64,000 nt of DNA from an uncultured Gemmatimonadales bacterium (GTDB lineage Bacteria > Gemmatimonadota > Gemmatimonadetes > Gemmatimonadales > Gemmatimonadaceae), in assembly GCA_963701965.1 (NCBI GenBank), contig OY969695.1, positions 3,776,001-3,840,000 of the forward strand, in the 5' to 3' direction. Positions 1 to 64,000 of this stretch are shown piece after piece. How positions within the stretch are numbered: position 1 is the stretch's first letter; every line of letters begins with the position of its first letter. A program made the translations under genes and the position numbers. A model generated the notes under the pieces. It was not told the origin of the DNA, made no database searches, and saw only the letters and a list, made by a program, of their open reading frames with translations.

Positions 1-250
1 CACCGACGTCACGCCGAGTGTCCAAGGGGGCACCCTGCAGAGCGACGGCTATGTGCACCACGAAGGATGCGCCGCGCAGGACAGCTTCACGTTCACGGTG
101 TCCGATGCGTTGCTGGTCGGCGGCAACAACATCCTCGCGGTGCGGGCGAGGGACCGTGGAGCGGTCGCTTACGTGGATGCGCGTTTGTCGGTCGCCACGT
201 CCCAGTTGTCGCCGAGTCGCGTGAAGGCGCCGAAGGCCGGCATCCGGTAG
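1..250 (+). CDS. 3' end of a protein with a beta-sandwich/galactose-binding-like C-terminal domain (partial)
   Basis: Frame is open from position 2 (TDVTPSVQGGTLQSDGYVHHEGCAAQDSFTFTVSDALLVGGNNILAVRARDRG...) to TAG at 250; 'L..G.N.LAV' is typical of sugar-binding beta-sandwiches. Confidence 0.5.
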   Translation, partial: TDVTPSVQGGTLQSDGYVHHEGCAAQDSFTFTVSDALLVGGNNILAVRARDRGAVAYVDARLSVATSQLSPSRVKAPKAGIR

Positions 251-256
251 GGGCGT

Positions 257-1757
257 CTAATGCACGAGCGTCACGACGGCCGCGCTGGCGGCTGAGAGGG
301 GGACGCCGAAGGTGCCGTTCGCGCCGGATATGGCGAACGGCGCCTGCGGAGTCCAAGTGCCGGTGCCCGATACCGCGGCGCCGGCGAACGTGACCCCGGT
401 CTTCGCGTGGACGGATGACGCGGTCATGAACTGCACCGTGGCCGCGCGGTAGGCGGCCGCGGGGGTGACGCGCGCGAACACGGCGTTCACCGTGTCTTTG
501 TTCACGACGGTCACCCGCAGCGTGCCATCGGACGCCAGGGTCGCGTGGGCGGCGACGTTGGTGGGGGCCGTCACCTTGACGGGCAGCACCGCGCCGCCGG
601 CGCCGGCGTGGAACGCGAGCATGGCGTAGAACAGCGGCTTGGCCCTCACGCCGGCGCTGTCGACGAGCGGCGAATAGATACCGCCGTTGGGCGCGGGCGA
701 GCCGTGAAGGTTGACGCCGATCACTCCGTGCTCGGCCAATGTGTACAAGTAGTCGAGTCCCCACAGCGCGGACGCGAACGCGTCCGACGTGCCGAGCCTT
801 CCTCCGCCTGATGTCGAATTCGACTCGCCCATGCGGAGGGGGAGGCCCACGGTCTTGGCGTCGGCCACCACGATGTCAATGAGCTCCACGGATCCTGCCA
901 TGGTGGTGGCGCTCAGCAGATTGCCGATGCTCGAGTTGGTCGGGCTCGCGGCCGCGGTGTCGATGGCGATGGTCGGATAATGGTGATAGGTGAGGAGGTG
1001 CAATCCTTTGCTGCCGCCCGCCGCCAGAAACTCGGCGAATATCTGGGGCCGGCAGCACATCGCGGGTCCCACGCGCGGTATGCCGGACGCGCGTTGCGCG
1101 AGCGCCGCGCTGTAGCCGGCGTATTCGCTGGCGATACTGTCGCCGTCGTACCCGGGGCCCCGGTAGCTGCCGGTGAAGACGTCGGGCTCGTTGCCGATCT
1201 CGATCGCCGTCAACACGCCGGACGCGCCCGGGCGACCCGCGGCGTACGCGGCTTCGGCGGCGAACGTGTCGGGAGCGAACTGGCCCAGGTTGATGCCAAG
1301 GTACACGGTCCACCCGGCGTTGTGTGCGAAGGTGAACGCGTGATCGAAGTCGATCCCGGTGAGGTCGGAATCATTTCCGGTCGCAGGGTTGGGGGACCAC
1401 GTGCTGACGTCGACGGAATTCCCGCCAAACCGGGCCACACCGGGGCCGAGGAGGGTGGCGGCCGCCGCATAGTGAGGATCGGTCCAGCCGTTATCCCCGA
1501 GATCGCTGACCTCGAAGCTGAACCCTAGGAAATTGCCGGGGATCATGGAACCTGGCGACGCGGTCGCGACGGCGATGGCAGCGGTGTCAGCTGGGGCGGG
1601 CCCACTCGGTAATTGTGGTGGCGCGACCACACCGCTGTCGCCGCTGTTCCGATCGTCACCGCACGCGGATGCGAGCGCAACCGCCGCCGCGACCAGAATG
1701 ACGCGGTGAAGTCGGCTCAGCCTGCGGGCGCGGGGATTGGCACGATTGTCGATACAT
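257..1757 (-). CDS. Glycoside hydrolase family 79 (beta-glucuronidase/heparanase-like) lipoprotein; start uncertain
   Basis: RFGGNSVD, EIGNEPD (acid/base), LRMGESNS (nucleophile), GTSDAFASALWGLDY, C-terminal beta domain; lipobox LASAC. No in-frame ATG near the signal peptide; ATG 1757 is in frame only if one base is removed at 1694-1700. Confidence 0.85.
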
Positions 1758-1782
1758 CCGATCTCGCAGGAGGCGTGCCCGC

Positions 1783-2469
1783 TTACTGACGCTCCTTCTT
1801 CTTGCGCGCGACGACCTGAAGTTGCGCCATAGCGTCGCCTGAAGTTTGGTCGACCGGGGTGTGCAGCCAGCGCGCGAGGCGGAGCCACGCGCGGCTTACG
1901 GCGTCATTCGGATGGCGGCGCAGCCGGCGGCGGCGATACTTGTCGACCCAGAGGAGGGCGCGGCCGAGCGGCGGTGGTCCGCGCCAGCGCAAGCGGTGAT
2001 CGTATCCATCGTCTTGGCGGCGAATGTCCAAGAGCTCGACGCTCGGCAGCGCCAGCACCAGGGCGCGCAGGTCGTGCGAGACCGGGGACCCTGGCGTCGC
2101 GCTATCCAGTCGAAACGTGGCTTTGTGGTCGGTGTTGAATTGGGATGGCCAAAAGCCTTGTTCGTACAGGGTCTCGTCGGGTACGACCACGATGAGATGG
2201 CCGCCGGGTTTCACGAGGGTCCACCATTCGGCGAGCGCGTGCCGCGGGTCGATCATGTGCTCGAGGCAGTGGGAGCTGTGGACACAATCGAACGACTCGG
2301 CGGCCAGATAGCGGGTGACGTGGTTGGCATCCCCGTGCTCGCGATCGAATGGCTGGGCGTGGGGCACGACGAGGTCGGGTCCCGATCCGACATCGAGCAC
2401 GCGGCCGGCAAGGTAGGTGGCGCGGAACGCGTCGTCGCGGAGGCGATTGGTCTTGCTGGCTTCTCTCAT
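1783..2469 (-). CDS. Class I SAM-dependent methyltransferase
   Basis: VLDVGSG, SFDCVHSSHCLEH, LVKPGG; ATG 2469 overlaps the upstream TGA (ATGA). Confidence 0.85.
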   Translation of the reverse strand: MREASKTNRLRDDAFRATYLAGRVLDVGSGPDLVVPHAQPFDREHGDANHVTRYLAAESFDCVHSSHCLEHMIDPRHALAEWWTLVKPGGHLIVVVPDETLYEQGFWPSQFNTDHKATFRLDSATPGSPVSHDLRALVLALPSVELLDIRRQDDGYDHRLRWRGPPPLGRALLWVDKYRRRRLRRHPNDAVSRAWLRLARWLHTPVDQTSGDAMAQLQVVARKKKERQ

Positions 2470-2756
2470 GCGGCGCGCCACGGGGTGTGGATGGTATACC
2501 GCGGGGTCGCGGTGGCGTTGGCCTTGTCGGCGGAGAGCAGTTTGCGCCGCCCGAGCCAACCGACCGCGGCTTGCGCGGCGCTCTTGGATACGCCGACGGA
2601 CTCGGCGAGTTCCTGATAGCTGATCTGCACGGCGGTCCGCCGCTTCCGTTGCTCGGCGAGGAGCCACAGATACACGAGAAAACTGACCGGCCGGCGGTCG
2701 TGGCCGACCAGATCGCGCATCAGGACATCAATGACGTAGTCGTCGACAGGGAACAT
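2466..2756 (-). CDS. Small winged helix-turn-helix protein
   Basis: ISYQELAESVGVSKSAAQAAVGWL HTH pattern; divergent from the VOC gene. Confidence 0.75.
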   Translation of the reverse strand: MFPVDDYVIDVLMRDLVGHDRRPVSFLVYLWLLAEQRKRRTAVQISYQELAESVGVSKSAAQAAVGWLGRRKLLSADKANATATPRYTIHTPWRAA

Positions 2757-2827
2757 GCTATACCGACCAATAATATAGCAACGACTGGCCGATTGCATCC
2801 GGTTTGGAGCGTCGCTATGCTGCCTTG

Positions 2828-3193
2828 ATGATTCGCGGAGTGAAGTTCATCAGCGTGCCGGTGCGCGACCAGGACGTCTCCCTGCGGTTCTTCACCGAGA
2901 AACTCGGGTTCAAGGTCGCGACCGACCAGCCGTTCAACGGCACCCAGCGGTGGATCGAGCTGCTCATTCCCGGCGAGAAGACGCGGCTAGTCTTGTTCAC
3001 ACCGGAGGGGCACGAGGACCGCATTGGTGGCTTTCAGCCGATTTCGTTCTGGTGCGATGATGTCTTCGCGACGGCGAAGACGATGAAGTCGAACGGCGTG
3101 GAGTTCGCGAAGGAGCCGAAGACCGAGCCCTGGGGAACGGCGGCGATCTTCAAGGACCCGGACGGCAACCAGTACGTGCTGTCGGACGATTGA
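2828..3193 (+). CDS. VOC/glyoxalase family protein
   Basis: VSVPV.DQD...FFTEKLGF-type N-terminus, EPWGTAAIFKDPDGN. Confidence 0.9.
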   Translation: MIRGVKFISVPVRDQDVSLRFFTEKLGFKVATDQPFNGTQRWIELLIPGEKTRLVLFTPEGHEDRIGGFQPISFWCDDVFATAKTMKSNGVEFAKEPKTEPWGTAAIFKDPDGNQYVLSDD

Positions 3194-3231
3194 GCGCGCT
3201 TGTGCCGGTCCGCTGCGCCGGCACGCCGCTC

Positions 3232-4173
3232 TTATCGGAGCCGAATGCCGGGATACCAGCCGCTCTTGGCCAGAAACGCCTTCGGATCGTTCATCGCCAG
3301 GATTTCGCGAAGGGCGCGGTGCTTGTCGTCACTATGCTGGTAGTAGGATTTGACGATGCGATAGCCGACCCAATAGCCAAGGTCGCGCGGGTGCTCCATA
3401 GTGCTATTGTAGACCCAGGCTGAGAGATCGGTCTTGTCCTCGTCGGGGACGAACGCGGTCTCGATCTCCAATTCGCGCCCTTTGGTGGCGGTGTCGAGAT
3501 AGGCATAGCTGACCCCGCCGGATGTCAGTTCGCCCGTGAAATCCGCGGCCCCCTCGATGAGCGACACCTCGAGCACGGTTGGGTGTTCGTCATCGACCAG
3601 CGCCCGCACTTGCTGGGCGTGGACATATTCGTGCGCGATCGAGTGCACGAAACGGTCCTCGACACTGGCACCCATCCAGTTCGTTGCGCACAGCGCCTCG
3701 AGTCCGATCTGGACGCCAGTGACCGGACTGCCCACGCCCACTGGCCTCCCTCGGCCGACGGCGATCGTGACTGGAGGGAAGTGTGCCGGCGGATAGAGGC
3801 GACTCATTTCGCGCCTGACCGCGACCACACGCTGGCGCACCTGTGGCAAGACCGCCAGGCAACGCTTGGCGTCCGAATACATCTCCGGATGCTCGGCCAA
3901 GTTCTTGGCGATCGCTTCCCCCGTAATCCTGCGCAGCTTCGCAAAGTCGTGAAGTCCCTGCGAACCATCATCGAGATAGTCGTGCTGCAACTGATCGGCG
4001 GTCGGATGTCCCCCAGCGGCGTCGTAGATCCTATAAAATGCATCGACGTCCGAGATGTCGATGACCGCTTCCGCTGCCTGGTTCGAGGCTTTCGCAGAAG
4101 CCTCCGGTGGCGCTCCTGAGAACGCGGCACAGACGAGAGTACCGACGACAGGCCAGAGATTGATCCGCTGCAT
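3232..4173 (-). CDS. Secreted DUF2268-type putative Zn-dependent protease
   Basis: Signal peptide, HEYVH, EGAADF, DLGYWVGYRIVKSYY; GGAGGAG RBS before ATG 4173. Confidence 0.8.
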   Translation of the reverse strand: MQRINLWPVVGTLVCAAFSGAPPEASAKASNQAAEAVIDISDVDAFYRIYDAAGGHPTADQLQHDYLDDGSQGLHDFAKLRRITGEAIAKNLAEHPEMYSDAKRCLAVLPQVRQRVVAVRREMSRLYPPAHFPPVTIAVGRGRPVGVGSPVTGVQIGLEALCATNWMGASVEDRFVHSIAHEYVHAQQVRALVDDEHPTVLEVSLIEGAADFTGELTSGGVSYAYLDTATKGRELEIETAFVPDEDKTDLSAWVYNSTMEHPRDLGYWVGYRIVKSYYQHSDDKHRALREILAMNDPKAFLAKSGWYPGIRLR

Positions 4174-4199
4174 GACTCTCCTCCGAATTTGCACGAGAC

Positions 4200-4315
4200 G
4201 ACTGGCCCGGTGGGCCGGGCGTGAAGGTTCACTGGTCCTCGGGCACCGCACGCGCAACATCGGCGGTCAAGCGGTGGAGCATCTGGCCGTACCGCACAAA
4301 GTCATCGATCGACAT
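4200..4315 (-). pseudogene. 5' remnant of a DinB-like gene (second copy of ~7520-7636)
   Basis: MSIDDFVRYGQMLHRLTADVARAVPEDQ*TFTPGPPG versus MSIDDFARYSTMLHRLTADFARAVPEDQWHFTPAPPG; TGG>TGA at 4229-4231. Confidence 0.85.
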
Positions 4316-4702
4316 AAGGTGATGCTAGCAGCCCGGCCACAAAGATTTAAGTGTCATCTATGCAGAAGCTGTTGAAGGGGACCGAGGCCGCCTACGACAG
4401 TACGCTGGGCGGTGTCAGCGCGAGATGAACGACAACGCGATGCCCGTAGTTCACCCAGGGGTCACTTGGGCCCATTGCACAAGCGGAACTCTAGCGCGTT
4501 GCTAACAGGCGAGCGGTGTCACGTCGACCGAGTACAGGTTGCGTGTGCCGTTGTAGATGTCGCTCGTTACTTCACGCAGCACATTGTCATACGTGGGGCC
4601 GCTGCGCTGATCGCCGGATCGCCGCCTTTGAACGGCAGCGTCTAAGTCGTGAGTCGCGGCTGTGACGGCAGGTCTCCGCGTGGTGGTCGGCATGGGATCC
4701 GC

Positions 4703-5992
4703 TTAGCGGGTTCGCACATTACCATACATCGTCACTACCGGGAGCACACTTCCGGAATCGCCAACCTCCCTTGGGCTTCGCTCCCATACGAATCGGAGGC
4801 CACCTGAGTCCATCATGAGCGACGGTGGCCCAAATGTCGGTTCCGCAAAACGCCGATCCTCGGTCGGGACGCCAGCGATCGGCATTCGGACGTGGCGGAG
4901 GATTATACCGCCGTTCTCCAGTCTCGTCATCATGACGTGGATCATATCGCACTCGTCCACGGCGATCTGCGACTCGCTCACGAGCCCTGAGAGCGGCAAT
5001 GCGCGCTGATCCGTCCAATGCGATCCGTCCGTCGAGGTCGCGTGCAGCAATGCACCGGCTTCCAATGTGTGCGGATTTCGGCCGGCGATCCATATCACGT
5101 GCACGGTGCTCCTGTTATCGACCACGACCCGAGGTTGATACGCCAGCCCTTGTTCCGTGCGCGAGAGCGGCATGCGGTCGCTCCACGTGCGGCCCGCGTC
5201 GGTGGATCGAACAATGTAAAGTTGGTTGGAGGGTTGGTTGATGTCCTGAATCGCTGGATTCGTCGTAACGTAGGCTATCACAATCCGTCGCGCCCCGAGC
5301 GCAGCCAAATCGACGTAGATCGGCGGTCCGAGACCGAAAGGCAGCTCATGGACGGACCAGGCGTGCCGCTCGAGCCGCAGGTAGGCCATGACCGCGCCTC
5401 CATGGTCGCGCGGATCTGCGCCAAACGCCAATGCCAGGGCATTCGACGAGTCCACTATCAAGTTGGACGCGTTCGTAACGTCCCAAACGATTTCCCACGC
5501 ATGGTAAATCGCTTCGGGTCTCGACCAATGTCCCTTATGGAACGTCGCGTGCCAGAGTGTCGTAAACCGCATCCGATGAAGATTCAGATCACTCAGGCCG
5601 CGTCGGTCTGAACTGTCCGGCTCAGCCCATACAACGTGGAGTACCCCATCGCGGTCGACGACTGCGCGGGGAGACGCGAACACGAAGTCGCCCCGCAGTG
5701 CAGCGGGTGCGAGCTCGTGGCGATCGAGACGATACACTCTGAGCGCGAGTGCTGACCGAGCCGTCGCGCTGGTATCGCGGACCCGCACGACCACACCCTC
5801 GACACCGACGACATAAAGTGCCGAGCCTCTGCCCGCAATCTGCGGAAATCGGAGCCATGTCGGGAGACGGCCCAAGACGTGTGGAACGGTTGCGACCTCC
5901 TCGACGCATGTCGAAGGCCGAGCCACACCGAGGCGATGCGACGCGGGCGCTATCGCGCCCAGCGTCGCGATGATGACGGTGAGTCGCGCTAT
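4703..5992 (-). CDS. Secreted BNR/Asp-box beta-propeller protein (sialidase-like fold); start uncertain
   Basis: Asp-boxes STDAGRTWS and STDGSHWT, repeated 'D..G.LHVVW' blades; in-frame hydrophobic stretch upstream of GTG 5926. Confidence 0.7.
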   Translation of the reverse strand: MARLTVIIATLGAIAPASHRLGVARPSTCVEEVATVPHVLGRLPTWLRFPQIAGRGSALYVVGVEGVVVRVRDTSATARSALALRVYRLDRHELAPAALRGDFVFASPRAVVDRDGVLHVVWAEPDSSDRRGLSDLNLHRMRFTTLWHATFHKGHWSRPEAIYHAWEIVWDVTNASNLIVDSSNALALAFGADPRDHGGAVMAYLRLERHAWSVHELPFGLGPPIYVDLAALGARRIVIAYVTTNPAIQDINQPSNQLYIVRSTDAGRTWSDRMPLSRTEQGLAYQPRVVVDNRSTVHVIWIAGRNPHTLEAGALLHATSTDGSHWTDQRALPLSGLVSESQIAVDECDMIHVMMTRLENGGIILRHVRMPIAGVPTEDRRFAEPTFGPPSLMMDSGGLRFVWERSPREVGDSGSVLPVVTMYGNVRTR

Positions 5993-6025
5993 GGTCGATG
6001 CTCGGCTACGGCGAGAATCTTGGGG

Positions 6026-6760
6026 TCAGATGCTGCCACTGGTGGCCGAGGTTCCAAAGTTAAAGGTCGCGCCGCCGATATTAATCCAGTGATTGGTCAA
6101 CAGGGATGCTGGCTGTGCCGTGGGACTCGTGAGCAGTACGTCATACCGACCGGTAGCAAGGGGTGTAAGGTGGTTGAAATCTTGGGCATGCTTCAGGGTA
6201 TCCGCGGCGAGCACAAGGGACGCGTGCATCGTTCCGCCAAGCTCGTTGTCAAACGGCTCGCAATCAAGCCCCGATGTGCAAGCCGTCCCGGCCGCAAATG
6301 TCACATTGCGTGGAATTCCAGGTGGGTTATCCCGCCCGATCGTGGAATATATCGCCAAGCACGTTTGGCCATTGCTGTCAAAAAAGAAACACTGGTTCGC
6401 GGTTCCCGAAGAGTCAAGCGTCGCTTCCGCGCGAATGGTGTGGTCGCGCACATCGGGATCTGGCAAGGCGCGTTCCAGGATGGCCAACAAGTCATCGACC
6501 GTCGCATTCGGCTTCCCTGCGATGCCAACATGAAACCCGTCTTGCAAGATTGGGTCGGCGGCGACTCGCTTCAGGTACGCAATCTCACGACGCAGGCCAG
6601 CCTCGCCACCGTCGACACTTGCCTTACCTGCCGCCAGGCCGCCGTCGGCGCGGCCCTTCTCACGCACGGCTGACACTGGTGAGTCGACGCACGCGACGAC
6701 GAGGGTCAGAGCAATCAGGGCGCACAATGGCCTCACGCAATGTCGCTGGCTGCTTGTCAT
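6026..6760 (-). CDS. Hypothetical lipoprotein
   Basis: GGAG RBS, ATG 6760, signal peptide with lipobox LVVAC. Confidence 0.65.
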   Translation of the reverse strand: MTSSQRHCVRPLCALIALTLVVACVDSPVSAVREKGRADGGLAAGKASVDGGEAGLRREIAYLKRVAADPILQDGFHVGIAGKPNATVDDLLAILERALPDPDVRDHTIRAEATLDSSGTANQCFFFDSNGQTCLAIYSTIGRDNPPGIPRNVTFAAGTACTSGLDCEPFDNELGGTMHASLVLAADTLKHAQDFNHLTPLATGRYDVLLTSPTAQPASLLTNHWINIGGATFNFGTSATSGSI

Positions 6761-7015
6761 TATTGCACTCCGTGTAGGTTCGCCTGAGTGGTATGATGCC
6801 AATGAAGCGGGAGCACTGCGGTGCGATGTGACAGTCTAAGCACAATGTATATCGCATTGTACGATGCGCTTCACGATCATTTAGTTGTTACGCGGAAGAG
6901 ATGCGCGAACAGTCCATTCATAGCAAGCAGCACGGGTGTTGAATAAGTCCAAGCTTGCAGATTGGCAAGCGATGGAAGCAGTGCGCAGCGTGTATGGCCA
7001 CCGAATAGAGAACGG

Positions 7016-7078
7016 CGGTTGATGATCGCCGCCGTCATCGCCTGGGGGGCGGACGTCGAGGACAGAGACGCCGGCGCG
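7016..7078 (-). repeat. Degenerate direct-repeat copy of the DUF58 gene 3' segment (10709-10770)
   Basis: 63 vs 62 bp, about 3 substitutions plus 1 indel; both encode RAGVSVLDVRP-QAMTAAIINR. Confidence 0.9.
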
Positions 7079-7275
7079 TCCCTTGCTCGGCGTACTCCGT
7101 GACGGTCCGTTGCGCCGGCACTCTGAGCATGCGGTCATAGAACTTTGACCAGTTCGGGGAGCGCTCGTGATGAGGCAGGTGTCGACCAACGCCGTCGCGG
7201 GTAGTCGAGCGCCGTGTGCGAGACGCAACGCGCGGTCGATCGACGTTCGTAGATCCGGAGGCACGGTGGAGCTGT

Positions 7276-7636
7276 CGATTGGCGCGTCGATGTCAACGGT
7301 TTCCAGTATGGCGAGCAACTGTCGCTGCTTGTCGTCGAGCGCCGCGAGGAGCGCGTCCCGCGTCAGCGGGCCGACATAGTGCTCGTGTCGGCGCGTCCAA
7401 TCGACGCTTTTCGTCGCTAGCGCCGCACTGTAGACGCCGCGCGCACAGACGACGTGCCGCAGTTGCTTGCAAAACGGCGCGAAACCGTCGCCAATGCGAT
7501 GCAGGGCCGCCGCACGGCCAGGCTTGCCGGGAGGGGCCGGCGTGAAGTGCCACTGGTCCTCGGGGACCGCCCGCGCGAAATCGGCGGTCAGGCGGTGGAG
7601 CATCGTGCTGTACCGCGCAAAGTCATCAATCGACAT
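7276..7636 (-). pseudogene. DinB-like protein, 3'-truncated
   Basis: DinB-type N-terminal helices and QLRHVV, but it diverges after ...DAPID and lacks the C-terminal HExxHxGQ helix. Confidence 0.6.
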
Positions 7637-7666
7637 AGGCGCTCGTGCTCGTCACGTAATCGGGCC

Positions 7667-8207
7667 TCAGTCTCCCTTCACCGCCGTACCGAACAGCTGA
7701 CCGAGCTCGCGGAGCGCTTTGCGCGACTCGAATGCAAATAGGCCGATGGTCATGAGGCCGGCCCAGGCCAGCATCACAAACGGGATGATGAGCAGTGGGT
7801 CGCGCCCGCCGGTCGCGAACGCGTACACCACCACGAGGCAGCCGACGATCACGGCGCCAAACCAGAATGATCGTGAAGATGCGAGCGGGGAGCGGGAGTG
7901 GCGATAGCGTGATGGTGCCGTCCACCCTCGTGGTGTCGCCCGCTGAGACAAGCCGACCGCGAATGACTGGTCGGACGCTGTTCCGATAGCCGATGATTCG
8001 CCAGATCTCAAAGCTCGTCTCGTCGAGACGCCCCTCGAACGGGCGCGCGCCAGCCGAGCGTTGCAATTGTTCGGGCTCGATCGCGGCCGCCAGGCGGGCG
8101 CGCGCCGAGGCTAGCGGCAGCGGAGCGTCGATCACGAAACGACGGACCCGAATGAGCGCTGTCCGCGGGGACACGACCCGTACCGGCGCCGGCGTGACCG
8201 TTGACAT
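7667..8207 (-). CDS. Hypothetical membrane protein, split by a +1 frameshift at ~7866
   Basis: Removing one T in ATCATTCTGG joins ...ARIFTII to WFGAVIVGC... (two TM helices); ATG overlaps the R-M stop (TGATG). Confidence 0.7.
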
Positions 8208-10675
8208 CACGTGTTCACCCCCGTAATTCGATAAGCGTTCCTCGCGCATCGCAGCGACTCTTCCGCCCTATCGACGGCCGTCCGGTACTCGGCCTCGGCG
8301 GTTCGCAGTGCCGCGGAAATTGCGCGTTGCTGGTCGACGCCGCCAGCGAGATCGACGACGATCGACTTGACGTGTTCGGGAGTCAATTCGATCAGGCCGG
8401 TAGAGCCCGTGAACTGTCGCTCGATTTGCGCCGCCCCGAATCCGCACCGCAGGTAGTCGGACAGATACTCGGGGAGGACCTCGTCCGCCCTGACACGCAC
8501 GACGGTCACGTGCCCGTCTGCGATCGCGGGGCGATCAGAATCGTAGACACAGCTCTTTCCCAGCGTCCCATCGCCGGTGGACGCGATCAGCACGTCGCCG
8601 CGCCGCACGATGTGGGCGGGCGATTGCTCCTCGAACACGTTCTTCTCGATATAGTCGCCGTCCGTGACCAGCTCGCCGAAACGCGAGATGTTGCTCCCAG
8701 CCTTCACGACCAGCGCGTACCCATCGTCTTCGTCGACATACAGATCCGCGGGAGGACTCTTGCCCCGGCCCGTCGCGATGGTGTTCAACTCCGCGATCGA
8801 CTTCCCGCCTGCGGCCCGCACGGCGGCGATCTGTTGGCGAATCTCCGGATCCCAGTACTTGTAGTCCAGACGGGCATCGGCGCTAGCCACGATCTCCTTC
8901 GTCGACACGTCGTACGCGCTCCACATATAGCCCGACCGCTCGCCACAGCCCGCTTTGCCCACGATGCTATCGGAAGCCTCTCGCAGCAGCCTCTCGAAGT
9001 CGAAGTTCCGCAACGCGTCGCCGGACCCGGCGTAACCCAACGACTGGACGTCCGCGAAGGTGACCGGCGCATCGTCGTCGCCGTCGACGTCGTCGGTCTC
9101 CCGACGTTGCAAGTATAAGACACTGGCTTTGACGTTGATCTTGTTCGGCTTGAACGTCTCATCCGGTAAGCGCACCACCGCCACAACGCGACACTTGGTG
9201 AGCAGCCATCGCCGAAGGCCGGCCGCACCCTCGGTATTCAGCACTCCTTCGTCAATGACGGTGCAGATCTGACCACCGTGCTTCGTGCACCGCACCATCT
9301 TCTGCAGAAAAAGATGCTGCCCTTTTGTGCTGCGGATCGGGTATTCCGACAGATCCCCGCTGGGAAGCGAGTCCGCCTCGGATGTGCCGAACGGCGGGTT
9401 GGTCAAGACGATATCGACATCCGGGTTCTTGGTCTCCCAGATGCGCGCGCTCGCCGCAAGCGTGTCCTCGGCCCGAATGTTCGTATGTCCATCGCCGGCG
9501 ATGATCATGTTCATCTTCGCTGCCGCCGCGACCCCCTCGTTGGCGTCCGCGCCGAAGAAGGTGTATCGCCCGATCTTGGCGGAGATATCGTCGAAAGCCT
9601 GTCTCGTGATCTGCCGACTATCGTACCTGTCCTGCAGCACGCGCTGCGCGTCCTTCATCATGAGCACCAAAAATCCGCCGGTGCCGCACGCAGGGTCGAG
9701 CACCTTGACCGAGGAACCAGCGAGCAAAGAGTTGACTATTTGCTGGCGTCCGATGAGGCACGCCATCAGCTCGACCAGGGGTCGAGGCGTGAAGTACTGA
9801 CCCAATTTCTTCCCTTTGAGCGTAGCGCGTACGAAGTACTCGAACGCCGCGCCCTTCGTATCCAGACCGCTGTCCTGGAATGAAACCGCGGCCAACTGCT
9901 CGATGATGTAGCGAAAAGTCCGCGGCTTGTTGAGATGGATGTCGTCGCCCAGCACATCGCCGAACGTCGCATGCTGTCTGATCCCGGCGATCATCGCGAG
10001 GACCGCGTCCTTGACCTGATCACTGTCCGACACCGGCCGACTCGCCAGTTCGTGAAATCGATACGAGTAGGGAAGCGTGAAGTCCGAGGTGTCCGCCTTC
10101 TCTTCGAGCAGTTTGAGAAAAAGGAGCTTGGCGAAGTCGGCAAAAGCTTCGTCCTCGTTCTTTTCGATCTTTCGGATCGTGTTATGGCACCGGGCGAAGA
10201 GCGCGTTGAGCTGCTTGAGCGCTAGTCCGGGCCGGAACGGAAGACTCGTATCGCCGTCCAGCGGGAGCCCACCGGCCTCGAGGTGGACCATGACAGCAGG
10301 CACTTGCGCCTTGGCCGGGATACGATCGACGAGCGCCCCCTGTATGGGAGCCCGCGTAGCGACATTGAAGCTCTGCATTGCCGCGCCGTTGGTGACCACC
10401 ACGAACGGCACCGCCATCGCCGCCCCATACGCCAGCGCCTGGTCCCGATCCTTCGCCGTCAGCGTCTTCGACGATCGCTTTGCTTCGATGAGAAACAAAG
10501 GCTTTGGTTTGCCACACGTCACCAGGATGTCGACGTAGCCCCTGGCATACCGGTCAGAGTTGGCGACCGGCGTCTCGAATGCGAGGTCCTTGACGGCGTC
10601 GTAGCCCCGGCGCGCGAGATAGGGCAAGATCTTCTTGATGACGGTCTCCGTCTCCGAGGGCCTCTGGCCACGCAT
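8207..10675 (-). CDS. Single-chain restriction-modification enzyme: HsdR_N-like PD-(D/E)xK nuclease, N6-adenine MTase and C-terminal TRD (type IIG/IIC-like)
   Basis: YVDILV...LIEAK; GQYFTPR, VLDPACGTGGFL, NPPF; HsdS-like TRD (RRGDVLIASTGDGTLGKS) and terminal helix. Confidence 0.9.
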   Translation of the reverse strand: MRGQRPSETETVIKKILPYLARRGYDAVKDLAFETPVANSDRYARGYVDILVTCGKPKPLFLIEAKRSSKTLTAKDRDQALAYGAAMAVPFVVVTNGAAMQSFNVATRAPIQGALVDRIPAKAQVPAVMVHLEAGGLPLDGDTSLPFRPGLALKQLNALFARCHNTIRKIEKNEDEAFADFAKLLFLKLLEEKADTSDFTLPYSYRFHELASRPVSDSDQVKDAVLAMIAGIRQHATFGDVLGDDIHLNKPRTFRYIIEQLAAVSFQDSGLDTKGAAFEYFVRATLKGKKLGQYFTPRPLVELMACLIGRQQIVNSLLAGSSVKVLDPACGTGGFLVLMMKDAQRVLQDRYDSRQITRQAFDDISAKIGRYTFFGADANEGVAAAAKMNMIIAGDGHTNIRAEDTLAASARIWETKNPDVDIVLTNPPFGTSEADSLPSGDLSEYPIRSTKGQHLFLQKMVRCTKHGGQICTVIDEGVLNTEGAAGLRRWLLTKCRVVAVVRLPDETFKPNKINVKASVLYLQRRETDDVDGDDDAPVTFADVQSLGYAGSGDALRNFDFERLLREASDSIVGKAGCGERSGYMWSAYDVSTKEIVASADARLDYKYWDPEIRQQIAAVRAAGGKSIAELNTIATGRGKSPPADLYVDEDDGYALVVKAGSNISRFGELVTDGDYIEKNVFEEQSPAHIVRRGDVLIASTGDGTLGKSCVYDSDRPAIADGHVTVVRVRADEVLPEYLSDYLRCGFGAAQIERQFTGSTGLIELTPEHVKSIVVDLAGGVDQQRAISAALRTAEAEYRTAVDRAEESLRCARNAYRITGVNT

Positions 10676-12001
10676 TACAACGCCCCCTTTCCCTTGATCT
10701 CCAGATACCGGTTGATGATCGCCGCCGTCATCGCTTGCGGGCGGACGTCGAGGACCGAGACGCCGGCGCGCCGCATCCGCTCCAGCGCCTCGTCTCGCGC
10801 CGAGAGAAGCTCTTCCGCGGCCGCCGTCTCGTAGATCGCCTGCGTCGTCGCGCGGCCCGTCGGCGTCGCGGCGGCGACCAGCGCGTCGTTCCGGAGCGCG
10901 ACGACGAGCGGGAGGTGGACCCGCGTGCCGTGCGTCGCCAGCGTCAACAGGGCGCGGGAGGCGCGGACGTCGATCACGTCCGTGTACAGGACGAGCAACG
11001 AGCGCCGGCGGACCCGCGCGGCCAAAGTGCGGAACGCCGCCGCATAGTCCGGTTCCGTCATCGTCGCCTGGACCGGCACCAACGCATCGCGAATGAGCGG
11101 CAGCGCCGCCGTCCCGCGCGTCGGCGGCACGAACGCCCGCACCGCGTCATCAAACAGCAAGAGCCCCACGGAGTCGCCCGTGCGCGCCGCGATGTTCGCC
11201 AACACCAACGCCGAGGACAGCGCGTACTCGAACCGGGGCAGGGGACCCGCCAGCTGCGTCATGAGCCGCCCCGCATCGATCAAGATCATCACCGTCTGTC
11301 CCTGCTCGATCGAATACTCCCGCGAGATCAGCCGCCGGCGTCGCGCCGTCGCCTTCCAGTCCACATGCCGCGGATCATCCCCCACCATGTAGTCGCGCAA
11401 TCCCGCGAACGCCGTCCCCTCGCCCCGGCGGCGCCACACCCGTACCCCCATCTCCCGCAACCGCATCGGCAGCGTCCGCAACTCGTACCGCCGGAGATCC
11501 GCGATCGATGGGATCACCGTCAGACGATCCCCCCCCCAGCCGGTAGCGAAGACTGCGGTCGATCCATCCCAACGGCCCCCGCACCCGCAGCACCAACGGT
11601 CCCAGCGCGAAATCCCCCCGCGTCCGCCCGGTGAGCGATACCGGGATCGCCGTCTCGCCCCGCGGCGCGATCGCGAACGGGATCGGGCCCGTCCCCGCGC
11701 GCTCCACGGCGGGCGGCAGCGCATCGTAGACCGCGCCCACCACGCGGAGCGGCCACGACGAGCGGAGCACGTACCGGGCCCCGACCGCGTCCCCGATGCC
11801 CACGGTCCCCACCAAATCGCGGTCCACGGCGATCGCCCGCCATCCCGGCGTCATCGCGATGTCGACCAGGCATCCCACCACGATGGCCAACCCCACGATC
11901 AACGGCGCCACCCCAAACCCGTACGCCGCCAGTACCCACACCGGCGCCGTCAGGAGCACCACGCCCGCCAATCGCCGCGTCGGCGTGACGGGGATCATCA
12001 T
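10675..12001 (-). CDS. DUF58 (vWA-like) protein, frameshifted at a G9 tract (11529-11537)
   Basis: GEGTAFAGLRDYMVGDDPRHVDWKATARR, LIDAGRLM; N-terminal half lies in another frame and G8 would restore a single ORF. Confidence 0.88.
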
Positions 12002-12960
12002 TGCGGCGCCGGCACCCGCGTCAAGATCGCCGCCAGCACCTCGTCCGCCGTCCGACCCTCGACATCCAGCTCCGGCGCCACCAGCAACCGGTGCCGCAAC
12101 ACCGCCGGCGCCAGATCCTTCACATCGTCGGGCGTCACGAAGTCACGGCCTGCCACGAGCGCCGCACCGCGCGCCGCCCGAAACAACGCCACCGTCGCCC
12201 GCGGCGATCCCCCCAGGGTGAGACCGGTGTCGTCGCGCGTCGCCCGCACGATCGCGGCGATGTACTGCCGCACCTCCGGCGCCACCGTGACTCCGTCTAC
12301 GGCCCGGCGCAGCGCCTCGCATCCCGCCGCGTCGACCACCGGCGCGATCGGCCGATCGCCCAACCGATCCGCATCGAACCCCTCGACATACCGGTCCAGG
12401 ATCGCCACCTCGGCATCCGCCGCCGGATACCCCACATTCACCTTGAGGAGAAACCGGTCCAACTGCGCTTCCGGCAGCGGAAACGTCCCCTCGTATTCGA
12501 CCGGGTTCTGCGTCGCGAACACCGTGAACAACGATCCCAGCGGCCGCGTCGCCCCGTCCGTTGTCACCTGCCGCTCCTGCATGGCCTCGAGCAATGCCGC
12601 CTGCGTCTTGGCCGGCGCCCGGTTGATCTCGTCCGTCAACAAGAGATCGGTGAACACCGGCCCCGCGCGAAACTCGAACGCCCGCGATGCCTCGCTGAAC
12701 ACACTGATGCCCGTGACGTCCGACGGCATGAGGTCCGGCGTGAATTGAATCCGCCCGAACCGGGCGCCGAGCGCCTCCGCCAGACTGCGCACCAGCAACG
12801 TCTTGGCCGTCCCCGGGACCCCCTCGATCAGCGCATGCCCCCGCGCCAAGAACGCGACCAGGATCTCATCGATCACCGCGTTCTGGCCGATCACCCGTTG
12901 GGCGACCGACTCGCGGACCCGCGTGAGCGTGATGGCAATGCCTTGGGCGTCTACGGTCAA
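11998..12960 (-). CDS. moxR: MoxR family AAA+ ATPase
   Basis: GVPGTAKT, RIQFTPDLMPSD, DEINRAPAKTQAALLEAMQE, ATQNPVEYEGTFPLPEAQLDRF; TTG start overlaps the upstream TGA. Confidence 0.95.
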   Translation of the reverse strand: MTVDAQGIAITLTRVRESVAQRVIGQNAVIDEILVAFLARGHALIEGVPGTAKTLLVRSLAEALGARFGRIQFTPDLMPSDVTGISVFSEASRAFEFRAGPVFTDLLLTDEINRAPAKTQAALLEAMQERQVTTDGATRPLGSLFTVFATQNPVEYEGTFPLPEAQLDRFLLKVNVGYPAADAEVAILDRYVEGFDADRLGDRPIAPVVDAAGCEALRRAVDGVTVAPEVRQYIAAIVRATRDDTGLTLGGSPRATVALFRAARGAALVAGRDFVTPDDVKDLAPAVLRHRLLVAPELDVEGRTADEVLAAILTRVPAPQ

Positions 12961-14177
12961 GGTCCGAGTATCCGGTCGAGGTGATCGATCGCGTCGCCGG
13001 CCGCCAACAGCTCGGCCGGCGTCAATTGACGCTGCTCCCCATCCAATATGCGCTCCACGTACGCCCGGGCCTCCGGGTGTCGCTGCGTCACCGCGGCCAG
13101 GTACGCCGCGTCGCCCGCGGCCGGCCGCGCGTGCCGGCGCCGGAGACCGCGGACTAGCCGATGCACCGCCGTGCGCGTGGCGCCGACCTTCGCGTACGCC
13201 CGCGCCAGCGCGTCGACATGCTCCAACGCCGACCGGCGCTCGATGCGCGCCCGCGCGGCCGGCGCCACCGGCCGCCAGGCCGCGGCCGCCAACAGCACGA
13301 GCCCGGCGATGACCACCTGCAACATCGCGCGCCCCCACGACGTGTCGGCCAGAAACTGTTCCGTGGCCTGCGTCCAGTCCGCGCGCGCGACTTGGTCGAA
13401 GTGAAACTCGTCGAACACCAGCGGCCGCCGCGCGCCGGGTCCTCCCGACGCATACTCCAACATGCGGACCGCCTGTGGTCCCAAGCCCCAGCCGCACACG
13501 CGAATGACGTCGTTCCGCAGGAGATCCGCGTCGGCCAGCTCGACGACGCGGCCCGCCCCCAGCGGGACACCGAGCGCCGCCGGCTTGATGCGCCGCGCCT
13601 TGGCGCTGTCCGGGTCGGTCTTCACGGTCACGAACACGCTCGTGTCCGCGTCCCACGCCCGGCCCGGCACCAGCCAAAACAAGTGCACCAGTCCATCCAA
13701 CCAGGAGATCTGCGACGCGCCCATGTCCGCCGGGCACGCCGGCGCCTCCGGCGCCACCGCGATCGGCACCATGGTGCCCCCGGCATTCGACGCCCGCACG
13801 TGCAGCGAGTCGTTGAGCTCCGACCCCGCTTCCACCACCGTGACGAGCCCCGCCCCCCGGCGCACCGCGTCCAAGAGCGCGTGCACCTCCACCGCCGTCA
13901 ACGGCATCGGAGGCGCGAGGACCAGATAGACCCGGCTCGAATCGAGCCGTCCCGCGAACCGCGTGTGGCTCCGGCTCACCGGCCATCCCAGACGGTGCGC
14001 CACCTCGTACAGCCCCTGGGCTCCCGCCGGCGTCGTCGACGTCGTCGTGAGCGGGCCCACCCGATCGAACGTGGTATTCGTCTGCGGCGAGAGCAATAGC
14101 ACCGCCACCAGCGCCGCCAGCAGCACCGGAATGGCGACACGGGGCCGGAGCCAGCCCGTGTTGCCGTTGGCCGTCAC
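12957..14177 (-). CDS. DUF4350 domain membrane protein
   Basis: N-terminal TM, 'P.GA.GL', LVFDEFH, RRSALEHVDALARAY; position in the MoxR operon. Confidence 0.8.
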   Translation of the reverse strand: MTANGNTGWLRPRVAIPVLLAALVAVLLLSPQTNTTFDRVGPLTTTSTTPAGAQGLYEVAHRLGWPVSRSHTRFAGRLDSSRVYLVLAPPMPLTAVEVHALLDAVRRGAGLVTVVEAGSELNDSLHVRASNAGGTMVPIAVAPEAPACPADMGASQISWLDGLVHLFWLVPGRAWDADTSVFVTVKTDPDSAKARRIKPAALGVPLGAGRVVELADADLLRNDVIRVCGWGLGPQAVRMLEYASGGPGARRPLVFDEFHFDQVARADWTQATEQFLADTSWGRAMLQVVIAGLVLLAAAAWRPVAPAARARIERRSALEHVDALARAYAKVGATRTAVHRLVRGLRRRHARPAAGDAAYLAAVTQRHPEARAYVERILDGEQRQLTPAELLAAGDAIDHLDRILGP

Positions 14178-14791
14178 GCGGCCGCCCGTGCCAGCTCGGG
14201 ATCCAATCGTCCCGCCAACGCCGCCAACGTCTCGAAGCGCGCCCGGTCACACGTGCCCAGACCGTAGACCACGACCTCGTAGCTGCGCGCGAAATCTCGA
14301 AACGGCCCCCACGCCGCCGGACCCGCGGTGCGCAGATCCCGCGCGTAATCGCCGGCGGTCTTGGACGGATCGAGCCGCAGCGACGTGCGCGCGGCCACGC
14401 GCGCCAGGAGCGCCGAATAGAGCGCGTGCGCCGCCTCGGTGTAGCGACCCTGCGCCGCCAGCGCCTGGGCCTCGACCCACGGGTCCAGCGCCGGCACGTG
14501 CCGCTCGCCCCACAAGCGGCCGCGGGTGCTGGCCCCCGGCAGATAGGCGATGACGAACAAGCGCGCCAGCGCCGCCAGGATGAGCATGAGGGCGAGAATG
14601 GCCAGCGCCCATCGCACGCCGTCCGATTCGTGAATCCCCCGGACCAAAGGTGTCAACCAGTGGAGGAGCCACGTGACGGCGCGACCGAACAGCGATTCGG
14701 TCGCGGTCCGATCGTACGCGTGCTGGCGGAAGACGGCGGCGATCGTGTCCCGGATCGCCGTCGTCCCGATGGGGCCTGGCAGAGCGGCTAC
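14174..14791 (-). CDS. DUF4129 domain membrane protein (start uncertain)
   Basis: AQGRYTEAAHALY, DPSKTAGDY, YEVVVYG. Confidence 0.8.
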   Translation of the reverse strand, partial: VAALPGPIGTTAIRDTIAAVFRQHAYDRTATESLFGRAVTWLLHWLTPLVRGIHESDGVRWALAILALMLILAALARLFVIAYLPGASTRGRLWGERHVPALDPWVEAQALAAQGRYTEAAHALYSALLARVAARTSLRLDPSKTAGDYARDLRTAGPAAWGPFRDFARSYEVVVYGLGTCDRARFETLAALAGRLDPELARAAA

Positions 14792-15576
14792 GCGGTTTGT
14801 GGCGCGGCCGACACGTGCTGCGCCATCAGCTGGATATCGAATCCCTCTTTGCGGATCCGCGCGTCGTAGTAGAGCAGCGTGGAGACGATGGGGATGATCG
14901 GACCGATGACGATGAGGCCGAGGGCCACGAGGCACGTCGACAGAATGGGAAGGTGCGCCTGCGTGCCGATCCACATCCCCGCTGCAAAGACAATGAAATA
15001 GGCCACTACGTAGAGCAGGATCGTCAGGAACGCCGTCCAGAAAATGTGCCACTTGATGCCCGATGAGAGCGTGGCCGACCGCCCGAACGCCGCGGCGACA
15101 CCGGCATTCTCGACCGCGACCGCCGAGGGCACCGCGAAGACGCGGCACGCGATGAGGAAACCGGGGATCAAGAAGAACAAAAACCCGAGGGAGACCCAGA
15201 ACGTCGCCAGGATGTAGGCGATCGCCATCGGCGTCGCCCGCGGGAGCGCGCGTTGCACGAGCGCTCCGATGTCGATCGGCTGGCCGAGGAACGCGTCGCT
15301 GCTCGCCATGAACATCGCGGTATGGATGATGGCACTCCAAACGACCGTCAGCAGAAACGCCAGGAATGACGAGCCGGGGTGGAACGAGCCCGGCGCCGGG
15401 GGCGTCAACAGGGAAGCGTTGCCGATCATCAGCGTCGGGGTGAGCACTGCCTGCACGGCGATGATCGGGATGATGAGCAGTGCCGACAGCGTGAAGAACA
15501 CCGTGAAATCATTGCGCAACAACCGAATGCCGGCGTCGATCAACTCCGTGGACGAGCGCGCGCGGTACGCGGACAC
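14788..15576 (-). CDS. Integral membrane protein of MoxR-associated operons
   Basis: Multiple TMs, C-terminal LLYYDARIRKEGFDI; GGAGG RBS. Confidence 0.8.
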   Translation of the reverse strand: MSAYRARSSTELIDAGIRLLRNDFTVFFTLSALLIIPIIAVQAVLTPTLMIGNASLLTPPAPGSFHPGSSFLAFLLTVVWSAIIHTAMFMASSDAFLGQPIDIGALVQRALPRATPMAIAYILATFWVSLGFLFFLIPGFLIACRVFAVPSAVAVENAGVAAAFGRSATLSSGIKWHIFWTAFLTILLYVVAYFIVFAAGMWIGTQAHLPILSTCLVALGLIVIGPIIPIVSTLLYYDARIRKEGFDIQLMAQHVSAAPQTA

Positions 15577-15614
15577 GAGGCCTCCAGGAGGAGAGAGTGA
15601 CGGCTAAGATCGCT

Positions 15615-15902
15615 TCAAATGGAGTCCGCGTCCATATGAGGATAGCGCGCCTCGCACTCGTCCCAGAGCCACGCGGCCAGGATGTAGCCAACCGCGGCGC
15701 AGGCCGCCAGCAGACCCATGACCGCCGTCCAGACGATGCCCCGCGCGCTCAAGATGTGATACGCGACCGTGACCACGCCGCACGGCAGACCCCAGGCGAC
15801 GACGCCATAGCGCCAGAGAAACGCCGTCCGCCCTCCGGCGCGCAGCCGCGTCCAGCGGGCCAACGCGTCGGGATGCGCCGCATCAGGCCACGGAACGCTC
15901 AG
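15615..15902 (-). CDS. Small hypothetical membrane protein (start uncertain)
   Basis: W..LRAGG..AFLWRYGVVAWG plus two TMs; fills the gap between operon genes. Confidence 0.55.
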   Translation of the reverse strand: MSVPWPDAAHPDALARWTRLRAGGRTAFLWRYGVVAWGLPCGVVTVAYHILSARGIVWTAVMGLLAACAAVGYILAAWLWDECEARYPHMDADSI

Positions 15903-17071
15903 CGGAGCACCGCCTTGGCGATCGTCTGCAGTTGCATGTTCGACGTCCCTTCGTAGATCGTCCCGATCTTCGCATCGCGATAGAACTTCTCGACGGGATA
16001 CTCGGTCGTGTACCCATAGCCGCCGAACAGCTCGACGCAGAGCGACGTGACGTGCTCGCAGACCTGCGACGAGAAGAGCTTGGCCATGGCCCCTTCGCGC
16101 ACGATGTCCTGCCCGGCATCCTTGAGTCGCGCCGCGTTGTACACCATGAGCCGCGCCGCCTCGAGCTCCGTCGCCGCCTGCGCGATCTGGAACTGAATCC
16201 CCTGAAACTCCGCCAGCGGCTTGCCGAACTGGTGCCGCTCTTTCAGGTAACCCACCGCCGCCGCCAACGCGCCGCCCGCCACGCCGATCATCTGGGCGCC
16301 GATCCCGATGCGACCGCCATTCAGGGTCTCGATGGCGATCTTGTATCCTTGGCCCACGGGCCCCAAGACGTTCGCGGCGGGGACGACACAGTCGTCGAGT
16401 ATGAGCTCGACGGTGCTCGACGCCCGAATGCCGAGCTTGTCCTCGCGCTTCCCGACGGAGAATCCCTTGAAATCGCGCTCGACGATGAAGGCGGTGATCC
16501 CGCGATAGCCCTGCGCGGGGTTCGTGTTCGCGAAGATCACGAACACGGCCGCTTCGCCGCCGTTCGTGATCCACATCTTCCGGCCGTTGAGGACCCAGGC
16601 ATCGCCCCGCCGCTCGGCGACCGTAGCCAAGCCGAACGCATCGGAGCCGGAGCCCGCCTCGGACAAGGCGTAGGCGCCGACGTCCGCGCTGACGAGCCGC
16701 GGGAGATACTGGGCTTTTTGCGCCTCTGATCCGTAGCGGACGATGGGATAGTTGGCCAACGTGTTCTGCACGTCGACCATGATCGCGGCCGCGGCGTCCA
16801 CCTGACTGAGGGTTTCGACGGCTAGCGCAACCATGGTCATGGTCCCGCCGGCGCCGCCATACTGCTCCGGGACTTCGATCCCCATGAGCCCGAGCTCGAA
16901 GTACTTGGGGATGAGGTCGGGGTCGATCCGCCCCGCGGATTCCATCGCCCGCACGCGCGGGCGGACCTCGGTTTCCGCGAAAGCCGACACGGCGTCGCGG
17001 AACATGATCTCCTCGTCGGAGAACGTCGTCAGGGCGGGTCGGGCGAGGGCAGTCTCAGTCTGGCTGGTCAT
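15899..17071 (-). CDS. Acyl-CoA dehydrogenase
   Basis: ALSEAGSGSD, LNGRKMWITNG, KLGIRAS, FYRDAKIGTIYEGTSN. Confidence 0.95.
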   Translation of the reverse strand: MTSQTETALARPALTTFSDEEIMFRDAVSAFAETEVRPRVRAMESAGRIDPDLIPKYFELGLMGIEVPEQYGGAGGTMTMVALAVETLSQVDAAAAIMVDVQNTLANYPIVRYGSEAQKAQYLPRLVSADVGAYALSEAGSGSDAFGLATVAERRGDAWVLNGRKMWITNGGEAAVFVIFANTNPAQGYRGITAFIVERDFKGFSVGKREDKLGIRASSTVELILDDCVVPAANVLGPVGQGYKIAIETLNGGRIGIGAQMIGVAGGALAAAVGYLKERHQFGKPLAEFQGIQFQIAQAATELEAARLMVYNAARLKDAGQDIVREGAMAKLFSSQVCEHVTSLCVELFGGYGYTTEYPVEKFYRDAKIGTIYEGTSNMQLQTIAKAVLR

Positions 17072-17095
17072 GCCCGGAAAGCTAACGAAGGGCCG

Positions 17096-17578
17096 TCAGC
17101 GCTCCCAGGCGACGGACTGAACGGCCGCGTCCATCCGGTCCTCGAGCGTCGTCAGATCGGCGGGCGAAAACGGCGACCCGACGTCGTGCGAGACAGTCTT
17201 GACCTTGTCGTTGAGGCGCCAGGACGTAATCGCCACGGGGTTCTGGCTCAGACCGCCGCCGTACGCACCGTTCAACGCGAAAAAGTCGATCTTCTTGAAG
17301 CCGGCCTGGATGTCGTCCAGAGTCCGCCGGTCGACCGTCGCGTGCCACTGGCCGGCCTTACTCGAGTTGGCCTTGCCGTCGTACACGACTATACCGTCGC
17401 TGAAGAAGGACAGCTTGTATTCGGCGCACTGTCCCTTGCACTGGGTCCGTTCCAGCGTGAAGATGGGCGGCTCGGCCGGGGCCTTGACCGCCGTCTTCGT
17501 CCGTCCCTGTGCCGACACGACGTCCGATGTGGCACACAGCAATGCGAGCGACAGCATCGCTGTGATACGAGCTGACAT
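17096..17578 (-). CDS. Secreted DUF6438-like protein
   Basis: Signal peptide; LERTQCKGQCAEY...DG.V.YDG. Confidence 0.7.
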   Translation of the reverse strand: MSARITAMLSLALLCATSDVVSAQGRTKTAVKAPAEPPIFTLERTQCKGQCAEYKLSFFSDGIVVYDGKANSSKAGQWHATVDRRTLDDIQAGFKKIDFFALNGAYGGGLSQNPVAITSWRLNDKVKTVSHDVGSPFSPADLTTLEDRMDAAVQSVAWER

Positions 17579-17630
17579 AGCCGATCTCCAGTGGGTCAGG
17601 TGCCCCGTCACTTACATGACGAAGCTCCGC

Positions 17631-18017
17631 CTAGGAGATAACCGGACTCGCGGTCACGGGTACGCCAGCGCGCTCGGCAATGATCTGGCCCAGCCGCTCG
17701 TCAACGCCAAAGGCGTCAGTCACGCGCCAGTGGACCCGGGGGTGGGCCGCGGCAGCCTCGGCGACGAGCCGCGGGATGTCACCAGTCGAATGTTTGCCCG
17801 GGGAGAGCATATACGGGAAGGCGACGACCTCGGTGGCGCCGGCCGCGACGCAGGCCGCGAACCCCTGGGCGATCGAGGGCTCGGCGATCTCCATGTGCGC
17901 GTACCGCACCAGCACGGCGTCGCCCACTTGGTGCTGCACGACGTCGGCCATGGAGGCCAACATGGCGTTGGCCTCGTCGCGCCGCGACCCGTGATCGATG
18001 AGCAGGATGGCCTTCAT
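17631..18017 (-). CDS. CbiX/SirB N-terminal domain protein (small sirohydrochlorin chelatase-like)
   Basis: LLIDHGSRR, AHMEIAEPSI, PYMLSPGKHSTGDIP. Confidence 0.88.
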   Translation of the reverse strand: MKAILLIDHGSRRDEANAMLASMADVVQHQVGDAVLVRYAHMEIAEPSIAQGFAACVAAGATEVVAFPYMLSPGKHSTGDIPRLVAEAAAAHPRVHWRVTDAFGVDERLGQIIAERAGVPVTASPVIS

Positions 18018-18027
18018 GGCTTTTACT

Positions 18028-19917
18028 CTATTCGCGCAACACGTCGAGCGCCAACTCGACCTTCCCGAACGGCGCCGATACCTGGACGCCCTGCACCGCA
18101 CCCCGGACCTGGGCCAGCATCTCGCGCGCGACCGCGATCCCCTCGGCGACCGCGTGCTCCTTCGACCGCTCGTTCGCCCGCCGCATCCGCGCGATCACCG
18201 CTTCGGGCACCGTCACGCCCGGCACTTCGTTGGCCAGAAACTCGGCGTTCCGCAACGAGACCAGCGGCCAGATCCCCGCGATCACCGGGATGGGCGGGGA
18301 TGTGTCCATGAAACGCATCAACTGGGCGACGTCGAACACCGGCTGCGTGATGGCGTACTCCGCCCCGGCCTCGACTTTCCACGCAAAGCGACGCTGCTCT
18401 TCCGCGGCGTCCAGGGCCGCGGGGTTGACGCCGACGCCGATCGCGAACCGCGTCGGCGCGCCGATCGGGTTCCCGCCGGGATCGAGCCCGGAATTGAGGC
18501 GCGACACGAGGTTCGTGAGGCCGATCGAGTCGATGTCGAAGACCGCCGTTGCATCGGGGTAGGGACCCATTTTCGGCGGGTCGCCGGTGATGAGGAGCAG
18601 GTTCTTGAGTCCCATCGCCGAAGCGCCCAGCAGGTCGCTCAACATCCCGAGGAAGTTGCGGTCCCGGCAACAGTAATGCGTGACCGTCTCCAAACCCGGC
18701 ACCTGCTGCTGGATGAGGATGCTCACCAGCACCGCGCTCATCCGGCTCTGGGCGCGCGGGCCGTCCGGCACGTTCACCGCGTCCACGCCCGCGTCCCGCA
18801 ACGCCGACACATCCTTGAGCATCCGCGACGCGTCGACGCCCCGTGGCGGCACGATCTCCACGGACGACACAAAAGTGCCCTTGGCCAGTTTGGCGGCGAG
18901 TCGCGACCGCTCGGCGAACGGTACGGGTTCGACTCCGGAGGCGTCGACCCGGGGAAGCGCGCCACTCAAACGCCCCCGACCCGCCGAGACCGCCACGGTC
19001 GCGTGACGGGGCGCAAGCGGCCGCACGCCCTCAGCCATGGCCCGCGTATGCTCGGGGGTCGTACCACAACACCCCCCCACGACCCGCGCGCCGGCTTGGA
19101 TGAGATGCCGCGCATACGTCGCCATGTACTCGGGACTCGCCATGTACATGCTGCGCCCGCCGACGTCGCGCGGCATCCCGGCATTCGGTTGCGCCGAGAG
19201 CTTCCGCCGCGTGACCGGCGTCATCTTCTCGATAGCGTCGAGGATGGCCTGGGGCCCCACCGAGCAGTTGAGGCCAATGATGTCGGCGCCCAGCCGGTCG
19301 AGCGCGATCGCGATGTCGGCCGGCCGCACGCCGTAGGGCGTGAGCCCATCGATGCTGATCGTCATCTGCGCGATGATCGGCATGGTGGGGTCGACCTCGC
19401 GCGCCGCCCGTATCGCCTGCTCGATCTCATCGAGATCGCCGAACGTCTCGGCGATGAAGATGTCGGCACCGCCTTCGGCCAGCGCTTCCATCTGCTCCCG
19501 GAAATACCCCCGCGCCTCGTCGCGGCTCGTCGGCCCGTAGGGTTCGATACGGAGGCCGAGCGGCCCCACGGCCCCGGCCACGAGCATCGCGTCGCCGGCC
19601 GCCTCACGCGCCAGGCGCGACGCCGCGACGTTGAACGCGCGCACCTGATCCTCGAGGCCATACTGCGCCAGCTTCGGCCGGTTGGCGCCAAAGCTGTTGG
19701 TCTCCAGTATCTCGGCGCCCGCGCGCGCGTACTCCTCGTGCACCCCGCGCACCAGATCGGGGGCGCGCACGTTGAGCTCATCGTAACACTGATTGATGAA
19801 CACGCCCTTGGCGTACAACACCGTGCCCATCGCCCCATCGAAGATCGACACGCGTTCCGGATCGAGCAGCCGGTCGAGGAGCGCCCGGCGCGAGGCGGGC
19901 GCCACCGTCGCGGTCAC
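18028..19917 (-). CDS. yitJ: Bifunctional homocysteine S-methyltransferase / methylenetetrahydrofolate reductase
   Basis: FDGAMGT, GLNCSVGP, VGGCCGTTP, then MTHFR domain (VEIVPPRG, ITGDPP, AITQPVFD). Confidence 0.92.
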   Translation of the reverse strand: MTATVAPASRRALLDRLLDPERVSIFDGAMGTVLYAKGVFINQCYDELNVRAPDLVRGVHEEYARAGAEILETNSFGANRPKLAQYGLEDQVRAFNVAASRLAREAAGDAMLVAGAVGPLGLRIEPYGPTSRDEARGYFREQMEALAEGGADIFIAETFGDLDEIEQAIRAAREVDPTMPIIAQMTISIDGLTPYGVRPADIAIALDRLGADIIGLNCSVGPQAILDAIEKMTPVTRRKLSAQPNAGMPRDVGGRSMYMASPEYMATYARHLIQAGARVVGGCCGTTPEHTRAMAEGVRPLAPRHATVAVSAGRGRLSGALPRVDASGVEPVPFAERSRLAAKLAKGTFVSSVEIVPPRGVDASRMLKDVSALRDAGVDAVNVPDGPRAQSRMSAVLVSILIQQQVPGLETVTHYCCRDRNFLGMLSDLLGASAMGLKNLLLITGDPPKMGPYPDATAVFDIDSIGLTNLVSRLNSGLDPGGNPIGAPTRFAIGVGVNPAALDAAEEQRRFAWKVEAGAEYAITQPVFDVAQLMRFMDTSPPIPVIAGIWPLVSLRNAEFLANEVPGVTVPEAVIARMRRANERSKEHAVAEGIAVAREMLAQVRGAVQGVQVSAPFGKVELALDVLRE

Positions 19918-22900
19918 GCGGCCGCCTCCGCCGCCGCGGTCCGCACCGCGTAGTACTTGGCCTCGGGATGATGGACGATGAGTGCGGCGGTCGACTGTTC
20001 CGGCAGCAGTTGGAACGCCGACGTCAGCGACATGCCAAGGCCCGATTCGGCGGGCAAGAGACGAAATACCGTGGCATGATCATCGAGGTCGGGACAGGCG
20101 CCGTACCCCCACGAGTAGCGTTTGCCCCTCCCGTCGGCCAACCCCAGCTCGCGCCGCGCGCGCCGGTGCATCCACTCGGCCACGGCTTCGGCGGCCTCGA
20201 CCGCCAGGCCGTGGGCGTAGTACGCCTCGGTCACCTGACCCGCCGCGGTCAGCGCGTCGACGTGTGTCGTCGCCTCCGCGCCCACGGTCACGATCTGAAA
20301 GCCGACGACGTCCACGTCCCCGGATTCCACCGATCGGAAGTAATCGGCGAGGCACAACCGCTCACGCCCGGCCTGACGCGGAAAATGCAACCGCCCAATT
20401 TCCCGCAACGACCCGCCATCGCTCTCGTACGCCGCCGGATCATAGAGAACCAAGTCATTGCCGCTCGACTGCGCGGGGAAATAGCCGTAGGCGGCGCGCG
20501 GCACCAGCCACTGGTCGCGCGCGGCTGCCGCCGTGAGCCGGGCCAGCGTGGGCTCGAACTCGGCGCGCACGGTGGCATCGAACGCGGGCCCGGACCCCCG
20601 GCCGCCCCACTGCAGCCGGTATAACTCGTCGAGATCGAGCAGCGCGAACACCTCCGCGAGGGGGATGTCGCGCAGCACGCGGGTCCCGAAGAATGGCGCC
20701 CGGGGCACGGGATGGTTGGCGCTCACATCACTCCGGCCCGTGGCGTCGGTGCCGGCCGCGACGTCCTTGCCGACCGTCGTCTGCAGAAAGACGTCGGTCC
20801 GCGCCGCCCGCAAGCACTCCGCGACCATGCGCTCGCGGCGGGGGCCATCCATCAGGGCCTCCATCGTGTCGAGGCCCTCGAAGGCGTCCTTGCAGTAGAA
20901 CACGCCGGGCGCGTACGGGCGCTCGCCTTCGACGAACAAGGCGCGCCGTCCGAACCGGCGGTTGATCGCGGCGCCACCGATGAGCACCGGGTAGTCGAGA
21001 CCGCGGCGATCCAACTCCTGCACGCAGAGCGGCATCTGCTTCGACGTCGACACCAGAAGGGCCGAGAGCCCGATCGCGTCGGCCCCGACCTCCTGGGCCT
21101 TGTCGATGATCGTGTTCACCGGCACCTGCTTGCCGAGATCGTACACCGTGTAGCCGTTGTTCGACAAGATCGTGTTGACCAGCGACTTCCCAATGTCGTG
21201 CACGTCGCCGTACACCGTCGCCAGCACGACCTTCCCTTTCGTGTACCCCTCGGATTTCTCCAGAAACTGCTCCAGGTACCTCACGGCCTTCTTCATCACT
21301 TCCGCGCTCTGGAGCACGAACGGCAGGATCAGCTCGCCAGCGCCGAACTTGTCTCCGACTTCTTTCATGGCCGGCAGCAAAACGTCGTTGAGCACGCGGA
21401 CCGGTTGTTCCCGCACGCCCGCGAGATCCAGTTGCTCTTCGATGCCGTCTTTCTTTCGATGGACGATCTGCCAGTGGATCCTCTGATCCGGCGTCATGCC
21501 AGCCGTCGGATCGTCTTTCTGCTGCGCTCCGCCGGACGTCACGCCGGCAAAGTGTTCGATATAGCGCTGCAGCGCATCGGGACGACGATTGAACACCAGA
21601 TCGTCGGCCAGTGCGCGCTCGGTCTCCGGGATCTCGGCGTAGGGACGGACGTGGGCCGGATTGACGATGGCGGCGTCGAGGCCGGCCGCCACGCAGTGGT
21701 GCAGGAACACGGAGTTGAGCACCGCGCGCGCCGGCGGGGTCAGGCCGAACGAGACGTTGGAGACGCCGAGCACCGTGAGCACACCCGGGAGCTCGCGTTT
21801 GATGAGCCGGATGCCTTCGATCGTCTCCGATGCCGAGTCGATCCACTCGGCTTCGCCCGTGGCCAGCGTGAACGTGAGCGCGTCGAAGATGAGATCGGAC
21901 GAGACGAGGCCGTATTCCCGCGTCGCGATGTCGTGGATCCGGCGCGCGATCTCGAGCTTCCGGTCACGCGTCCGCGCCATCCCTGTCTCGTCGATCGTGA
22001 GCGCGACGACGGCCGCGCCGTGCTTCCGCACCAGCGGCAGTACGTCCTCGATCCGCTTGCGCCCGTTCTCCATGTTGATGGAGTTCACGATGGCGCGGCC
22101 GGGCACGTGCTCGAGCGCCCGCGCGATGACGGCGGGCTCCGTCGAGTCGATCATGAGCGGCGAGTCCACGCTCATCGACAGCAGTTTGACGGTGGCGGCC
22201 ATCTGCTCCGCCTCATCGCCGCGTTCCGTGAGCGCGACGCACACGTCGAGGACGTGCGCGCCGGACTCCGCCTGCTCGCGGGCCACGTGCAACAGGCCCT
22301 CGTAGTCGTCCGCCAACAGCAGTTGCTTGACCTTGCGCGACCCTTGCGCGTTCAGCCGCTCGCCGATCAGGAGCGGTGGTGGGTCCTGGTGCAGGGTGAT
22401 CGCCCGCATCGCGCTCGATACCCGCGGGACGTGATGGCGCTGCGGCTGGCCATTGCCGGAATGCGAAGACCGCACGGCGGCGACGATGGCCCGCAGATGG
22501 TCCGGCGTCGTGCCGCAACACCCGCCCACGATCCGCACGCCGAATTCGTGGACGAACTGCCCGAGGGCCGCGGCCATCGGGTCCGGCTCCAGCGGATACA
22601 CGGCGTCGCCCGTGCCGGTATTGAGCGGGAGCCCCGCATTCGGAATGACGGAGATCGGGCGGGACGCGTGCTCCGTCAGATACCGGACCGGCTCGCGCAT
22701 GTGTTCGGGGCCGGTCGAGCAGTTGAGCCCAATGACGTCGATGGGGAGGGCTTCCAGCGTCGTCATGGCGCTCGCGATGTCCGTGCCCAGCAGCATCCGC
22801 CCGCTGGTATCGAGCGTCACCTGGACTTGCAGCGCCACGCGGCGTCCGAGCTCGGCGAACAACTGCTCGATGCCGGCCACCGCAGCCTTGACCTCCAGGA

Positions 22901-23418
22901 TGTCCTGCGACGTCTCGACCAAGAGGACATCCACGCCGCCTTCGACCAGGTACTTGGCCTGCTCGTAGTAATTCCGGCTCAATTCGTCGAACGTGATGGC
23001 CGACAACGCCGGATCGCTGCTCGACGGGAGCATGCCCGTCGGCCCGATCGAGCCCGCGACGAACCGGGGCTGCTGTGGTGTCGTGTATACGTCGCACGCG
23101 GCGCGGGCGAGTCGGGCCGCCGTCACGTTGACGTCCCGCACTTTCTCGCCAATGCCCCATTCGGCCAGCCGCCGTGGGGTCGACTGGAACGTGCAGGTCT
23201 CGACGACGTCGCACCCGACCGCCAGGAACGACTCGTGGATCCCCTGGATCACGTCCGGCCGGGTGAGCACGAGAATGGTCGTTACACCCCTCGAGCGCCT
23301 TGCCGCCGAAGTCGGCCGCGGCCAGGTGATGGCGCTGGATGTTCGTGCCCATTGCCCCATCGTAGATGAGGACGCCGGATTCGAGCGCTGCGAGATACGG
23401 AAGATTCGTCAAAGACAC
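19914..23418 (-). CDS. metH: B12-dependent methionine synthase, +1 frameshift at ~23274
   Basis: YDGAMGT, GLNCSTGP, GGCCGTTP, pterin domain, GDVHDIGK, RYSWGYGACPDL; GACCATTCTC minus one T gives GCNDHLVLTRPD. Confidence 0.95.
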
Positions 23419-23428
23419 CCCGATAACG

Positions 23429-23453
23429 AAAAACCGGCCGCTGAAGCGGCCGG
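23429..23453 (-). terminator. Intrinsic terminator in the metH leader
   Basis: CCGGCCGC-TTCA-GCGGCCGG-TTTTT on the minus strand. Confidence 0.85.
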
Positions 23454-23463
23454 GTGGCGGGCG

Positions 23464-23511
23464 CTTTAGCGGTTTGTTTTACGTGGCCGCAATTCGCGTA
23501 AATCGCCACGG
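23464..23511 (-). promoter_or_regulatory. SAM-II (SAM_alpha) riboswitch
   Basis: CCGUGGCGAUUU-ACGCGAA-UUGCGGCCACGU-AAAACAAACCGCUAAAG: P1 CGUGGC/GCCACG, GAUUU loop and GCUAAA pseudoknot strand; upstream of metH. Confidence 0.88.
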
Positions 23512-23549
23512 TGAGCAGTTGTTCCCAACGGACGTAACGTATCCGGCGG

Positions 23550-24317
23550 TCAACGCTTGTGCAACAGCACGAGTTCGTAGGGCGCGAGCGGCGACGGGAG
23601 ACGCCGCGGGCGCGGGTGGCGCTCCGGATGGTCGGGGAGATCAGCCAGCGCCCGCTGCACGCGCTGGCGTCCGCCTTTGAAGTCCGTTTCCGGATCGATG
23701 CCCACGAGCGTCCGATACAGCGCATCGGCCCACCGCAAAATGCGCGGGGTCACGCAGACGACCCGGCCGCCGGGGCGCGTGACGCGGAGCGACTCCACCA
23801 GGCACGCCTTGGGGTCATCCATGAACTCCAGCGCGCTGACAATGACGACCGCGTCGAACGCGCCGTTGCGATACGGCAACGTCATGCCGCTGCCTTGCGC
23901 CGCCGTCAGGTGGATCCCGTCCTGGTCCAACTGCCGGCTGACGGCCGCCCCATGGGCGTGAATGTCGATGCCGAAGAGCGTTTTGGCGCGGCTCGCCAGC
24001 GTGTACATGAATACGCCGCTCCCATAGCCGATCTCCAGCACGGACCCGACCGATGCGGGCAACGCGTCACGCACCCAACGGAGCCGCTCGCGGAGGACCA
24101 TGCCCATGCCCCCGCCGTAGTAGTGGTCGACGTAGTCGACTGGGCCCGTCTGCGGCAGGTGTCCGGGCGGCGGCAAGACGAGATCCCCGTGCAGCACCGG
24201 TTCGGTGGACTGCCGCAGTGGCACCTCCCGCTCGACAATGCCGGGTTGTCGCGGGCTCGCGGCTGGGTCACGACGGACGGGTTCGGTCGGATTCTCGGAA
24301 GGGCGCATGAAGGTCAC
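23550..24317 (-). CDS. Class I SAM-dependent methyltransferase
   Basis: VLEIGYGSG, LPYRNGAFDAV, RVTRPGG. Confidence 0.85.
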   Translation of the reverse strand: MTFMRPSENPTEPVRRDPAASPRQPGIVEREVPLRQSTEPVLHGDLVLPPPGHLPQTGPVDYVDHYYGGGMGMVLRERLRWVRDALPASVGSVLEIGYGSGVFMYTLASRAKTLFGIDIHAHGAAVSRQLDQDGIHLTAAQGSGMTLPYRNGAFDAVVIVSALEFMDDPKACLVESLRVTRPGGRVVCVTPRILRWADALYRTLVGIDPETDFKGGRQRVQRALADLPDHPERHPRPRRLPSPLAPYELVLLHKR

Positions 24318-24398
24318 CCCTCAATAGTGTCAAGCAGCCTCGATAGTTGGATGGTCGAGGCCTTTGTGACAGCACTGAGGCAAGTCACGCGCCTTTCG

Positions 24399-24998
24399 TC
24401 ACATGATCTCGTGCAAAAACGCCCACTGCAGGAAGCTCAGGAGGAAGTAGGCCACGATCGGCGTGATGTCGAACATGCCAACCGTCGGCACGACACGCCG
24501 TAATGGCTTGATCAGCCATTCCGTGAGCACGAACGACCAGCGCACCCATTTCGAGTACGGCGAAATGCGGATCCAGGAGGAGGCCACGCGCACGATCAGG
24601 GCGACCTGCAGGAGCTCGAACATCCAACCGACGAAAAGGGCCACCGTGGACCGGGGTCCGCCGGCGACCGCGCTGAACAAACCGATGATCAATCCCCGCA
24701 GCGCGTCGAGGACGCTCAACAGTACGATCCCGCCCACGACGACCGCGACCAACGCCCACCAGGGTGCGGAGCTGGGCAGCCCTCCGGCGCGCACGACGGC
24801 ACGCTCGACTGGCGCGATCGCGGGATCGACCATTGTGCGGAAAAATCGGGCGGGTGGGCTGAACGGGTTGAGGCGGCGCGTGCGCACGAGCCAATCGCCC
24901 GCGCACGCGAGCCCGGTGAGCACGCCCACGCCGAGCACCAGATACCGGGCGGCGACGAGGGCGACGTCGAGCGCGCTAACGATCGTGTTGGCGTCCAT
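24399..24998 (-). CDS. YggT family membrane protein
   Basis: LTEWLIKPLRRVVPTVGMFDITPIVA; duplicated YGGT domain. Confidence 0.88.
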   Translation of the reverse strand: MDANTIVSALDVALVAARYLVLGVGVLTGLACAGDWLVRTRRLNPFSPPARFFRTMVDPAIAPVERAVVRAGGLPSSAPWWALVAVVVGGIVLLSVLDALRGLIIGLFSAVAGGPRSTVALFVGWMFELLQVALIVRVASSWIRISPYSKWVRWSFVLTEWLIKPLRRVVPTVGMFDITPIVAYFLLSFLQWAFLHEIM

Positions 24999-26241
24999 GG
25001 ATATAGAAGGATACTCCGTAGGCGAGGCCAAGCTCGATGACGGCGGCAAGCCAGACGTGAGAAGAGGCCGCGGGCGATCCGGCGAAGAGAGGGATGATAG
25101 CGAATGACCCCGCGAACGTGGCAGCCGGAACGCCGGCGCGGATCCAGGCGGCCCAGCCGGTCCGGGCGAGCCAATAGCCGAGGGGCCCAAAGGCCAACCC
25201 GAGCCAGACGATGGTGACGAGGCCGTTGAACTGGGCCTGTTTGCCGTACGAATCGTTGATGAGGAGCCGCCAACCCTGCCACGCGCCCGCGTCCGGCCGC
25301 GAACTGGCTACGCGCCCACCCCGCTCGGTGGAGAGCACGACTCCGCGCCGGTCGACGGTGGCGGCAATGCGCACGGTGTCGTTCACGCTCGGCCGATCGC
25401 AGGGGATGACTCCGTGCAGGCAATGGGCCGGTGAGTGCAACCGGAGGTCATCGAGGCGCGTGCGCACGCCGAACACGAGGTCCGACCCCGCGCACGCCAC
25501 CATGAAGATCTCCTCCTGCTGCTTGTCGAAGACGCCGACAATGGGCGCGACCCGGCCGATGCTGGGCGCGGCGACAGTGATGACGTTGACGCGCGCGACG
25601 CCGCGCAGAAAATCGGAACGCATGGCGGCGCTCGCCGAGTCCGAGAGTCGTCCCGTCGCGAAGGGCCGGCCGTTGTACTCGGCGGACACGATCTGACCAC
25701 GGTATTTCCCGTAGCGCGGCAGGTCGGCGGCGACTTGCTCCCAATACACCGCCCGCGGCAGCGAGGGGCGCGTGACCAGCGGCAGTGCGAGCCCGAGCGC
25801 CAGCCACGCGCCGGCGGCACCGAGCGCGAGCCGCCGGCTCTCGACGGGGGTTGGCGTGAACAGCAGCGGCAGCGCGTCGGCGAGGAACGCGCCACACAGC
25901 GCGCCGATCGGGTTCGAGACCATGTCGTTGATGCCCGCTTCGCGTCCCGAGATGACGAAATCCTGCAGCGTCTCGATCGTCGTTGCCAGCGCGAGCCCGA
26001 GCACGAAGATGTGCCACCGCCGCAGTCCGAGCAGTCGCAGTCCGAGCCCGAGCGGAATGAACAGCGCGATGTTGAGCAGAAAGTCAGCGAAGCCAAACGA
26101 TCCACAGAACAGACAGGTATGGAATCCGAATGGCAGTGGCCCACCGAGTGGCCGCAACGTGAGGCGGGCGATAATGGCCAGCGAGCACAGACTCGTGGCA
26201 AACCCGAGCGCCTTCTGTTGCGTGCGCGCTACAGTAACCAT
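24976..26241 (-). CDS. VanZ family membrane protein
   Basis: DFLLNIALFIPLG, IETLQ...GR...INDMVSN. Confidence 0.85.
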   Translation of the reverse strand: MVTVARTQQKALGFATSLCSLAIIARLTLRPLGGPLPFGFHTCLFCGSFGFADFLLNIALFIPLGLGLRLLGLRRWHIFVLGLALATTIETLQDFVISGREAGINDMVSNPIGALCGAFLADALPLLFTPTPVESRRLALGAAGAWLALGLALPLVTRPSLPRAVYWEQVAADLPRYGKYRGQIVSAEYNGRPFATGRLSDSASAAMRSDFLRGVARVNVITVAAPSIGRVAPIVGVFDKQQEEIFMVACAGSDLVFGVRTRLDDLRLHSPAHCLHGVIPCDRPSVNDTVRIAATVDRRGVVLSTERGGRVASSRPDAGAWQGWRLLINDSYGKQAQFNGLVTIVWLGLAFGPLGYWLARTGWAAWIRAGVPAATFAGSFAIIPLFAGSPAASSHVWLAAVIELGLAYGVSFYIHGRQHDR

Positions 26242-26333
26242 CGTATAAGTATGGAAGAAAGGGAGATAAGGCCCTCCAGCGGCTGGCACCGTAACTGCGA
26301 ATCGTTGGCAGTGAACGACTCGCGACCCTGACA

Positions 26334-27203
26334 ATGCTACACTCGAGAACCACCGCAATAAAGCACTTCTTTACCGTTGACGTGGAAGACTACTTCCAGG
26401 TCAGCGCGTTCGAGGGCGTCGTCTCACGCGATCAGTGGACGCGATTCCCGAGTCGCATCGAGGCATCCGTCGACCGGATTCTCGGGATCATGTCCCGGCG
26501 CGGCATCCGGGGCACGTTCTTCACGCTCGGCTGGATCGCCAAACATCACCCGTCCGTGGTGCGGCGCATTGCGGCCGAGCATCACGAGATCGCTTCGCAC
26601 GGTTGGTGGCATCAGAAGGTGACCACCTTGAGTCCCGACGCGTTCCGCGAGGACGTGCGTTCCGCCAAGAAAGAGCTGGAAGACGTGTGCGGGCGCGCCG
26701 TCGTCGGCTATCGGGCGCCCAGTTTCTCGATCGTGCCCGGTCGGGAGTGGGCATTTGATGTGCTGATCGAGGAAGGCTATGAGTACGATTCCAGCCTCTT
26801 TCCCGTGAATCGTTCGGACTACGGGTACCCCAGCGCGCCGCCCATCGCCCACGTCATCGAGCGCGCGGGTGGTCGACTGTGCGAGTTTCCGCTGGCGACC
26901 ACACTGTGGAATGGCGTGCGGATCCCGGCGGCCGGCGGGGGATATTTCCGCCATTTCCCGTACAACATCATCCAGCGCGCGTTTCGCGAGCACGGCAGGA
27001 GTGGCATGCCGGCGGTCTTCTACATCCATCCGTGGGAGATCGACCCCGAGCAGCCCCGCCTTCCCGTCTCGTTGCTCACCCGTGTGCGGCACTATCGCGG
27101 GCTGCGCAACACCGAGGAGCGCTTGGAGCGGCTCCTGGGCGAGTTCCAATTCACGTCGCTGAACGAAGGGTTGCGCAACGCCTTGTTGCCGCAGAGCGCG
27201 TGA
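26334..27203 (+). CDS. XrtA/PEP-CTERM-system polysaccharide deacetylase (DUF3473)
   Basis: TVDVEDYFQV, TFFTLGW, HEIASHG, GYRAPSFS, GGGYFR, YIHPWEIDP. Confidence 0.92.
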   Translation: MLHSRTTAIKHFFTVDVEDYFQVSAFEGVVSRDQWTRFPSRIEASVDRILGIMSRRGIRGTFFTLGWIAKHHPSVVRRIAAEHHEIASHGWWHQKVTTLSPDAFREDVRSAKKELEDVCGRAVVGYRAPSFSIVPGREWAFDVLIEEGYEYDSSLFPVNRSDYGYPSAPPIAHVIERAGGRLCEFPLATTLWNGVRIPAAGGGYFRHFPYNIIQRAFREHGRSGMPAVFYIHPWEIDPEQPRLPVSLLTRVRHYRGLRNTEERLERLLGEFQFTSLNEGLRNALLPQSA

Positions 27204-28213
27204 TCGAGGAGTTCACCGGCCCTCCGGAAGAGTGGGATCAGTTCGTCCGCGGCGCCGACGGCTGGAGCCACTTTCATTTGTACGGCTGGCGCAGCGTCAT
27301 GGAGCGGGTCTTTCGCCATCGCTGTGTGTACCTGGCCGCCCGCGAAGGCGGCGCGCTGGTGGGCGTGCTTCCGCTCGTGCGTGTAAAGAGCGCGCTCTTC
27401 GGACACTACCTCGTGTCCATGCCGTTTCTGAACTACGGCGGCCCCCTCGGCAGTGAGGAGGCCGTCGTCGCCTTGGCGGCCCACGCCGAGGAGCGGGCGC
27501 GCGCGGATCGGGTCAAGCTGCTGGAGCTGAGGAGTCGGCGGCAGTTGCCTCTGCGACTGCCTGTGTCCACCCGGAAGGTCACCGTCGTGCTCGATCTGCC
27601 GGACGATCCCGAGCGGCTCTGGAAGCAGCTCGACGCCAAGGTCCGGAGCCAGGTGCGGCGTCCGCAGAAAGAGGGCGTCACGGTCAAGTTTGGCGCGGAC
27701 CAGCTCGGACCATTCTTCGACGTGTTCGCGCATCACATGCGCGACCTCGGCACGCCGACCCAGCCGCGGCGATTGTTCGAGGTGATCGCCGAGACGTTTC
27801 CCGAGGACGTCTGGTTCGGGTGTGCCTATCTGGGGTCGGAGGCGATCGCCTGCGGCTGCGGATTCCGCTGGGGGTCCGAGTACGAGATGACGTGGGCCTC
27901 GGCCCTGTCGGCGCACAAGAAGCTCTCGGCCAACATGCTGCTCTACTGGTCGTTCATGGAGCGCGCGATCAGCGAAAAGCTGACGTTGTTCAACTTCGGT
28001 CGGTGCACGCCCGAGGGCGGCACGCACAAGTTCAAGCGCCAGTGGGGCTCGCGGGACGAGCAGCTGTGGTGGTACGACTGGTCCGTCTCCGGGGACACGA
28101 AGACGCCATCGCCCGATGACGGCGCGTACGCCTGGGGACCGCGCCTCTGGCAGCGCATCCCGGTGCCCGTGGCGACCGTTCTCGGCCCCAGGATCGTCAA
28201 GTACATCCCGTAG
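27200..28213 (+). CDS. FemAB-related (GNAT-fold) protein, PEP-CTERM-system associated
   Basis: HLYGW, LFGHYLVSMPFLNYGG, MRDLGTP, FNFGR, FKRQWG; GTGA overlap with the upstream gene. Confidence 0.9.
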   Translation: MIEEFTGPPEEWDQFVRGADGWSHFHLYGWRSVMERVFRHRCVYLAAREGGALVGVLPLVRVKSALFGHYLVSMPFLNYGGPLGSEEAVVALAAHAEERARADRVKLLELRSRRQLPLRLPVSTRKVTVVLDLPDDPERLWKQLDAKVRSQVRRPQKEGVTVKFGADQLGPFFDVFAHHMRDLGTPTQPRRLFEVIAETFPEDVWFGCAYLGSEAIACGCGFRWGSEYEMTWASALSAHKKLSANMLLYWSFMERAISEKLTLFNFGRCTPEGGTHKFKRQWGSRDEQLWWYDWSVSGDTKTPSPDDGAYAWGPRLWQRIPVPVATVLGPRIVKYIP

Positions 28214-28224
28214 CGCTTCGGGGT

Positions 28225-28623
28225 GTGTTCGGCTACATTGAGGCTGTGCCCAAGACCTCCGTCGAGAGCGACGTGAGTGACTACGCCCCAGTCGCCGACC
28301 GCATCGCCCTCTTCTACGAGCGCTACCCCAGCGGCCGCATCGTGACCGATCTCGTCGCGCGCACCGAGCGCGACGTCGTGTTCAAGGCCAGCGTCTACCG
28401 CGTGCCCAATGAGCGCGAGCCCGCGGCTACCGGATGGGCCTCGGAGCGCGAAGGGGACGGCGAGATCAACGCGGTGGCCTGTCTCGAGAACACGGAGACA
28501 TCGGCCATCGGTCGCGCCCTGGCGAACCTCGGCTTCACCGCGTCGCGCGAGCGGGCGAGCGCGGAAGAGATGGCCAAGGCGGCGCGCCGGCGCGCGCACC
28601 TCGGGATGCGAGAGACCGGCTGA
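28225..28623 (+). CDS. Hypothetical protein resembling phage Rad52/Sak-like single-strand annealing domains
   Basis: Y..V..RI..F...YP.G.I.T, VVFKA.V, ATG.A.E, LEN.ETSAIGRALA.LG. Confidence 0.55.
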   Translation: MFGYIEAVPKTSVESDVSDYAPVADRIALFYERYPSGRIVTDLVARTERDVVFKASVYRVPNEREPAATGWASEREGDGEINAVACLENTETSAIGRALANLGFTASRERASAEEMAKAARRRAHLGMRETG

Positions 28624-29716
28624 TGTGACCGAGTATGGTCCGGGCGATCACGGGCCAGCTATACCGGTCGATCATGAGCGCGCGGGCCCGGCGGCTGGCC
28701 TCCTTCCACGCTTCCGCGTCGCGCATCGTGCGCAGAATCGCCGCGGCGTATCCGTCAATGTCGCCGACGGGGACGGTCGTCCCGGCGCCGGTGCCCGCGG
28801 TCAGTTCTATCGCTCCGCCTTGAGCCAATGCGACCAGCGGCAACCCGGCGCTCATCGCCTCGACCAGCACGTGGGGCGACCGGTCGAACCAATGCGGCAG
28901 GAAGAACACGCGCGCGCGCCGGAAATGCGCCGCCAACGCCTCGCGATCGTACACGGGTCCGAGAAAACTCACGTTCGTCCTATCGCCCACGGGTAGTCCG
29001 CTCCCGTCGCGACCGATCACGACGAAGCGGATCGCCGGATCGACCTCCGCGACCCGCGCCGCGGTCGCCAGAAGAAAGTCGACGCCCTTTCGCCGGAAGT
29101 CGTTCGACACATGCAGCACGACGGACTCGCGTCCGGCGTCGGCAATGGTCTCTCCCGAAAGGTCGATGGCGCACGGGCCCCAACCCACGACGTGGACTTT
29201 GTCGGGCGCGACCGTGTGGGCCCCCAACGTCTGGGCCCGCGCCCATTCCGACATACAGAAGACGCCGCCGGCATCGCGATAGGTCGCCGCCTGCAGCGTG
29301 TGGGCGCGCACGCCGCGCGCCCGCAATGCGGGCCGCTCGCCGGGCAATGGTGCGAGAGAACGGCTCTGATCAATGTACGTGAAGAAAGGAATGCGCGGCG
29401 CCCCGCCGGCCGTCGGATGGAACCAACTGCCCCACATCAGCAGCGCATCCGGCCGCTGCGCCAGGGTGCGCAGACCGCGCTGCAGCACGCGGCGCCGCCG
29501 CCGTTGGATCAGCGGATGCATCTGATAGTTGCCCCACCACTCGGATCGCGGTTGGGCGTACGAGAGACAGGCCGCGCCCAGCTTGGTGATGGCGTCAATG
29601 TCGTCGAACGGCAGCTCGGCGATCACTTGCGTCTGCCGCGCCAGCTCATCGAACAGCGCCTTTTGGCGCGGCTCGTTCCCCGTGAGGCAGAGGGTCGGTG
29701 GCGCGGGATCGGTCAC
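28535..29716 (-). CDS. Glycosyltransferase family 4
   Basis: RKGVD, VLVEAMSAGLPLV, YSW. Confidence 0.88.
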   Translation of the reverse strand: MTDPAPPTLCLTGNEPRQKALFDELARQTQVIAELPFDDIDAITKLGAACLSYAQPRSEWWGNYQMHPLIQRRRRRVLQRGLRTLAQRPDALLMWGSWFHPTAGGAPRIPFFTYIDQSRSLAPLPGERPALRARGVRAHTLQAATYRDAGGVFCMSEWARAQTLGAHTVAPDKVHVVGWGPCAIDLSGETIADAGRESVVLHVSNDFRRKGVDFLLATAARVAEVDPAIRFVVIGRDGSGLPVGDRTNVSFLGPVYDREALAAHFRRARVFFLPHWFDRSPHVLVEAMSAGLPLVALAQGGAIELTAGTGAGTTVPVGDIDGYAAAILRTMRDAEAWKEASRRARALMIDRYSWPVIARTILGHISRSLASRGARAGAPPWPSLPRSPARATR

Positions 29717-29742
29717 GGGTCGAAAGATATTAGATTCTGGCC

Positions 29743-30972
29743 GTGCTCGGTCAATGGCAACCGCCTGTGTCGTCGCCTGTTACGGCGAGCGCGCTTGCGC
29801 GGGCCTTCGCCGGCGCGGTCGCCCGGCGGTCCGCGGCGTCCGCCGCCGTGCAGCGCATGCTCGCGACGAGTCTCGGGGGCACGTCCGTGGCGCTCACGGA
29901 CAGCGGGACCTCGGCCCTCGTGCTCGCGCTGCGATTGGCGGCGCGCGCGGACCGGTCGGTGGCTTTGCCCGCCTACGGGTGTGTGGATCTGCTCGCGGCG
30001 GCCGCATACGCGCAACTCCGGGTCCGTCTGTACGACGTGGATCCGGCGACGCTGAGCCCCGATCTCGAGAGCGTCCGGCGCGCGCTCGCGCGCGGCGCCG
30101 AGACAATAGTCGTGGCCCACTTCTATGGATATCCGGCCGACGTCCCCGGTGTGACGGCGCTCGCCGCCGACGCGGGGGCGGTGGTCATCGAGGATGCGGC
30201 GCAGCGGGCCGGGGGCGGGCTTGCCGGCGCACCCCTCGGAGCACTTGGGCCCTTGGTCGTGCTGAGTTTCGGGCGGGGCAAGGGGACGACCGGCGGGAAC
30301 GGCGGTGCCCTCCTGGCCCGCACGCCGGAGTGGAGCGGCGCCGTCGCCGAGTGGCAGGCACGGATAACCGGCGCACCGCCGGGCTGGGGCGATTGGGCGG
30401 CCGCAGCCGCCCAATGGGCAGCGGGACGCCCTGCACTATATGGTATCCCCGCGAGCATGCCCGGGCTTCACCTCGGCGAGACGATCTACACGAGCGCGCA
30501 CGAGCCGGAACGCCTCTCCCTCGCCGCGGCATCCCTGGTCGAACGGGCGCTCCGCGGCGTCGAGAGCGATCGGCAGCGTCGGGCCCAAACCGCCGACGCC
30601 CTGCGTATCGCGCTCGCGGACGCCCACGCCCTGCGGGTGATCCAGCCCATCCCATCGGGTGAGAGCGGCTTTCTCCGGTTGCCGGTGCTCGACACCGCCG
30701 GTCGCCGGGCCGCTCCGCGATTGGGCATCGTGCGAAGCTACCCGCGCCCGCTGGGCGAAGAGCCGGTGGCGGCCACCCTGCTCGCCCCGAACGAGCCGGC
30801 GAACCCGGGCGCCGGCGTCATCTGTGAGACGCTGTTCACGCTGCCGACCCACGCCTATGTGACCGAAACGGATCGTGAGCGAATTCTTGCCTGGTCACGC
30901 CCCGGTAAAGCTGACACTGGCTCGGTTCTTGATGATCGGGGATCGACCTCAAGAAGCGCGGCACAACTTTGA
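29743..30972 (+). CDS. DegT/DnrJ/EryC1/StrS-family PLP aminotransferase
   Basis: SGTSAL, HFYGYP, IEDAAQ, SFGRGK. Confidence 0.85.
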   Translation: MLGQWQPPVSSPVTASALARAFAGAVARRSAASAAVQRMLATSLGGTSVALTDSGTSALVLALRLAARADRSVALPAYGCVDLLAAAAYAQLRVRLYDVDPATLSPDLESVRRALARGAETIVVAHFYGYPADVPGVTALAADAGAVVIEDAAQRAGGGLAGAPLGALGPLVVLSFGRGKGTTGGNGGALLARTPEWSGAVAEWQARITGAPPGWGDWAAAAAQWAAGRPALYGIPASMPGLHLGETIYTSAHEPERLSLAAASLVERALRGVESDRQRRAQTADALRIALADAHALRVIQPIPSGESGFLRLPVLDTAGRRAAPRLGIVRSYPRPLGEEPVAATLLAPNEPANPGAGVICETLFTLPTHAYVTETDRERILAWSRPGKADTGSVLDDRGSTSRSAAQL

Positions 30973-31017
30973 TATCGCGTCATGGTGACCGATACCATGA
31001 CGTAGTGTCCAAAGTTG
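30964..31017. repeat. Imperfect 54-nt inverted repeat (terminator or operator)
   Basis: CAACTTT...CGTCATGGT-gaccgat-ACCATGACG...AAAGTTG. Confidence 0.6.
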
Positions 31018-31088
31018 CAGCTGGCGCGCGCCGGCCTGGTCCATTAATCTAGCCGGCGAAGGCAAGAACTCGCTCGCCCCTCGGGGCG

Positions 31089-31188
31089 CTGCGAAAAAGG
31101 CAAACCCGGCGAAAGCCGGCGACGCAAAGCTACGAGGCTACCGAGCGCCGCAAGTCATCGCGCCCTCCACGCCAGTCGAGCCGCCGAA
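31089..31188 (+). promoter_or_regulatory. c-di-GMP-I (GEMM) riboswitch
   Basis: AAAGGCAAACCCGGC-GAAA-GCCGGCGACGCAAAGC...GCCGCCGAA; GNRA-capped P2; G at the Vc2 G20-equivalent position. Confidence 0.88.
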
Positions 31189-31205
31189 CAGACGCAGGGG
31201 GGCGC

Positions 31206-34200
31206 ATGCGTTACCGGTTTCCGGTAGTCGTGCTGGCCTTGTGTGGTGCTATTGGGTGCACTGAGGGCAAAGTCCTCACTGACCCCGCGGCATCGACGGT
31301 GCCAGGTAGTCCCGATTCAACTCGCAGTGTCAGCGTCCTCGTCATCACCCCGTCCTCTGTGACGGGAGCGGTGGGGGCGACCGCGTCGTTAGCGGCATCG
31401 GCGCTCAACGCGAACGGTCAGGCCATGTCGGGCCAGACCTTCACCTGGGCGTCCACCAACACGCAAGTCGCGAGTGTCTCGGATTCCGGGAACGTGACGC
31501 TGATTGGCATCGGCAACACGAGCGTAAGCGTCTCGGCCGCTGGCCTCACCACAACCGTGCCCATCAAAGTGACCGCGGCCGCACCGGCACCGGTGGCGAC
31601 GGTCAGTGTATCACCAACATCAGTCTCACTGAACCCCGGTGGCTCGGCGCAGCTGAGCGCCTCGGCAACGGATGCTTCTGGTACAGCCGTCGCCGGCGCC
31701 ACCGTGGTGTGGTCCTCTTCGAACACGAGCGTTGCTACCGTGTCGGCGAGTGGAGCGATTTCGGCACTGGCCATCGGCGCCGCTGTTATTACGGCGACGA
31801 GCCAGGGGAAGAGCGGGACCGCGAACATCACGGTCGTCGCGGCGTCGCCTGCATCCATTGGCGCGGTCGCGGTGACACCAACGACCGCCACGGTCATTGT
31901 GGGCCGCACGACGCAGATGTCGGCGACGCTCAAAGACTCGGTCGGGAACGTGCTGGGTGGCCGCACCGTTACTTGGAGCAGTGCCAACACCGGGGTGGCG
32001 ACCATCTCGTCGACCGGATTGGTGACTGGTGTGACGACGGGAACCGTGACCATCTCGGCGTCGAGCGGCGGACGGACCGGCACCGCGCAGGTGACGGTGT
32101 CGCCCGTACCGGTCGCGTCGGTCGTCGTCACACCCGGCTCGGCAAACCTGAGCCTCGGACAGACGCTCCAGTTGACGGGCACCGTCGAAGACGCGGGGGG
32201 GAATCCGTTGGGCGGCCAGACCATCGCGTGGAGCAGCAGTAACAGCAGCGTGCTGACGGTCTCTTCGAGCGGTCTCGTGACCGCCGTCGCCACCGGCGAC
32301 GCGACGGTGTCGGCGACCACGAGCGGTAAGACGGGCAGTGCGTCGATCACGGTGATTCCGCCACCGGTCAGCAAGGTGATCGTGGCGCCCGCGACGGACA
32401 CCTTGTCCGCGGGCCAGACCGTGCAGCTCACGGCGACGCCGAAAGACGGGAATAACAATCCGCTGGCCGGAGAACCTCCCGGCACGTGGACCAGCTCGAA
32501 TACCAATGTGGCGACGGTGTCGTCCAGCGGGTTGGTCACCGCCGTGGCCACCGGATCGGCGACGATCACGGTCGAGGTCAATGGCAAGTTCGCGAACGCG
32601 ACCGTCGTAGTGGCACCCATCGCGGTCGCGCAGGTCCTGGTCGCTCCGGCGACCGTGTCCGTCACCGCGGGGCAGACCGCGCAGTTGACGGCGACCGCGA
32701 AGGACGCGGGCGGCAACGTGCTTTCCGGCCGGGCTGCGACGTGGAGCAGCGCGAACACGGGCGTGGCGACCATCTCGACCTCCGGGCTCGTTACGGGAGT
32801 CGGCGCCGGTTCCGCCACGGTCACGGTGACGATCGGCGGAAAGAGCGCCAACGCCGCGATTACCGTCACGGCAGCAGCGCCCGTGGTGGGGACGGTGACG
32901 GTCACGCCGGCATCATCCAGCCTCGCGGCCGGTCAGACCGCGCAGTTGACGGCGACCGACAAGACGTCGGGCGGCACCGTGGTCACCGGTCAAAGCGTGA
33001 CGTGGTCGTCGTCGAATACTGGAGTGGCGACGGTCGGCTCGAGTGGGCTCGTCACCGCGGTGAGCGCGGGCGCCGCGACGATCACGGCGACGAGCGCCGG
33101 GAAAACGGGCACGGCATCGATGACGGTGACGGCGTCGGGAGGAACGGTAGCGACGGTGACGGTCACGCCGGCGTCGTCCAGCCTCACGACCGGCAATCAG
33201 AATGCAGTTGACCGCCACCGACAAGACGTCGGGCGGGACCGTGGTGACCGGTCAATCCGTGACGTGGTCGTCGTCGAATCTCGCGGTGGCGACCGTCGCC
33301 CCGAATGGGATCGTGACCGCGCTGATCGCGGGCGGTGCGACGATCACGGCGACCAGCGCCGGGCATTCGGGCACGGCATCGATCACGGTGAACGCCGGCG
33401 CGGGAACGGGTCCGTTCCACGAACCCGCGGGCATGAACACGCAGATCAACACCGGCAACATGGCGACCGCGCCGGCGATTAGTTATCCGGCGAACACGTG
33501 GACCGAGGGTGGAACGACCTTCACGAACTATTCGCCGACGACGATGTCGGGCACCGGCGAATTCTCGGGCAACCTTTCGGCCGTGCCCGGCGGCACCGGC
33601 CTCCGCGTGACGTACAACAACACGCTGGCGGGCGGCAATAGTCCGGTGCGATTCGGCGCCAACATCGCCAACCACGGCACCGGCTATCTCTACATTCGTT
33701 GGAAGTTCCGTCTCTCGCCGAACTGGACGTTGAGCACGGCCTCCGGCCTCAAGATCATGGAGCCGCGCACCGTCAACTCGACCGAGAACCATGTGTTGGG
33801 CGCGGGAGCCGATGGGCAAGCGACGGACGGCAGCAACATGTGGTTTGGCGCGCTGCTGCAGTTCCAAACGCCGAGCGGGACGACCGGCATCAACATTCCC
33901 GGAAACTCGTCAGGCCAAGCGCCGGTCCCGTCGCAGGTCTTCACGTCGACGGTGGCCAATGTCGGTGGTGCCGCGCGCGGGGCGTGGCACACCATGGAAG
34001 CGTATTACCAGCCGGAGTCGCCCGCGGGGGCGGGGAACGGTCAGCTCACGTTGTGGGTCGACGGGACGCAGGTCTTTCAAACGGGATCTGGGGTCGCGGG
34101 CTCGCCTCCGGGCGGCACGCACTTCTTCCTGAGCGGCGAGTCGATGGGTTGGAACTTCTTGATGTTCGATCCGACGTACGGCGGCGATGCATCCAGCGAC

Positions 34201-34260
34201 CATCCGCCGTCGGCAGGGATCTACTGGGATATCGACGACTTGTACGTCAGTACGAAGTAG
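31206..34260 (+). CDS. Lipoprotein with about 8 tandem Big_2 Ig-like domains and a C-terminal jelly-roll (lyase/lectin-like) domain; +1 frameshift at ~33201
   Basis: Lipobox AIGC; repeated V.V.P....L..GQT.QL.AT...WSS.N..VATV...GLVT units; CAGAATG minus one A joins 31206.. with 33202..34260. Confidence 0.85.
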
Positions 34261-34270
34261 CCGCAGGTCG

Positions 34271-34316
34271 GGGCGGCCCGGGTGATGCGCCTTCCGCTGG
34301 CGTGCGCCCGGGTCGT
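34271..34316 (+). terminator. GC-rich hairpin after the Ig-protein gene
   Basis: GGCGGCCCGGGTG...CGCCCGGGTCGTC stem; weak U tract. Confidence 0.45.
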
Positions 34317-34331
34317 CGCCCATTCTTCGAT

Positions 34332-34922
34332 GTGACTGCGACCCATTCCTTCGTTCGCGTCGCACGTGAGCCTGGCCGTGCGTGGTCTGTTGGCCTCGCG
34401 ATCCTGCGAGGATGGTGGTACAAGGTGAGCTATCCCGCGCGGGGGATTCGCTTTTCCGCGGGCCGCGGGTTTCGCGTGCAAGGCCGGCTGATCGTGCGGG
34501 GACCGGGTCGCGTCCGATTTGGGGACGATGTGCGCGTCGGGATGACGGTGACGCCGTGGACGCACACGGCGGATGCCCTGATCGACGTGGGCCACGAGAC
34601 GTTCCTCAACGGCACGCGATTTGGCTGCGCGCGATCCATCAGCATTGGGCGCCGGTGCATCCTCGCCGACGTCTCGATCCTCGACACGAACTTCCATAGT
34701 ACGCGCGCCGACCGCCACGATCCCGCTGCGCCCGTCAAGGTGGCCGCAGTCGCGCTGGACGACAACGTGTGGGTCGCGTCGGGTGCGGGTCTGCTACCCG
34801 GTACGCGTATCGGTCGCAACTCCGTCGTCGGATTTGGCGCCGTGGTCTCCGGCGATTTCCCCGCGGACGTCATCATCGCGGGAAATCCCGCGGTGGTGGT
34901 CGGCCCCATCCCTCAACTTTGA
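34332..34922 (+). CDS. Hexapeptide-repeat O-acetyltransferase (start uncertain)
   Basis: ILDTNFH, LDDNVWV, PGTRIGRNSVVG, IIAGNPA. Confidence 0.85.
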   Translation: MTATHSFVRVAREPGRAWSVGLAILRGWWYKVSYPARGIRFSAGRGFRVQGRLIVRGPGRVRFGDDVRVGMTVTPWTHTADALIDVGHETFLNGTRFGCARSISIGRRCILADVSILDTNFHSTRADRHDPAAPVKVAAVALDDNVWVASGAGLLPGTRIGRNSVVGFGAVVSGDFPADVIIAGNPAVVVGPIPQL

Positions 34923-35091
34923 GTGATGGCATGAATGCGCGCTCACGGAATTAATGCGCGATAACATGGTCAAGAAATAGGTACAAAAAAATTCGCGAAA
35001 AAGTTCCGCGATGGTCTTGCATCACATTTGGTCTGGCGTCATTGTACGTGCACAATAGCAGTCGCGCAGGCTGAGCAGTTTGCTTGGGCCC

Positions 35092-35190
35092 CGCGACAAA
35101 GGCAAACTCGCGGAAACGCGGGGACGCAAAGCTCTGGAGGCTACCGTAGCCGATCTCTGATCGGTTGCCACGCCAGTCCGGCTACCGAAC
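35092..35190 (+). promoter_or_regulatory. c-di-GMP-I (GEMM) riboswitch
   Basis: AAAGGCAAACTCGCG-GAAA-CGCGGGGACGCAAAGC...GCTACCGAA; G at the G20-equivalent position. Confidence 0.88.
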
Positions 35191-35211
35191 GGACACCTCA
35201 AGAGGTCAGCC

Positions 35212-36519
35212 ATGCGTCCCGTGTTCGCCCGGGGCCGCGCGAGCGCGCGGCATCACATCAAGCACGTCCCTATCACGCTACTCTCCCTAGCCGTCGCCGC
35301 CGCGCTCAGTGCTTGTGGCGACTCCGCTACCGCTCCCGCCTCCGCGTCGTCGGGCACATTGGCGATGGAGTCCGTCGCCTTTACCGTCGCCGGCGTCACG
35401 TACCCGACGGTCACGGTGCAGGGCCTTTCGGGGAATCTCGCCGTTGGCGGCCACGCCACCCTGACGGCCGCGCTGGCGACGCCAACCGCGAAGTGGCTCG
35501 GGGCGCAAGTGACCTGGAAGAGCTCCAACACCGGCGTCGTGTCGATCCAGACGCAGAACTGGGGCTCGGCCAAGGGTGACAACGCAGTCCTCACCGGTGT
35601 GGCCAACGGAACGGCCATCATCACCGGAACGACCCAGAGTGGCACGAGCGGGAGCATCACCGTCACGGTTGGAAGCGCCGGTACGGCGCCGGTCAGCAGT
35701 GGCGGGTTCCACGAACCGTCGGGCATGCACACCCAGATCAACACCGGGGCCATGACCACGGCACCGGCCACGAGCTACCCGGCCGACACGTGGACCGAGG
35801 GCGGCACCACGTTCACGAACTACTCGCCGACGTCGATGTCCAGCACGGGCGAGTGGTCGAAGAACCTCTCGGCGGTTCCGGGGGGCGGCGTGCGCGTCAC
35901 GTACAACCCCTCGCTCGCCGGCGGCAATAGCCCGGTGCGATTCGGCGCGACAATTCCCAGCACGGGCTCCGGGTATCTCTACGTGCGCTGGAAGTTCCGC
36001 CTGTCATCGAACTGGACCCTCAGCAACGCTTCCGGTCTCAAGGTGATGGAGCCGCGCACCGTGAACTCCTCGGAGAATCACGTGCTGGGCGTGGGCGCCG
36101 ATGGCCAGTCGACGAATGGCAGCAACATGTGGATCGGTGCGCTCCTGCAATTCGCGACCTCGAGCGGGACATCCGGGATCAACGTGCCCGGGAACTCCTC
36201 GGGACAGTCGCCGGTGCCGTCGCAGGTCTTCTCGTCGACCGTCGCCAATGTCGGTGGCGCGGCGCGCGGATCGTGGCACACGATGGAGGCGTCCTTCCAG
36301 CCTGAGTCCTCGGCGGGAACGAAGAACGCTGTCATCACGTTCTGGGTCGACGGCGTCCAAGTCAACCAGTCGGGCGGTCTGCACTTGTTCCTGAGCGGCG
36401 AGCGCATGGGGTGGAACTTCCTCATGTTCGACCCGACGTACGGTGGTGATGCCTCCAGCGATCACCCGCCCGCTTCGATCTACTGGGATATCGACCAGCT
36501 GTACGTCAGCACGAAGTAA
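35212..36519 (+). CDS. Lipoprotein with one Ig-like domain and a C-terminal domain paralogous to 33415-34260
   Basis: Lipobox LSAC; FHEP.GM.TQINTG...YVSTK is highly similar to the upstream protein. Confidence 0.85.
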   Translation: MRPVFARGRASARHHIKHVPITLLSLAVAAALSACGDSATAPASASSGTLAMESVAFTVAGVTYPTVTVQGLSGNLAVGGHATLTAALATPTAKWLGAQVTWKSSNTGVVSIQTQNWGSAKGDNAVLTGVANGTAIITGTTQSGTSGSITVTVGSAGTAPVSSGGFHEPSGMHTQINTGAMTTAPATSYPADTWTEGGTTFTNYSPTSMSSTGEWSKNLSAVPGGGVRVTYNPSLAGGNSPVRFGATIPSTGSGYLYVRWKFRLSSNWTLSNASGLKVMEPRTVNSSENHVLGVGADGQSTNGSNMWIGALLQFATSSGTSGINVPGNSSGQSPVPSQVFSSTVANVGGAARGSWHTMEASFQPESSAGTKNAVITFWVDGVQVNQSGGLHLFLSGERMGWNFLMFDPTYGGDASSDHPPASIYWDIDQLYVSTK

Positions 36520-36544
36520 GATCTGGCACCTGCGCCGGCGTTGA

Positions 36545-36578
36545 CACGGCGGAGCCTACGTTCGTAGGCTTCGCCGTG
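36545..36578 (+). terminator. Strong hairpin overlapping the next start codon
   Basis: CACGGCGGAGCCTAC-GTTC-GTAGGCTTCGCCGTG, a 15-bp stem. Confidence 0.65.
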
Positions 36579-37799
36579 ATCACCCGGCCGCTCCTGGTTC
36601 TCTCGCATTGGCTGCCATTCCCGCCGCACAACGGCGCCGCGCTGCGCTCGTTCAACATGCTGCGGTTGCTGTCCCGGGATTTCGAGATCACGGGCCTCTG
36701 CTTCGATCGCCACGATAGCGCGACGGCCCACCTGGGAGTGGAGCGCCGTCTGGAAGGGCTCCGTCCCCTCGGGCATTTCGAGGCCTTTCCCATCCCCCAG
36801 CAAGAGACTCGGGCGCGCATGGTCTGGGACCATGCGCGCAGTGTCGTCACCGGCCACCCGTATACCTGGTACGCGCACGAGTCGGCGCCGTTCCTCCGCC
36901 GGCTGCGCACGCTCCTCCGCGAGCGGCGATTCGACGTGGTCCACGTGGACAGCCTCGATCTCGTGCGCCTGCTGCCGCTCCTACAAGACCATCACGTCGT
37001 GTGTACGCATCACAACGTGGAGTCCTCCCTGTTGCGCCGCCGGGCAGTCGCCGAGCCCGCCGCTGCGGGCGCCTACTTGCGACTTCAGGCGCATCGATTG
37101 GAGCGCGCCGAGCGGCACTGGCTACCACGCGTAGCCTTGAACGTCGCGGTGTCGCCGGACGACGAGGCCGCCCTGCGCGCGCTCTCCCCGGGGGCCCGTG
37201 TGGCGACCGTGCCCAATGGCGTCGACGTCGCGTACTTCGCGCCGATCGAGGGACCGCAAGCGGGGTGTGTATTTGTCGGGGGCACCAGCTGGCATCCGAA
37301 TCGCGATGCCCTTCGATGGTTCGCCGGCGATATCGTCCCCCGGCTGCGGGAGCGCGGCGTGCCGGTCGACGTCACGTGGGTCGGTCGGGCGACCGACGCC
37401 GAACGCCGCGAGTTCGCGGGGGTCCCTGGGCTCCGCTTGACCGGTTACGTCGACGATGTGCGTCCCTACATCGCGCGCGCCGCGTGCTACATCGCGCCGC
37501 TGCGCGTGGGCGGAGGCACGCGCCTCAAGCTGCTCGACGCCTGGGCCATGGGCAAAGCCATCGTGTCGACATCGATCGGCGCCGAGGGGTTGGGCGCTCG
37601 CGATGGCGAGGACATGTTCATCGCCGACGACGCCGGTGCCTTTGCCTCACGCATCGCCACGCTGCTGCGCGACGAGGCGCTGCGCCACCGGATGGCCCGG
37701 GAGGCGCGGCGGGTCGCCGAGACGCGATTCAGCTGGGATGTCATCGGCGACACGGTGCGCCGTCTCTATCAGGACGTCGCCGAGGGGAGCGCGGGATAG
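36576..37799 (+). CDS. Glycosyltransferase family 4 (PEP-CTERM sugar-transferase-like)
   Basis: PFPPHNG, HNVES, VPNGVD, PLRVGGGTRLKLLDAWAMG. Confidence 0.9.
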   Translation: MITRPLLVLSHWLPFPPHNGAALRSFNMLRLLSRDFEITGLCFDRHDSATAHLGVERRLEGLRPLGHFEAFPIPQQETRARMVWDHARSVVTGHPYTWYAHESAPFLRRLRTLLRERRFDVVHVDSLDLVRLLPLLQDHHVVCTHHNVESSLLRRRAVAEPAAAGAYLRLQAHRLERAERHWLPRVALNVAVSPDDEAALRALSPGARVATVPNGVDVAYFAPIEGPQAGCVFVGGTSWHPNRDALRWFAGDIVPRLRERGVPVDVTWVGRATDAERREFAGVPGLRLTGYVDDVRPYIARAACYIAPLRVGGGTRLKLLDAWAMGKAIVSTSIGAEGLGARDGEDMFIADDAGAFASRIATLLRDEALRHRMAREARRVAETRFSWDVIGDTVRRLYQDVAEGSAG

Positions 37800-38719
37800 T
37801 CTCGCGGTGCAGCGCGGGGAAGCGCCAACCGGAGCATCAGCTTCCACCGCCGCAGTCCCTTGCCCATGGAAAAGCGCGGCAGCGGTGCCTCCCGCGCGAC
37901 GCCGCGCAGCGAGCGATTCATGAGCGTCAGGGATGTCATCATTCCGGCCTGGCGCGCCACTGGCGCGGTGCGCGCGTCGTACAGGCCGAAGGGGATCGCC
38001 AATACGGCGACGGCTTTGGGGATGCGCTCCCGGATCGTGCGGTACGCGTCGCGCACTTCGGCGACCGCCGCGTCATCGTCCAAGAGGGGCAGCACGGGGT
38101 GCGTGACGGTATGGACGCCGACGTCGATGAGCTCCGGGTTGGCGAATGCGACGACTTCCTCCCAGGTCATCGCCCGATGCGGCGTGACGAACTGGTGCTC
38201 CTGTTCCAAGGCCGCGAGCGGGCCTTCGAGCGCCGCTGGCCAGCGCCCTTGGTGCGTCGCCAGCACCCACTGCCGGAGCGGCCGGAGCGGACCGAGGTCC
38301 GCCGGCTGTCCCGCGCGGAACGCCGGCGTGATCCCGATCTCTTGTTCGAACGCTCGCCACCGTTCGCGCGAAACGCGCGGAAAGAGGTCATCCGTGCGGT
38401 CCCACCAGAATCGGGCGCCGCTCTGCGTCGCCGTGGTCGTGACGAAGATGGTGACCGGCACCTGCGCGCGGCGCACGTCGGCATCGATGAGCAGGGGCAG
38501 CGCCGCGTACGCGTCGTCGAACGTCACGGCGGCCAGGCCGCCCGTGGGTCGCCCCGCGTTGTGCCGCTCGACGAGCACGCGCAGGGGGACGATTTCGGCC
38601 ATCGAGCGCACCAGTTCGATGGCGGCGAGCAGCTCCGACCGCGGCACGTTCATCCCGCTGGCTGACGGAAGCGTGTCCGAGGTCACACTGTGGTAGCACA
38701 GAATGGCGGCGGGCGGCAT
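37769..38719 (-). CDS. Polysaccharide deacetylase (CE4/NodB)
   Basis: ILCYHSV, VTFDDAY, GVHTVTHP, AIPFG. Confidence 0.88.
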   Translation of the reverse strand: MPPAAILCYHSVTSDTLPSASGMNVPRSELLAAIELVRSMAEIVPLRVLVERHNAGRPTGGLAAVTFDDAYAALPLLIDADVRRAQVPVTIFVTTTATQSGARFWWDRTDDLFPRVSRERWRAFEQEIGITPAFRAGQPADLGPLRPLRQWVLATHQGRWPAALEGPLAALEQEHQFVTPHRAMTWEEVVAFANPELIDVGVHTVTHPVLPLLDDDAAVAEVRDAYRTIRERIPKAVAVLAIPFGLYDARTAPVARQAGMMTSLTLMNRSLRGVAREAPLPRFSMGKGLRRWKLMLRLALPRAAPRDYPALPSATS

Positions 38720-38866
38720 AGTCGTGGGAAGCTACACGACTGTTGCGTCTTTGCAACAGCAAACGATAGCGCGCGCCGGCCAACGCTCTATATTGCTAAG
38801 CCATAAGGGTTTGGCCATCCGGTGCAAGCGCGGCTCCGGGCAGCGTCCTTGCAAGAGAATCGATCC

Positions 38867-40273
38867 ATGGCGGAGCAAAAGCTCGTTGCGGCACGCGATC
38901 CGTTCCGGATCGCCTTGTTTATGCTCACGGTGCTCACCGTGAGTCGGATTCATGAACAATACAAATGGATGTCGGTGCTCCGGCCGGCACTCGTCGCGAC
39001 GGCGCTCGCCGCGATCTATGCGTACATGCGTCCGGATGTCGTCTCCAGTCGACCGTTGCTCAAGACGTGGCCGGCGAAGGTCATCGCGGGGTTCGCGCTC
39101 TGGGCCGTCTTGAGCGGGTTCTTCGGCATCTCGTTGGGGAGTACCGCCTCGTTCATCCTCAACGTCTACGTCAAGACGCTGGTCTTCGCCTATCTGCTCA
39201 TCGCGGCGATCCGATCCACCGAAGACCTCAAGACATTTATCTGGGCGTACGTGATCGCCACAGGCTTGCTGTGCTACACGACGTTGTTCGTGTTTTCGTT
39301 GCATCACTATGGCTCGGGCGCGGGGTACGATCGCCTGGCCAACGCCGACACGTACGACGCGAACGACCTGGGGCTCGTGCTCGACGTCGGGCTCGCGCTC
39401 ACGTTGTTGGCGTTCACCACGTCGGGCATCAAGGGCAAGCTGTTCTGCGTCGTGGTGCTGTGCCTCACGGGCGCGGGGATCGCCAAGACGGGCTCGCGCG
39501 GCGCGTTCGTCGGCTTGCTGGCCCTCGGGGCCGGCCTGCTCCTCCTCCTCGATCGCGTGCCGATTTACCAACGCGTGCTGTTCATCATCGTGACGATCGC
39601 CGGCATCTCGATGTTCGCGCCGCCGGGATACTGGCAGCAAATGCAGACCATCCAGGATCCCAAGGCGGACTACAACTGGAGCTCGGTCAACGGTCGCCGG
39701 CAGGTCGCGATCCGCGGCATGGGCTACATGATGAGCTATCCGGTGTTCGGCGTGGGTCTGCACAATTTTCCCAAGGCCGAATGTACGATCTCGGAGAAAG
39801 CGCAGAACTACCAGGTCGGGACCGGTATTCGGTGTACGCCGCCGCACAACGCGTACATTGAGGCCGGCGCCGAGTTGGGGCTGCCGGGCATGGCGTTGTG
39901 GTTGTTCATCATTCCGGGCGGCGTCATCCACCTCGTGTTGCTGCGGGCGCGGCTGCCGCGGGCCTGGGCGCGCGGCGACCCGGAGCAACGATTCTTGTAC
40001 TGCGCGGTGGTGTACTTCGCGGTCGCGCTCATGGGATACACCTTCGGGTCGTTTTTCCTCTCGTTCGCGTGGACCGACATCAGCTACTACCTGATGGCGA
40101 TGCTCGCCGGGGTCTGGATCTGCGTCGAGGACCGCCTGGCGCGGGAGCGCGCCGGCGCGCGCAGTGGGCCGGCCGCGGGCGTTGCCGCCGTGCCCACGGG
40201 TCGCCGGCCCGGGTGGCGGGCCGCCGCATTGGAGGCAGCCGTCGCGCGGCAGCGGCTCATGGGTGGCCGCTGA
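38867..40273 (+). CDS. O-antigen ligase / Wzy-like polymerase
   Basis: DANDLG, TGSRGAFVG, PVFGVG..NF, PHNAYIEAGAELGLPG; many TMs. Confidence 0.88.
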   Translation: MAEQKLVAARDPFRIALFMLTVLTVSRIHEQYKWMSVLRPALVATALAAIYAYMRPDVVSSRPLLKTWPAKVIAGFALWAVLSGFFGISLGSTASFILNVYVKTLVFAYLLIAAIRSTEDLKTFIWAYVIATGLLCYTTLFVFSLHHYGSGAGYDRLANADTYDANDLGLVLDVGLALTLLAFTTSGIKGKLFCVVVLCLTGAGIAKTGSRGAFVGLLALGAGLLLLLDRVPIYQRVLFIIVTIAGISMFAPPGYWQQMQTIQDPKADYNWSSVNGRRQVAIRGMGYMMSYPVFGVGLHNFPKAECTISEKAQNYQVGTGIRCTPPHNAYIEAGAELGLPGMALWLFIIPGGVIHLVLLRARLPRAWARGDPEQRFLYCAVVYFAVALMGYTFGSFFLSFAWTDISYYLMAMLAGVWICVEDRLARERAGARSGPAAGVAAVPTGRRPGWRAAALEAAVARQRLMGGR

Positions 40274-41457
40274 CCGCCGTTCTGGTGACGGACGGGGAAC
40301 AGCGCGGCACGCTCGCCGTCGTCCGATCCCTGGGCGCCGCGGGGTACCGTGTGCACGTCGCCGCCCGGCGCCCGCGGTCCCTCGCCGGCGCCTCGCGCGC
40401 GGCCCGCGCGCGGCTCGTGACGCCGGACGCGCTCCTCGACCCGTCGGGGTTTGTCGAGAGCGTTGCGGCGTACGTCGCGGCGCATGATATCGCGGTGGTG
40501 ATCCCCATGACCGAGGCGGCGGCGCTGGCTGTGCTCGGGGCGCGCGACCGGCTCCGACCCGCGGTCGTCCCGATGGGGGATCTGCAGACGTTCCTGGCGG
40601 CGTCCGACAAGGCGGCCCTCGCGGTGCAGGCGGCGCAGACGGGGATCGCGTTCCCGGCGCAGCGCGAGGCACGGGACGCGGGCGAGGCGCTGCGGTTGGC
40701 GGGTGATCTGGCGTATCCGATCGTCGTGAAGCCCAGCCGGACGGTCGGCGAGGCCAACGGCCGCCGCACCAAGATGGGGGTGACGCATGCCGCGCATGCC
40801 GCCGAGCTCGAGGCGCGCATTCGCGCGCTCCCGGAAGCGGCCTACCCGGTACTCCTGCAGCAGCGCGTGGTGGGCCCCGGCATTGGCGTGTTTCTCTTGA
40901 TGTGGGATGGCGAGCGCGTCGCCACCTTCACCCATCGGCGCTTGCGCGAGAAGCCGCCGAGCGGTGGGGTCAGTGTCTACGCCGAGAGCACCGCGCCCGA
41001 TGCCGCGTTGGTCGATCGAGCGACGCGGCTCCTGCGGGCGCTCCGGTGGCAAGGCGTGGCCATGGTCGAGCTCAAGGTCGACGCGCGGACCGGCACGCCG
41101 TATCTGATGGAGATCAACGGGCGATTCTGGGGTTCGCTGCAACTGGCGATCGATGCCGGTGTGGACTTTCCCGCCCTGCTCGTCGGGCGCGCGCTCGGCG
41201 GCGGGGCGTGCGGACCCGAGCGCTGGCCCGCGGGTGTCCGCGGACGTTGGTGGTGGGGCGAGGTCGACCATCTGCTCGCCCGGCTCCGGCGTTCCGCCAC
41301 CGACCTGTCGTTGCCGCCCGACGCGCCGGGACGCGGACGGGCCATCGGCGATTTTCTCGCGGCTTGTGTTCGTCCGGCGCGTGACCAGGTTTTTCGATTC
41401 ACGGATCCCATGCCCTTTCTGTTCGAGAGCGCCCGATGGCTGACGCGATCGGCGTAA
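40270..41457 (+). CDS. ATP-grasp domain protein (start approximate)
   Basis: YPIVVKP, LLQQRV, AMVELK, LMEINGRFWGSL. Confidence 0.88.
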   Translation: MTAVLVTDGEQRGTLAVVRSLGAAGYRVHVAARRPRSLAGASRAARARLVTPDALLDPSGFVESVAAYVAAHDIAVVIPMTEAAALAVLGARDRLRPAVVPMGDLQTFLAASDKAALAVQAAQTGIAFPAQREARDAGEALRLAGDLAYPIVVKPSRTVGEANGRRTKMGVTHAAHAAELEARIRALPEAAYPVLLQQRVVGPGIGVFLLMWDGERVATFTHRRLREKPPSGGVSVYAESTAPDAALVDRATRLLRALRWQGVAMVELKVDARTGTPYLMEINGRFWGSLQLAIDAGVDFPALLVGRALGGGACGPERWPAGVRGRWWWGEVDHLLARLRRSATDLSLPPDAPGRGRAIGDFLAACVRPARDQVFRFTDPMPFLFESARWLTRSA

Positions 41458-42210
41458 TCCACGTGCACAGCGCCTACTCGCACGACGGGCGCGACGCGTT
41501 GCCGGCCCTGCGCGCGTTCGCGCTGGCGCGCGGCCTCAAGTTCGTGGGCCTGACCGACCACGCGGAAGATTTCGACGCAGCGCGGTATGCCGCGATGCGG
41601 GCGGAGTGCGCCGCCCTTTCCGACGCCCAAGTGACGTTGATTCCCGGCCTCGAGTTCCGGTTTGCCGGTCACACGGGCCTGCATCTCCTGGCGCTCGGAC
41701 TGACCCGCTGGATCGCGCCCACCACCCCGATCGAGTTCATCGCGCTGGCCAAGGGCGTCGCCGGACTGACCATCGCGGCCCATCCCGCCTTGTTCAAGTA
41801 TCGGGCGCCGGCCAATGTGTGGCGTGGGATCGATGCGGTGGAGATCTGGAACGCCAAATACAATACCCGCTATCTCCCCGACCCGCGGGCGATCCGCCTG
41901 TTGCACGAAGTGCGTCGGACGCGTCCGGAAGTGGTGGGCACCGTGGGACTGGACCAACACGATGCGGCCAACGACCGCCGGACCCGTGTCGTCGTCGACG
42001 ACGCGGCCCGCGATCCGTTGGCGGAAATCCGCGCCGGACGTTTTCGGAATCGCGGCATGGGCGTCACCTTTGGGCCGGCGCTCGACTGGCCACCAGGCGG
42101 TCTTCCGGTGCTCGAGGCCACGCGCTTCTTCTTCGATCGCGTCGAGCGGGCGCAAGAGCGCTGGGCCAAGCGCGCGGCTGTCAAGAAACGCGCGGCGACA
42201 CCATCAGATG
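41436..42210 (+). CDS. PHP-domain metallophosphoesterase-like protein (no stop in this frame until 44369)
   Basis: HVHSAYSHDG, LTDH, GLE, AAHP, AVEIWN, GLDQH. Confidence 0.75.
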
Positions 42211-43344
42211 CGCGCGACTGTCCTCGGGCTCGTCTTGGTCCTCGTCGGTGCGTTGGCGCTGGAGATCACCTGCCGGATCGACAATGCCATCCGGTTCGGC
42301 ACGCCGCTGCTCTCGCGCGTGGAAACCGAGAGCGATCTCTTGATGCGCAATGCGGCCGGCGAGCACGGTCGGCCCGACGCCCGCTATCAAAAGTGGGTGA
42401 TCAACAACATCGGCATGCGCGGTCCCCATGCCGATTCGGTCAAGGCCCCCGGCATGCTGCGCGTGGTCACGGCCGGAGCCTCGGAGACGTTCGGGTTGTA
42501 CGAATCGCCCGGCCGGGAGTTTCCGCGTCAACTCGAGGACTCGCTCCGGACCCGGTTGGCCGACGGGCACTGCCCCACGGCGGTCCGCGGGGTCGAGGTG
42601 CTCAACGCCGCGATCTTCGGCATGACGCTCCCCACGCTCGAACAGGACCTGCGCCTGCGCGTGCGGGCGTTGCATCCCAATGTCGTCGTCTTGTATCCCA
42701 CGCCGGTGCAGTATCTGAACGAGGATGTGCCGACACCCGCCGAGCCGGACTCCACGCCAATGCCACTGCCCGCGTCCGCCGAACTGTATCCGCGCGCGCT
42801 CGACCGGTTGCGCAAGCAAGCCAAGGAGCTGTTGCCGGGGTGGATTGCCACCAAGATCCGGGAGCGGGATATCGCGCGCGATCTGCGCGATCATCCGAGT
42901 GGCTGGCGCTTCACGGGCGTGCCATCGGACCGGCTGGCCGCCTACGATCGCGATCTCCGACGTGTCGTCGGGACGATCCGGAGCATCGGGGCGGCGCCGG
43001 TGCTGGCCACGCACACCAATGTCTTCGTGGGCGACAGGGCTCCCGACCCCGCCATGCTGGTGACCTGGGAGAACCAGTATCATCGGGCGACCGGCGACGC
43101 TCTGGTCGCCTTCAATGCGGCGGCCGCGCGCGAGACGGCGCTCGCCGCCCGCGATTCGGCCGTGCCCATCGTCGACATCCGCCGCCTGCGGGGCGCCCAC
43201 CTCTTCGCCGACTACGCGCATTTCACCGACGCGGGGGCGGCACGGGTCGCCGCGGCATTGACCCCGGCGGTCTTGGCTGCCGCCGGCTTGCCGGCGGACT
43301 GCGCCGCGCCCACGCTCGACGTGCGCGCCGCCTCGCAGCCATGA
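42208..43344 (+). CDS. SGNH/GDSL hydrolase-like membrane-anchored protein
   Basis: N-terminal TM, IN..GMRG, GASETFG, VLNAA, FADYAHFT. Confidence 0.8.
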   Translation: MRATVLGLVLVLVGALALEITCRIDNAIRFGTPLLSRVETESDLLMRNAAGEHGRPDARYQKWVINNIGMRGPHADSVKAPGMLRVVTAGASETFGLYESPGREFPRQLEDSLRTRLADGHCPTAVRGVEVLNAAIFGMTLPTLEQDLRLRVRALHPNVVVLYPTPVQYLNEDVPTPAEPDSTPMPLPASAELYPRALDRLRKQAKELLPGWIATKIRERDIARDLRDHPSGWRFTGVPSDRLAAYDRDLRRVVGTIRSIGAAPVLATHTNVFVGDRAPDPAMLVTWENQYHRATGDALVAFNAAAARETALAARDSAVPIVDIRRLRGAHLFADYAHFTDAGAARVAAALTPAVLAAAGLPADCAAPTLDVRAASQP

Positions 43345-44369
43345 CCGGGCGTCCGATCACCGTCGTCATCCCGACGTACAATCGCGCGGCCCTGCTGCGG
43401 CGGGCCGTCGTGTCGGCGCTGGCGCAGACGCTGGCGCCGCTCGAGATCCTCGTCATCGACGACGGATCGACGGACGAGACGGCCGCCGTCTGCGCCGAGT
43501 GGGGGCCGCCCGTGCGCGCCATCGCGACGCCGAATGGCGGTGTCGCCCGGGCCCGCAACATCGGCGTCGGCGAGGCGCGGGGCGAGTGGATCGCGTTTCT
43601 GGATTCGGACGACGAGTGGGAGCCACAAAAGCTGGCGGTGCAAAGCGCGGTGCTGGACGCGGTGCCCGATGCCCGTTGGAGTGTCACGGGCTGCGAATTG
43701 ATCGACGGCGATGGCCGCTCGCGTCCGGGACGCCAAGGATACGAGGCGGCTTTCCCCGTCTTCTCCGAACGCCAAGAGAGTGCCGACACCCATTTCGGGC
43801 GGCGGTTGCGGCGCGTGACGGTCGACGGCCACACGGTGTACGCCGGCGATCTCTACGAGACACTGTTTTTCGGGAATGTCGTCCTCCCGTCATCGGCACT
43901 CGTGCATCGGTCGGTGTTCGAGCGCGTGGGCGTGTTCGATCCCGCGTTCCGCTATGCCGAAGAGACCGAATTCTTTCACCGGGTCGCCGCGGCGGCGCCG
44001 GTGGCGATCGTCTTGTCCCGCCTCGTGCGCTACCGCGTCGCGCAGGCCGGGTCGTTGACGTCGTCGGGGAACGCGCAAAAACTGATCGTCAATGCCCTCA
44101 AGAGTCTCGACCAGGCGGCGCGTCTCCGTGATCCGCTGCCGACGACCGCCGTGCGGGCGCTCCGCGAAGGTCGAACGGGGCTGCTCATGCGTCTCGCCTA
44201 CACGCGTCTGTCGGAGCTCGACACCCGCGGCGCCCGCGACGCGGCGATGCAGGCCGTAGCCGCCGGGGGCTGGATGATGCCCCGGGCCTGGGGTATCGTC
44301 GCCTTGGGTCTTCTGCCACCGCCCGTGCTGCGCGGCATGCACGGCCTCAAGAAAATGGCGCGTCGATGA
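43341..44369 (+). CDS. Glycosyltransferase family 2
   Basis: VVIPTYNR, VIDDGSTD, ARNIG, AFLDSDD. Confidence 0.92.
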   Translation: MTGRPITVVIPTYNRAALLRRAVVSALAQTLAPLEILVIDDGSTDETAAVCAEWGPPVRAIATPNGGVARARNIGVGEARGEWIAFLDSDDEWEPQKLAVQSAVLDAVPDARWSVTGCELIDGDGRSRPGRQGYEAAFPVFSERQESADTHFGRRLRRVTVDGHTVYAGDLYETLFFGNVVLPSSALVHRSVFERVGVFDPAFRYAEETEFFHRVAAAAPVAIVLSRLVRYRVAQAGSLTSSGNAQKLIVNALKSLDQAARLRDPLPTTAVRALREGRTGLLMRLAYTRLSELDTRGARDAAMQAVAAGGWMMPRAWGIVALGLLPPPVLRGMHGLKKMARR

Positions 44370-45490
44370 CAAAACCGCTGGTCGTCGCCGAGATGCTCGA
44401 GTCCGACGGGCCGGGCGGCGCCGAGCTCGTGGAGCTCCGGCTCGCCCTGGCCCTGCGGGACCGGGGACACACCATCGTTCCGGTGGGGCCGGCCGCGGGC
44501 TGTGGGTGGCTGGCGGGCCAGTTCCGGGACGCCGGATTTGATCCCCAGACCTTCACGTTGCGCCGTCCGCTGGATTGGCGTTGCCTGAGCGGCATGGTCG
44601 ATCTCCTGCGCCGGCATCGCGTCGACATCGTGCATAGCCACGAGTTCACGATGGCCGTCTACGGCGCGGCGGCCGCGCGCTGGCTCGGCGTGCCGCACGT
44701 CATCACCATGCACGGCAGCCAGTACGTCACGGCGAGATGGCGCCGCCAGGTGCTGCTCCGCTGGGCATTTCGGTCGAGCGCCGCGACGATCGCGGTGTCC
44801 GATGATACCAAGCGGCATCTGGAGGATGAGCTGCGTCTGTCGCGCACGGCGTTGCGCGTCGTGCGGAACGGGGTGCCGCGCCGGGCCGGCGACCGCGCCA
44901 CTGTGCGGCGCGAGCTGGGCGTCCCCGATGATCACCTGCTGTTGCTGGCCCTTGGCAGCCTCGTGCCGCGCAAGGGACACGCGGTGCTGATCGAAGCGCT
45001 GTCGACGATCGGCGCCGGCCCGTGGATGCTCGCCATCGGCGGTGGCGGCGTGGAGCGCGATCGATTGGCGGCGCTGGCCGACGCGCGGGGACTGGGGCAA
45101 CACGTGCGGTTGTTGGGCCATCGTGAAGATGTGCCAGACCTGTTGGCCGCCGCGGACGTGTTCGTGATGCCCTCGCTGTGGGAGGGGTTGCCGCTCGCGC
45201 TGCTCGAGGCGATGCTCGCCGGCAAGCCCGTCGTGGCGTCGCGGACATCGGGGATTCCCGAGGCCGTCCACGACGGGGTCGATGGCCTGCTCACGCCGCC
45301 GGGCAATGTCGCCGCCCTGGCCCGGGCATTGGCGACGGTGCTGGGCGATCCGGAACGGCGGAAGGCGCTTGCCGCCGCCGCCTACAGTCGGGCATCGTCG
45401 GCGTTCACGCTCGACGCGATGGCCGACGGGTACGAAGCCGTGTTCCGCGACTCGCTCCGCGCCTTAGGCGGGGCCAACGGCCGGCCGTAG
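44366..45490 (+). CDS. Glycosyltransferase family 4
   Basis: GGAE, RKGH, PSLWEGLPLALLEAM. Confidence 0.92.
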   Translation: MTKPLVVAEMLESDGPGGAELVELRLALALRDRGHTIVPVGPAAGCGWLAGQFRDAGFDPQTFTLRRPLDWRCLSGMVDLLRRHRVDIVHSHEFTMAVYGAAAARWLGVPHVITMHGSQYVTARWRRQVLLRWAFRSSAATIAVSDDTKRHLEDELRLSRTALRVVRNGVPRRAGDRATVRRELGVPDDHLLLLALGSLVPRKGHAVLIEALSTIGAGPWMLAIGGGGVERDRLAALADARGLGQHVRLLGHREDVPDLLAAADVFVMPSLWEGLPLALLEAMLAGKPVVASRTSGIPEAVHDGVDGLLTPPGNVAALARALATVLGDPERRKALAAAAYSRASSAFTLDAMADGYEAVFRDSLRALGGANGRP

Positions 45491-47053
45491 GCGCTCACGC
45501 GCCTTGGCCGCCAGCGTGGTCGGCAGCTGGAGCAGGGCCCGCTTGTCGGTCTCGGTCAAAATCGGCAGGGACCAGAGTAGCGCCGCAAAGATGATGTACT
45601 CGCTGACGCGGGCGGCCAGCGCCAACACCATGGAATGCACCGTGATCAGTTCGCTCGCCACCACGGTGGCCACCGAGAGCGCAATGAGGATGCGCACCGG
45701 TTTCCAGTTGTATTTGACGGGCCACAGCCGCTGGGAAAACGTGTACGTCAACGCCCAGCGCACCGAGTAGGCGAGCGCGGTCGCGATGGCCGCACCCCAG
45801 CCGGCGAACCGCGGGATCAGCGCCAGGTAGGCGACGACCACGACGGCGGCCGCCGTCCAGTTGGCGATCGCAATGTACTTGGTCTGCTCGCTGATGGCGA
45901 TGCCGACGTCTTGCGCCCCGGTCCACGCCTGGAAGATGATCGCGATCAGCAGCACCGGCACGACGTCGGCCGCCCCGTAGAATGGAGGGGTGGCCATGAT
46001 CCGCAGCACGCCGTGGACGAACAACGACATGCCGACCGCCAAGACGAACAACGTGACGTTTTGGTAGACGAACACGCGCGCATAGATCGTATCCCGGTCC
46101 GGTCGCCGGGCCACTTCGTATTTCTTGGGCTCCCACACGAGATCGAACGGCGCTTGGGCCAGGGTCGCCAGCAGGAACGCGAACTGGTAGGCCATCGTGT
46201 AGCGGCCGACCGACGCGAGGTCGGACGCCAGGCGCAGGACCGGACGATCGCCGAACGTGAGCACGAACGTCGCGAACTGCGTCACGATCAGTGGTCCGCC
46301 ATACCGGTAGAGATCGCGGGCCACGACCCGGTCGTACCCAAATCCCACTTCCCGGAACACCATCGCCGACATGATGCTGCCAATGACGAGGTTCACGATC
46401 AACGTGCTCAGGAAGATGGACTTGGGGCCGTAATGAAAATGCACGAGAAAGATCGCGTTCATCGACACCTGCATGGCCAGGCGCACGATGTTGATCGCGA
46501 TCAAGGTCGGAAACCGGCCCTTGAGCCGGAGAAAGACGGGTGGCACGAAGTACGGCGCGACGACGGCCATGTTCACCGCCGCCAACCGGATCAACGGCGT
46601 ATACTTGACGTCCCCGATGACGAGGCGCGCGAACAAGGGCGCCAAGAAAAATGCCGCCACGGCGGCGACCGCATACCCGCCGTAGATCGTGAGCATGGCG
46701 GTGGAGACCACGCGCCGCCGTGTCGTCGCGTCGTCCGTCTTGTAGTAGAACCGGAACACGCCGGCGAGCAGCCGGGACCCGGCGACGATTTGCAGGACAT
46801 CGAGGCTGATCTCAATGAGCTCGATGACGCCATAGTCCGCGGCCGTGAGATACCGCGTGTACAGCGGCAGCATGAAGAACCCGACGCCTTTGCTGACCAG
46901 CGTGACGGCGGCGAACAGCATGGCGTAGCTGCCGAGCGACTGGAGGCGCAGCGGCGGCGCGCCCGGCGGGACTGGCGAGTCACCGGGAAGGAGCGGGTCG
47001 TCTGCGGCGTATGGGGAGACGGAACCGAGGCCGTCTTCCGACTCGTCTGTCAC
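45464..47053 (-). CDS. Wzx-type oligosaccharide flippase
   Basis: LPLYTRYLTAADYG, multiple TMs, GAAIAT. Confidence 0.88.
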   Translation of the reverse strand: MTDESEDGLGSVSPYAADDPLLPGDSPVPPGAPPLRLQSLGSYAMLFAAVTLVSKGVGFFMLPLYTRYLTAADYGVIELIEISLDVLQIVAGSRLLAGVFRFYYKTDDATTRRRVVSTAMLTIYGGYAVAAVAAFFLAPLFARLVIGDVKYTPLIRLAAVNMAVVAPYFVPPVFLRLKGRFPTLIAINIVRLAMQVSMNAIFLVHFHYGPKSIFLSTLIVNLVIGSIMSAMVFREVGFGYDRVVARDLYRYGGPLIVTQFATFVLTFGDRPVLRLASDLASVGRYTMAYQFAFLLATLAQAPFDLVWEPKKYEVARRPDRDTIYARVFVYQNVTLFVLAVGMSLFVHGVLRIMATPPFYGAADVVPVLLIAIIFQAWTGAQDVGIAISEQTKYIAIANWTAAAVVVVAYLALIPRFAGWGAAIATALAYSVRWALTYTFSQRLWPVKYNWKPVRILIALSVATVVASELITVHSMVLALAARVSEYIIFAALLWSLPILTETDKRALLQLPTTLAAKARERLRPAVGPA

Positions 47054-48045
47054 CGACGCGGAGGCTCGGGTGCGCGAGAGAGGAGCGGCACAAACGGCGA
47101 GACCGGCAATGCGGCCAGGTGCTTGAGCGCGTTGAGGCGCGAGCCAGGCATTGCGAAAGCCCGGAGATAGGCCGCGGTGGCCAGGCGCGCGTCGCCGCGC
47201 CAGAAATGATGATGGCCCAGCGAAAGCCAGGCCCGACCGAGCCGACGGCGGATCGCGTCGCGCTGGGCCGCCGAACGCACCTCGCGCGACACGCGGGTCA
47301 AAGCATCAATGTCGGGCCGCAGCTTTTCCTCGGGCGTACGATAGCTGTTCGAGGCGTGGCGCCTGACCTCGACCAGTGGCTCAGCAATGTACGCGGCCCG
47401 CGCCCGGGCATAGATCCGCAGCATGTAACAGTAGTCCTGACTCAACCGCATGTCTTCAGGAAACTCGATCCCTTGCGTGCATTCCGCGCGCATGAGCACG
47501 GTTTGGATCCAGGCGGGAAATTGGTGGGTCGCGACCAAACTCACCAGCGAGTCCCCTTCGATCACGCGCGCCTGTCCGTCCCGGCTCTCGCGCTGCGGGA
47601 GCCGTGCCAATTCGGGGATATGATCGAACTGTGTGCTCTTGTGGGGCCCATTCTCATCGAACCGGACAAAGTTCGTGAAGACGAACCCGATCTCCGGCTC
47701 GGCGCACAGCGTGGCGATCTCGGCCGCCAGCTTGCCGGGTCGCCAGCGGTCGTCGGCATCGAGAAAAGCAATGAACCGGCCGCGCGCCAGCCGCAATCCG
47801 TGGTTTCTGGCGGCCCCGACCCCGACCTTTTTCAAGTACTCGACGCGGAGGCGCGGATCGACGATCGAGGAGAGACGCTCCCGGGTATCGTCGGTCGACG
47901 CGTCGTCCACGACGATCAGCTCCAGATCCGCAATGTCTTGCGACAGGACGCTGGTGACGGCCTCCACGATGTATCGCCCGAAATTATGACTGGCGATGAT
48001 GACGCTGACCAGCATGCTGGCGCCCTCGTGCTCCGGCGGCTGCAT
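47050..48045 (-). CDS. Glycosyltransferase family 2
   Basis: VSVII, VVDDASTD, ARNHG, FLDADD. Confidence 0.92.
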   Translation of the reverse strand: MQPPEHEGASMLVSVIIASHNFGRYIVEAVTSVLSQDIADLELIVVDDASTDDTRERLSSIVDPRLRVEYLKKVGVGAARNHGLRLARGRFIAFLDADDRWRPGKLAAEIATLCAEPEIGFVFTNFVRFDENGPHKSTQFDHIPELARLPQRESRDGQARVIEGDSLVSLVATHQFPAWIQTVLMRAECTQGIEFPEDMRLSQDYCYMLRIYARARAAYIAEPLVEVRRHASNSYRTPEEKLRPDIDALTRVSREVRSAAQRDAIRRRLGRAWLSLGHHHFWRGDARLATAAYLRAFAMPGSRLNALKHLAALPVSPFVPLLSRAPEPPRR

Positions 48046-49562
48046 TAGGACGCCGCCGCCACGGATCCGTCACGCGGCTCGAGATGCCGCACCACGACCC
48101 CGCGAAACCGGACGGGAGCCCCGACCCGGTAATGCCGCGCCACATATCCGTTGATCACCGCGACGCTCGGCTGAAGCCCCGGCTCGAGCCGGACGGCCTC
48201 GACGAGCCACAGGTTGCCGGCGCCCGCGGCGCCCAGGCGGGTCGACAGGACCGTTGTATCACTGATCGCGTACTCGTTGGGCCCGTAATGCTCCAAGTCC
48301 GCGTCGGTCGGCAAGCCGACCACCGCGGCCCGGCCCGCGAGGTAGTACTCCAGCGGCAGCGCGCGGTCGGGATCGAAGACCACAATGCGATCGCCCGGGG
48401 CCGCGCGCTGCGCCAGATAGTCTGCCACCTGACGCCAATCCTCGGGATACTGGGGATACCGCTCGAAGCTCGCCAGCAGCCCCACGAGCAGCACGGCGAC
48501 CGCGGCCACCGACCCGGCGCGGGCCACGCCGGTTTTCGTCCGCGCCAGCCACAGGGAGACCAGCGTGACGGAAACCGGAATCAGCAGGATGAAGTGTCGG
48601 TGTCGGACCGGCACGATCTTGAGGTACACGAGGAGCAGCAACGATACCAACGGCACGAGCGTCGACAGGGCCAGCACCCATTCGTCCGTGTCCACCGGCG
48701 CACGAGACGCGACCAGGCGGACGACGGGGATCAGCACCAGGACCGCCCAGATGATCACGATCGCGTGCGGCAGGTAGAGCGCTTCCGTGTCCGTGAGAAA
48801 CGCCTTGATCGGAACACCCGCCGTGACGAAGACACGGCGGGGCACGGACGCCGCCACTTCGCTGGCCGGGATCTCGATCGGATGCGTCGCCCGCTGCGAG
48901 AGGATCGTCGGCGTCCAGGGGAGCAACCCCAGTCCGACGAACGCCATGGCGAGCGTGACCGCCCGTGGCCGCTGTCCTGTCGCCAGCGCCGCGATCCACT
49001 GCCCGAGCAGGAGAAAGCCGTTGTAATAGAAGACGAGCACCGAGAGGTAGGCGACGATCGCGTAGATCACCGCCGCGCGTCTCACCTTCTCCGGCGGGCT
49101 CCTGAGGAGCCGGAGAAAGCAATACAACGTGACGCTCGCCAGAAAGAGCGACAAGGCGTAGACCCGCGCTTCGGCCGCGGCCCAGATGAGGCCCGGCGTC
49201 ACGGCGGCCAGCGTGGCCGGCGCCAGCCATCCGCGGAAGCCGAGGAGCCGGCCAATGGCCACCAGGGTCCCCACGGTCCCGAGTGCGCAGGCCAGCGACA
49301 GCAGCCGGGCAAACTCGATGCCGGCGTGCAGTCTCAACCACCCGTTGAGGAGGACGAAGTACACGGGCGGCTGCAGCTCGAAATGCAAGGCTTGGTGAAT
49401 CGTGCCCGCCAGGGGACGCATCGCCGTGTTCAGCGAATACGCTTCGTCCGTCCACATGCTCTTGTGGGCGGAGTTCCAGAGGACAATGGCGGCCATCACC
49501 GCCATCAGGACCGCCGGCAACCAGGGCGCGCGCGCGGCGCGGGGCAAAGACATCGACCTCAT
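48045..49562 (-). CDS. GT-C fold glycosyltransferase (GT39/ArnT-like)
   Basis: SMWTDE, QPPVYF, EARVYAL, EDWR; multi-TM. Confidence 0.85.
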   Translation of the reverse strand: MRSMSLPRAARAPWLPAVLMAVMAAIVLWNSAHKSMWTDEAYSLNTAMRPLAGTIHQALHFELQPPVYFVLLNGWLRLHAGIEFARLLSLACALGTVGTLVAIGRLLGFRGWLAPATLAAVTPGLIWAAAEARVYALSLFLASVTLYCFLRLLRSPPEKVRRAAVIYAIVAYLSVLVFYYNGFLLLGQWIAALATGQRPRAVTLAMAFVGLGLLPWTPTILSQRATHPIEIPASEVAASVPRRVFVTAGVPIKAFLTDTEALYLPHAIVIIWAVLVLIPVVRLVASRAPVDTDEWVLALSTLVPLVSLLLLVYLKIVPVRHRHFILLIPVSVTLVSLWLARTKTGVARAGSVAAVAVLLVGLLASFERYPQYPEDWRQVADYLAQRAAPGDRIVVFDPDRALPLEYYLAGRAAVVGLPTDADLEHYGPNEYAISDTTVLSTRLGAAGAGNLWLVEAVRLEPGLQPSVAVINGYVARHYRVGAPVRFRGVVVRHLEPRDGSVAAAS

Positions 49563-51115
49563 TGGCGATACTGATACAGGTAACGCGGAAACTCGTGGTC
49601 ATACCGCTTGGGCAGCCCGCGTAGCGCCGCGAAGCGCGTGCCAAAGTCGCAGACGAGCGCGTACCGATCCTTGAGCAACGACACCGGCGCGGTCATCGAG
49701 TCCAGCGGAGTGCTCGTCAGCAGGTACGCCGTCCCCGCCGGATGGAGCGCGGGTTCGAGTAGCGCATAGGCGCGCGCGTGGTCCGCCGGTGTGTGCCCGG
49801 GACCCCGCGCCATGTCCTCGACCGCCACCCAATGCGCGCCCGGGAAGAACAGCGCCGGGCCGCCGAACTCCCCGATGTCGGGCGCGTACACGGGGCCGGA
49901 CAGCTGCCGGACAGTGTCGACGAGATCGGCGAACGCGGCGGGCGCGTGCCGGGAGAGGATCACGGTCTGCGGCGCGTAGGTCAACGGCGTGAACGCCACG
50001 GCGATTGCCAACGCCTGCATCGCGCGCGGCTTGAGCTCGGCCAACCCGAACGTGCCGAGGACGATGACGAACGCACCGAAGAGAATGAAGACGTTATCCG
50101 ACGATCCCCAATCGAGGGAGCCCATGACCGCACTGGCGACGCCGACGAAAAACTGCACGTGCCAGACCGTGAATGGCTCGCGCCCGCGCGCCGCCCGTAC
50201 GAAGGGCACGCCAGCGGCGACCAGCAGGGGAAGATAGTTGTTCGTGGCGAACCGGAAGACCCGGTCGAACGTCTCACCGTTGACGCGCGACCAGCCGCGC
50301 GGGACGTACCAGGTGAAGTAGTGGAAGTCCGCGCCGAATGGCCACTGGGTCGCCAGCAGGTAGGGCAACGGACCGAGCGCGACGGCCACGGCCCAGTACG
50401 GCCAATATCGCGACGGCCGCCGCCATCCTTCGAGCCACGTCAGGTAGGCGACGCCGCCGATCGCGAACAGCGCGCCGTGCTGCTTGAACCAGAACGAGAG
50501 CACGAGCAACACGACGCCGCCCAGGCGACCGGCGCGCGTGGTGGCGCGCTGGATGACGTAGGTGCCGGCCAGCGCCGCGGCCAAGAGCCAGGAGTCGGAG
50601 TGCGCGTTGTCGAGGTACGCGTCCATCACCCGATACGCCGTGGCATAGAGACCGACGCCGATCAGACCCCACCATGCCGAGCCGGTCCGGTCGCGCACCG
50701 CGAGATAGATGATCACGCCGGCGAGAGCCATGCCGGCGATCGCCGCGAGGCGGAGCGCCGGAAGGTCCAGCCCGAACGCCCATGTGAACGGCACGCTCAG
50801 GTAGTAGTAGAGCGGGTTGTAGGCCAGTGGGACGTAGGCGGGCGTGGGCACGGGATACACCGGCAGTCCATGGGCCGCCTGCGCGACGTGCTGGAGGATC
50901 ACCCCTTCCATCAGGTCGAGCTGCCCGGGAAACCCGACGTGGTCATACCACAGGTAGACCACGAACAGGATCATGAGGGCGGCCCACGCGCCCAGCGCGA
51001 CCCGCGCGCGGCGGGACGTATCGTCGCGACGCCGGGCATCGAGCCAGACGGCCCCGGCGACCACGGCCAGGAATGCAATGCGCAGGATGGTCAGGCGGCC
51101 AGTCACAGCGCGCAC
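49559..51115 (-). CDS. GT-C-like polytopic membrane protein
   Basis: LMEG, YNPLYY, FKQ motif; many TMs. Confidence 0.7.
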   Translation of the reverse strand: MRAVTGRLTILRIAFLAVVAGAVWLDARRRDDTSRRARVALGAWAALMILFVVYLWYDHVGFPGQLDLMEGVILQHVAQAAHGLPVYPVPTPAYVPLAYNPLYYYLSVPFTWAFGLDLPALRLAAIAGMALAGVIIYLAVRDRTGSAWWGLIGVGLYATAYRVMDAYLDNAHSDSWLLAAALAGTYVIQRATTRAGRLGGVVLLVLSFWFKQHGALFAIGGVAYLTWLEGWRRPSRYWPYWAVAVALGPLPYLLATQWPFGADFHYFTWYVPRGWSRVNGETFDRVFRFATNNYLPLLVAAGVPFVRAARGREPFTVWHVQFFVGVASAVMGSLDWGSSDNVFILFGAFVIVLGTFGLAELKPRAMQALAIAVAFTPLTYAPQTVILSRHAPAAFADLVDTVRQLSGPVYAPDIGEFGGPALFFPGAHWVAVEDMARGPGHTPADHARAYALLEPALHPAGTAYLLTSTPLDSMTAPVSLLKDRYALVCDFGTRFAALRGLPKRYDHEFPRYLYQYRQ

Positions 51116-53679
51116 TCCCGGTCAATGATCCCTCGCGTCTGGAGCGTCCCCAGGATCGCCGCCGCCGCGGCCCGGTGTCCCTCGGCCGTCCAATGCCAGG
51201 CGTTGGGATAGTAGGTCGGTTGCGGCTGGTGCGACGTCAACGGTCCGGCGAGATCGATCAGCGGGACGCCGAGCGAATCCGTGATGTGCTGGAGCGCGGT
51301 GTAGGGGCGAAGCATGTCGTAGTGCTCCCGATCACTCAGCGGGATGCCCGACCGCGGGAGATAGGCGATCTGGTCGCGGGGGAGCACGCTGACGCCGGCC
51401 GGCGTGTAGAAAAGGAGCAGCGGCGCGCCGATCCGCTGGGCTTGGTCCCGGAATGCGGCGACGAACTGCGCCATGCGCGCCATGTTGGCCGAATCGTAGA
51501 ATGCGTTGTCGCCGCGGCGAAAGTACGGCAGCATGAGCTTCCACGCCTGGTCGGCCGATGGCTGTCCGGTGGCCGCGGCGACCACGGCGTCGTACCCGCC
51601 GCGCAGGTTCGCCGCGAGCTGCGAGCGATCGCGCAAGCTCCCGCGGACCGTGCCGCCGCCGCCGACGAGACCAATGCCGCGGCGCCGCTGATCCGCCTGA
51701 ATCGTGATGTCCTGCCAGTCGTTCACGAAGAACTCGTGGACCACCACGTTCGGCGTGAACAGCGGGCCCAGCTCGCGAAACTGCGGCAGCTCTTCGAGCG
51801 GGCCGTAGCCCGTCACCCCGGCGTTGATCACCTCGACGGGCCGGGGCGCCAGGCACCGGGACAGCGCGGTCTGGAGCAGCGCGGGATACGACTCCTCGTA
51901 GGGCAACGCCTCGGGCATCGTGAACGCGTCGCCCATCGTCAGGACGCGAAACGTGTTGGCGTCGGCGCGCACCGGCGGGACCTCGGGGCTCGCCAGCCCG
52001 AACGAGTTCGTCCGGACCGTGTAGTCGTACTCGTTGTACCGGAGGTGGGTGACCTTGTTGGGGATGAGCGCGAACGCGCGCGTGGGATGGATGGCCAACG
52101 CGGGACGTTCCCCCCAGCCGCCGACCTCGCGCGGCGCGACGCGCCCCGCCGCCAGCTCCGCGGCCGCGAGCACCGCGGCCGCGCCAAGGCCTCCCACGAG
52201 CCACGGCCGGCGGGCGCGCATCGCGTCGGCGACCCCCACGGCCCCGGCGACGACCAGCGCGATGACCGCCGCGAGATAGCCGGAGCCGGCGGGAACCACG
52301 AACAGGGCCAGGAGCGAGGCGAGCGCCGCTGCGCGGCGCGCTTCGCGGCGCGCCATCGGCGCGCCCGCGTCGGCAATCTCGAGCCAAATCAAGGCGATGG
52401 CGTCGACGGCGAGGAGCCAGCAGAGCGCGCGTTGCCAGCGGCCATCGGGGGTGAGCTGCGGCTCGAAGGCGATCAGCACCGGGAGCACGAATGCCGCACT
52501 GAGCCACGAGAGCGGTGCGGCGACGCGACGGAGCGTAGCGACGCCGTCGCGTTGGATCGCGCGGACCGCCCGTTCGATACCAACCGCTATCGGCCAGGAC
52601 AGGACGAGCACGCCGGCGGCGGCGAGCATGTGGGCCGTGCAATGATCGCCGAGCCAGGCGGCCGTCCACTTGAGCGGCGGCTGATGGAGCAGGAAGATCG
52701 CGTAGGAGGCCGCGCCGAGCCGCTGCCACGGCGCCGCGCGCGCGGTGGAGCGCGCAACCGCGTAGAACACGCCCGTCATTCCCAACGTGACGAGCAAGTT
52801 GGACACGACCACTGTGGGTAAAAAGCAGGACGCGGCGAGTCCGGCAATGTAGCAGAGGATAGCGGCGGGCAACACGCGGGCCACCGGGGGCTCGTGGGCT
52901 CCGCGCGCCAGCCACCACGCCACGACCATGCCGGCGGCGAATTCCGCGAGGCGGCTGCCGAAGAAAAGGCCGGTCAACCAGTAGTACCGTATCGACGGCA
53001 GGAAAAGGCCTACGCTCCGCGAGACCACCGTCAGCGCGACGGCCACGGCGAAAAAACGCCAGGGCCCCAGGCGGTTGAGGCCCCGCAGCAGCAGCGGGTA
53101 GACAAGATAGAGCTGCAGGACGAGCCAGACGAACCACCACGCGGGCGAGATATAGAAGAAGAGGCCCCGCGTGAAGCGCAGGCCGGCGACGCTCAACAGG
53201 GTCGCCGGCGATCCGAACGACAGCGTGTTCCCCGGCACGAGCAGCGCGCCCGCCAGCACCACCACGTGCATGGCGATGTATAGGGGATACAAGCGCAGCA
53301 GCCGCCGGCGGTAGAACGCGCCGCGGTCGCGATCGCGGTCGCGATCGCGGTCGGGGTGTTGGAGTGCCGACAGCGTGAGTCCGACGCCGCTGGCAAAGAT
53401 GAAGACCCCCGGAGCCGCGTCGCCGAGCCAACCCAAGAGGCGCACCGCGCGCCAGAACGGCGACGGGTCGTGCGGGACGAGCGTCGCCAACCGGGTCGAC
53501 AGGGCCGGCCAGTTGGCGCTGGGGTTCGTGAACCAGGGACCGGGGCCGAATTCCTCGACGAAATGGTTGAGGAGGATCCCCAGAATGGCGAATGCCTTGA
53601 TGGGATCGAGCCAATCGAGACGCCGTTCCGGAGCCGCGGCGGCGGGTCGTGCATCGCGCACCGCGCTCGCGATGGTCAC
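51103..53679 (-). CDS. Acyltransferase-3 fused to an SGNH (AlgX/AlgJ-like) domain
   Basis: RLDWLD..K, F...SG, RRLLRLYP, WFV..VLQLY; C-terminal MGDAFT, INAGV.GY, HWT..GH. Confidence 0.85.
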   Translation of the reverse strand: MTIASAVRDARPAAAAPERRLDWLDPIKAFAILGILLNHFVEEFGPGPWFTNPSANWPALSTRLATLVPHDPSPFWRAVRLLGWLGDAAPGVFIFASGVGLTLSALQHPDRDRDRDRDRGAFYRRRLLRLYPLYIAMHVVVLAGALLVPGNTLSFGSPATLLSVAGLRFTRGLFFYISPAWWFVWLVLQLYLVYPLLLRGLNRLGPWRFFAVAVALTVVSRSVGLFLPSIRYYWLTGLFFGSRLAEFAAGMVVAWWLARGAHEPPVARVLPAAILCYIAGLAASCFLPTVVVSNLLVTLGMTGVFYAVARSTARAAPWQRLGAASYAIFLLHQPPLKWTAAWLGDHCTAHMLAAAGVLVLSWPIAVGIERAVRAIQRDGVATLRRVAAPLSWLSAAFVLPVLIAFEPQLTPDGRWQRALCWLLAVDAIALIWLEIADAGAPMARREARRAAALASLLALFVVPAGSGYLAAVIALVVAGAVGVADAMRARRPWLVGGLGAAAVLAAAELAAGRVAPREVGGWGERPALAIHPTRAFALIPNKVTHLRYNEYDYTVRTNSFGLASPEVPPVRADANTFRVLTMGDAFTMPEALPYEESYPALLQTALSRCLAPRPVEVINAGVTGYGPLEELPQFRELGPLFTPNVVVHEFFVNDWQDITIQADQRRRGIGLVGGGGTVRGSLRDRSQLAANLRGGYDAVVAAATGQPSADQAWKLMLPYFRRGDNAFYDSANMARMAQFVAAFRDQAQRIGAPLLLFYTPAGVSVLPRDQIAYLPRSGIPLSDREHYDMLRPYTALQHITDSLGVPLIDLAGPLTSHQPQPTYYPNAWHWTAEGHRAAAAAILGTLQTRGIIDRECAL

Positions 53680-55421
53680 GGCGTGGCGATCGCCGACGCT
53701 CCCGCGCCGCCGAGGGCCCGCTCCACCAACGCGCTCCGAAACGGCACGACGCCCGCCGGCGCGCGCACTGCGCCTGGGTCGGTGATGGCGCAGCCGGTGA
53801 CGCACGTCCCGGCGAGCCGCTGCACCTCGACGAACCGGACCTGATTGAACACATCCGGCGCGTAGCGGCCGTTGAGAAACTCGATCGTGTCCAGCACCTC
53901 GTTGGCCAGGCCCCGCTCCATCATCCGGAATCCGGCGTACACGCTCTCCACGAGTTTGGGCGACGGCACCGTGGTGCCGCGTCCGATTCCCGTGTAGACG
54001 AGCTTCCCGCCGATCTCACCGGGCTTGTAGAGATTGCACCCATCGATGAGCGCGCGCGCCTTCGGCGCGGCGCGCAGCATGGCGTCGCGTCCCGCGGCCA
54101 GATAGTCGCGGTGCGCCGTGCACATGATCAGCACATCGGCATCGCGGACCGCGGCGGCCAGGTCGTTCGTGAAATACGGCGTCAGAGAAAACTTGGCCAA
54201 ATTCTGGTCGTCGCCTTTCACGTAGGGATCGTGGATCGTCACCGTGCACCCGCGGTCGAGCAGCAGCCGGGCGAGCGACAGCGTCGGCGAGTTGCGCGTA
54301 TCCTCGGAGTTGAACCGGTAGGCGGCGCCGAGCAGGGCCACCGACCGTCCGTCGATGGCACCGACCTTCTTCTCGGCGAGCCGCACGGTCTCCGCGGGGG
54401 ACGCGTCGTTGATCTTGCGCGCCTCGAGGATGAGGCTCCGCTCGGTGTCGGCGCCGCTCTCGATGCGCCGCCACCAGAACAGAATGCCGTCCTTTGGCAA
54501 GCAGTGCCCCCCGACCCCGATCGTGGGAATGAGCAACCCGCCACTGGGGACGGCGTTGGGATCGAGCGACGCGTTGTCGGCTTGGGCCAGCCGCGTGTTG
54601 ACCTGGTCGCGGACGGCGTAGAAGTCCACGTCGACCTCGTCGCAGGCCCGGGCCACTTCCGCCGAGTAGGCGATCCGGACGTCGCGGTAGGCGTTCTCCA
54701 GCGTCTTGACCGCTTCCGCGGTCATGCTGTTGGTGGGATACAAGGTCCCGCCGGTGACGATCCGGGCATACAGCCGGCGAATCAGCTCCGGCGTCGCCGG
54801 GTGCAGTCCGGCCACGAGCTTGTCGCTAGCGGCGACGCGCTCGACCAGGCGCCCAGGCATGACGCGATTGGGGCTGTTCCCGAGCAGCACGTCACGCCCT
54901 TCGATGAGCCCGTACGTGGCGAAATGCTCGCGCACCAGCGTGGTCATCGACGAGGGCGCGAGGGTCGACTCGAATACGATGAGCGGGATGTTCCCTTTGG
55001 GTCGTTGGCGCAGCTGCTCGCCGACGTGTCCCAGGGCCTCGAACAGTGGCCCGTAGTCGGGGCCGAAGCCTTTCTTGTCGGTCTGGACGCACACGAGAAT
55101 CACGTCCGCGTCCCGGAGTCCGGCGGGGTCGGACGTCGCCGACAGGAAACCGGCGGCGACCGACTCGGCGACGATCCGGTCGAGATCCGGCTCCACGCCG
55201 CCGATCGGCGAACGGCCCGCGTTGATGGCGTCGACCTTCCAACCCAATGTCGGTGAGGCGCGCTGCACGACCAACACGCGGGCCGGTTCCTGGCTTCCCT
55301 CGCGAATGCGGGCGTGGGCGAGGAGGGCGGCCATCGGCATCCCGACGATCCCGGGGCCGATGACGGCGATTTTCTTGACGTGCCAATCGCGAACGCGATC
55401 GTGATCCAGTGTCAGAGGCAT
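53676..55421 (-). CDS. Nucleotide-sugar dehydrogenase (UDP-glucose/GDP-mannose family) with a C-terminal extension
   Basis: GPGIVG, CVQT, ESTLAP, K..ENAYRD, GVGGHCLPKD. Confidence 0.9.
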   Translation of the reverse strand: MPLTLDHDRVRDWHVKKIAVIGPGIVGMPMAALLAHARIREGSQEPARVLVVQRASPTLGWKVDAINAGRSPIGGVEPDLDRIVAESVAAGFLSATSDPAGLRDADVILVCVQTDKKGFGPDYGPLFEALGHVGEQLRQRPKGNIPLIVFESTLAPSSMTTLVREHFATYGLIEGRDVLLGNSPNRVMPGRLVERVAASDKLVAGLHPATPELIRRLYARIVTGGTLYPTNSMTAEAVKTLENAYRDVRIAYSAEVARACDEVDVDFYAVRDQVNTRLAQADNASLDPNAVPSGGLLIPTIGVGGHCLPKDGILFWWRRIESGADTERSLILEARKINDASPAETVRLAEKKVGAIDGRSVALLGAAYRFNSEDTRNSPTLSLARLLLDRGCTVTIHDPYVKGDDQNLAKFSLTPYFTNDLAAAVRDADVLIMCTAHRDYLAAGRDAMLRAAPKARALIDGCNLYKPGEIGGKLVYTGIGRGTTVPSPKLVESVYAGFRMMERGLANEVLDTIEFLNGRYAPDVFNQVRFVEVQRLAGTCVTGCAITDPGAVRAPAGVVPFRSALVERALGGAGASAIATP

Positions 55422-55428
55422 TTGGTCT

Positions 55429-57310
55429 CTAGGCGTCGATGAACTGTCGGTACCACAACTCGAGATTGAGCAGACCCCACAAGCGGCGTCCGAACGCCGC
55501 TTCGTCCCGCATGAGCTTCTCCACTTCCCCCACGTCGAAGATCCCGCGCTCGCGGGCCCGCGACGACAGCAGCACATCGGCGAAGAAATCGCGGGAGGCG
55601 CCCTTGGCCCACAGGTGCAGCGGGACGGGGAACCCCATCTTGTCCTTGCGCTCCATGATCGAACGCGGCAGCAGCTGGGACGTGGCGCGTTTCAGGATGT
55701 ATTTCAATTCGCCGCCCCGGAACTTCATGCGCGGCGGCATGCTGGTCACCAATTCGGTGAGACGATAGTCGAGGAGCGGCACGCGCGACTCCAGTGACGC
55801 CGCCATGCTGACGCGATCCTCCACGTGCAGCAGCGCCGGCAGATTCGTCACCAGGTCGAAGTGCGTCATCTTGTTGTAGTACGACTGCGTCTCGGGGTGG
55901 TTGAACACCCGCTGGAACCGCGCGAACAGATCCTCCGGGTCGTACGTCGAGCGAAAATCGCCGCTGAAGAGACCCAGCGCGCCGCCGCTCCGGTCGATGA
56001 GGCGGAAGTACCGCCGATCCATCGGCTCGAAGAGATCCTGCCGCCAGAATTGCTGCATCATCGGCGCGTACTGGCGCAGCGATGGCAAATTCGGGATGAT
56101 CGACTTGAGGGAGACGATGTGCTCGGCTTCCTCGGTCGTCTCGAACATCGCGCCCTTGATGGCTTGCTCGAGGTAGGCCACGAGATAGCGCGCGTAGCCG
56201 CCGAAGATCTCGTCGCCTCCCTGGCCGCCCAACACGACCTTCACGTGTTGCGCGGCACACCGGGCCACCATGAACTGGGGGAAGAGACCGGGACCGGCCA
56301 CCGGCTCGTCCATTCTGGTAGACCATGCGCGGCATGAGGTCGACGAACTGCCGCTCAGTGGGGATGATCTCGTGCACCCGGGCGCCGCAGGCCCGCGCCA
56401 CTTCGTTCGCGTACCGCCGCTCGTCGAACTCGGGTCCCTCGGCGAACGCGCCCGTGAACGTCTGCAGCGGCTCGCCCACCAGCGGCGCCGCGAGCATCGA
56501 CACGATGCTCGAATCCATGCCCCCGCTGAGATAGGCGCCGACCGGGACGTCGCTCCGAAGCTGCAGCCGGATGGCGTCATCGAGCAGCCGCCGGACTTCG
56601 ACGACGAAGTATTCCTCGGTGTGGTACGGATCGATCGAAAACCGCGGCTCCCAGAACTGCTCCGTGCGCACCTGGCCCGAGGCCAGATCGATGATCTGGT
56701 AATAGCCCGGTTGCAGCTTCCGGATCCGGTCGAACAGCGTGCGGTCGCCCGTGACGAACTGGAACGTCACGTACTCGCGCAGCGAGTCGTGGTCGACGGC
56801 CCGGGGCACGTCCGGATGCCGGAACAGCGCCTTGATCTCCGAGGCGAAGACGAACTGCCGCTCGTCCGCGTAGTAATAGAACGGCTTGATCCCAAAGTGA
56901 TCGCGCGCCGTGAACACCACCTGGCGTTCCCGGTCATGGATCGCGAAGGCGAACATGCCGTTGAGCAGCTTCACGCACTCGGGGCCGTGGACGGCGTACA
57001 TCGCCAGGATGACTTCGGTGTCCGACGTCGTCCGAAAACACCATCCGCGCGCGGCCAGTTCGGCGCGCAGCTCGATATAGTTGTAGATCTCGCCGTTGAA
57101 GACGATCGTGAGCGGCCCCGCCGTCATCGGCTGGTGGCCGGTGGTCAGGTCAATGATCGCCAGCCGCTTGAAGTGAAAGCCCAGTGCGCCATCGACGAAG
57201 TTGCCCTCGTCGTCGGGACCGCGATGCTTGATGGCATCGCCCATGGCATCGAGCAGGGCTGGACTCACGGCCCGCCCGTCGAAGTTGATGATGCCGGCGA
57301 TGCCGCACAT
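55429..57310 (-). CDS. asnB: Asparagine synthase-like glutamine amidotransferase, +1 frameshift at ~56313
   Basis: MCGIAG, HRGPD, NGEIYN, LSGGMDSS, GQGGDEIFGGY, ESRVPLLD; TACCAGAATGGAC minus one A gives YQMDEP. Confidence 0.92.
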
Positions 57311-57313
57311 GGG

Positions 57314-58300
57314 TCAGGCCGCCACCGGCAGCGCCGGTCGTGCGGGAATGGCCGCGCGGGCGGCGATCGCGCGCGCGTGGGTGCTCATGTTCACCAGCTG
57401 GAAATGCCGGCCCAGCGCGCCCATCACGCGGGCGAACACCTGCGCCTTGCGGCGGCCGGTGATGTCCATGCCGGGAAAGAAGCGGAGCGCCGGCGCCTGG
57501 TCCCCGCCCAGCAGATCGAGGGGATGCAGCAGGAAGCTGGGCTCGGTCCCCGTGAGGCGGCAGGCGGCAATGGCGGTCTGCAGGTACGCCATCATCAGGC
57601 TGTCGGAGATCCGGCTCAGATAGAGCAGGTAGCTCAGGTGAAACGGGGTCTTGATGCCGGGTATGGTGGTGACGGGAATCTCCAACAACGACCGTCCCGA
57701 CGGCAGCTGCCACCGGTACGGGGTGACCGGCCGCATTCCGTCGCGCCACGTGCCGAAGAGGGCGCCGCGCTCGGCGCGCTGCTCGGGCGTGAGCTTGGCC
57801 GTGCGGAAGTAATAGGCGCGGGCCAGCGGCCCCAAATACGTGGGGAGGGTCGACGCGTCGTAGAGATAGCCGCGATCGGTCAGGATCTCGAGCAGCGTGG
57901 GACTCCAGCTGAACCCCGGTCCCCGAAATCCCACGGGCCGCTGGCCGGTCGCCGCGACGATGCTGTCCTCCGCGGTCGCGATCTCGGCGCGCAGCTGCTC
58001 CACCGTGTAGCGGTGGAGCCAAGGCTCGTGCTCGTGCGAGTGATTCCCGACTTCGTGGCCGGCTCCCACCGCCGCGCGCAGCGCGCCGTGGTTGGCCGGC
58101 GATGCGGCGTCGATGCCGACGATCATGAACGTGATCTTGGGGCGGCCCTCCAGCTTGTCGAGGGCCTCGAGCGCGGCCGAGAAGAAGATGTCGTAATACG
58201 ACGGGCGGGACTCCCAGCCGGGATCCCCGTGCGTCTTCATGTACGACCACAGGTTATCGACGTCGAGCGAAACGCTCGCCAGAGGGCGTGGGTCGGGCAT
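57314..58300 (-). CDS. Polysaccharide deacetylase family protein
   Basis: SLDVDN, GHEVGNHS, GFRGPG, YDAS, LHPLD. Confidence 0.88.
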   Translation of the reverse strand: MPDPRPLASVSLDVDNLWSYMKTHGDPGWESRPSYYDIFFSAALEALDKLEGRPKITFMIVGIDAASPANHGALRAAVGAGHEVGNHSHEHEPWLHRYTVEQLRAEIATAEDSIVAATGQRPVGFRGPGFSWSPTLLEILTDRGYLYDASTLPTYLGPLARAYYFRTAKLTPEQRAERGALFGTWRDGMRPVTPYRWQLPSGRSLLEIPVTTIPGIKTPFHLSYLLYLSRISDSLMMAYLQTAIAACRLTGTEPSFLLHPLDLLGGDQAPALRFFPGMDITGRRKAQVFARVMGALGRHFQLVNMSTHARAIAARAAIPARPALPVAA

Positions 58301-58317
58301 AGGACCGAGTGGACCGG

Positions 58318-59673
58318 TCAGGCGGCGGCCGGCACGGGTGCTACCGTGCCGAGCACAGGGGCCAGAGCCGCCGCCTGCCGGTGTGCCAAGGCCAACGTCT
58401 CGTTCACGTTCAACGTGCCGTTGGCGATCTGTGCCGAGTTGACGATGAACACCCGGTCAATGGACGTGCGAAGCGGAGGAAGCAACGTGCGGGAATAGTC
58501 GAGGGTCGAGACGGCGAGCACCTCGCGCACGCGCGCGGTCTGCGTCGCCACGACCTGGGAGCGATTGAAGTGGGGGTACATCCGTTCCAGCGTACCAATG
58601 GACTCTTCGAGGATCTCGGCGTCGGACCGGCCCCAGTCGGCCGCATCCTGCGCCAGATAGCGCGGGAGGTACACGAGCGACCGCCCGCCGAACGTCGACC
58701 GGTCGACCAATGCCGTCATCTCGATCACGGCCGTGAACGGCACCCAGCTCTCGGTGATGTTGGTGACGTAGTACTCGGCCAGCGGCTTTTCGAGCAACAG
58801 CGACGGGCAGATGATGCCCTGGTACGTGACGTTGCTCAGCCGCTGCTTCTCGCCGTCCGTCAATTGGGGGCACAGCGCCGCCACCCGACCGCACGGCACC
58901 GTCAGGATGACCGCGTCGAATTCCCGGGTCTCGCCTTCGGCGAAACTCAGGGTTGCGCCGTCCGGCGCACCCTCGACGCTCGTGACCGGTGATCCCGTCA
59001 CGATCGTGACGCCCTGGGATTCGAGGTACGTCCGGAGGCGTTTCAGCACCGTGTCGTAACCACCGGCGACATAGCCGAACATCTCCTGCTTGAGCCCCGA
59101 ACGACGCGCGGCGTACATCCGGGCGATGATGGCCCAAATAAACGAGGCGCTCGCCTTGGCGTAGTTCGCGCCGAGTTTCGCGCGCAGCAACGGCAGCCAC
59201 ACGCGCTCGGTGGTACGGCGTCCGGACAGACGAGTGAGCCAATCCACGACTGGAATCTGCTCCAGGGGCTCACCTTCGGTGATCCGCGACGCCCGTAGGA
59301 TGGTGAGACCGAGACGAAGCTTGTCGATCAGCGACAGGGGCGGGAACCGCAGAAAATCGAGACTGCTCGACATCGAGTAGAGCTGCCCGTCGGTGTAGAA
59401 CCCGGTGCGCGTCGTCCGCCACTGGATGGTGTCGCCCAGCCCCAGGCGGTCCACCACGTCCCGGAGCGAGCGATCGGACAGCAGGGTGACGTGGTAGAAG
59501 CGATCCCACGTCACGTCGCCGATCTCGTGCGCCAATGCCAAGCCGCCGACGCGGGGCGCGCTCTCGAACACGGTGACGTCGTGTCCTTGCTCGCGCAGGT
59601 CCAGGGCCAGTCCCAGCCCCAGCATACCCCCGCCCACAATGCCGACGCGCCGCACGCGGTTTGGTGCGATCAC
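58318..59673 (-). CDS. NAD(P)/FAD-dependent oxidoreductase (amine oxidase/PPO-like)
   Basis: IVGGGMLG, FES...VGGL, WDRFYH; GTGA overlap with the upstream gene. Confidence 0.85.
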   Translation of the reverse strand: MIAPNRVRRVGIVGGGMLGLGLALDLREQGHDVTVFESAPRVGGLALAHEIGDVTWDRFYHVTLLSDRSLRDVVDRLGLGDTIQWRTTRTGFYTDGQLYSMSSSLDFLRFPPLSLIDKLRLGLTILRASRITEGEPLEQIPVVDWLTRLSGRRTTERVWLPLLRAKLGANYAKASASFIWAIIARMYAARRSGLKQEMFGYVAGGYDTVLKRLRTYLESQGVTIVTGSPVTSVEGAPDGATLSFAEGETREFDAVILTVPCGRVAALCPQLTDGEKQRLSNVTYQGIICPSLLLEKPLAEYYVTNITESWVPFTAVIEMTALVDRSTFGGRSLVYLPRYLAQDAADWGRSDAEILEESIGTLERMYPHFNRSQVVATQTARVREVLAVSTLDYSRTLLPPLRTSIDRVFIVNSAQIANGTLNVNETLALAHRQAAALAPVLGTVAPVPAAA

Positions 59674-61340
59674 GACGTGCCCCGGAGCCGCAGGAGCGCC
59701 AGTCGGATCAGCAAGCCGACGTGGCCGCCGATCGTCCGCAGCACTTTCATCTTGGACCGCCCGATCATGCGCACTTCCAGCGTCGCCGGATACTCGACGA
59801 TCTTGGAACCCGAGAGATCGAGCCGTCCCAGCATCTCGGCCACGCCGAGGAAGCCGGTATTGGCGATCTGCACGTGCTCCAGGGCCGAACGCCGATACAC
59901 GCGGAAGCAGCTCGTGTACGTCGCCAGCTTCTGATGCAGCACCATCCGGTACAGGCGCGACAAGGTCTTGGACAAACCCAAGCGCCAACCGGGCACGTTC
60001 CGCACGGCGCCGGCGGCGTGATACGGCGACGCGGTCACCATGTCGACGCCCTCGGCCAGCAGCGGAATCATCTTGCCCAGCTCGTGCGGATCGTACGTGC
60101 AGTCGCAATCCATCGAGCAGACGACTTCCGTCGACGACCGGGTGATACCGGTCATGATGCCCGCCGCCACGCCTCGATTGTGCGCGTGGCGCACCATCAC
60201 GCAGTTCGGGCGCTCCCCGAAGATGCGGTGCAGGGCCTGCCACGTGCCGTCGGTGCTGTGATCATCGACGAACATGAACGTCATCTCGTATTGCGGCAGC
60301 TGCTTCTCGACGCTGTCCAACGTGTTGGCCAGGTACGGCAGGATCAGCTCTTCGTTGTAGCATGGAATGACGATCGTGACCGGCGTCCGTGTCGCCGGGA
60401 GCGCCAACGGCGTGGTCACGGCGGCCGTGGCGCCCGACGTGCGGGTGTGTAACTGCAGCGATGCTGGCGGCAGTTGCGCCGGCGCCAACTCGGCGCGCAG
60501 CGGCGCCGGATGCACCCCAATGTAGTCCGCCGCGTTGGTAAACCGGTACCGGCTCAGGTAGTAGCGCAGGTAGTCGGCCATGTGCGACAGATTGCGGTAC
60601 TGCCGCACCCGTTGCATCCACGGCGCCGAGTTGATCTTCGGCTGATCCGGATCCAGCTCCCACGTGTGGAAGTACATGACGAACGGCGCCGAGAAGCTCC
60701 GCGTCCAGTGTGCCACGCCGCGCCGGACCAGCGCGTGTGGGAACTGCCGGAAGTAGTTCCCGCCGGCAATGGGCACCAGGAAGCCGAGGACGTCGGCCGT
60801 CGAGATCGGCAACTCCCACAAGGTGCGCTCGCCGTACCGGTGCAAATGGGCGAAGCGACGCCACGGCTCGGCCGCGTACGACCGCAAGATCGGGCCGATA
60901 CTGGAATCGTACTCGTAGCCCTCTTCCGCCAGGACGTCCAACGCCCACAGATCTGCCGGCCGGAACCACTTGTCGGCCACGCGGTACCCGACGACGCGCT
61001 GCCCGCCCGCGCGCTCAATGGCCTCGCGCGAACGCGCCAGGTCATCCCGAAACTCGGCCGGCGTGAGCTGTTGGATCTCGCGGTGATAGTAGCCCTTGCT
61101 GGCGATCTCGTGGCCGCGCGCCGCCACCGCCCGCACCAGCTCCGGGAGCGTGTCGGCGACCCAGCCCAGCACGAAGAACGTCGCCTTGACGCCGTACTCG
61201 TCCAGCAGGTCGATCGTGCGCTCGGTCGACTGCTGGAGCCGCCGCTCGAAGCGATACCACTGCCCGCGCTGAATGAGACGGTTGAACGCGCCGACGTGGA
61301 AATAATCCTCGAGCGCCACCGTGAGGATGTGCGTCCCCAT
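59670..61340 (-). CDS. DUF3473 deacetylase fused to a polyprenol-phosphate GT2 domain
   Basis: LEDYFH, TFFVLGW, GGNYFR, FHTWELDP; then IPCYNEE, VDDHSTD, MDCDCTYDP, GRSKM. Confidence 0.85.
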   Translation of the reverse strand: MGTHILTVALEDYFHVGAFNRLIQRGQWYRFERRLQQSTERTIDLLDEYGVKATFFVLGWVADTLPELVRAVAARGHEIASKGYYHREIQQLTPAEFRDDLARSREAIERAGGQRVVGYRVADKWFRPADLWALDVLAEEGYEYDSSIGPILRSYAAEPWRRFAHLHRYGERTLWELPISTADVLGFLVPIAGGNYFRQFPHALVRRGVAHWTRSFSAPFVMYFHTWELDPDQPKINSAPWMQRVRQYRNLSHMADYLRYYLSRYRFTNAADYIGVHPAPLRAELAPAQLPPASLQLHTRTSGATAAVTTPLALPATRTPVTIVIPCYNEELILPYLANTLDSVEKQLPQYEMTFMFVDDHSTDGTWQALHRIFGERPNCVMVRHAHNRGVAAGIMTGITRSSTEVVCSMDCDCTYDPHELGKMIPLLAEGVDMVTASPYHAAGAVRNVPGWRLGLSKTLSRLYRMVLHQKLATYTSCFRVYRRSALEHVQIANTGFLGVAEMLGRLDLSGSKIVEYPATLEVRMIGRSKMKVLRTIGGHVGLLIRLALLRLRGTS

Positions 61341-61648
61341 GTCGGCGCCCGCCACCTCACTGGAGGAGCGCCGCACCGCCAGGGTGCTACCGGGGGATGT
61401 CAATCCGAGCCGCCGTACCGGAGGGGTCAAGGACCTGCTCAGCCGAAGGGGAAACCGTGATGTCACGCCTATCCTGGTAGCAAACCGACGGCCATAAAAC
61501 GGGTGCCCAAAATCAACTTTTCGCACCCGTGTGACTTTCGGTAAGAACCGACGTGGTCTAAGTTTACGCGCTTGGTTGCGGGCCGGTGTGACGCCGATCA
61601 CGCGCTAGCGAGTGTTGCGTCGAAACCACAGTGTGCTTTGCACAGGAC

Positions 61649-62749
61649 ATGCCGCCAGCGCGCATCCTGCACGTCGTTGCACCTGCGGAGGTTGGAGGGC
61701 TCGAAAGCGTGGTGCGCACGTTGACCGCCGGCCAGTTGGCCCAAGGTCACGATGTGCACGTCGCCGCGGTCCTGGACCGTCCGCGGCCATCCCGCCACAC
61801 GTTTCTCGACGCGCTGGACCGGAATGGCGTCGCCACGACGGTCCTGACCGTGTCCGGCCGTGCCTATGCGCGCGAACGGGCGGCGGTGTCGGCGCTGTGC
61901 GGGCAATGGCGCCCCAATGTGGTGCATACGCATGGGTATCGGCCGGATGTCGTGGATGCGGGAGCGGCGCGGCGCGCCGGGGTGCCGGTCGTCACGACCG
62001 TGCATGGGTTCACGGGTGCCGGGTGGCGTGGGCGCCTGTATGAGTGGCTCCAACGCCGGGCCTTCCGGTCGTTCGATGCCGTGGTCGTCGTGTCGCGCCC
62101 CCTGGCCGATCGTCTGGCAGCGGATGGCGTCTCTCCCCAGCGGCTGCATCTTATTCGCAATGCGTTCGCGGCCGAAGGATGCGCCGATCGGACCGAGGCC
62201 CGGCGGGCACTCGGCCTCGGCGGTGACGGGTTCGTCGCCGGTTGGGTTGGGCGCGTCTCCCGCGAAAAAGCGGCGGACGTGTTTCTCGACGCGCTCGCGA
62301 TCCTCGACGGATCGATCGGCGCGGCGATCATCGGAGACGGCCGCGAGCGGGCCGCGTTGGCGGCGCGCACCGGCGATCGCCTTGGCGATCGCGTCCAGTG
62401 GCTCGGGCAAGTGGCCGGCGCCGCGCGGCTCATCTCGGCGTTCAATGTGCTCGTCTTGAGCTCCCGCACCGAGGGGACGCCCATCGTGCTGTTCGAGGCG
62501 ATGGCGGCCGGCGTGCCGGTCGTGGCCACGGCGGTGGGCGGCGTCCCGGATGTGGTCTCACCGGCCGAGGCGCTACTCGTGCCCAGCGAAGATCCGGCGG
62601 CGCTGGCGCGGGCGATCGCGACCGTGCGGGACGACCCCGCCGCCGCGCGCCGGCGCGCCGACGCGGCGCGGGCGCGCCTCGCCGCCGACTTCGCGCCCGA
62701 AGCCTGGGTCGAGCGCTACACCGCGGTCTACGACGCAATCCGCCGATGA
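61649..62749 (+). CDS. Glycosyltransferase family 4
   Basis: GGLE, VGRVSREK, SSRTEGTPIVLFEAM. Confidence 0.92.
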   Translation: MPPARILHVVAPAEVGGLESVVRTLTAGQLAQGHDVHVAAVLDRPRPSRHTFLDALDRNGVATTVLTVSGRAYARERAAVSALCGQWRPNVVHTHGYRPDVVDAGAARRAGVPVVTTVHGFTGAGWRGRLYEWLQRRAFRSFDAVVVVSRPLADRLAADGVSPQRLHLIRNAFAAEGCADRTEARRALGLGGDGFVAGWVGRVSREKAADVFLDALAILDGSIGAAIIGDGRERAALAARTGDRLGDRVQWLGQVAGAARLISAFNVLVLSSRTEGTPIVLFEAMAAGVPVVATAVGGVPDVVSPAEALLVPSEDPAALARAIATVRDDPAAARRRADAARARLAADFAPEAWVERYTAVYDAIRR

Positions 62750-63900
62750 CGATGCTGGCGTTGGCGCTCGCCGCGCTGCCGTTCGCTCTCGCGGGTTACG
62801 CCTATGTGGTGTATCCCGTGCTGCTGCGTCTTCTGGCGCGCCAGGGGACCCGACCACCGGAGCCCGAGCCGGGCGCTTGGCCGTTCATCAGCATCACGGT
62901 GCCGGCCTACAATGAAGCCCGGGCGATCGGGCCGACGCTCGACAACCTGTTGGCGGCCGACTATCCCGCTGACCGGCGCGAGATCATCGTCGTCTCCGAC
63001 GCCTCGACCGACGGGACCAATGACATCGTGCGCGGCTACGCGGCGCGCGGAGTATCGCTCGTGCGACTCCCGCAGCGGGGCGGCAAGACCGCCGCCGAGA
63101 ACGCCGCCGCCGCGGCAGTGCGCGGGGATATCGTGGTCAATACCGACGCGTCGGTCCGCATCCGGCCCGACGCGTTGAAACCCCTGATCCGGGCCTTCGG
63201 GGATCCCACGGTCGGGGTGGCGTCGGGGCGCGACGTCAGCGTGGGCGACGTCGCCGCCGAGGCCAGCGCCGGCGAATCCGGGTATGTCGGGTACGAGATG
63301 TCGCTGCGGGCCCTGGAGACGCGCGTGGGCTCGATCATTGGCGCCAGCGGGTGCTTCTACGCGTTCCGGAAAAGCGTGTACGACATGCGCTTTCCTGAAG
63401 CGCTGAGCCGGGATTTCGCCAGTGTTCTGATCGCCCGTGAGCAGGGGTTCCGGTCCGTGTCCGTGGACGACGCGGTCTGTGCCGTGCCGCGTACCGTCTC
63501 GCTCGACGCCGAATTCCGGCGCAAGATCCGCACGATGGCGCGCGGGCTGGCGACGCTCTGGTACAAGCGCGCCCTCCTCGACCCGTTTCGCTACGGCGCG
63601 TTCGCGTTCATGCTGTTCAGCCACAAACTGGCGCGGTGGCTGGTGTACGCGGCCATGCCCTTCGCTGCGCTCGGGCTCCTGATGCTCGGGTTCACGAGTC
63701 CGGTCGGCGCATGGGTGCTTGGCGCGGCCGTTCTGGGCGTGGCCATCGGTGTCGTTGGGATGCGGTGGCGCGAAGCGCCCCGCCTCGTGCGGGTGGCGGG
63801 CTTTGCGTTGGCCAGCGTGATCGCGGGTATGCTGGCGTGGCGCGACGCCCTGGCCCGCAAGCGCCGGCCGATCTGGGAGCCTACGAGACGACCAGTCTGA
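62746..63900 (+). CDS. Membrane glycosyltransferase family 2
   Basis: VPAYNE, SDASTDGT, GGKTAA, TDA, EFRRKIR; flanking TMs. Confidence 0.9.
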   Translation: MTMLALALAALPFALAGYAYVVYPVLLRLLARQGTRPPEPEPGAWPFISITVPAYNEARAIGPTLDNLLAADYPADRREIIVVSDASTDGTNDIVRGYAARGVSLVRLPQRGGKTAAENAAAAAVRGDIVVNTDASVRIRPDALKPLIRAFGDPTVGVASGRDVSVGDVAAEASAGESGYVGYEMSLRALETRVGSIIGASGCFYAFRKSVYDMRFPEALSRDFASVLIAREQGFRSVSVDDAVCAVPRTVSLDAEFRRKIRTMARGLATLWYKRALLDPFRYGAFAFMLFSHKLARWLVYAAMPFAALGLLMLGFTSPVGAWVLGAAVLGVAIGVVGMRWREAPRLVRVAGFALASVIAGMLAWRDALARKRRPIWEPTRRPV

Positions 63901-64000
63901 GGCGCCAGATGACGACGGCCGCCCACAAGAACACCGTCAGCATGAGCGGGACGTCCGACCACACCGCGTCCGTCGGCGATTCGCCGCGTCCGCCCGATTC
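63881..64000 (-). CDS. C-terminus of a probable UbiA-family decaprenyl-phosphate phosphoribosyltransferase-like protein (partial)
   Basis: ESGGRGESPTDAVWSDVPLMLTVFLWAAVVIWRLRLVVS*; G.P.....D.P....V.LW pattern; only 39 aa visible. Confidence 0.5.
   Translation of the reverse strand, partial: ESGGRGESPTDAVWSDVPLMLTVFLWAAVVIWRLRLVVS

Follow-up and report, generated by a model that had tools for sequence, protein, structure and literature searches.

Orphan copies of its own 3' end mark a DUF58 gene as a recurrent insertion site in an uncultured Gemmatimonadales bacterium and related species

When e14 or phage 21 occupies the icd gene of E. coli, the gene ends in a long replacement segment that carries silent differences, and the original tail persists as the orphan icdC. 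Insertions that duplicate a gene end have also been obtained in the laboratory. With linear DNA of one-sided homology in E. coli, 56 of 60 clones gained a duplication of the lacZ end, measuring 109-950 bp in the 14 that were sequenced, and true HFIR, in the experiments described there, yielded deletions and not duplications (Amarir-Bouhram et al. 2011, PMC3240628). An HFIR-like mechanism has been proposed for the T6SS/Rhs arrays (Kirchberger et al. 2017, PMC5361080), and 27% of the hotspots described by Oliveira et al. (2017, PMC5635113) are reported to lack any mobility protein. Both mechanisms that come into consideration below have already been described in print; among the papers listed by our literature search, none dealt with a DUF58/MoxR integration site or with a case from the Gemmatimonadota.

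The window analysed here is a stretch of 64,000 nucleotides (contig OY969695.1, positions 3,776,001 to 3,840,000) from a genome represented by a single 5.12-Mb contig (G000), which was compared with five congeners, including G001 to G005. Its features are collected in Table 1. The MoxR-type ATPase is 87% identical to that of G004, and the DUF58 gene forms a single open frame in all five congeners, none of which has the G-run frameshift of G000. In a whole-genome comparison, the DUF58 tail segment recurs (E 6e-18; a single 1-bp gap), as does the dinB 5' segment of 7523-7637, at 4202-4316 (97/115 identical, E 3e-28); neither has a further copy in the genome. The original prediction was correct on these two repeats, on the gene order, on the cargo identities and on the TGG>TGA change, which falls at dinB codon 29.

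Table 1. Features of the insertion hotspot (positions within the window)
Feature	Position	Strand	Remarks
DUF2268 Zn-protease-like gene	3232..4173	-	Part of glycosyltransferase-anchored insert
Second dinB fragment	4191..4315	-	Codons 1 to about 42; TGA at codon 29
Orphan tail of GT4 glycosyltransferase	4367..4405	+	34/39 identity, E 3e-6, in frame
Cargo 2: BNR/Asp-box protein	4703..5926	-	Pfam BNR_4
Cargo 2: secreted or lipoprotein-like ORF	6026..6802	-	GC3 0.64
Orphan DUF58 tail	7016..7078	-	59/63 identity to live copy; without last 34 bp of gene
Spacer between dinB and orphan tail	7079..7258	.	Unrelated DNA, about 180-200 bp
Truncated DinB_2 gene	7259..7636	-	Retains about the first 121-126 of 168 codons; lies close to the far end of cargo 1
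Cargo 1: small membrane-type protein	7667..8249	-	Two overlapping ORFs; no family match above cut-off
Cargo 1: fused restriction-modification (R-M) protein	8207..10675	-	HsdR-N nuclease domain, N6 methyltransferase, specificity-like C-terminus (Pfam)
DUF58/vWA gene (anchor)	10675..12001	-	Pfam DUF58; two frames, break in 9-G run 11529-11537
Live copy of duplicated DUF58 tail segment	10709..10770	-	96 to 34 bp before gene end
MoxR-type AAA ATPase	11998..12960	-	Pfam AAA_3/AAA_lid_2; conserved operon, upstream of hotspot

The orphan DUF58 tail differs from the live copy by three substitutions, all synonymous, and by an additional C within a run of Cs, and it appears to be a displaced allele of the gene. 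The distal flanks had been described as decayed; this holds for the TGG>TGA change, but the supposed indel is the extra C and, like the frameshift in the 9-G run of DUF58, may be a homopolymer assembly error. Such frameshifts in G000, together with three DUF58 alleles on short contigs in G003, which indicate that mixed strains occur in assemblies of this kind, would also suit a chimera of two strains. This is a very improbable explanation, since G000 is one contig, the repeats measure no more than 62 and 115 bp, and the same scar recurs at other genes of G000 as well as in G003 and G005, which were assembled separately. The spacer has no match elsewhere in the genome or in the five congeners; the idea that 7079-7275 is a decayed continuation of DUF58 was rejected, as 121 of 300 shuffles (2-base blocks) scored equally well.

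The DNA between the repeats is unrelated and of lower GC. The R-M gene, whose ATG overlaps the DUF58 stop (TAATG), has a GC3 of 0.79 against 0.90 for DUF58, and its product matches PADLOC PDLC03317 across residues 7-815 (E 3e-301) and has relatives of 46-63% identity in many phyla. The closest of these is the sole called gene of a 3.1-kb cassette that is flanked by two tRNA-like copies of 43 bp. A distant copy (26%) of the lipoprotein-like ORF resides in a serine-recombinase island inserted in comM (genome 936412-937137), where it adjoins a 42% identical partner of the BNR/Asp-box protein. A tandem duplication within the locus that later decayed, and in which no foreign allele took part, would account for direct repeats in the same order and for the stop codon in the second dinB. 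It is hardly credible, however, in view of the unrelated, GC-poorer DNA between the repeats, the silent-site bias of the orphan tails (see below), the ends of the repeats at or near stop codons, and a valine at residue 7 of the second dinB that is common with an outside homologue and differs from the first copy.

The original prediction placed alternative cargo between two conserved flanks, the DUF58 3' end and the dinB 5' end. The A-X-B-A'-Z-B' arrangement does exist in G000, and G005 and contig C15 of G003 show comparable arrangements built from other shared genes. Nevertheless, the identity of the second repeat changes from genome to genome (an epoxide-hydrolase piece, a DUF5674 partner or a 66-bp non-coding piece), and the proximal dinB is also truncated, so that both copies are fragments. 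This dinB subfamily is matched in only one of the five congeners, on another contig, and was found near DUF58 in none of the five; G002 and G004 have DinB_2 genes close to DUF58, which the dinB of the window does not match. Both dinB pieces are truncated accessory genes, and a swap of cargo between DUF58 and dinB flanks is very unlikely. Of the original proposal, a hotspot with strain-specific cargo at the DUF58 end and the probable involvement of homology stand, whereas a role of dinB as the second conserved flank is not supported.

A third repeat had been overlooked. The glycosyltransferase tail at 4367-4405 corresponds to 53 to 14 bp before the end of a parent gene at genome 3769291-3770433, 10 kb outside the window, and probably bounds a separate 10-kb insert that entered from the opposite side. 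The DUF2268 gene in it has a paralogue at genome 2201795-2202615. The distal dinB piece belongs to this second, opposite-facing insert anchored on another gene, and lies at its far end. The repeating unit is a gene tail plus cargo on one anchor, and not DUF58 to dinB twice.

Insertions have occurred repeatedly at the 3' end of DUF58, and orphan copies of the gene's tail mark the site. Orphan tails of 31-138 bp are found around unrelated cargo in two further species of the genus, starting before the gene end at about 96 bp in G000, about 138 and 31 bp in G005, about 135 bp on contig C24 of G003 and about 91 bp on C15. These start points include two pairs (138/135 and 96/91), with erosion possible, and at least three tail lengths occur in one gene. 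Gene sharing among genomes tends to increase with distance from DUF58, which argues that material is added at the gene end, and in G000 the orphan sits at the more recent end of 29.7 kb of variable sequence that extend from DUF58 to the ancestral neighbour RDD-SpoIIM. On C24 of G003, a private-SNP tract begins near -210, upstream of the orphan start at -135, and the three DUF58 alleles of this genome are mosaic along the operon.

The same scar is present at other genes. In G000, eight protein genes, several of them in accessory regions, have downstream orphan tails, and a TIR cargo gene beside DUF58 in G001 bears one as well. Differences between orphan tails and live genes fall mostly at third codon positions (51/90, p 5e-6), which indicates that the tails are diverged working alleles. 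An integrase lies between the copies at 7 of 14 tRNA sites and at none of the 8 protein-gene sites, which were picked by eye out of 14 (Fisher p 0.02). At the remaining 7 of the 14 tRNA loci, copies of the tRNA tail persist that mostly begin at positions 24-39, and no integrase separates them; site-specific islands in this genome commonly lose their integrase. Behind an ECF sigma gene in five congeners and an enoyl-CoA-hydratase-like gene in two, no tail copy was found, and the congener neighbours of these genes are not nearby in G000, which leaves no clean empty site.

The earlier statement that the window holds no integrase or transposase was borne out. No Phage_integrase or Resolvase match was found in it or in the 30 kb past its variable end, no integrase or transposase family among the 19 + 58 proteins scanned, and no PF00589 or PF00239 match in nine contiguous DUF58-RDD intervals. 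Likewise, 17 clade genomes, several incomplete, yielded no intact integrase-bearing element (PF00589, PF00239) at the DUF58 site, and viral contigs and plasmid collections no phage or plasmid with a DUF58 tail. Elsewhere, the host genome encodes 14 tyrosine and 2 serine recombinases. The integron integrase IntI exceeded the TIGR02249 cut-off in none of five genomes; with regard to attC hairpins, sequence self-comparisons showed no repeat family between cargo genes. Xer/dif integration was also rejected, as GC skew gave no clear terminus at DUF58 and no dif-like match appeared there.

Our preferred reading, tentative and with slightly less than an even chance of being right, is that DNA of relatives entered by one-sided, homology-anchored insertion with no dedicated integrase. 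A donor fragment bearing a DUF58 tail plus cargo could be recircularised (G000 encodes Ku) and enter by one crossover; alternatively, it could be homology-anchored at one end and joined illegitimately just upstream of the stop codon. By either route, DUF58 would be restored with the donor tail, the resident tail would become the orphan beyond the new cargo, and the gene at the far end of the fragment, here dinB, would be cut. Filled alleles would then likely spread via ordinary homologous recombination, and deletions would erode older units. Transformation as the way of entry is not supported, since ComEC (PF03772) has no match in G000, which is 95% complete, and comM is split by islands. The diverged-allele anchor and the many unrelated anchors (eight G000 genes and the G001 TIR gene), with tails of 31-138 bp, fit homology anchoring. 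Homology anchoring would also predict symmetric use of 5' and 3' ends, but 14 tails lie downstream and one head upstream, with no heads downstream, although promoter-side anchors are perhaps under-detected. This 3' bias was counted against homology anchoring because it is expected for integrase targets, as were the C15 orphan of G003, in which four of five differences are non-silent, and the lack of a DUF58 orphan in eight contiguous intervals of two sister genera with the same hotspot. For RecA, tails of 31-62 bp offer little homology, which was also counted against this reading.

A sizeable possibility is that the site accumulates site-specific islands in tandem. Each would carry a replacement tail, the orphan would be attR, and the integrase would be deleted, as in CIMEs, or act in trans. 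The 3'-end bias, the paired start points and the integrase-free tRNA loci speak for this, as do the tRNA-flanked mini-cassette and the serine-recombinase island in which relatives of the cargo reside; the silent-site bias is expected here too. A short motif directly after the DUF58 stop, shared by the majority of 17 alleles that represent three genera, with two variants that cut across genera, and a 605-bp segment at the site, 95% identical between two genera, point the same way. Against such islands stand the lack of a recombinase at five DUF58 orphans and eight protein-gene sites, the three or more tail lengths in one gene, the many lost integrases that unrelated targets imply, and a donor tract on G003 C24 that is longer than its orphan. 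In addition, no common sequence adjoining the 5' ends of the orphans and no mobile element with the tail was found. The DUF58 stop and the conserved post-stop motif might instead serve a so far unrecognised recombination system, acting in trans, as its docking site; cargo would then be loaded in integron-like polar order in three genera, at a locus devoid of integrase, attC and transposase. We regard this as unlikely.

Motif plus tail occurred in 3 of 401 genomes of the order, all in the sister genera. The motif was rejected as a terminator hairpin (z-scores -0.6 to +0.9, six copies). A weak 40-bp match in G156 was not accepted, and candidate second matches lie in G083, G090 and G207. Of 80 loci retained in a metagenome scan, 44 were checked, and none showed a duplicated tail at cargo distance; locus L081 has short local repeats directly behind the stop, and the sole genus-like locus, L125, has 897 bp downstream.

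For gene gain at integrase-free hotspots, double crossover accounts for swapping and not for the first insertion, of which orphan tails provide a countable footprint. With independent repeats at one gene across species and tRNA islands as a control in the same genome, the two candidate mechanisms should be separable with strain-level data.

With regard to known systems, e14 and phage 21 insert at icd by an element-encoded integrase, and none was found at DUF58. CIMEs (PMC5704250) and the ssrA islands of Dehalococcoides (PMC3146451) are, as described there, units bounded by copies of the target 3' end, many of them integrase-free, and at DUF58, too, the target's 3' end is directly repeated where units meet; however, their repeat is fixed and they include intact members with an integrase, whereas the DUF58 tails vary in length and no such member was found. 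The mobility-gene-free hotspots (PMC5635113) resemble the site in that core genes enclose a large, variable and integrase-free interval, but the double crossover at flanking core genes presented there swaps alleles and alone leaves no orphan tails. The displacement arrays of T6SS effector-immunity and Rhs genes (PMC5361080) also grow by polar addition beside a conserved anchor, with older pieces pushed back. In that account a toxin domain and an immunity gene are swapped, and no such unit is seen at DUF58, a non-toxin DUF58/vWA anchor whose protein end is kept and whose cargo is arbitrary (R-M, BNR and others). The insertion-duplications of PMC3240628 likewise flank the inserted DNA, in the absence of an integrase, with a 3'-end duplication of variable length; these are laboratory constructs with identical tails of 109-950 bp, in contrast to the DUF58 site, which is natural and recurrent, with diverged tails of 31-138 bp.

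The feature is real and its first reading was partly wrong: the DUF58 locus is a polar insertion hotspot without an integrase, marked by orphan gene tails, that is, extra copies of a gene's 3' end lying beyond cargo and apart from the gene. The original prediction held that cargo units are bounded by a DUF58 3' segment and a dinB 5' segment, and both repeats are indeed present, each unique in the genome (see table). The window, whose gene content would fit Gemmatimonadota, spans positions 3776001-3840000 of a single 5.12-Mb contig (GC 67%), with GC falling to 58-66% over approximately 2.4-10.6 kb, and Pfam matches comprise MoxR, DUF58, a fused R-M gene, DinB_2, BNR and DUF2268. The claimed absence of integrases and transposases was likewise borne out, as none of these families was found among the 77 proteins scanned in the window and the preceding 20 kb; a profile search of G000, the genome under study, detected no tyrosine or serine recombinase within 200 kb. 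DUF58 itself is interrupted by a run of nine G, either an assembly error or slippage.

The role of dinB as a conserved flank did not survive. Full-length relatives have 168 aa, and both copies are cut short, the proximal one near codon 121-126 and the distal one near codon 42; the subfamily was matched in one of five congeners, on a contig other than that of DUF58, and the second repeat is a different sequence in each of the other genomes. A 39-bp in-frame copy of a glycosyltransferase end lies on the plus strand 50 bases from the distal dinB start, the gene being 10 kb off. On our reading, one insert entered from the DUF58 side and another from the opposite, glycosyltransferase side, each anchored at the gene named, with the lipoprotein-BNR pair lying between them. 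Relatives of this pair sit in another part of G000, in a serine-recombinase island that interrupts comM. In the congener G001, a TIR gene adjoining DUF58 bears the same opposite-side scar.

Features of the window, of the G000 contig (C1) and of related loci
Feature	Sequence	Position	Compared with	Detail
DUF58 tail repeat	window	10709-10770	7016-7078	59/63 identical; no further copy in genome
dinB repeat	window	7523-7637	4202-4316	97/115 identical; no further copy in genome
Insert read as DUF58-anchored	window	10675-7079		
Insert read as glycosyltransferase-anchored	window	up to 4366		
Region compared for post-stop motif	window	10640-10675	L034, L035, L036, L125, L136-L147	
Run of nine G in DUF58	window	11529-11537		G000 only
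Large polysaccharide biosynthesis cluster	window	26000-64000		glycosyltransferases, deacetylases, O-antigen ligase, asparagine synthase
comM (YifB) in pieces	G000:C1 (L196, L197)	933258-946000, 968000-982212		serine-recombinase islands and conjugation-gene remnants between
tRNA-flanked mini-cassettes without integrase	G000:C1	1838198-1839155, 2762400-2763741		0.9 kb, 1.3 kb
tRNA-Arg tail	G000:C1	behind 1834740		four tandem copies
CRISPR-like short repeats	G000:C1	4077562-4078263, 4117036-4117272		66-bp spacing; met in the tail scan
Cassette of closest R-M relative	L209	7606-10750		
Orphan DUF58 tail	G005			138 bp, 4.8 kb away
Orphan DUF58 tail	G005			30 bp, 6.6 kb away
Orphan DUF58 tail	G003 C24			135 bp
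Orphan DUF58 tail	G003 C15			92 bp

Orphan DUF58 tails were found in three of the six species of the genus, with just 1-3 kb of contig past the gene in G001 and G002; contig C16 of G003 stops at the gene, and G004 has no such tail within 15 kb. The cargo differs at each tail of G005 and G003. The G003 assembly holds three MoxR-DUF58 operon alleles of mosaic sequence (C24, C15 and C16; L035, L036 and L135), two of them with different cargo and an orphan tail of their own. When 301 genomes of the family were searched at the protein level, 186 gave a match, a tally with four unpublished genomes in it, and nearby second copies were confined to this genus, but the search was insensitive, failing on the frameshifted orphan of G000 itself; nucleotide searches detected no orphan tail in eight sister-genus intervals.

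The 3687 called genes of G000 were scanned for non-coding copies of their first 200 bp, last 200 bp and mid-gene pieces within 30 kb. Copies of the last 200 bp lie downstream of 14 genes and upstream of five, those of the first 200 bp of none and one, and those of mid-gene pieces of two and none, respectively. Six of the 14 were removed by eye (two tRNA-island ends, an IS110-like transposase end, a decayed ABC paralogue, a repeat overlapping a convergent gene and a module duplication), and the remaining eight carry cargo of 1-22 kb without a recombinase. A set of 13 gene-orphan pairs, made up of these eight, the dropped module case and four DUF58 tails of congeners, shows 90 differences; 51 of them affect the third codon position (p = 5e-6) and 51 are synonymous, including 3/3 in the G000 DUF58 pair; the G003 C15 pair, with 1/5, is the exception. 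The orphans therefore derive from diverged working alleles, which argues against simple self-duplication and fits both mechanisms weighed below.

DUF58 directly abuts its ancestral neighbour, a convergent RDD-SpoIIM gene, in L041 and in nine of the 12 loci from L042 to L053, all from other genera of the family; L049 has a short insert, and the two loci that belong to other families show no linkage of the genes. The nine include L045, from the unpublished G012, and the conclusion is unchanged without it. The distance is 29.7 kb in G000 and has widened to 26-84 kb in eight contiguous assemblies of two sister genera, RDD being inverted in G022 and G156. In G000 and these eight assemblies, no interval gave a match to PF00589 or PF00239, and the transposase screen of the interval covered G000 alone. 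Moving from DUF58 towards RDD, a growing fraction of genes tends to recur in another interval (0/4, 0/8, 1/14 and 7/8 by section in G000; 7/18 to 19/19 in G123; 7/16 to 16/16 in G279), with G156 flat and a minimum in the second quarter of G166. The cargo at DUF58 in G000 is the youngest end of this variable region.

With regard to mechanism, we give homology-anchored insertion at the DUF58 tail just under an even chance, because tail lengths vary, the anchors are unrelated and in part accessory, Ku is present in G000, a gene is cut near the far junction, and a recombinase accompanies none of eight protein sites versus seven of 14 tRNA sites (p = 0.02; a post hoc choice). Moreover, the donor tract of G003 C24 begins approximately 75 bp upstream of its orphan, which later allele replacement would explain equally well. 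A precedent is the gain of a lacZ-end duplication by E. coli clones from linear DNA with one-sided homology (PMC3240628).

The insertions may also be site-specific islands that have decayed or are served in trans, a tenable if somewhat doubtful explanation, in keeping with the bias of copies to 3' gene ends, the paired orphan start points, the frequent loss of integrases at tRNA sites and the lack of a ComEC match in the G000 genome. The closest R-M relative stands alone in a 3.1-kb cassette with identical 43-bp tRNA-like repeats on both sides, which points the same way; the genes after it presumably resemble a Wadjet/JetABCD set. So do a RibD_C-type segment of 605 bp, 95% identical across two genera at the DUF58-proximal end (L040 of G002 and L138 of G227), and a short conserved non-coding motif after the DUF58 stop, which the majority of 17 alleles, drawn from three genera, carry in two variants that cross genus boundaries, and which forms no stable hairpin. 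The motif is absent from G000, G004 and G123. It is lost in G000, where the DUF58 stop codon shares bases with the start codon of the R-M gene, so expression of this gene as part of the DUF58 operon is likely.

No published description of the DUF58 insertion site was found, in a literature whose coverage was thin for subscription papers. The kind of system is already known, and the DUF58 site is a new variant of it.

Follow-up and report, generated by a model that had tools for sequence, protein, structure and literature searches.

Besides AlgL, the enzymes PslG, PelA and BcsZ are further examples of polymer-degrading enzymes encoded within exopolysaccharide (EPS) loci, and all four are co-expressed with their operons. 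Class I c-di-GMP riboswitches of C. difficile act as transcriptional OFF switches according to the available text of PMC11477304, where PPEP-1 sets a precedent for such a switch on a surface-release enzyme. For Vc1 of Vibrio, neither a terminator nor an anti-SD element was apparent and the mechanism was considered unclear in the accessible part of PMC4744006, which also names A47 as a ligand-contact base; roles of G20 and C92 in ligand contact are given in the corresponding part of PMC6140456.

Here, we describe a two-unit arrangement of riboswitch-controlled lipoprotein genes in a window of 64,000 nucleotides (the whole stretch of DNA that was analysed) from an uncultured Gemmatimonadales bacterium. 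Its existence was confirmed, and it is kept across Gemmatimonadaceae; among the titles and abstract openings searched, which left out most subscription journals, no description of these riboswitches or lipoproteins in Gemmatimonadota was found, although one may have been published. The locus comprises the following parts:

31089/31090-31189, plus strand: c-di-GMP-I (GEMM-I) aptamer 1, with G20 at 31099, A47 at 31126 and C92 at 31184
31206..34260, plus strand: long lipoprotein, with signal peptide and lipobox-like Cys, eight Big_2 repeats and tip domain, with a length of about 1017 aa when the frame break is bridged
33409..34257, plus strand: tip domain 1, 283 aa, a homologue of tip 2 with a weak PF14099 match (E 3.5e-4, under the cut-off)
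34270..34322, plus strand: strong GC hairpin 3' of the long gene, a possible terminator or stabiliser lacking a long U tract
34332..34922, plus strand: hexapeptide-repeat O-acetyltransferase, WbbJ/WcaF-like, under equivalog cut-offs
35091-35189, plus strand: c-di-GMP-I aptamer 2, with G20 at 35101, A47 at 35128 and C92 at 35185
35212..36519, plus strand: short lipoprotein, 435 aa, with lipobox LSA-C, one Ig-like repeat and tip domain
35701..36516, plus strand: tip domain 2, 272 aa, a predicted beta-jelly roll nearest to PL14/PL36 lyases, with near-invariant K114, N126 and Q150
24976..64000, no strand assigned: Wzy-dependent EPS/capsule locus, with VanZ, XrtA-type deacetylase, FemAB-like protein, GT2/GT4, DegT, Wzy, Wzx, acyltransferase, NDP-sugar dehydrogenase and amidotransferase

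Both units lie inside an EPS locus, as the first-pass annotation had proposed, here recognised as a Wzx/Wzy/Wza/Wzc polysaccharide cluster (Wzx, 45464-47053; Wzy_C, 38822-40273; Wza and Wzc directly past the window end), in which the NDP-sugar dehydrogenase counts for an acidic, uronic polymer. The suggested synteny survey also bore out the association, with at least two EPS-like genes in 17 of 20 stretches around tip genes compared to 4 of 255 background bins of 20 kb from this genome. The O-acetyltransferase indeed separates the units in this genome, but this position is not fixed and was seen only here: the five relatives that show all three elements have the two units side by side, with the acetyltransferase gene after them.

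The module is patchy, with a match in 31 of 401 family genomes, and unit order, number and orientation differ between loci, some of which carry three or four units and one a long gene only. Tip homologues also exist apart from aptamers or EPS genes. This variability, the homologues outside EPS loci and a GH6 gene of the same regulon that is not near EPS genes would suit heads acting on foreign glycans, such as the EPS of others or plant and algal polyuronides, with the EPS locus merely being a variable insertion region. We regard this as very unlikely, given that the EPS linkage spans several genera, that an AU test showed homogenisation of the long and the short tip at each locus, with divergence between strains, and that the window annotation revealed no uptake or catabolic genes next to the units.

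The c-di-GMP-I identity of both aptamers was confirmed with Infernal, as scores of 64.9 bits (unit 1) and 63.0 bits (unit 2) for RF01051 are far over the gathering score of 35. The expected G at position 20 is present in both aptamers and in all seven Infernal aptamer matches of this genome. A GEMM-Ib (3',3'-cGAMP) identity, which needs an A at this position, was rejected. So was the c-di-GMP-I-GGC model (RF03167) for unit 1, where 60.2 bits versus 59 reflect clan overlap, as A47 is kept and the model consensus, from which the criterion was taken, has a G in its place. A47 was found in 59 of 59 aptamers collected from the family, with a pattern that permitted A or G there. P3, earlier considered atypical, follows a pattern shared by 56 of these 59 and by 7 of 7 aptamers of this genome, and the claim was dropped. 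The genome further contains 13 GGDEF matches, seven of them full-length with GG(D/E)EF, and the aptamers very probably bind c-di-GMP. The five remaining aptamers of this genome sit away from EPS loci.

The aptamers end 17 nt (unit 1) and 22 nt (unit 2) before the ATG, close to the approximately 20 nt originally given, and a scan of both units found no plus-strand terminator between aptamers and ATGs. Three further RNA elements bear on how the signal could reach the ribosome-binding site (RBS):

31070..31094, plus strand: 5' leader hairpin of unit 1, containing the anti-RBS arm and capturing the P1 5' strand (predicted ligand-free state)
31189..31208, plus strand: extended-P1 3' strand, purine-rich RBS (31197-31202) and start codon of the long gene
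35061..35097, plus strand: 5' leader of unit 2, an invariant anti-P1 element with a GGCUG(A) arm complementary to the bases directly 5' of the ATG

The unit-1 leader hairpin is strongly folded (-17.1 kcal/mol, z -4.06, 0 of 200 shuffles). The P1 extension is 89% paired with 22 cells changed on both sides, and 0 of 500 shuffles reached its values for percentage paired, both-side changes and covariation score. The anti-P1 helix is 87% paired across 22 leaders with weak covariation (11 of 500); the short-type helices display no both-side changes, and the elements of the unit-2 type are invariant in 16 of 16 short-type leaders, i.e., conserved without covariation. Among 42 non-redundant aptamers, leaders pair better with their own RBS than with those of others (residual -3.0 kcal/mol, 0 of 20000 permutations), although these sequences are kin and p-values are consequently overstated. 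Leader bases unpaired in the 5' hairpin still favour their own RBS (3.7 vs. 2.8 for swapped ones, p 0.012), which argues against leader-RBS pairing being merely a by-product. Hairpins within linker and RBS alone are not enriched (mean z 0.11; 4 of 40 below -1.5). The ACCTC/GAGGT hairpin previously thought to mask the RBS of unit 2 is likewise at chance level (-3.7 kcal/mol, z -0.34), the RBS partner being the 5' leader. Control at the level of translation, rather than by a terminator, as had been put forward, is thus supported by cognate leader-RBS pairing and the covarying P1 extension, and is very probable for both genes.

Two-state models were used to address the switch direction. In the bound model, opening the RBS costs 12.5 with the own leader compared to 9.5 with swapped and 9.1 with shuffled leaders (higher in 28 of 37 in each case), and the own leader sequesters the RBS, i.e., at least 6 of 16 nt, in 31 of 37. 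The leader hairpin captures P1 in 35 of 37 models. The opening cost is 13.0 in the bound and 7.1 in the free state (unit 1, 16.8/9.0; unit 2, 10.9/3.3), with the bound state exceeding the free one by over 2 in 30 of 37 and the reverse never seen, whereby the free-state constraints bias the free-model cost downward. These models predict that competition between an extended P1 and a P1-capturing 5' hairpin results in translational OFF switches family-wide, and an OFF direction here, with low expression at high c-di-GMP, appears likely.

The opposite option would be that the switches are ON and that the heads are non-catalytic anchors tying EPS to the cell at high c-di-GMP, thereby replacing exosortase/PEP-CTERM surface proteins. 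It would follow the usual logic from c-di-GMP to biofilm, and GbpA, a secreted protein that binds GlcNAc, is under positive control of Vc1 according to PMC4744006. In fact, the unconstrained minimum free energy structures of both leaders bury the RBS (costs 15.6 and 11.3), in unit 1 via a second anti-RBS in distal P3 that several long-type leaders also carry, and this predicted burial would fit an ON logic. The cognate signal of distal P3 is, however, weaker (residual -1.6, p 5e-5, with a mean z against shuffles of no more than -0.23 in size). In the nearest-neighbour model, the RBS-closed state is more stable than the free one (median difference -4.3 kcal/mol) even when no ligand is present, which implies that switching is kinetic or that the energies are off. 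The locus also contains XrtA-type genes over the cut-off (TIGR03006, TIGR03019) next to TIGR03087-, TIGR03088-, TIGR03097- and TIGR03108-like genes under it, yet no exosortase (PF09721) match was obtained in this genome, which is 94.96% complete and could lack the gene through incompleteness, or in either of two congeners, while 43 of 100 family genomes contain one. Nevertheless, aptamer-fronted Ig lipoproteins also occur in exosortase-bearing genomes, and since aptamer-formed models sequester the RBS by the own leader in most cases and are never more open than the free model, with hairpin-unpaired bases pointing in the same direction, we consider ON-switched anchors unlikely.

At the protein level, the long unit had been described as a signal-stalk-tip protein. 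All of these parts are present, but they do not form one ORF in the window owing to a frame break at 33200/33201: ORF 31206-33482 covers seven repeats without the tip, and ORF 33202-34260 the tip, preceded by the last part of repeat 8. Base 33201 is absent from one Illumina contig of an independent run (33126-33266, no other differing letters, depth 4), and the longer homologues are continuous at 917-935 aa in 11 of 13 found. In the same window, metH also changes frame. Contig, continuous homologues and the metH frame change together make an assembly indel likely, and the frameshift is probably an assembly error, with a single contig as its independent-read basis. Downstream of the long gene, the region 34262-34330 folds with a z of -2.92.

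Both proteins feature a lipobox-like Cys, which is kept in orthologues (judged by pattern and conservation). Stalks of about eight versus one Ig domains were recovered as eight Ig-like repeats (7 + 1 matches to Big_2, PF02368) and one; the single repeat of the short gene has no Pfam match of its own, while the same region matches PF02368 in many orthologues and the family profile matches an Ig-like stretch of 7quz. Relatives have seven repeats in this genus and four in two members counted from another genus. As repeat and unit numbers vary in this way, display at two distances from the membrane can be put forward only tentatively. The shared C-terminal domain of about 270 aa was likewise found, the two tips having 220 identical residues.

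The tip, earlier called uncharacterised, has a recognisable predicted fold: its AlphaFold model (pLDDT 94) best matches 5gmt (Z 17.9, rmsd 3.1, 219 aligned), 6kcv (Z 17.0, rmsd 3.4, 220 aligned) and 3a0n (Z 17.0, rmsd 3.1, 212 aligned). Foldseek ranks 1-8 are all PL36, PL14 or fungal glucuronan lyase, and the named Atlas clusters are also led by PL14/PL36 families, so that the tip is predicted to adopt a PL14/PL36-like beta-jelly-roll fold, and the proposed glycan-directed role of the head gains support. Sequence identity to PL14/PL36 is 8-13%, and neither profile matched a solved lyase in the PDB. Among Pfam PL families, tip 1 reached 20.9 bits for PF14099 (cut-off 29.9) and tip 2 had no match; of 26 distant tips, 3 matched PF21294 at an E of no more than 0.1, with 3.3e-5 as the best value. 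Across 129 tips of 30-80% identity, Lys (125), Asn (126) and Gln (128) are near-invariant, which resembles a catalytic set; in Aly36B, a Lys acts as catalytic residue, and vAL-1 depends on one, as described for these enzymes. No conserved PL36-type Arg or Tyr-x-Tyr is evident on the two strands following the Lys in the 129 tips, which would also be in line with anchors. The tip may represent a new family of lyases or lectins next to PL14/PL36. We are fairly confident that it engages an acidic glycan, and it rather probably acts on the own EPS, whereas catalysis has about even chances.

These divergent active-site strands could also indicate that the switches are OFF and the head is a lectin-like, non-catalytic binder for the low-c-di-GMP state, e.g., for initial attachment, for holding a thin capsule or as a decoy. 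Such a binder would share the RNA evidence with EPS release; lectin and GH16-type folds occur at Z 12-14, and one tip homologue, in a protein with CBM and Ig domains, adjoins prophage terminase and portal genes. However, lyases occupy the first three places in the fold comparison, about 3 Z over the first GH16, and 97-99% conservation of the three polar residues would rather suggest a catalytic set, giving a binder of this kind a low probability.

Many lipoproteins face the periplasm by default, and the heads are encoded inside a biosynthesis locus; both would agree with periplasm-facing housekeeping lyases clearing mis-exported polymer, with stalk length as periplasmic reach. Eight Ig repeats, however, would be long for a periplasm. 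Although the role of AlgL serves as a precedent in the available part of PMC13709232, such an enzyme would be expected to be on during polymer synthesis and not repressed by c-di-GMP, and it would hardly be as patchy as this module, making this option very unlikely compared to release.

Our tentative proposal, held with somewhat less than even confidence, is a low-c-di-GMP EPS-release module, in which per-gene translational OFF switches control lyase-fold stalked heads that cut or loosen the cell's own polymer. At high c-di-GMP, P1 would close and zip outward, and the freed 5' arm would pair over RBS and start codon. Without ligand, the 5' hairpin would sequester the anti-RBS arm together with the 5' strand of P1, the RBS would stay accessible, and both stalked heads would be made only at low c-di-GMP. 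Given an OFF direction, trimming or release fits better than anchoring, and the heads would likely cut or loosen the uronic-acid polymer presumed for the surrounding locus. Translational control could allow single genes to be silenced without halting the flanking biosynthesis genes, long and short stalks could reach different depths of envelope or capsule, and gene conversion may keep both heads matched to one strain-specific polymer.

Apart from this locus, 15 of 19 targets of other family aptamers are Big_2 lipoproteins, whose heads are not homologous to one another (beta-helix/chondroitinase-B-like, PL14-like, GH6, ricin plus other, S8). Family-wide, most genes behind this switch lie close to EPS genes and encode Ig-stalk lipoproteins, the glycan-type heads of which are interchangeable. 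A speculative and rather doubtful extension would be a family-wide, RNA-only c-di-GMP regulon for shedding of the own slime, in which a shared translational OFF platform, a 5' anti-P1/anti-RBS hairpin competing with an extended P1, is combined with Ig-stalk heads that are exchanged among glycan-cleaving folds of separate origin to suit the EPS of each strain, the head described here being a new lyase family with a Lys/Asn/Gln centre kept alike by gene conversion. The release proposal could provide a first model for coupling c-di-GMP to EPS release in an abundant, mostly uncultured soil phylum.

In comparison with known systems, the aptamers share G20/A47/C92, a GNRA-type P2 loop and surface-protein targets with the RF01051 switches Vc2 and Vc1 of Vibrio and class I of C. 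difficile, but differ by the covarying P1 extension and a 5' leader hairpin combining anti-P1 and anti-RBS functions. They would offer a concrete mechanism by which c-di-GMP-I riboswitches of a diderm phylum could act on translation, in a class whose expression platforms have been hard to define, as for Vc1 in the source available. With PPEP-1 (ZmpI), as far as the accessible text describes it, they share repression of an exported surface-releasing enzyme by a class I switch, shown there and predicted here; there, a transcriptional switch controls a secreted protease acting on sortase-anchored adhesins, whereas here control would be translational and the glycan-type heads membrane-anchored in an EPS locus. 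XrtA/PEP-CTERM EPS loci likewise have TIGR03006 and TIGR03019 over the cut-off, but no exosortase accompanies them here or in the two congeners. The tip shares its predicted fold over nearly the whole domain (Z 17-18), a conserved inner-strand Lys and a C-terminal (T/V)YGG motif with PL14 (AkAly30, vAL-1; PF21294) and PL36 (Aly36B), with PL20 and Cip1 as the next-closest folds. It differs in its low identity and lack of HMM matches to solved lyases, in its fusion to lipoprotein Big_2 stalks and in the near-invariant Asn and Gln where PL36 has Arg169, Tyr185 and Tyr187, mapped by strand order only. Like AlgL, finally, it is a predicted glycan-cleaving fold encoded among biosynthesis genes; AlgL, PslG, PelA and BcsZ, however, lack both Ig stalks and gene-specific riboswitches and do not come as long/short pairs, whereas a per-gene switch would permit degradative heads to be silenced singly inside the biosynthesis cluster.

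The two lipoprotein genes are each fronted by an aptamer that the c-di-GMP-I model of Infernal places well above threshold, as the first-pass annotation had expected. The elements of both units are as follows:

31090-31189, plus strand, c-di-GMP-I aptamer 1 (Rfam match; RF01051 alone 64.9 bits, threshold 35)
31206-33482, long lipoprotein gene, first open reading frame (signal peptide and seven Big_2 repeats, then out of frame)
33202-34260, long lipoprotein gene, second open reading frame (remainder of repeat 8 and the tip)
35091-35189, plus strand, c-di-GMP-I aptamer 2 (Rfam match; RF01051 alone 63.0 bits, threshold 35)
35212-36519, short lipoprotein gene (435 aa, intact)

As read from the sequence and the Rfam alignments, both aptamers carry G20, A47 and C92; G20, whose presence had already been noted, and C92 are c-di-GMP contacts, with A in place of G20 in cGAMP sensors, according to PMC6140456. 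The source genome, one contig of 5.12 Mb (95% complete), holds seven RF01051 aptamers and 13 GGDEF matches, and 81 of 100 genomes of the family have an RF01051 match (this tally and those for the tip and the exosortase below include genome G007). Sensing of cGAMP was rejected, as G20 is present throughout and the seven full-length GGDEF domains retain the Asp after GHxxG, the position of the Hypr signature. Among 59 family aptamers collected by sequence pattern from fetched loci, the counts of G20 and C92 were preset by the search pattern and are not taken as evidence. The P3 described earlier as atypical is usual in the lineage: its pattern, together with a short distance between aptamer and start codon, is common to all seven aptamers of the genome and 56 of the 59 collected ones, and the P3 form is thus a lineage trait.

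The eight-repeat stalk ascribed to the long unit is not encoded by one open reading frame in the window, and reading through the break at 33201 yields the eight repeats and the tip. An independent Illumina contig from a soil run matches 33126-33266 without other letters, minus base 33201 (one contig, depth 4); the break lies outside X2 coverage. Of 13 longer homologues, eleven have an unbroken frame of 917-935 aa with seven repeats, and metH changes frame relative to the intact proteins of relatives (window about 23280, minus strand), which is probably a second assembly indel. A programmed frameshift or a natural pseudogene at 33201 is disfavoured by the contig (one only), the intact homologues and the metH frame change; judged from sequence, the break is probably an assembly indel, and the long protein would then measure about 1017 aa. 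Its repeats 7 and 8 are identical at 217 of 258 positions at the DNA level. The C-terminal domain proposed to be common to both lipoproteins was confirmed, the two tips having 220 identical residues and being the sole copies in the genome. Upstream of metH lies a SAM_alpha riboswitch (44.2 bits, 23445-23519, minus strand), which is found in the same place in several relatives; the SAM_alpha family is described as alphaproteobacterial. Elsewhere in the source genome (G000, 3273686-3273988), an aptamer target encodes a 101-aa lipoprotein whose frame seems broken early, possibly by a third indel.

The polysaccharide locus occupies the window from about 25 kb on (24976-64000), with Wza and Wzc just beyond the window end, and includes genes for an XrtA-type deacetylase and a FemAB-like protein (both over NCBIfam cut-offs), GT2, GT4, DegT, Wzy_C, Wzx, an acyltransferase, an NDP-sugar dehydrogenase and an amidotransferase. 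No exosortase match was found in the source genome or two congeners, and one is present in 43 of 100 family genomes; in the genus, XrtA/PEP-CTERM-type EPS genes (window 24976-64000 and locus L133) thus occur with no exosortase match. A gene for a receiver and a degenerate GGDEF domain lies between wza and wzc, followed by a sigma-54 regulator and kinase pair. A small conserved gene (28225-28623, plus strand; 84% identical in locus L058) is located between the FemAB-like gene and GT4, and at 8207-10675 (minus strand) an N6-methylase with an HSDR_N domain (restriction-modification-like) is followed by an unannotated 207-aa gene.

A search of 401 family genomes yielded tip matches in 31, among them four of five congeners. 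The proposed synteny of the tip with EPS loci held up in a tblastn survey with 19 window proteins, where at least two EPS-like genes were found in 17 of 20 stretches around tip genes (18 genomes) compared to 4 of 255 20-kb bins of the source genome, two of these four being the window locus itself. Across 28 loci, 51 frames encode a tip: an aptamer immediately precedes 29 of them, nine are fragments of broken genes with the aptamer further up and four run off the contig end; for the remaining nine, including one from Polyangiaceae, one in a prophage and the five homologues that are most distant, no aptamer was found by pattern. Infernal scans covered most tip loci, with L051 and L053-L057 left out. 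Each locus carries one to four units. An acetyltransferase between the units is not the general layout: five relatives whose sequence shows the acetyltransferase as well as both units have the order long-short-acetyltransferase, so that the order in the window is local, and locus L067 has long-acetyltransferase only. Searches of viral_contigs (close profile) and of a phage collection gave no tip match, and there was one prophage-like case. In locus L052 (5853-16617; G180:C111), a tip homologue lies C-terminally in a protein of 1506 aa that has CBM_5_12, GH10-like and Big_2 matches; the gene adjoins terminase and portal genes, with neither a riboswitch nor EPS genes.

For tip 2 (35701-36516), AlphaFold predicts a beta-jelly roll (35 sequences; pLDDT 94.1, pTM 0.92). 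Compared against 48,161 chains, the model matched best the PL14 protein AkAly30 (Z 17.9, rmsd 3.1, 219 aligned), followed by PL36 Aly36B (Z 17.0, rmsd 3.4, 220 aligned) and PL14 vAL-1 (Z 17.0, rmsd 3.1, 212 aligned), next by Cip1 (Z 15.3) and a fungal glucuronan lyase (15.2), and then by GH16 and lectin-like folds (Z 12-14). The Foldseek ranking was concordant with the PL14/PL36 matches, and in the Atlas the top matches were unnamed clusters, the named ones being PF21294/PF14099. Lys114 is present in 125, Asn126 in 126 and Gln150 in 128 of 129 tip domains, which were drawn from 198 stored proteins and are C-terminal in 121. According to PMC8286568 and PMC13709232, Lys143 is both acid and base in Aly36B, where Arg169, Tyr185 and Tyr187 are conserved as well, and vAL-1 requires Lys197. 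The alignment of the 129 domains contains no conserved Arg or Tyr-x-Tyr after the Lys, tip profile searches gave no match to a solved lyase, and a literature search returned nothing on AkAly30 residues; residue mapping via an intermediate family reached Aly36B with only E 0.05, too weak to use. The modelled head resembles the PL14/36 fold and is a candidate relative, its family membership and enzyme activity being putative. A second PL14-like Gemmatimonadota family matched the tip family with an HMM-HMM probability of 96.6%; this tip-homologous family (L134-L144) has a Tyr-rich strand and is often multicopy.

A tree was built from 22 tips of 10 loci, the other 20 of 42 rows being distant, duplicate or unpaired; in it, the long and short tips of a locus cluster together. 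Constraining the long tips together was rejected for all ten (p-AU 0.0009) and for the six of the congener clade (p-AU 1.7e-57), the long group being defined by repeat count after a first tree (42 rows) had been seen. Across five loci, identity among tips is 78% within a locus and 62-66% between loci; for the first 130 residues the values are 30% and 61-66%, respectively. The long and short types are therefore old and their heads repeatedly homogenised; gene conversion would be the simplest mechanism, and the driving cause could be a match to the polymer of each strain.

Twenty further aptamer loci of the family, taken from the best-scoring RF01051 matches and biased to longer contigs, contain at least two EPS-like genes in 14 cases. 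Big_2 occurs in 15 of their 19 called targets and a lipobox-like pattern in most, and the heads vary, including PL14-like, beta-helix/chondroitinase-B-like, ricin-B, GH6, S8 protease and several unnamed ones. That unrelated heads of glycan type are exchanged on a common chassis would favour a shared task on the local polymer. The other five targets in the source genome, with no EPS locus around them, comprise a pair of related lipoproteins (a weak GH30 match in one), a receiver-domain protein and two unknowns. An aptamer-fronted beta-helix head of about 480 aa recurs in loci L118, L120, L121 and L122, in L121 as a long/short pair (1396 and 708 aa) near EPS genes, and its structural relatives include fusions with PEP-CTERM, GT2 and ricin. 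Aptamers of this class also precede a lone receiver-domain gene (L002:1047-1475, minus strand) and a receiver-GGDEF gene (L091:554-1489, minus strand), which suggests feedback into signalling.

In line with the earlier annotation, no intrinsic terminator was detected 3' of the aptamers in a terminator scan, and a TTTT run within 60 nt occurs in only 2 of the 59. The local ACCTC/GAGGT-type hairpin thought to mask the RBS of unit 2 was discarded, as it folds at chance level (-3.7 kcal/mol, z -0.34), and such hairpins are not enriched in the family. Evidence points instead to the leader, the RNA 5' of the aptamer. A hairpin upstream of the aptamer (in unit 1, -17.1 kcal/mol, z -4.1) has a 5' arm complementary to the RBS, and among 42 non-redundant aptamers of the 59, leaders pair their own RBS better than those of others, with a residual of -3.0 kcal/mol that none of 20000 permutations reached, the own RBS being in the best tenth of pairings for 22 of 42. 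P1 is prolonged outward by a helix in which pairing amounts to 89% over 22 leaders and 22 changes are two-sided, a level reached by none of 500 shuffles (slid controls 22-43%); this helix came from RNAalifold on the same 22-leader alignment, whose kin sequences are not independent, and RNAalifold, which recovered the canonical aptamer pairing in neither alignment, served as a lead only. In models where formation of the aptamer is imposed, RBS opening requires 12.5 kcal/mol if the leader is the own one, compared to 9.5 for swapped and 9.1 for shuffled leaders (n = 37; five of the 42 left out for a short linker or non-pairing P1). When the leader is folded by itself, it captures the 5' strand of P1 in 35 of 37 cases, and RBS opening costs 13.0 kcal/mol in the bound vs. 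7.1 in the free model, with bound exceeding free by more than 2 in 30 of 37 and the opposite in none of the 37. From the higher cost in the bound state and this capture of P1, an OFF response to ligand binding is predicted. Several results, however, count against this direction: the bound-like fold is already favoured without ligand by a median of 4.3 kcal/mol, the constraints on the free state lower its RBS opening cost, unconstrained folds also bury the RBS (in unit 1 via distal P3), distal P3 has a cognate RBS signal of its own, and covariation of the anti-P1 element is weak, with short-type leader helices lacking any two-sided change. Distal P3 as the main anti-RBS platform was rejected, its signal being weaker than that of the leader and inconsistent between orthologues, but remains a caveat. 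Taking these models together, we consider OFF upon binding the fairly likely direction.

A sigma-70 scan gave one site vs. 0.8 expected, so that promoters and start sites are guesses, and contigs from RNA runs cover parts of both units and are uninformative on transcription, start sites and strand. Many aptamers are preceded, at 20-25 nt, by a conserved GGCA-x-GATCGC-like motif (leaders in alignment A4); its 3' part is the anti-P1 arm and its 5' part maybe a promoter element or RNA contact.

At high c-di-GMP, each leader would most likely close over its own RBS, with the EPS genes remaining expressed; when c-di-GMP falls, both lipoproteins would be made, and their predicted heads would most likely cleave or loosen the polymer, at two different depths. 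Literature searches turned up neither this combination nor the expression platform, head family or tip homogenisation, although supplements of riboswitch surveys may list the aptamers already. The parts of the module are of known kinds. The nearest counter-example to the OFF reading is Vc1, which is ON for GbpA (PMC4744006), whereas PPEP-1 of C. difficile, controlled by a class I OFF switch (PMC11477304), is the nearest precedent in logic.
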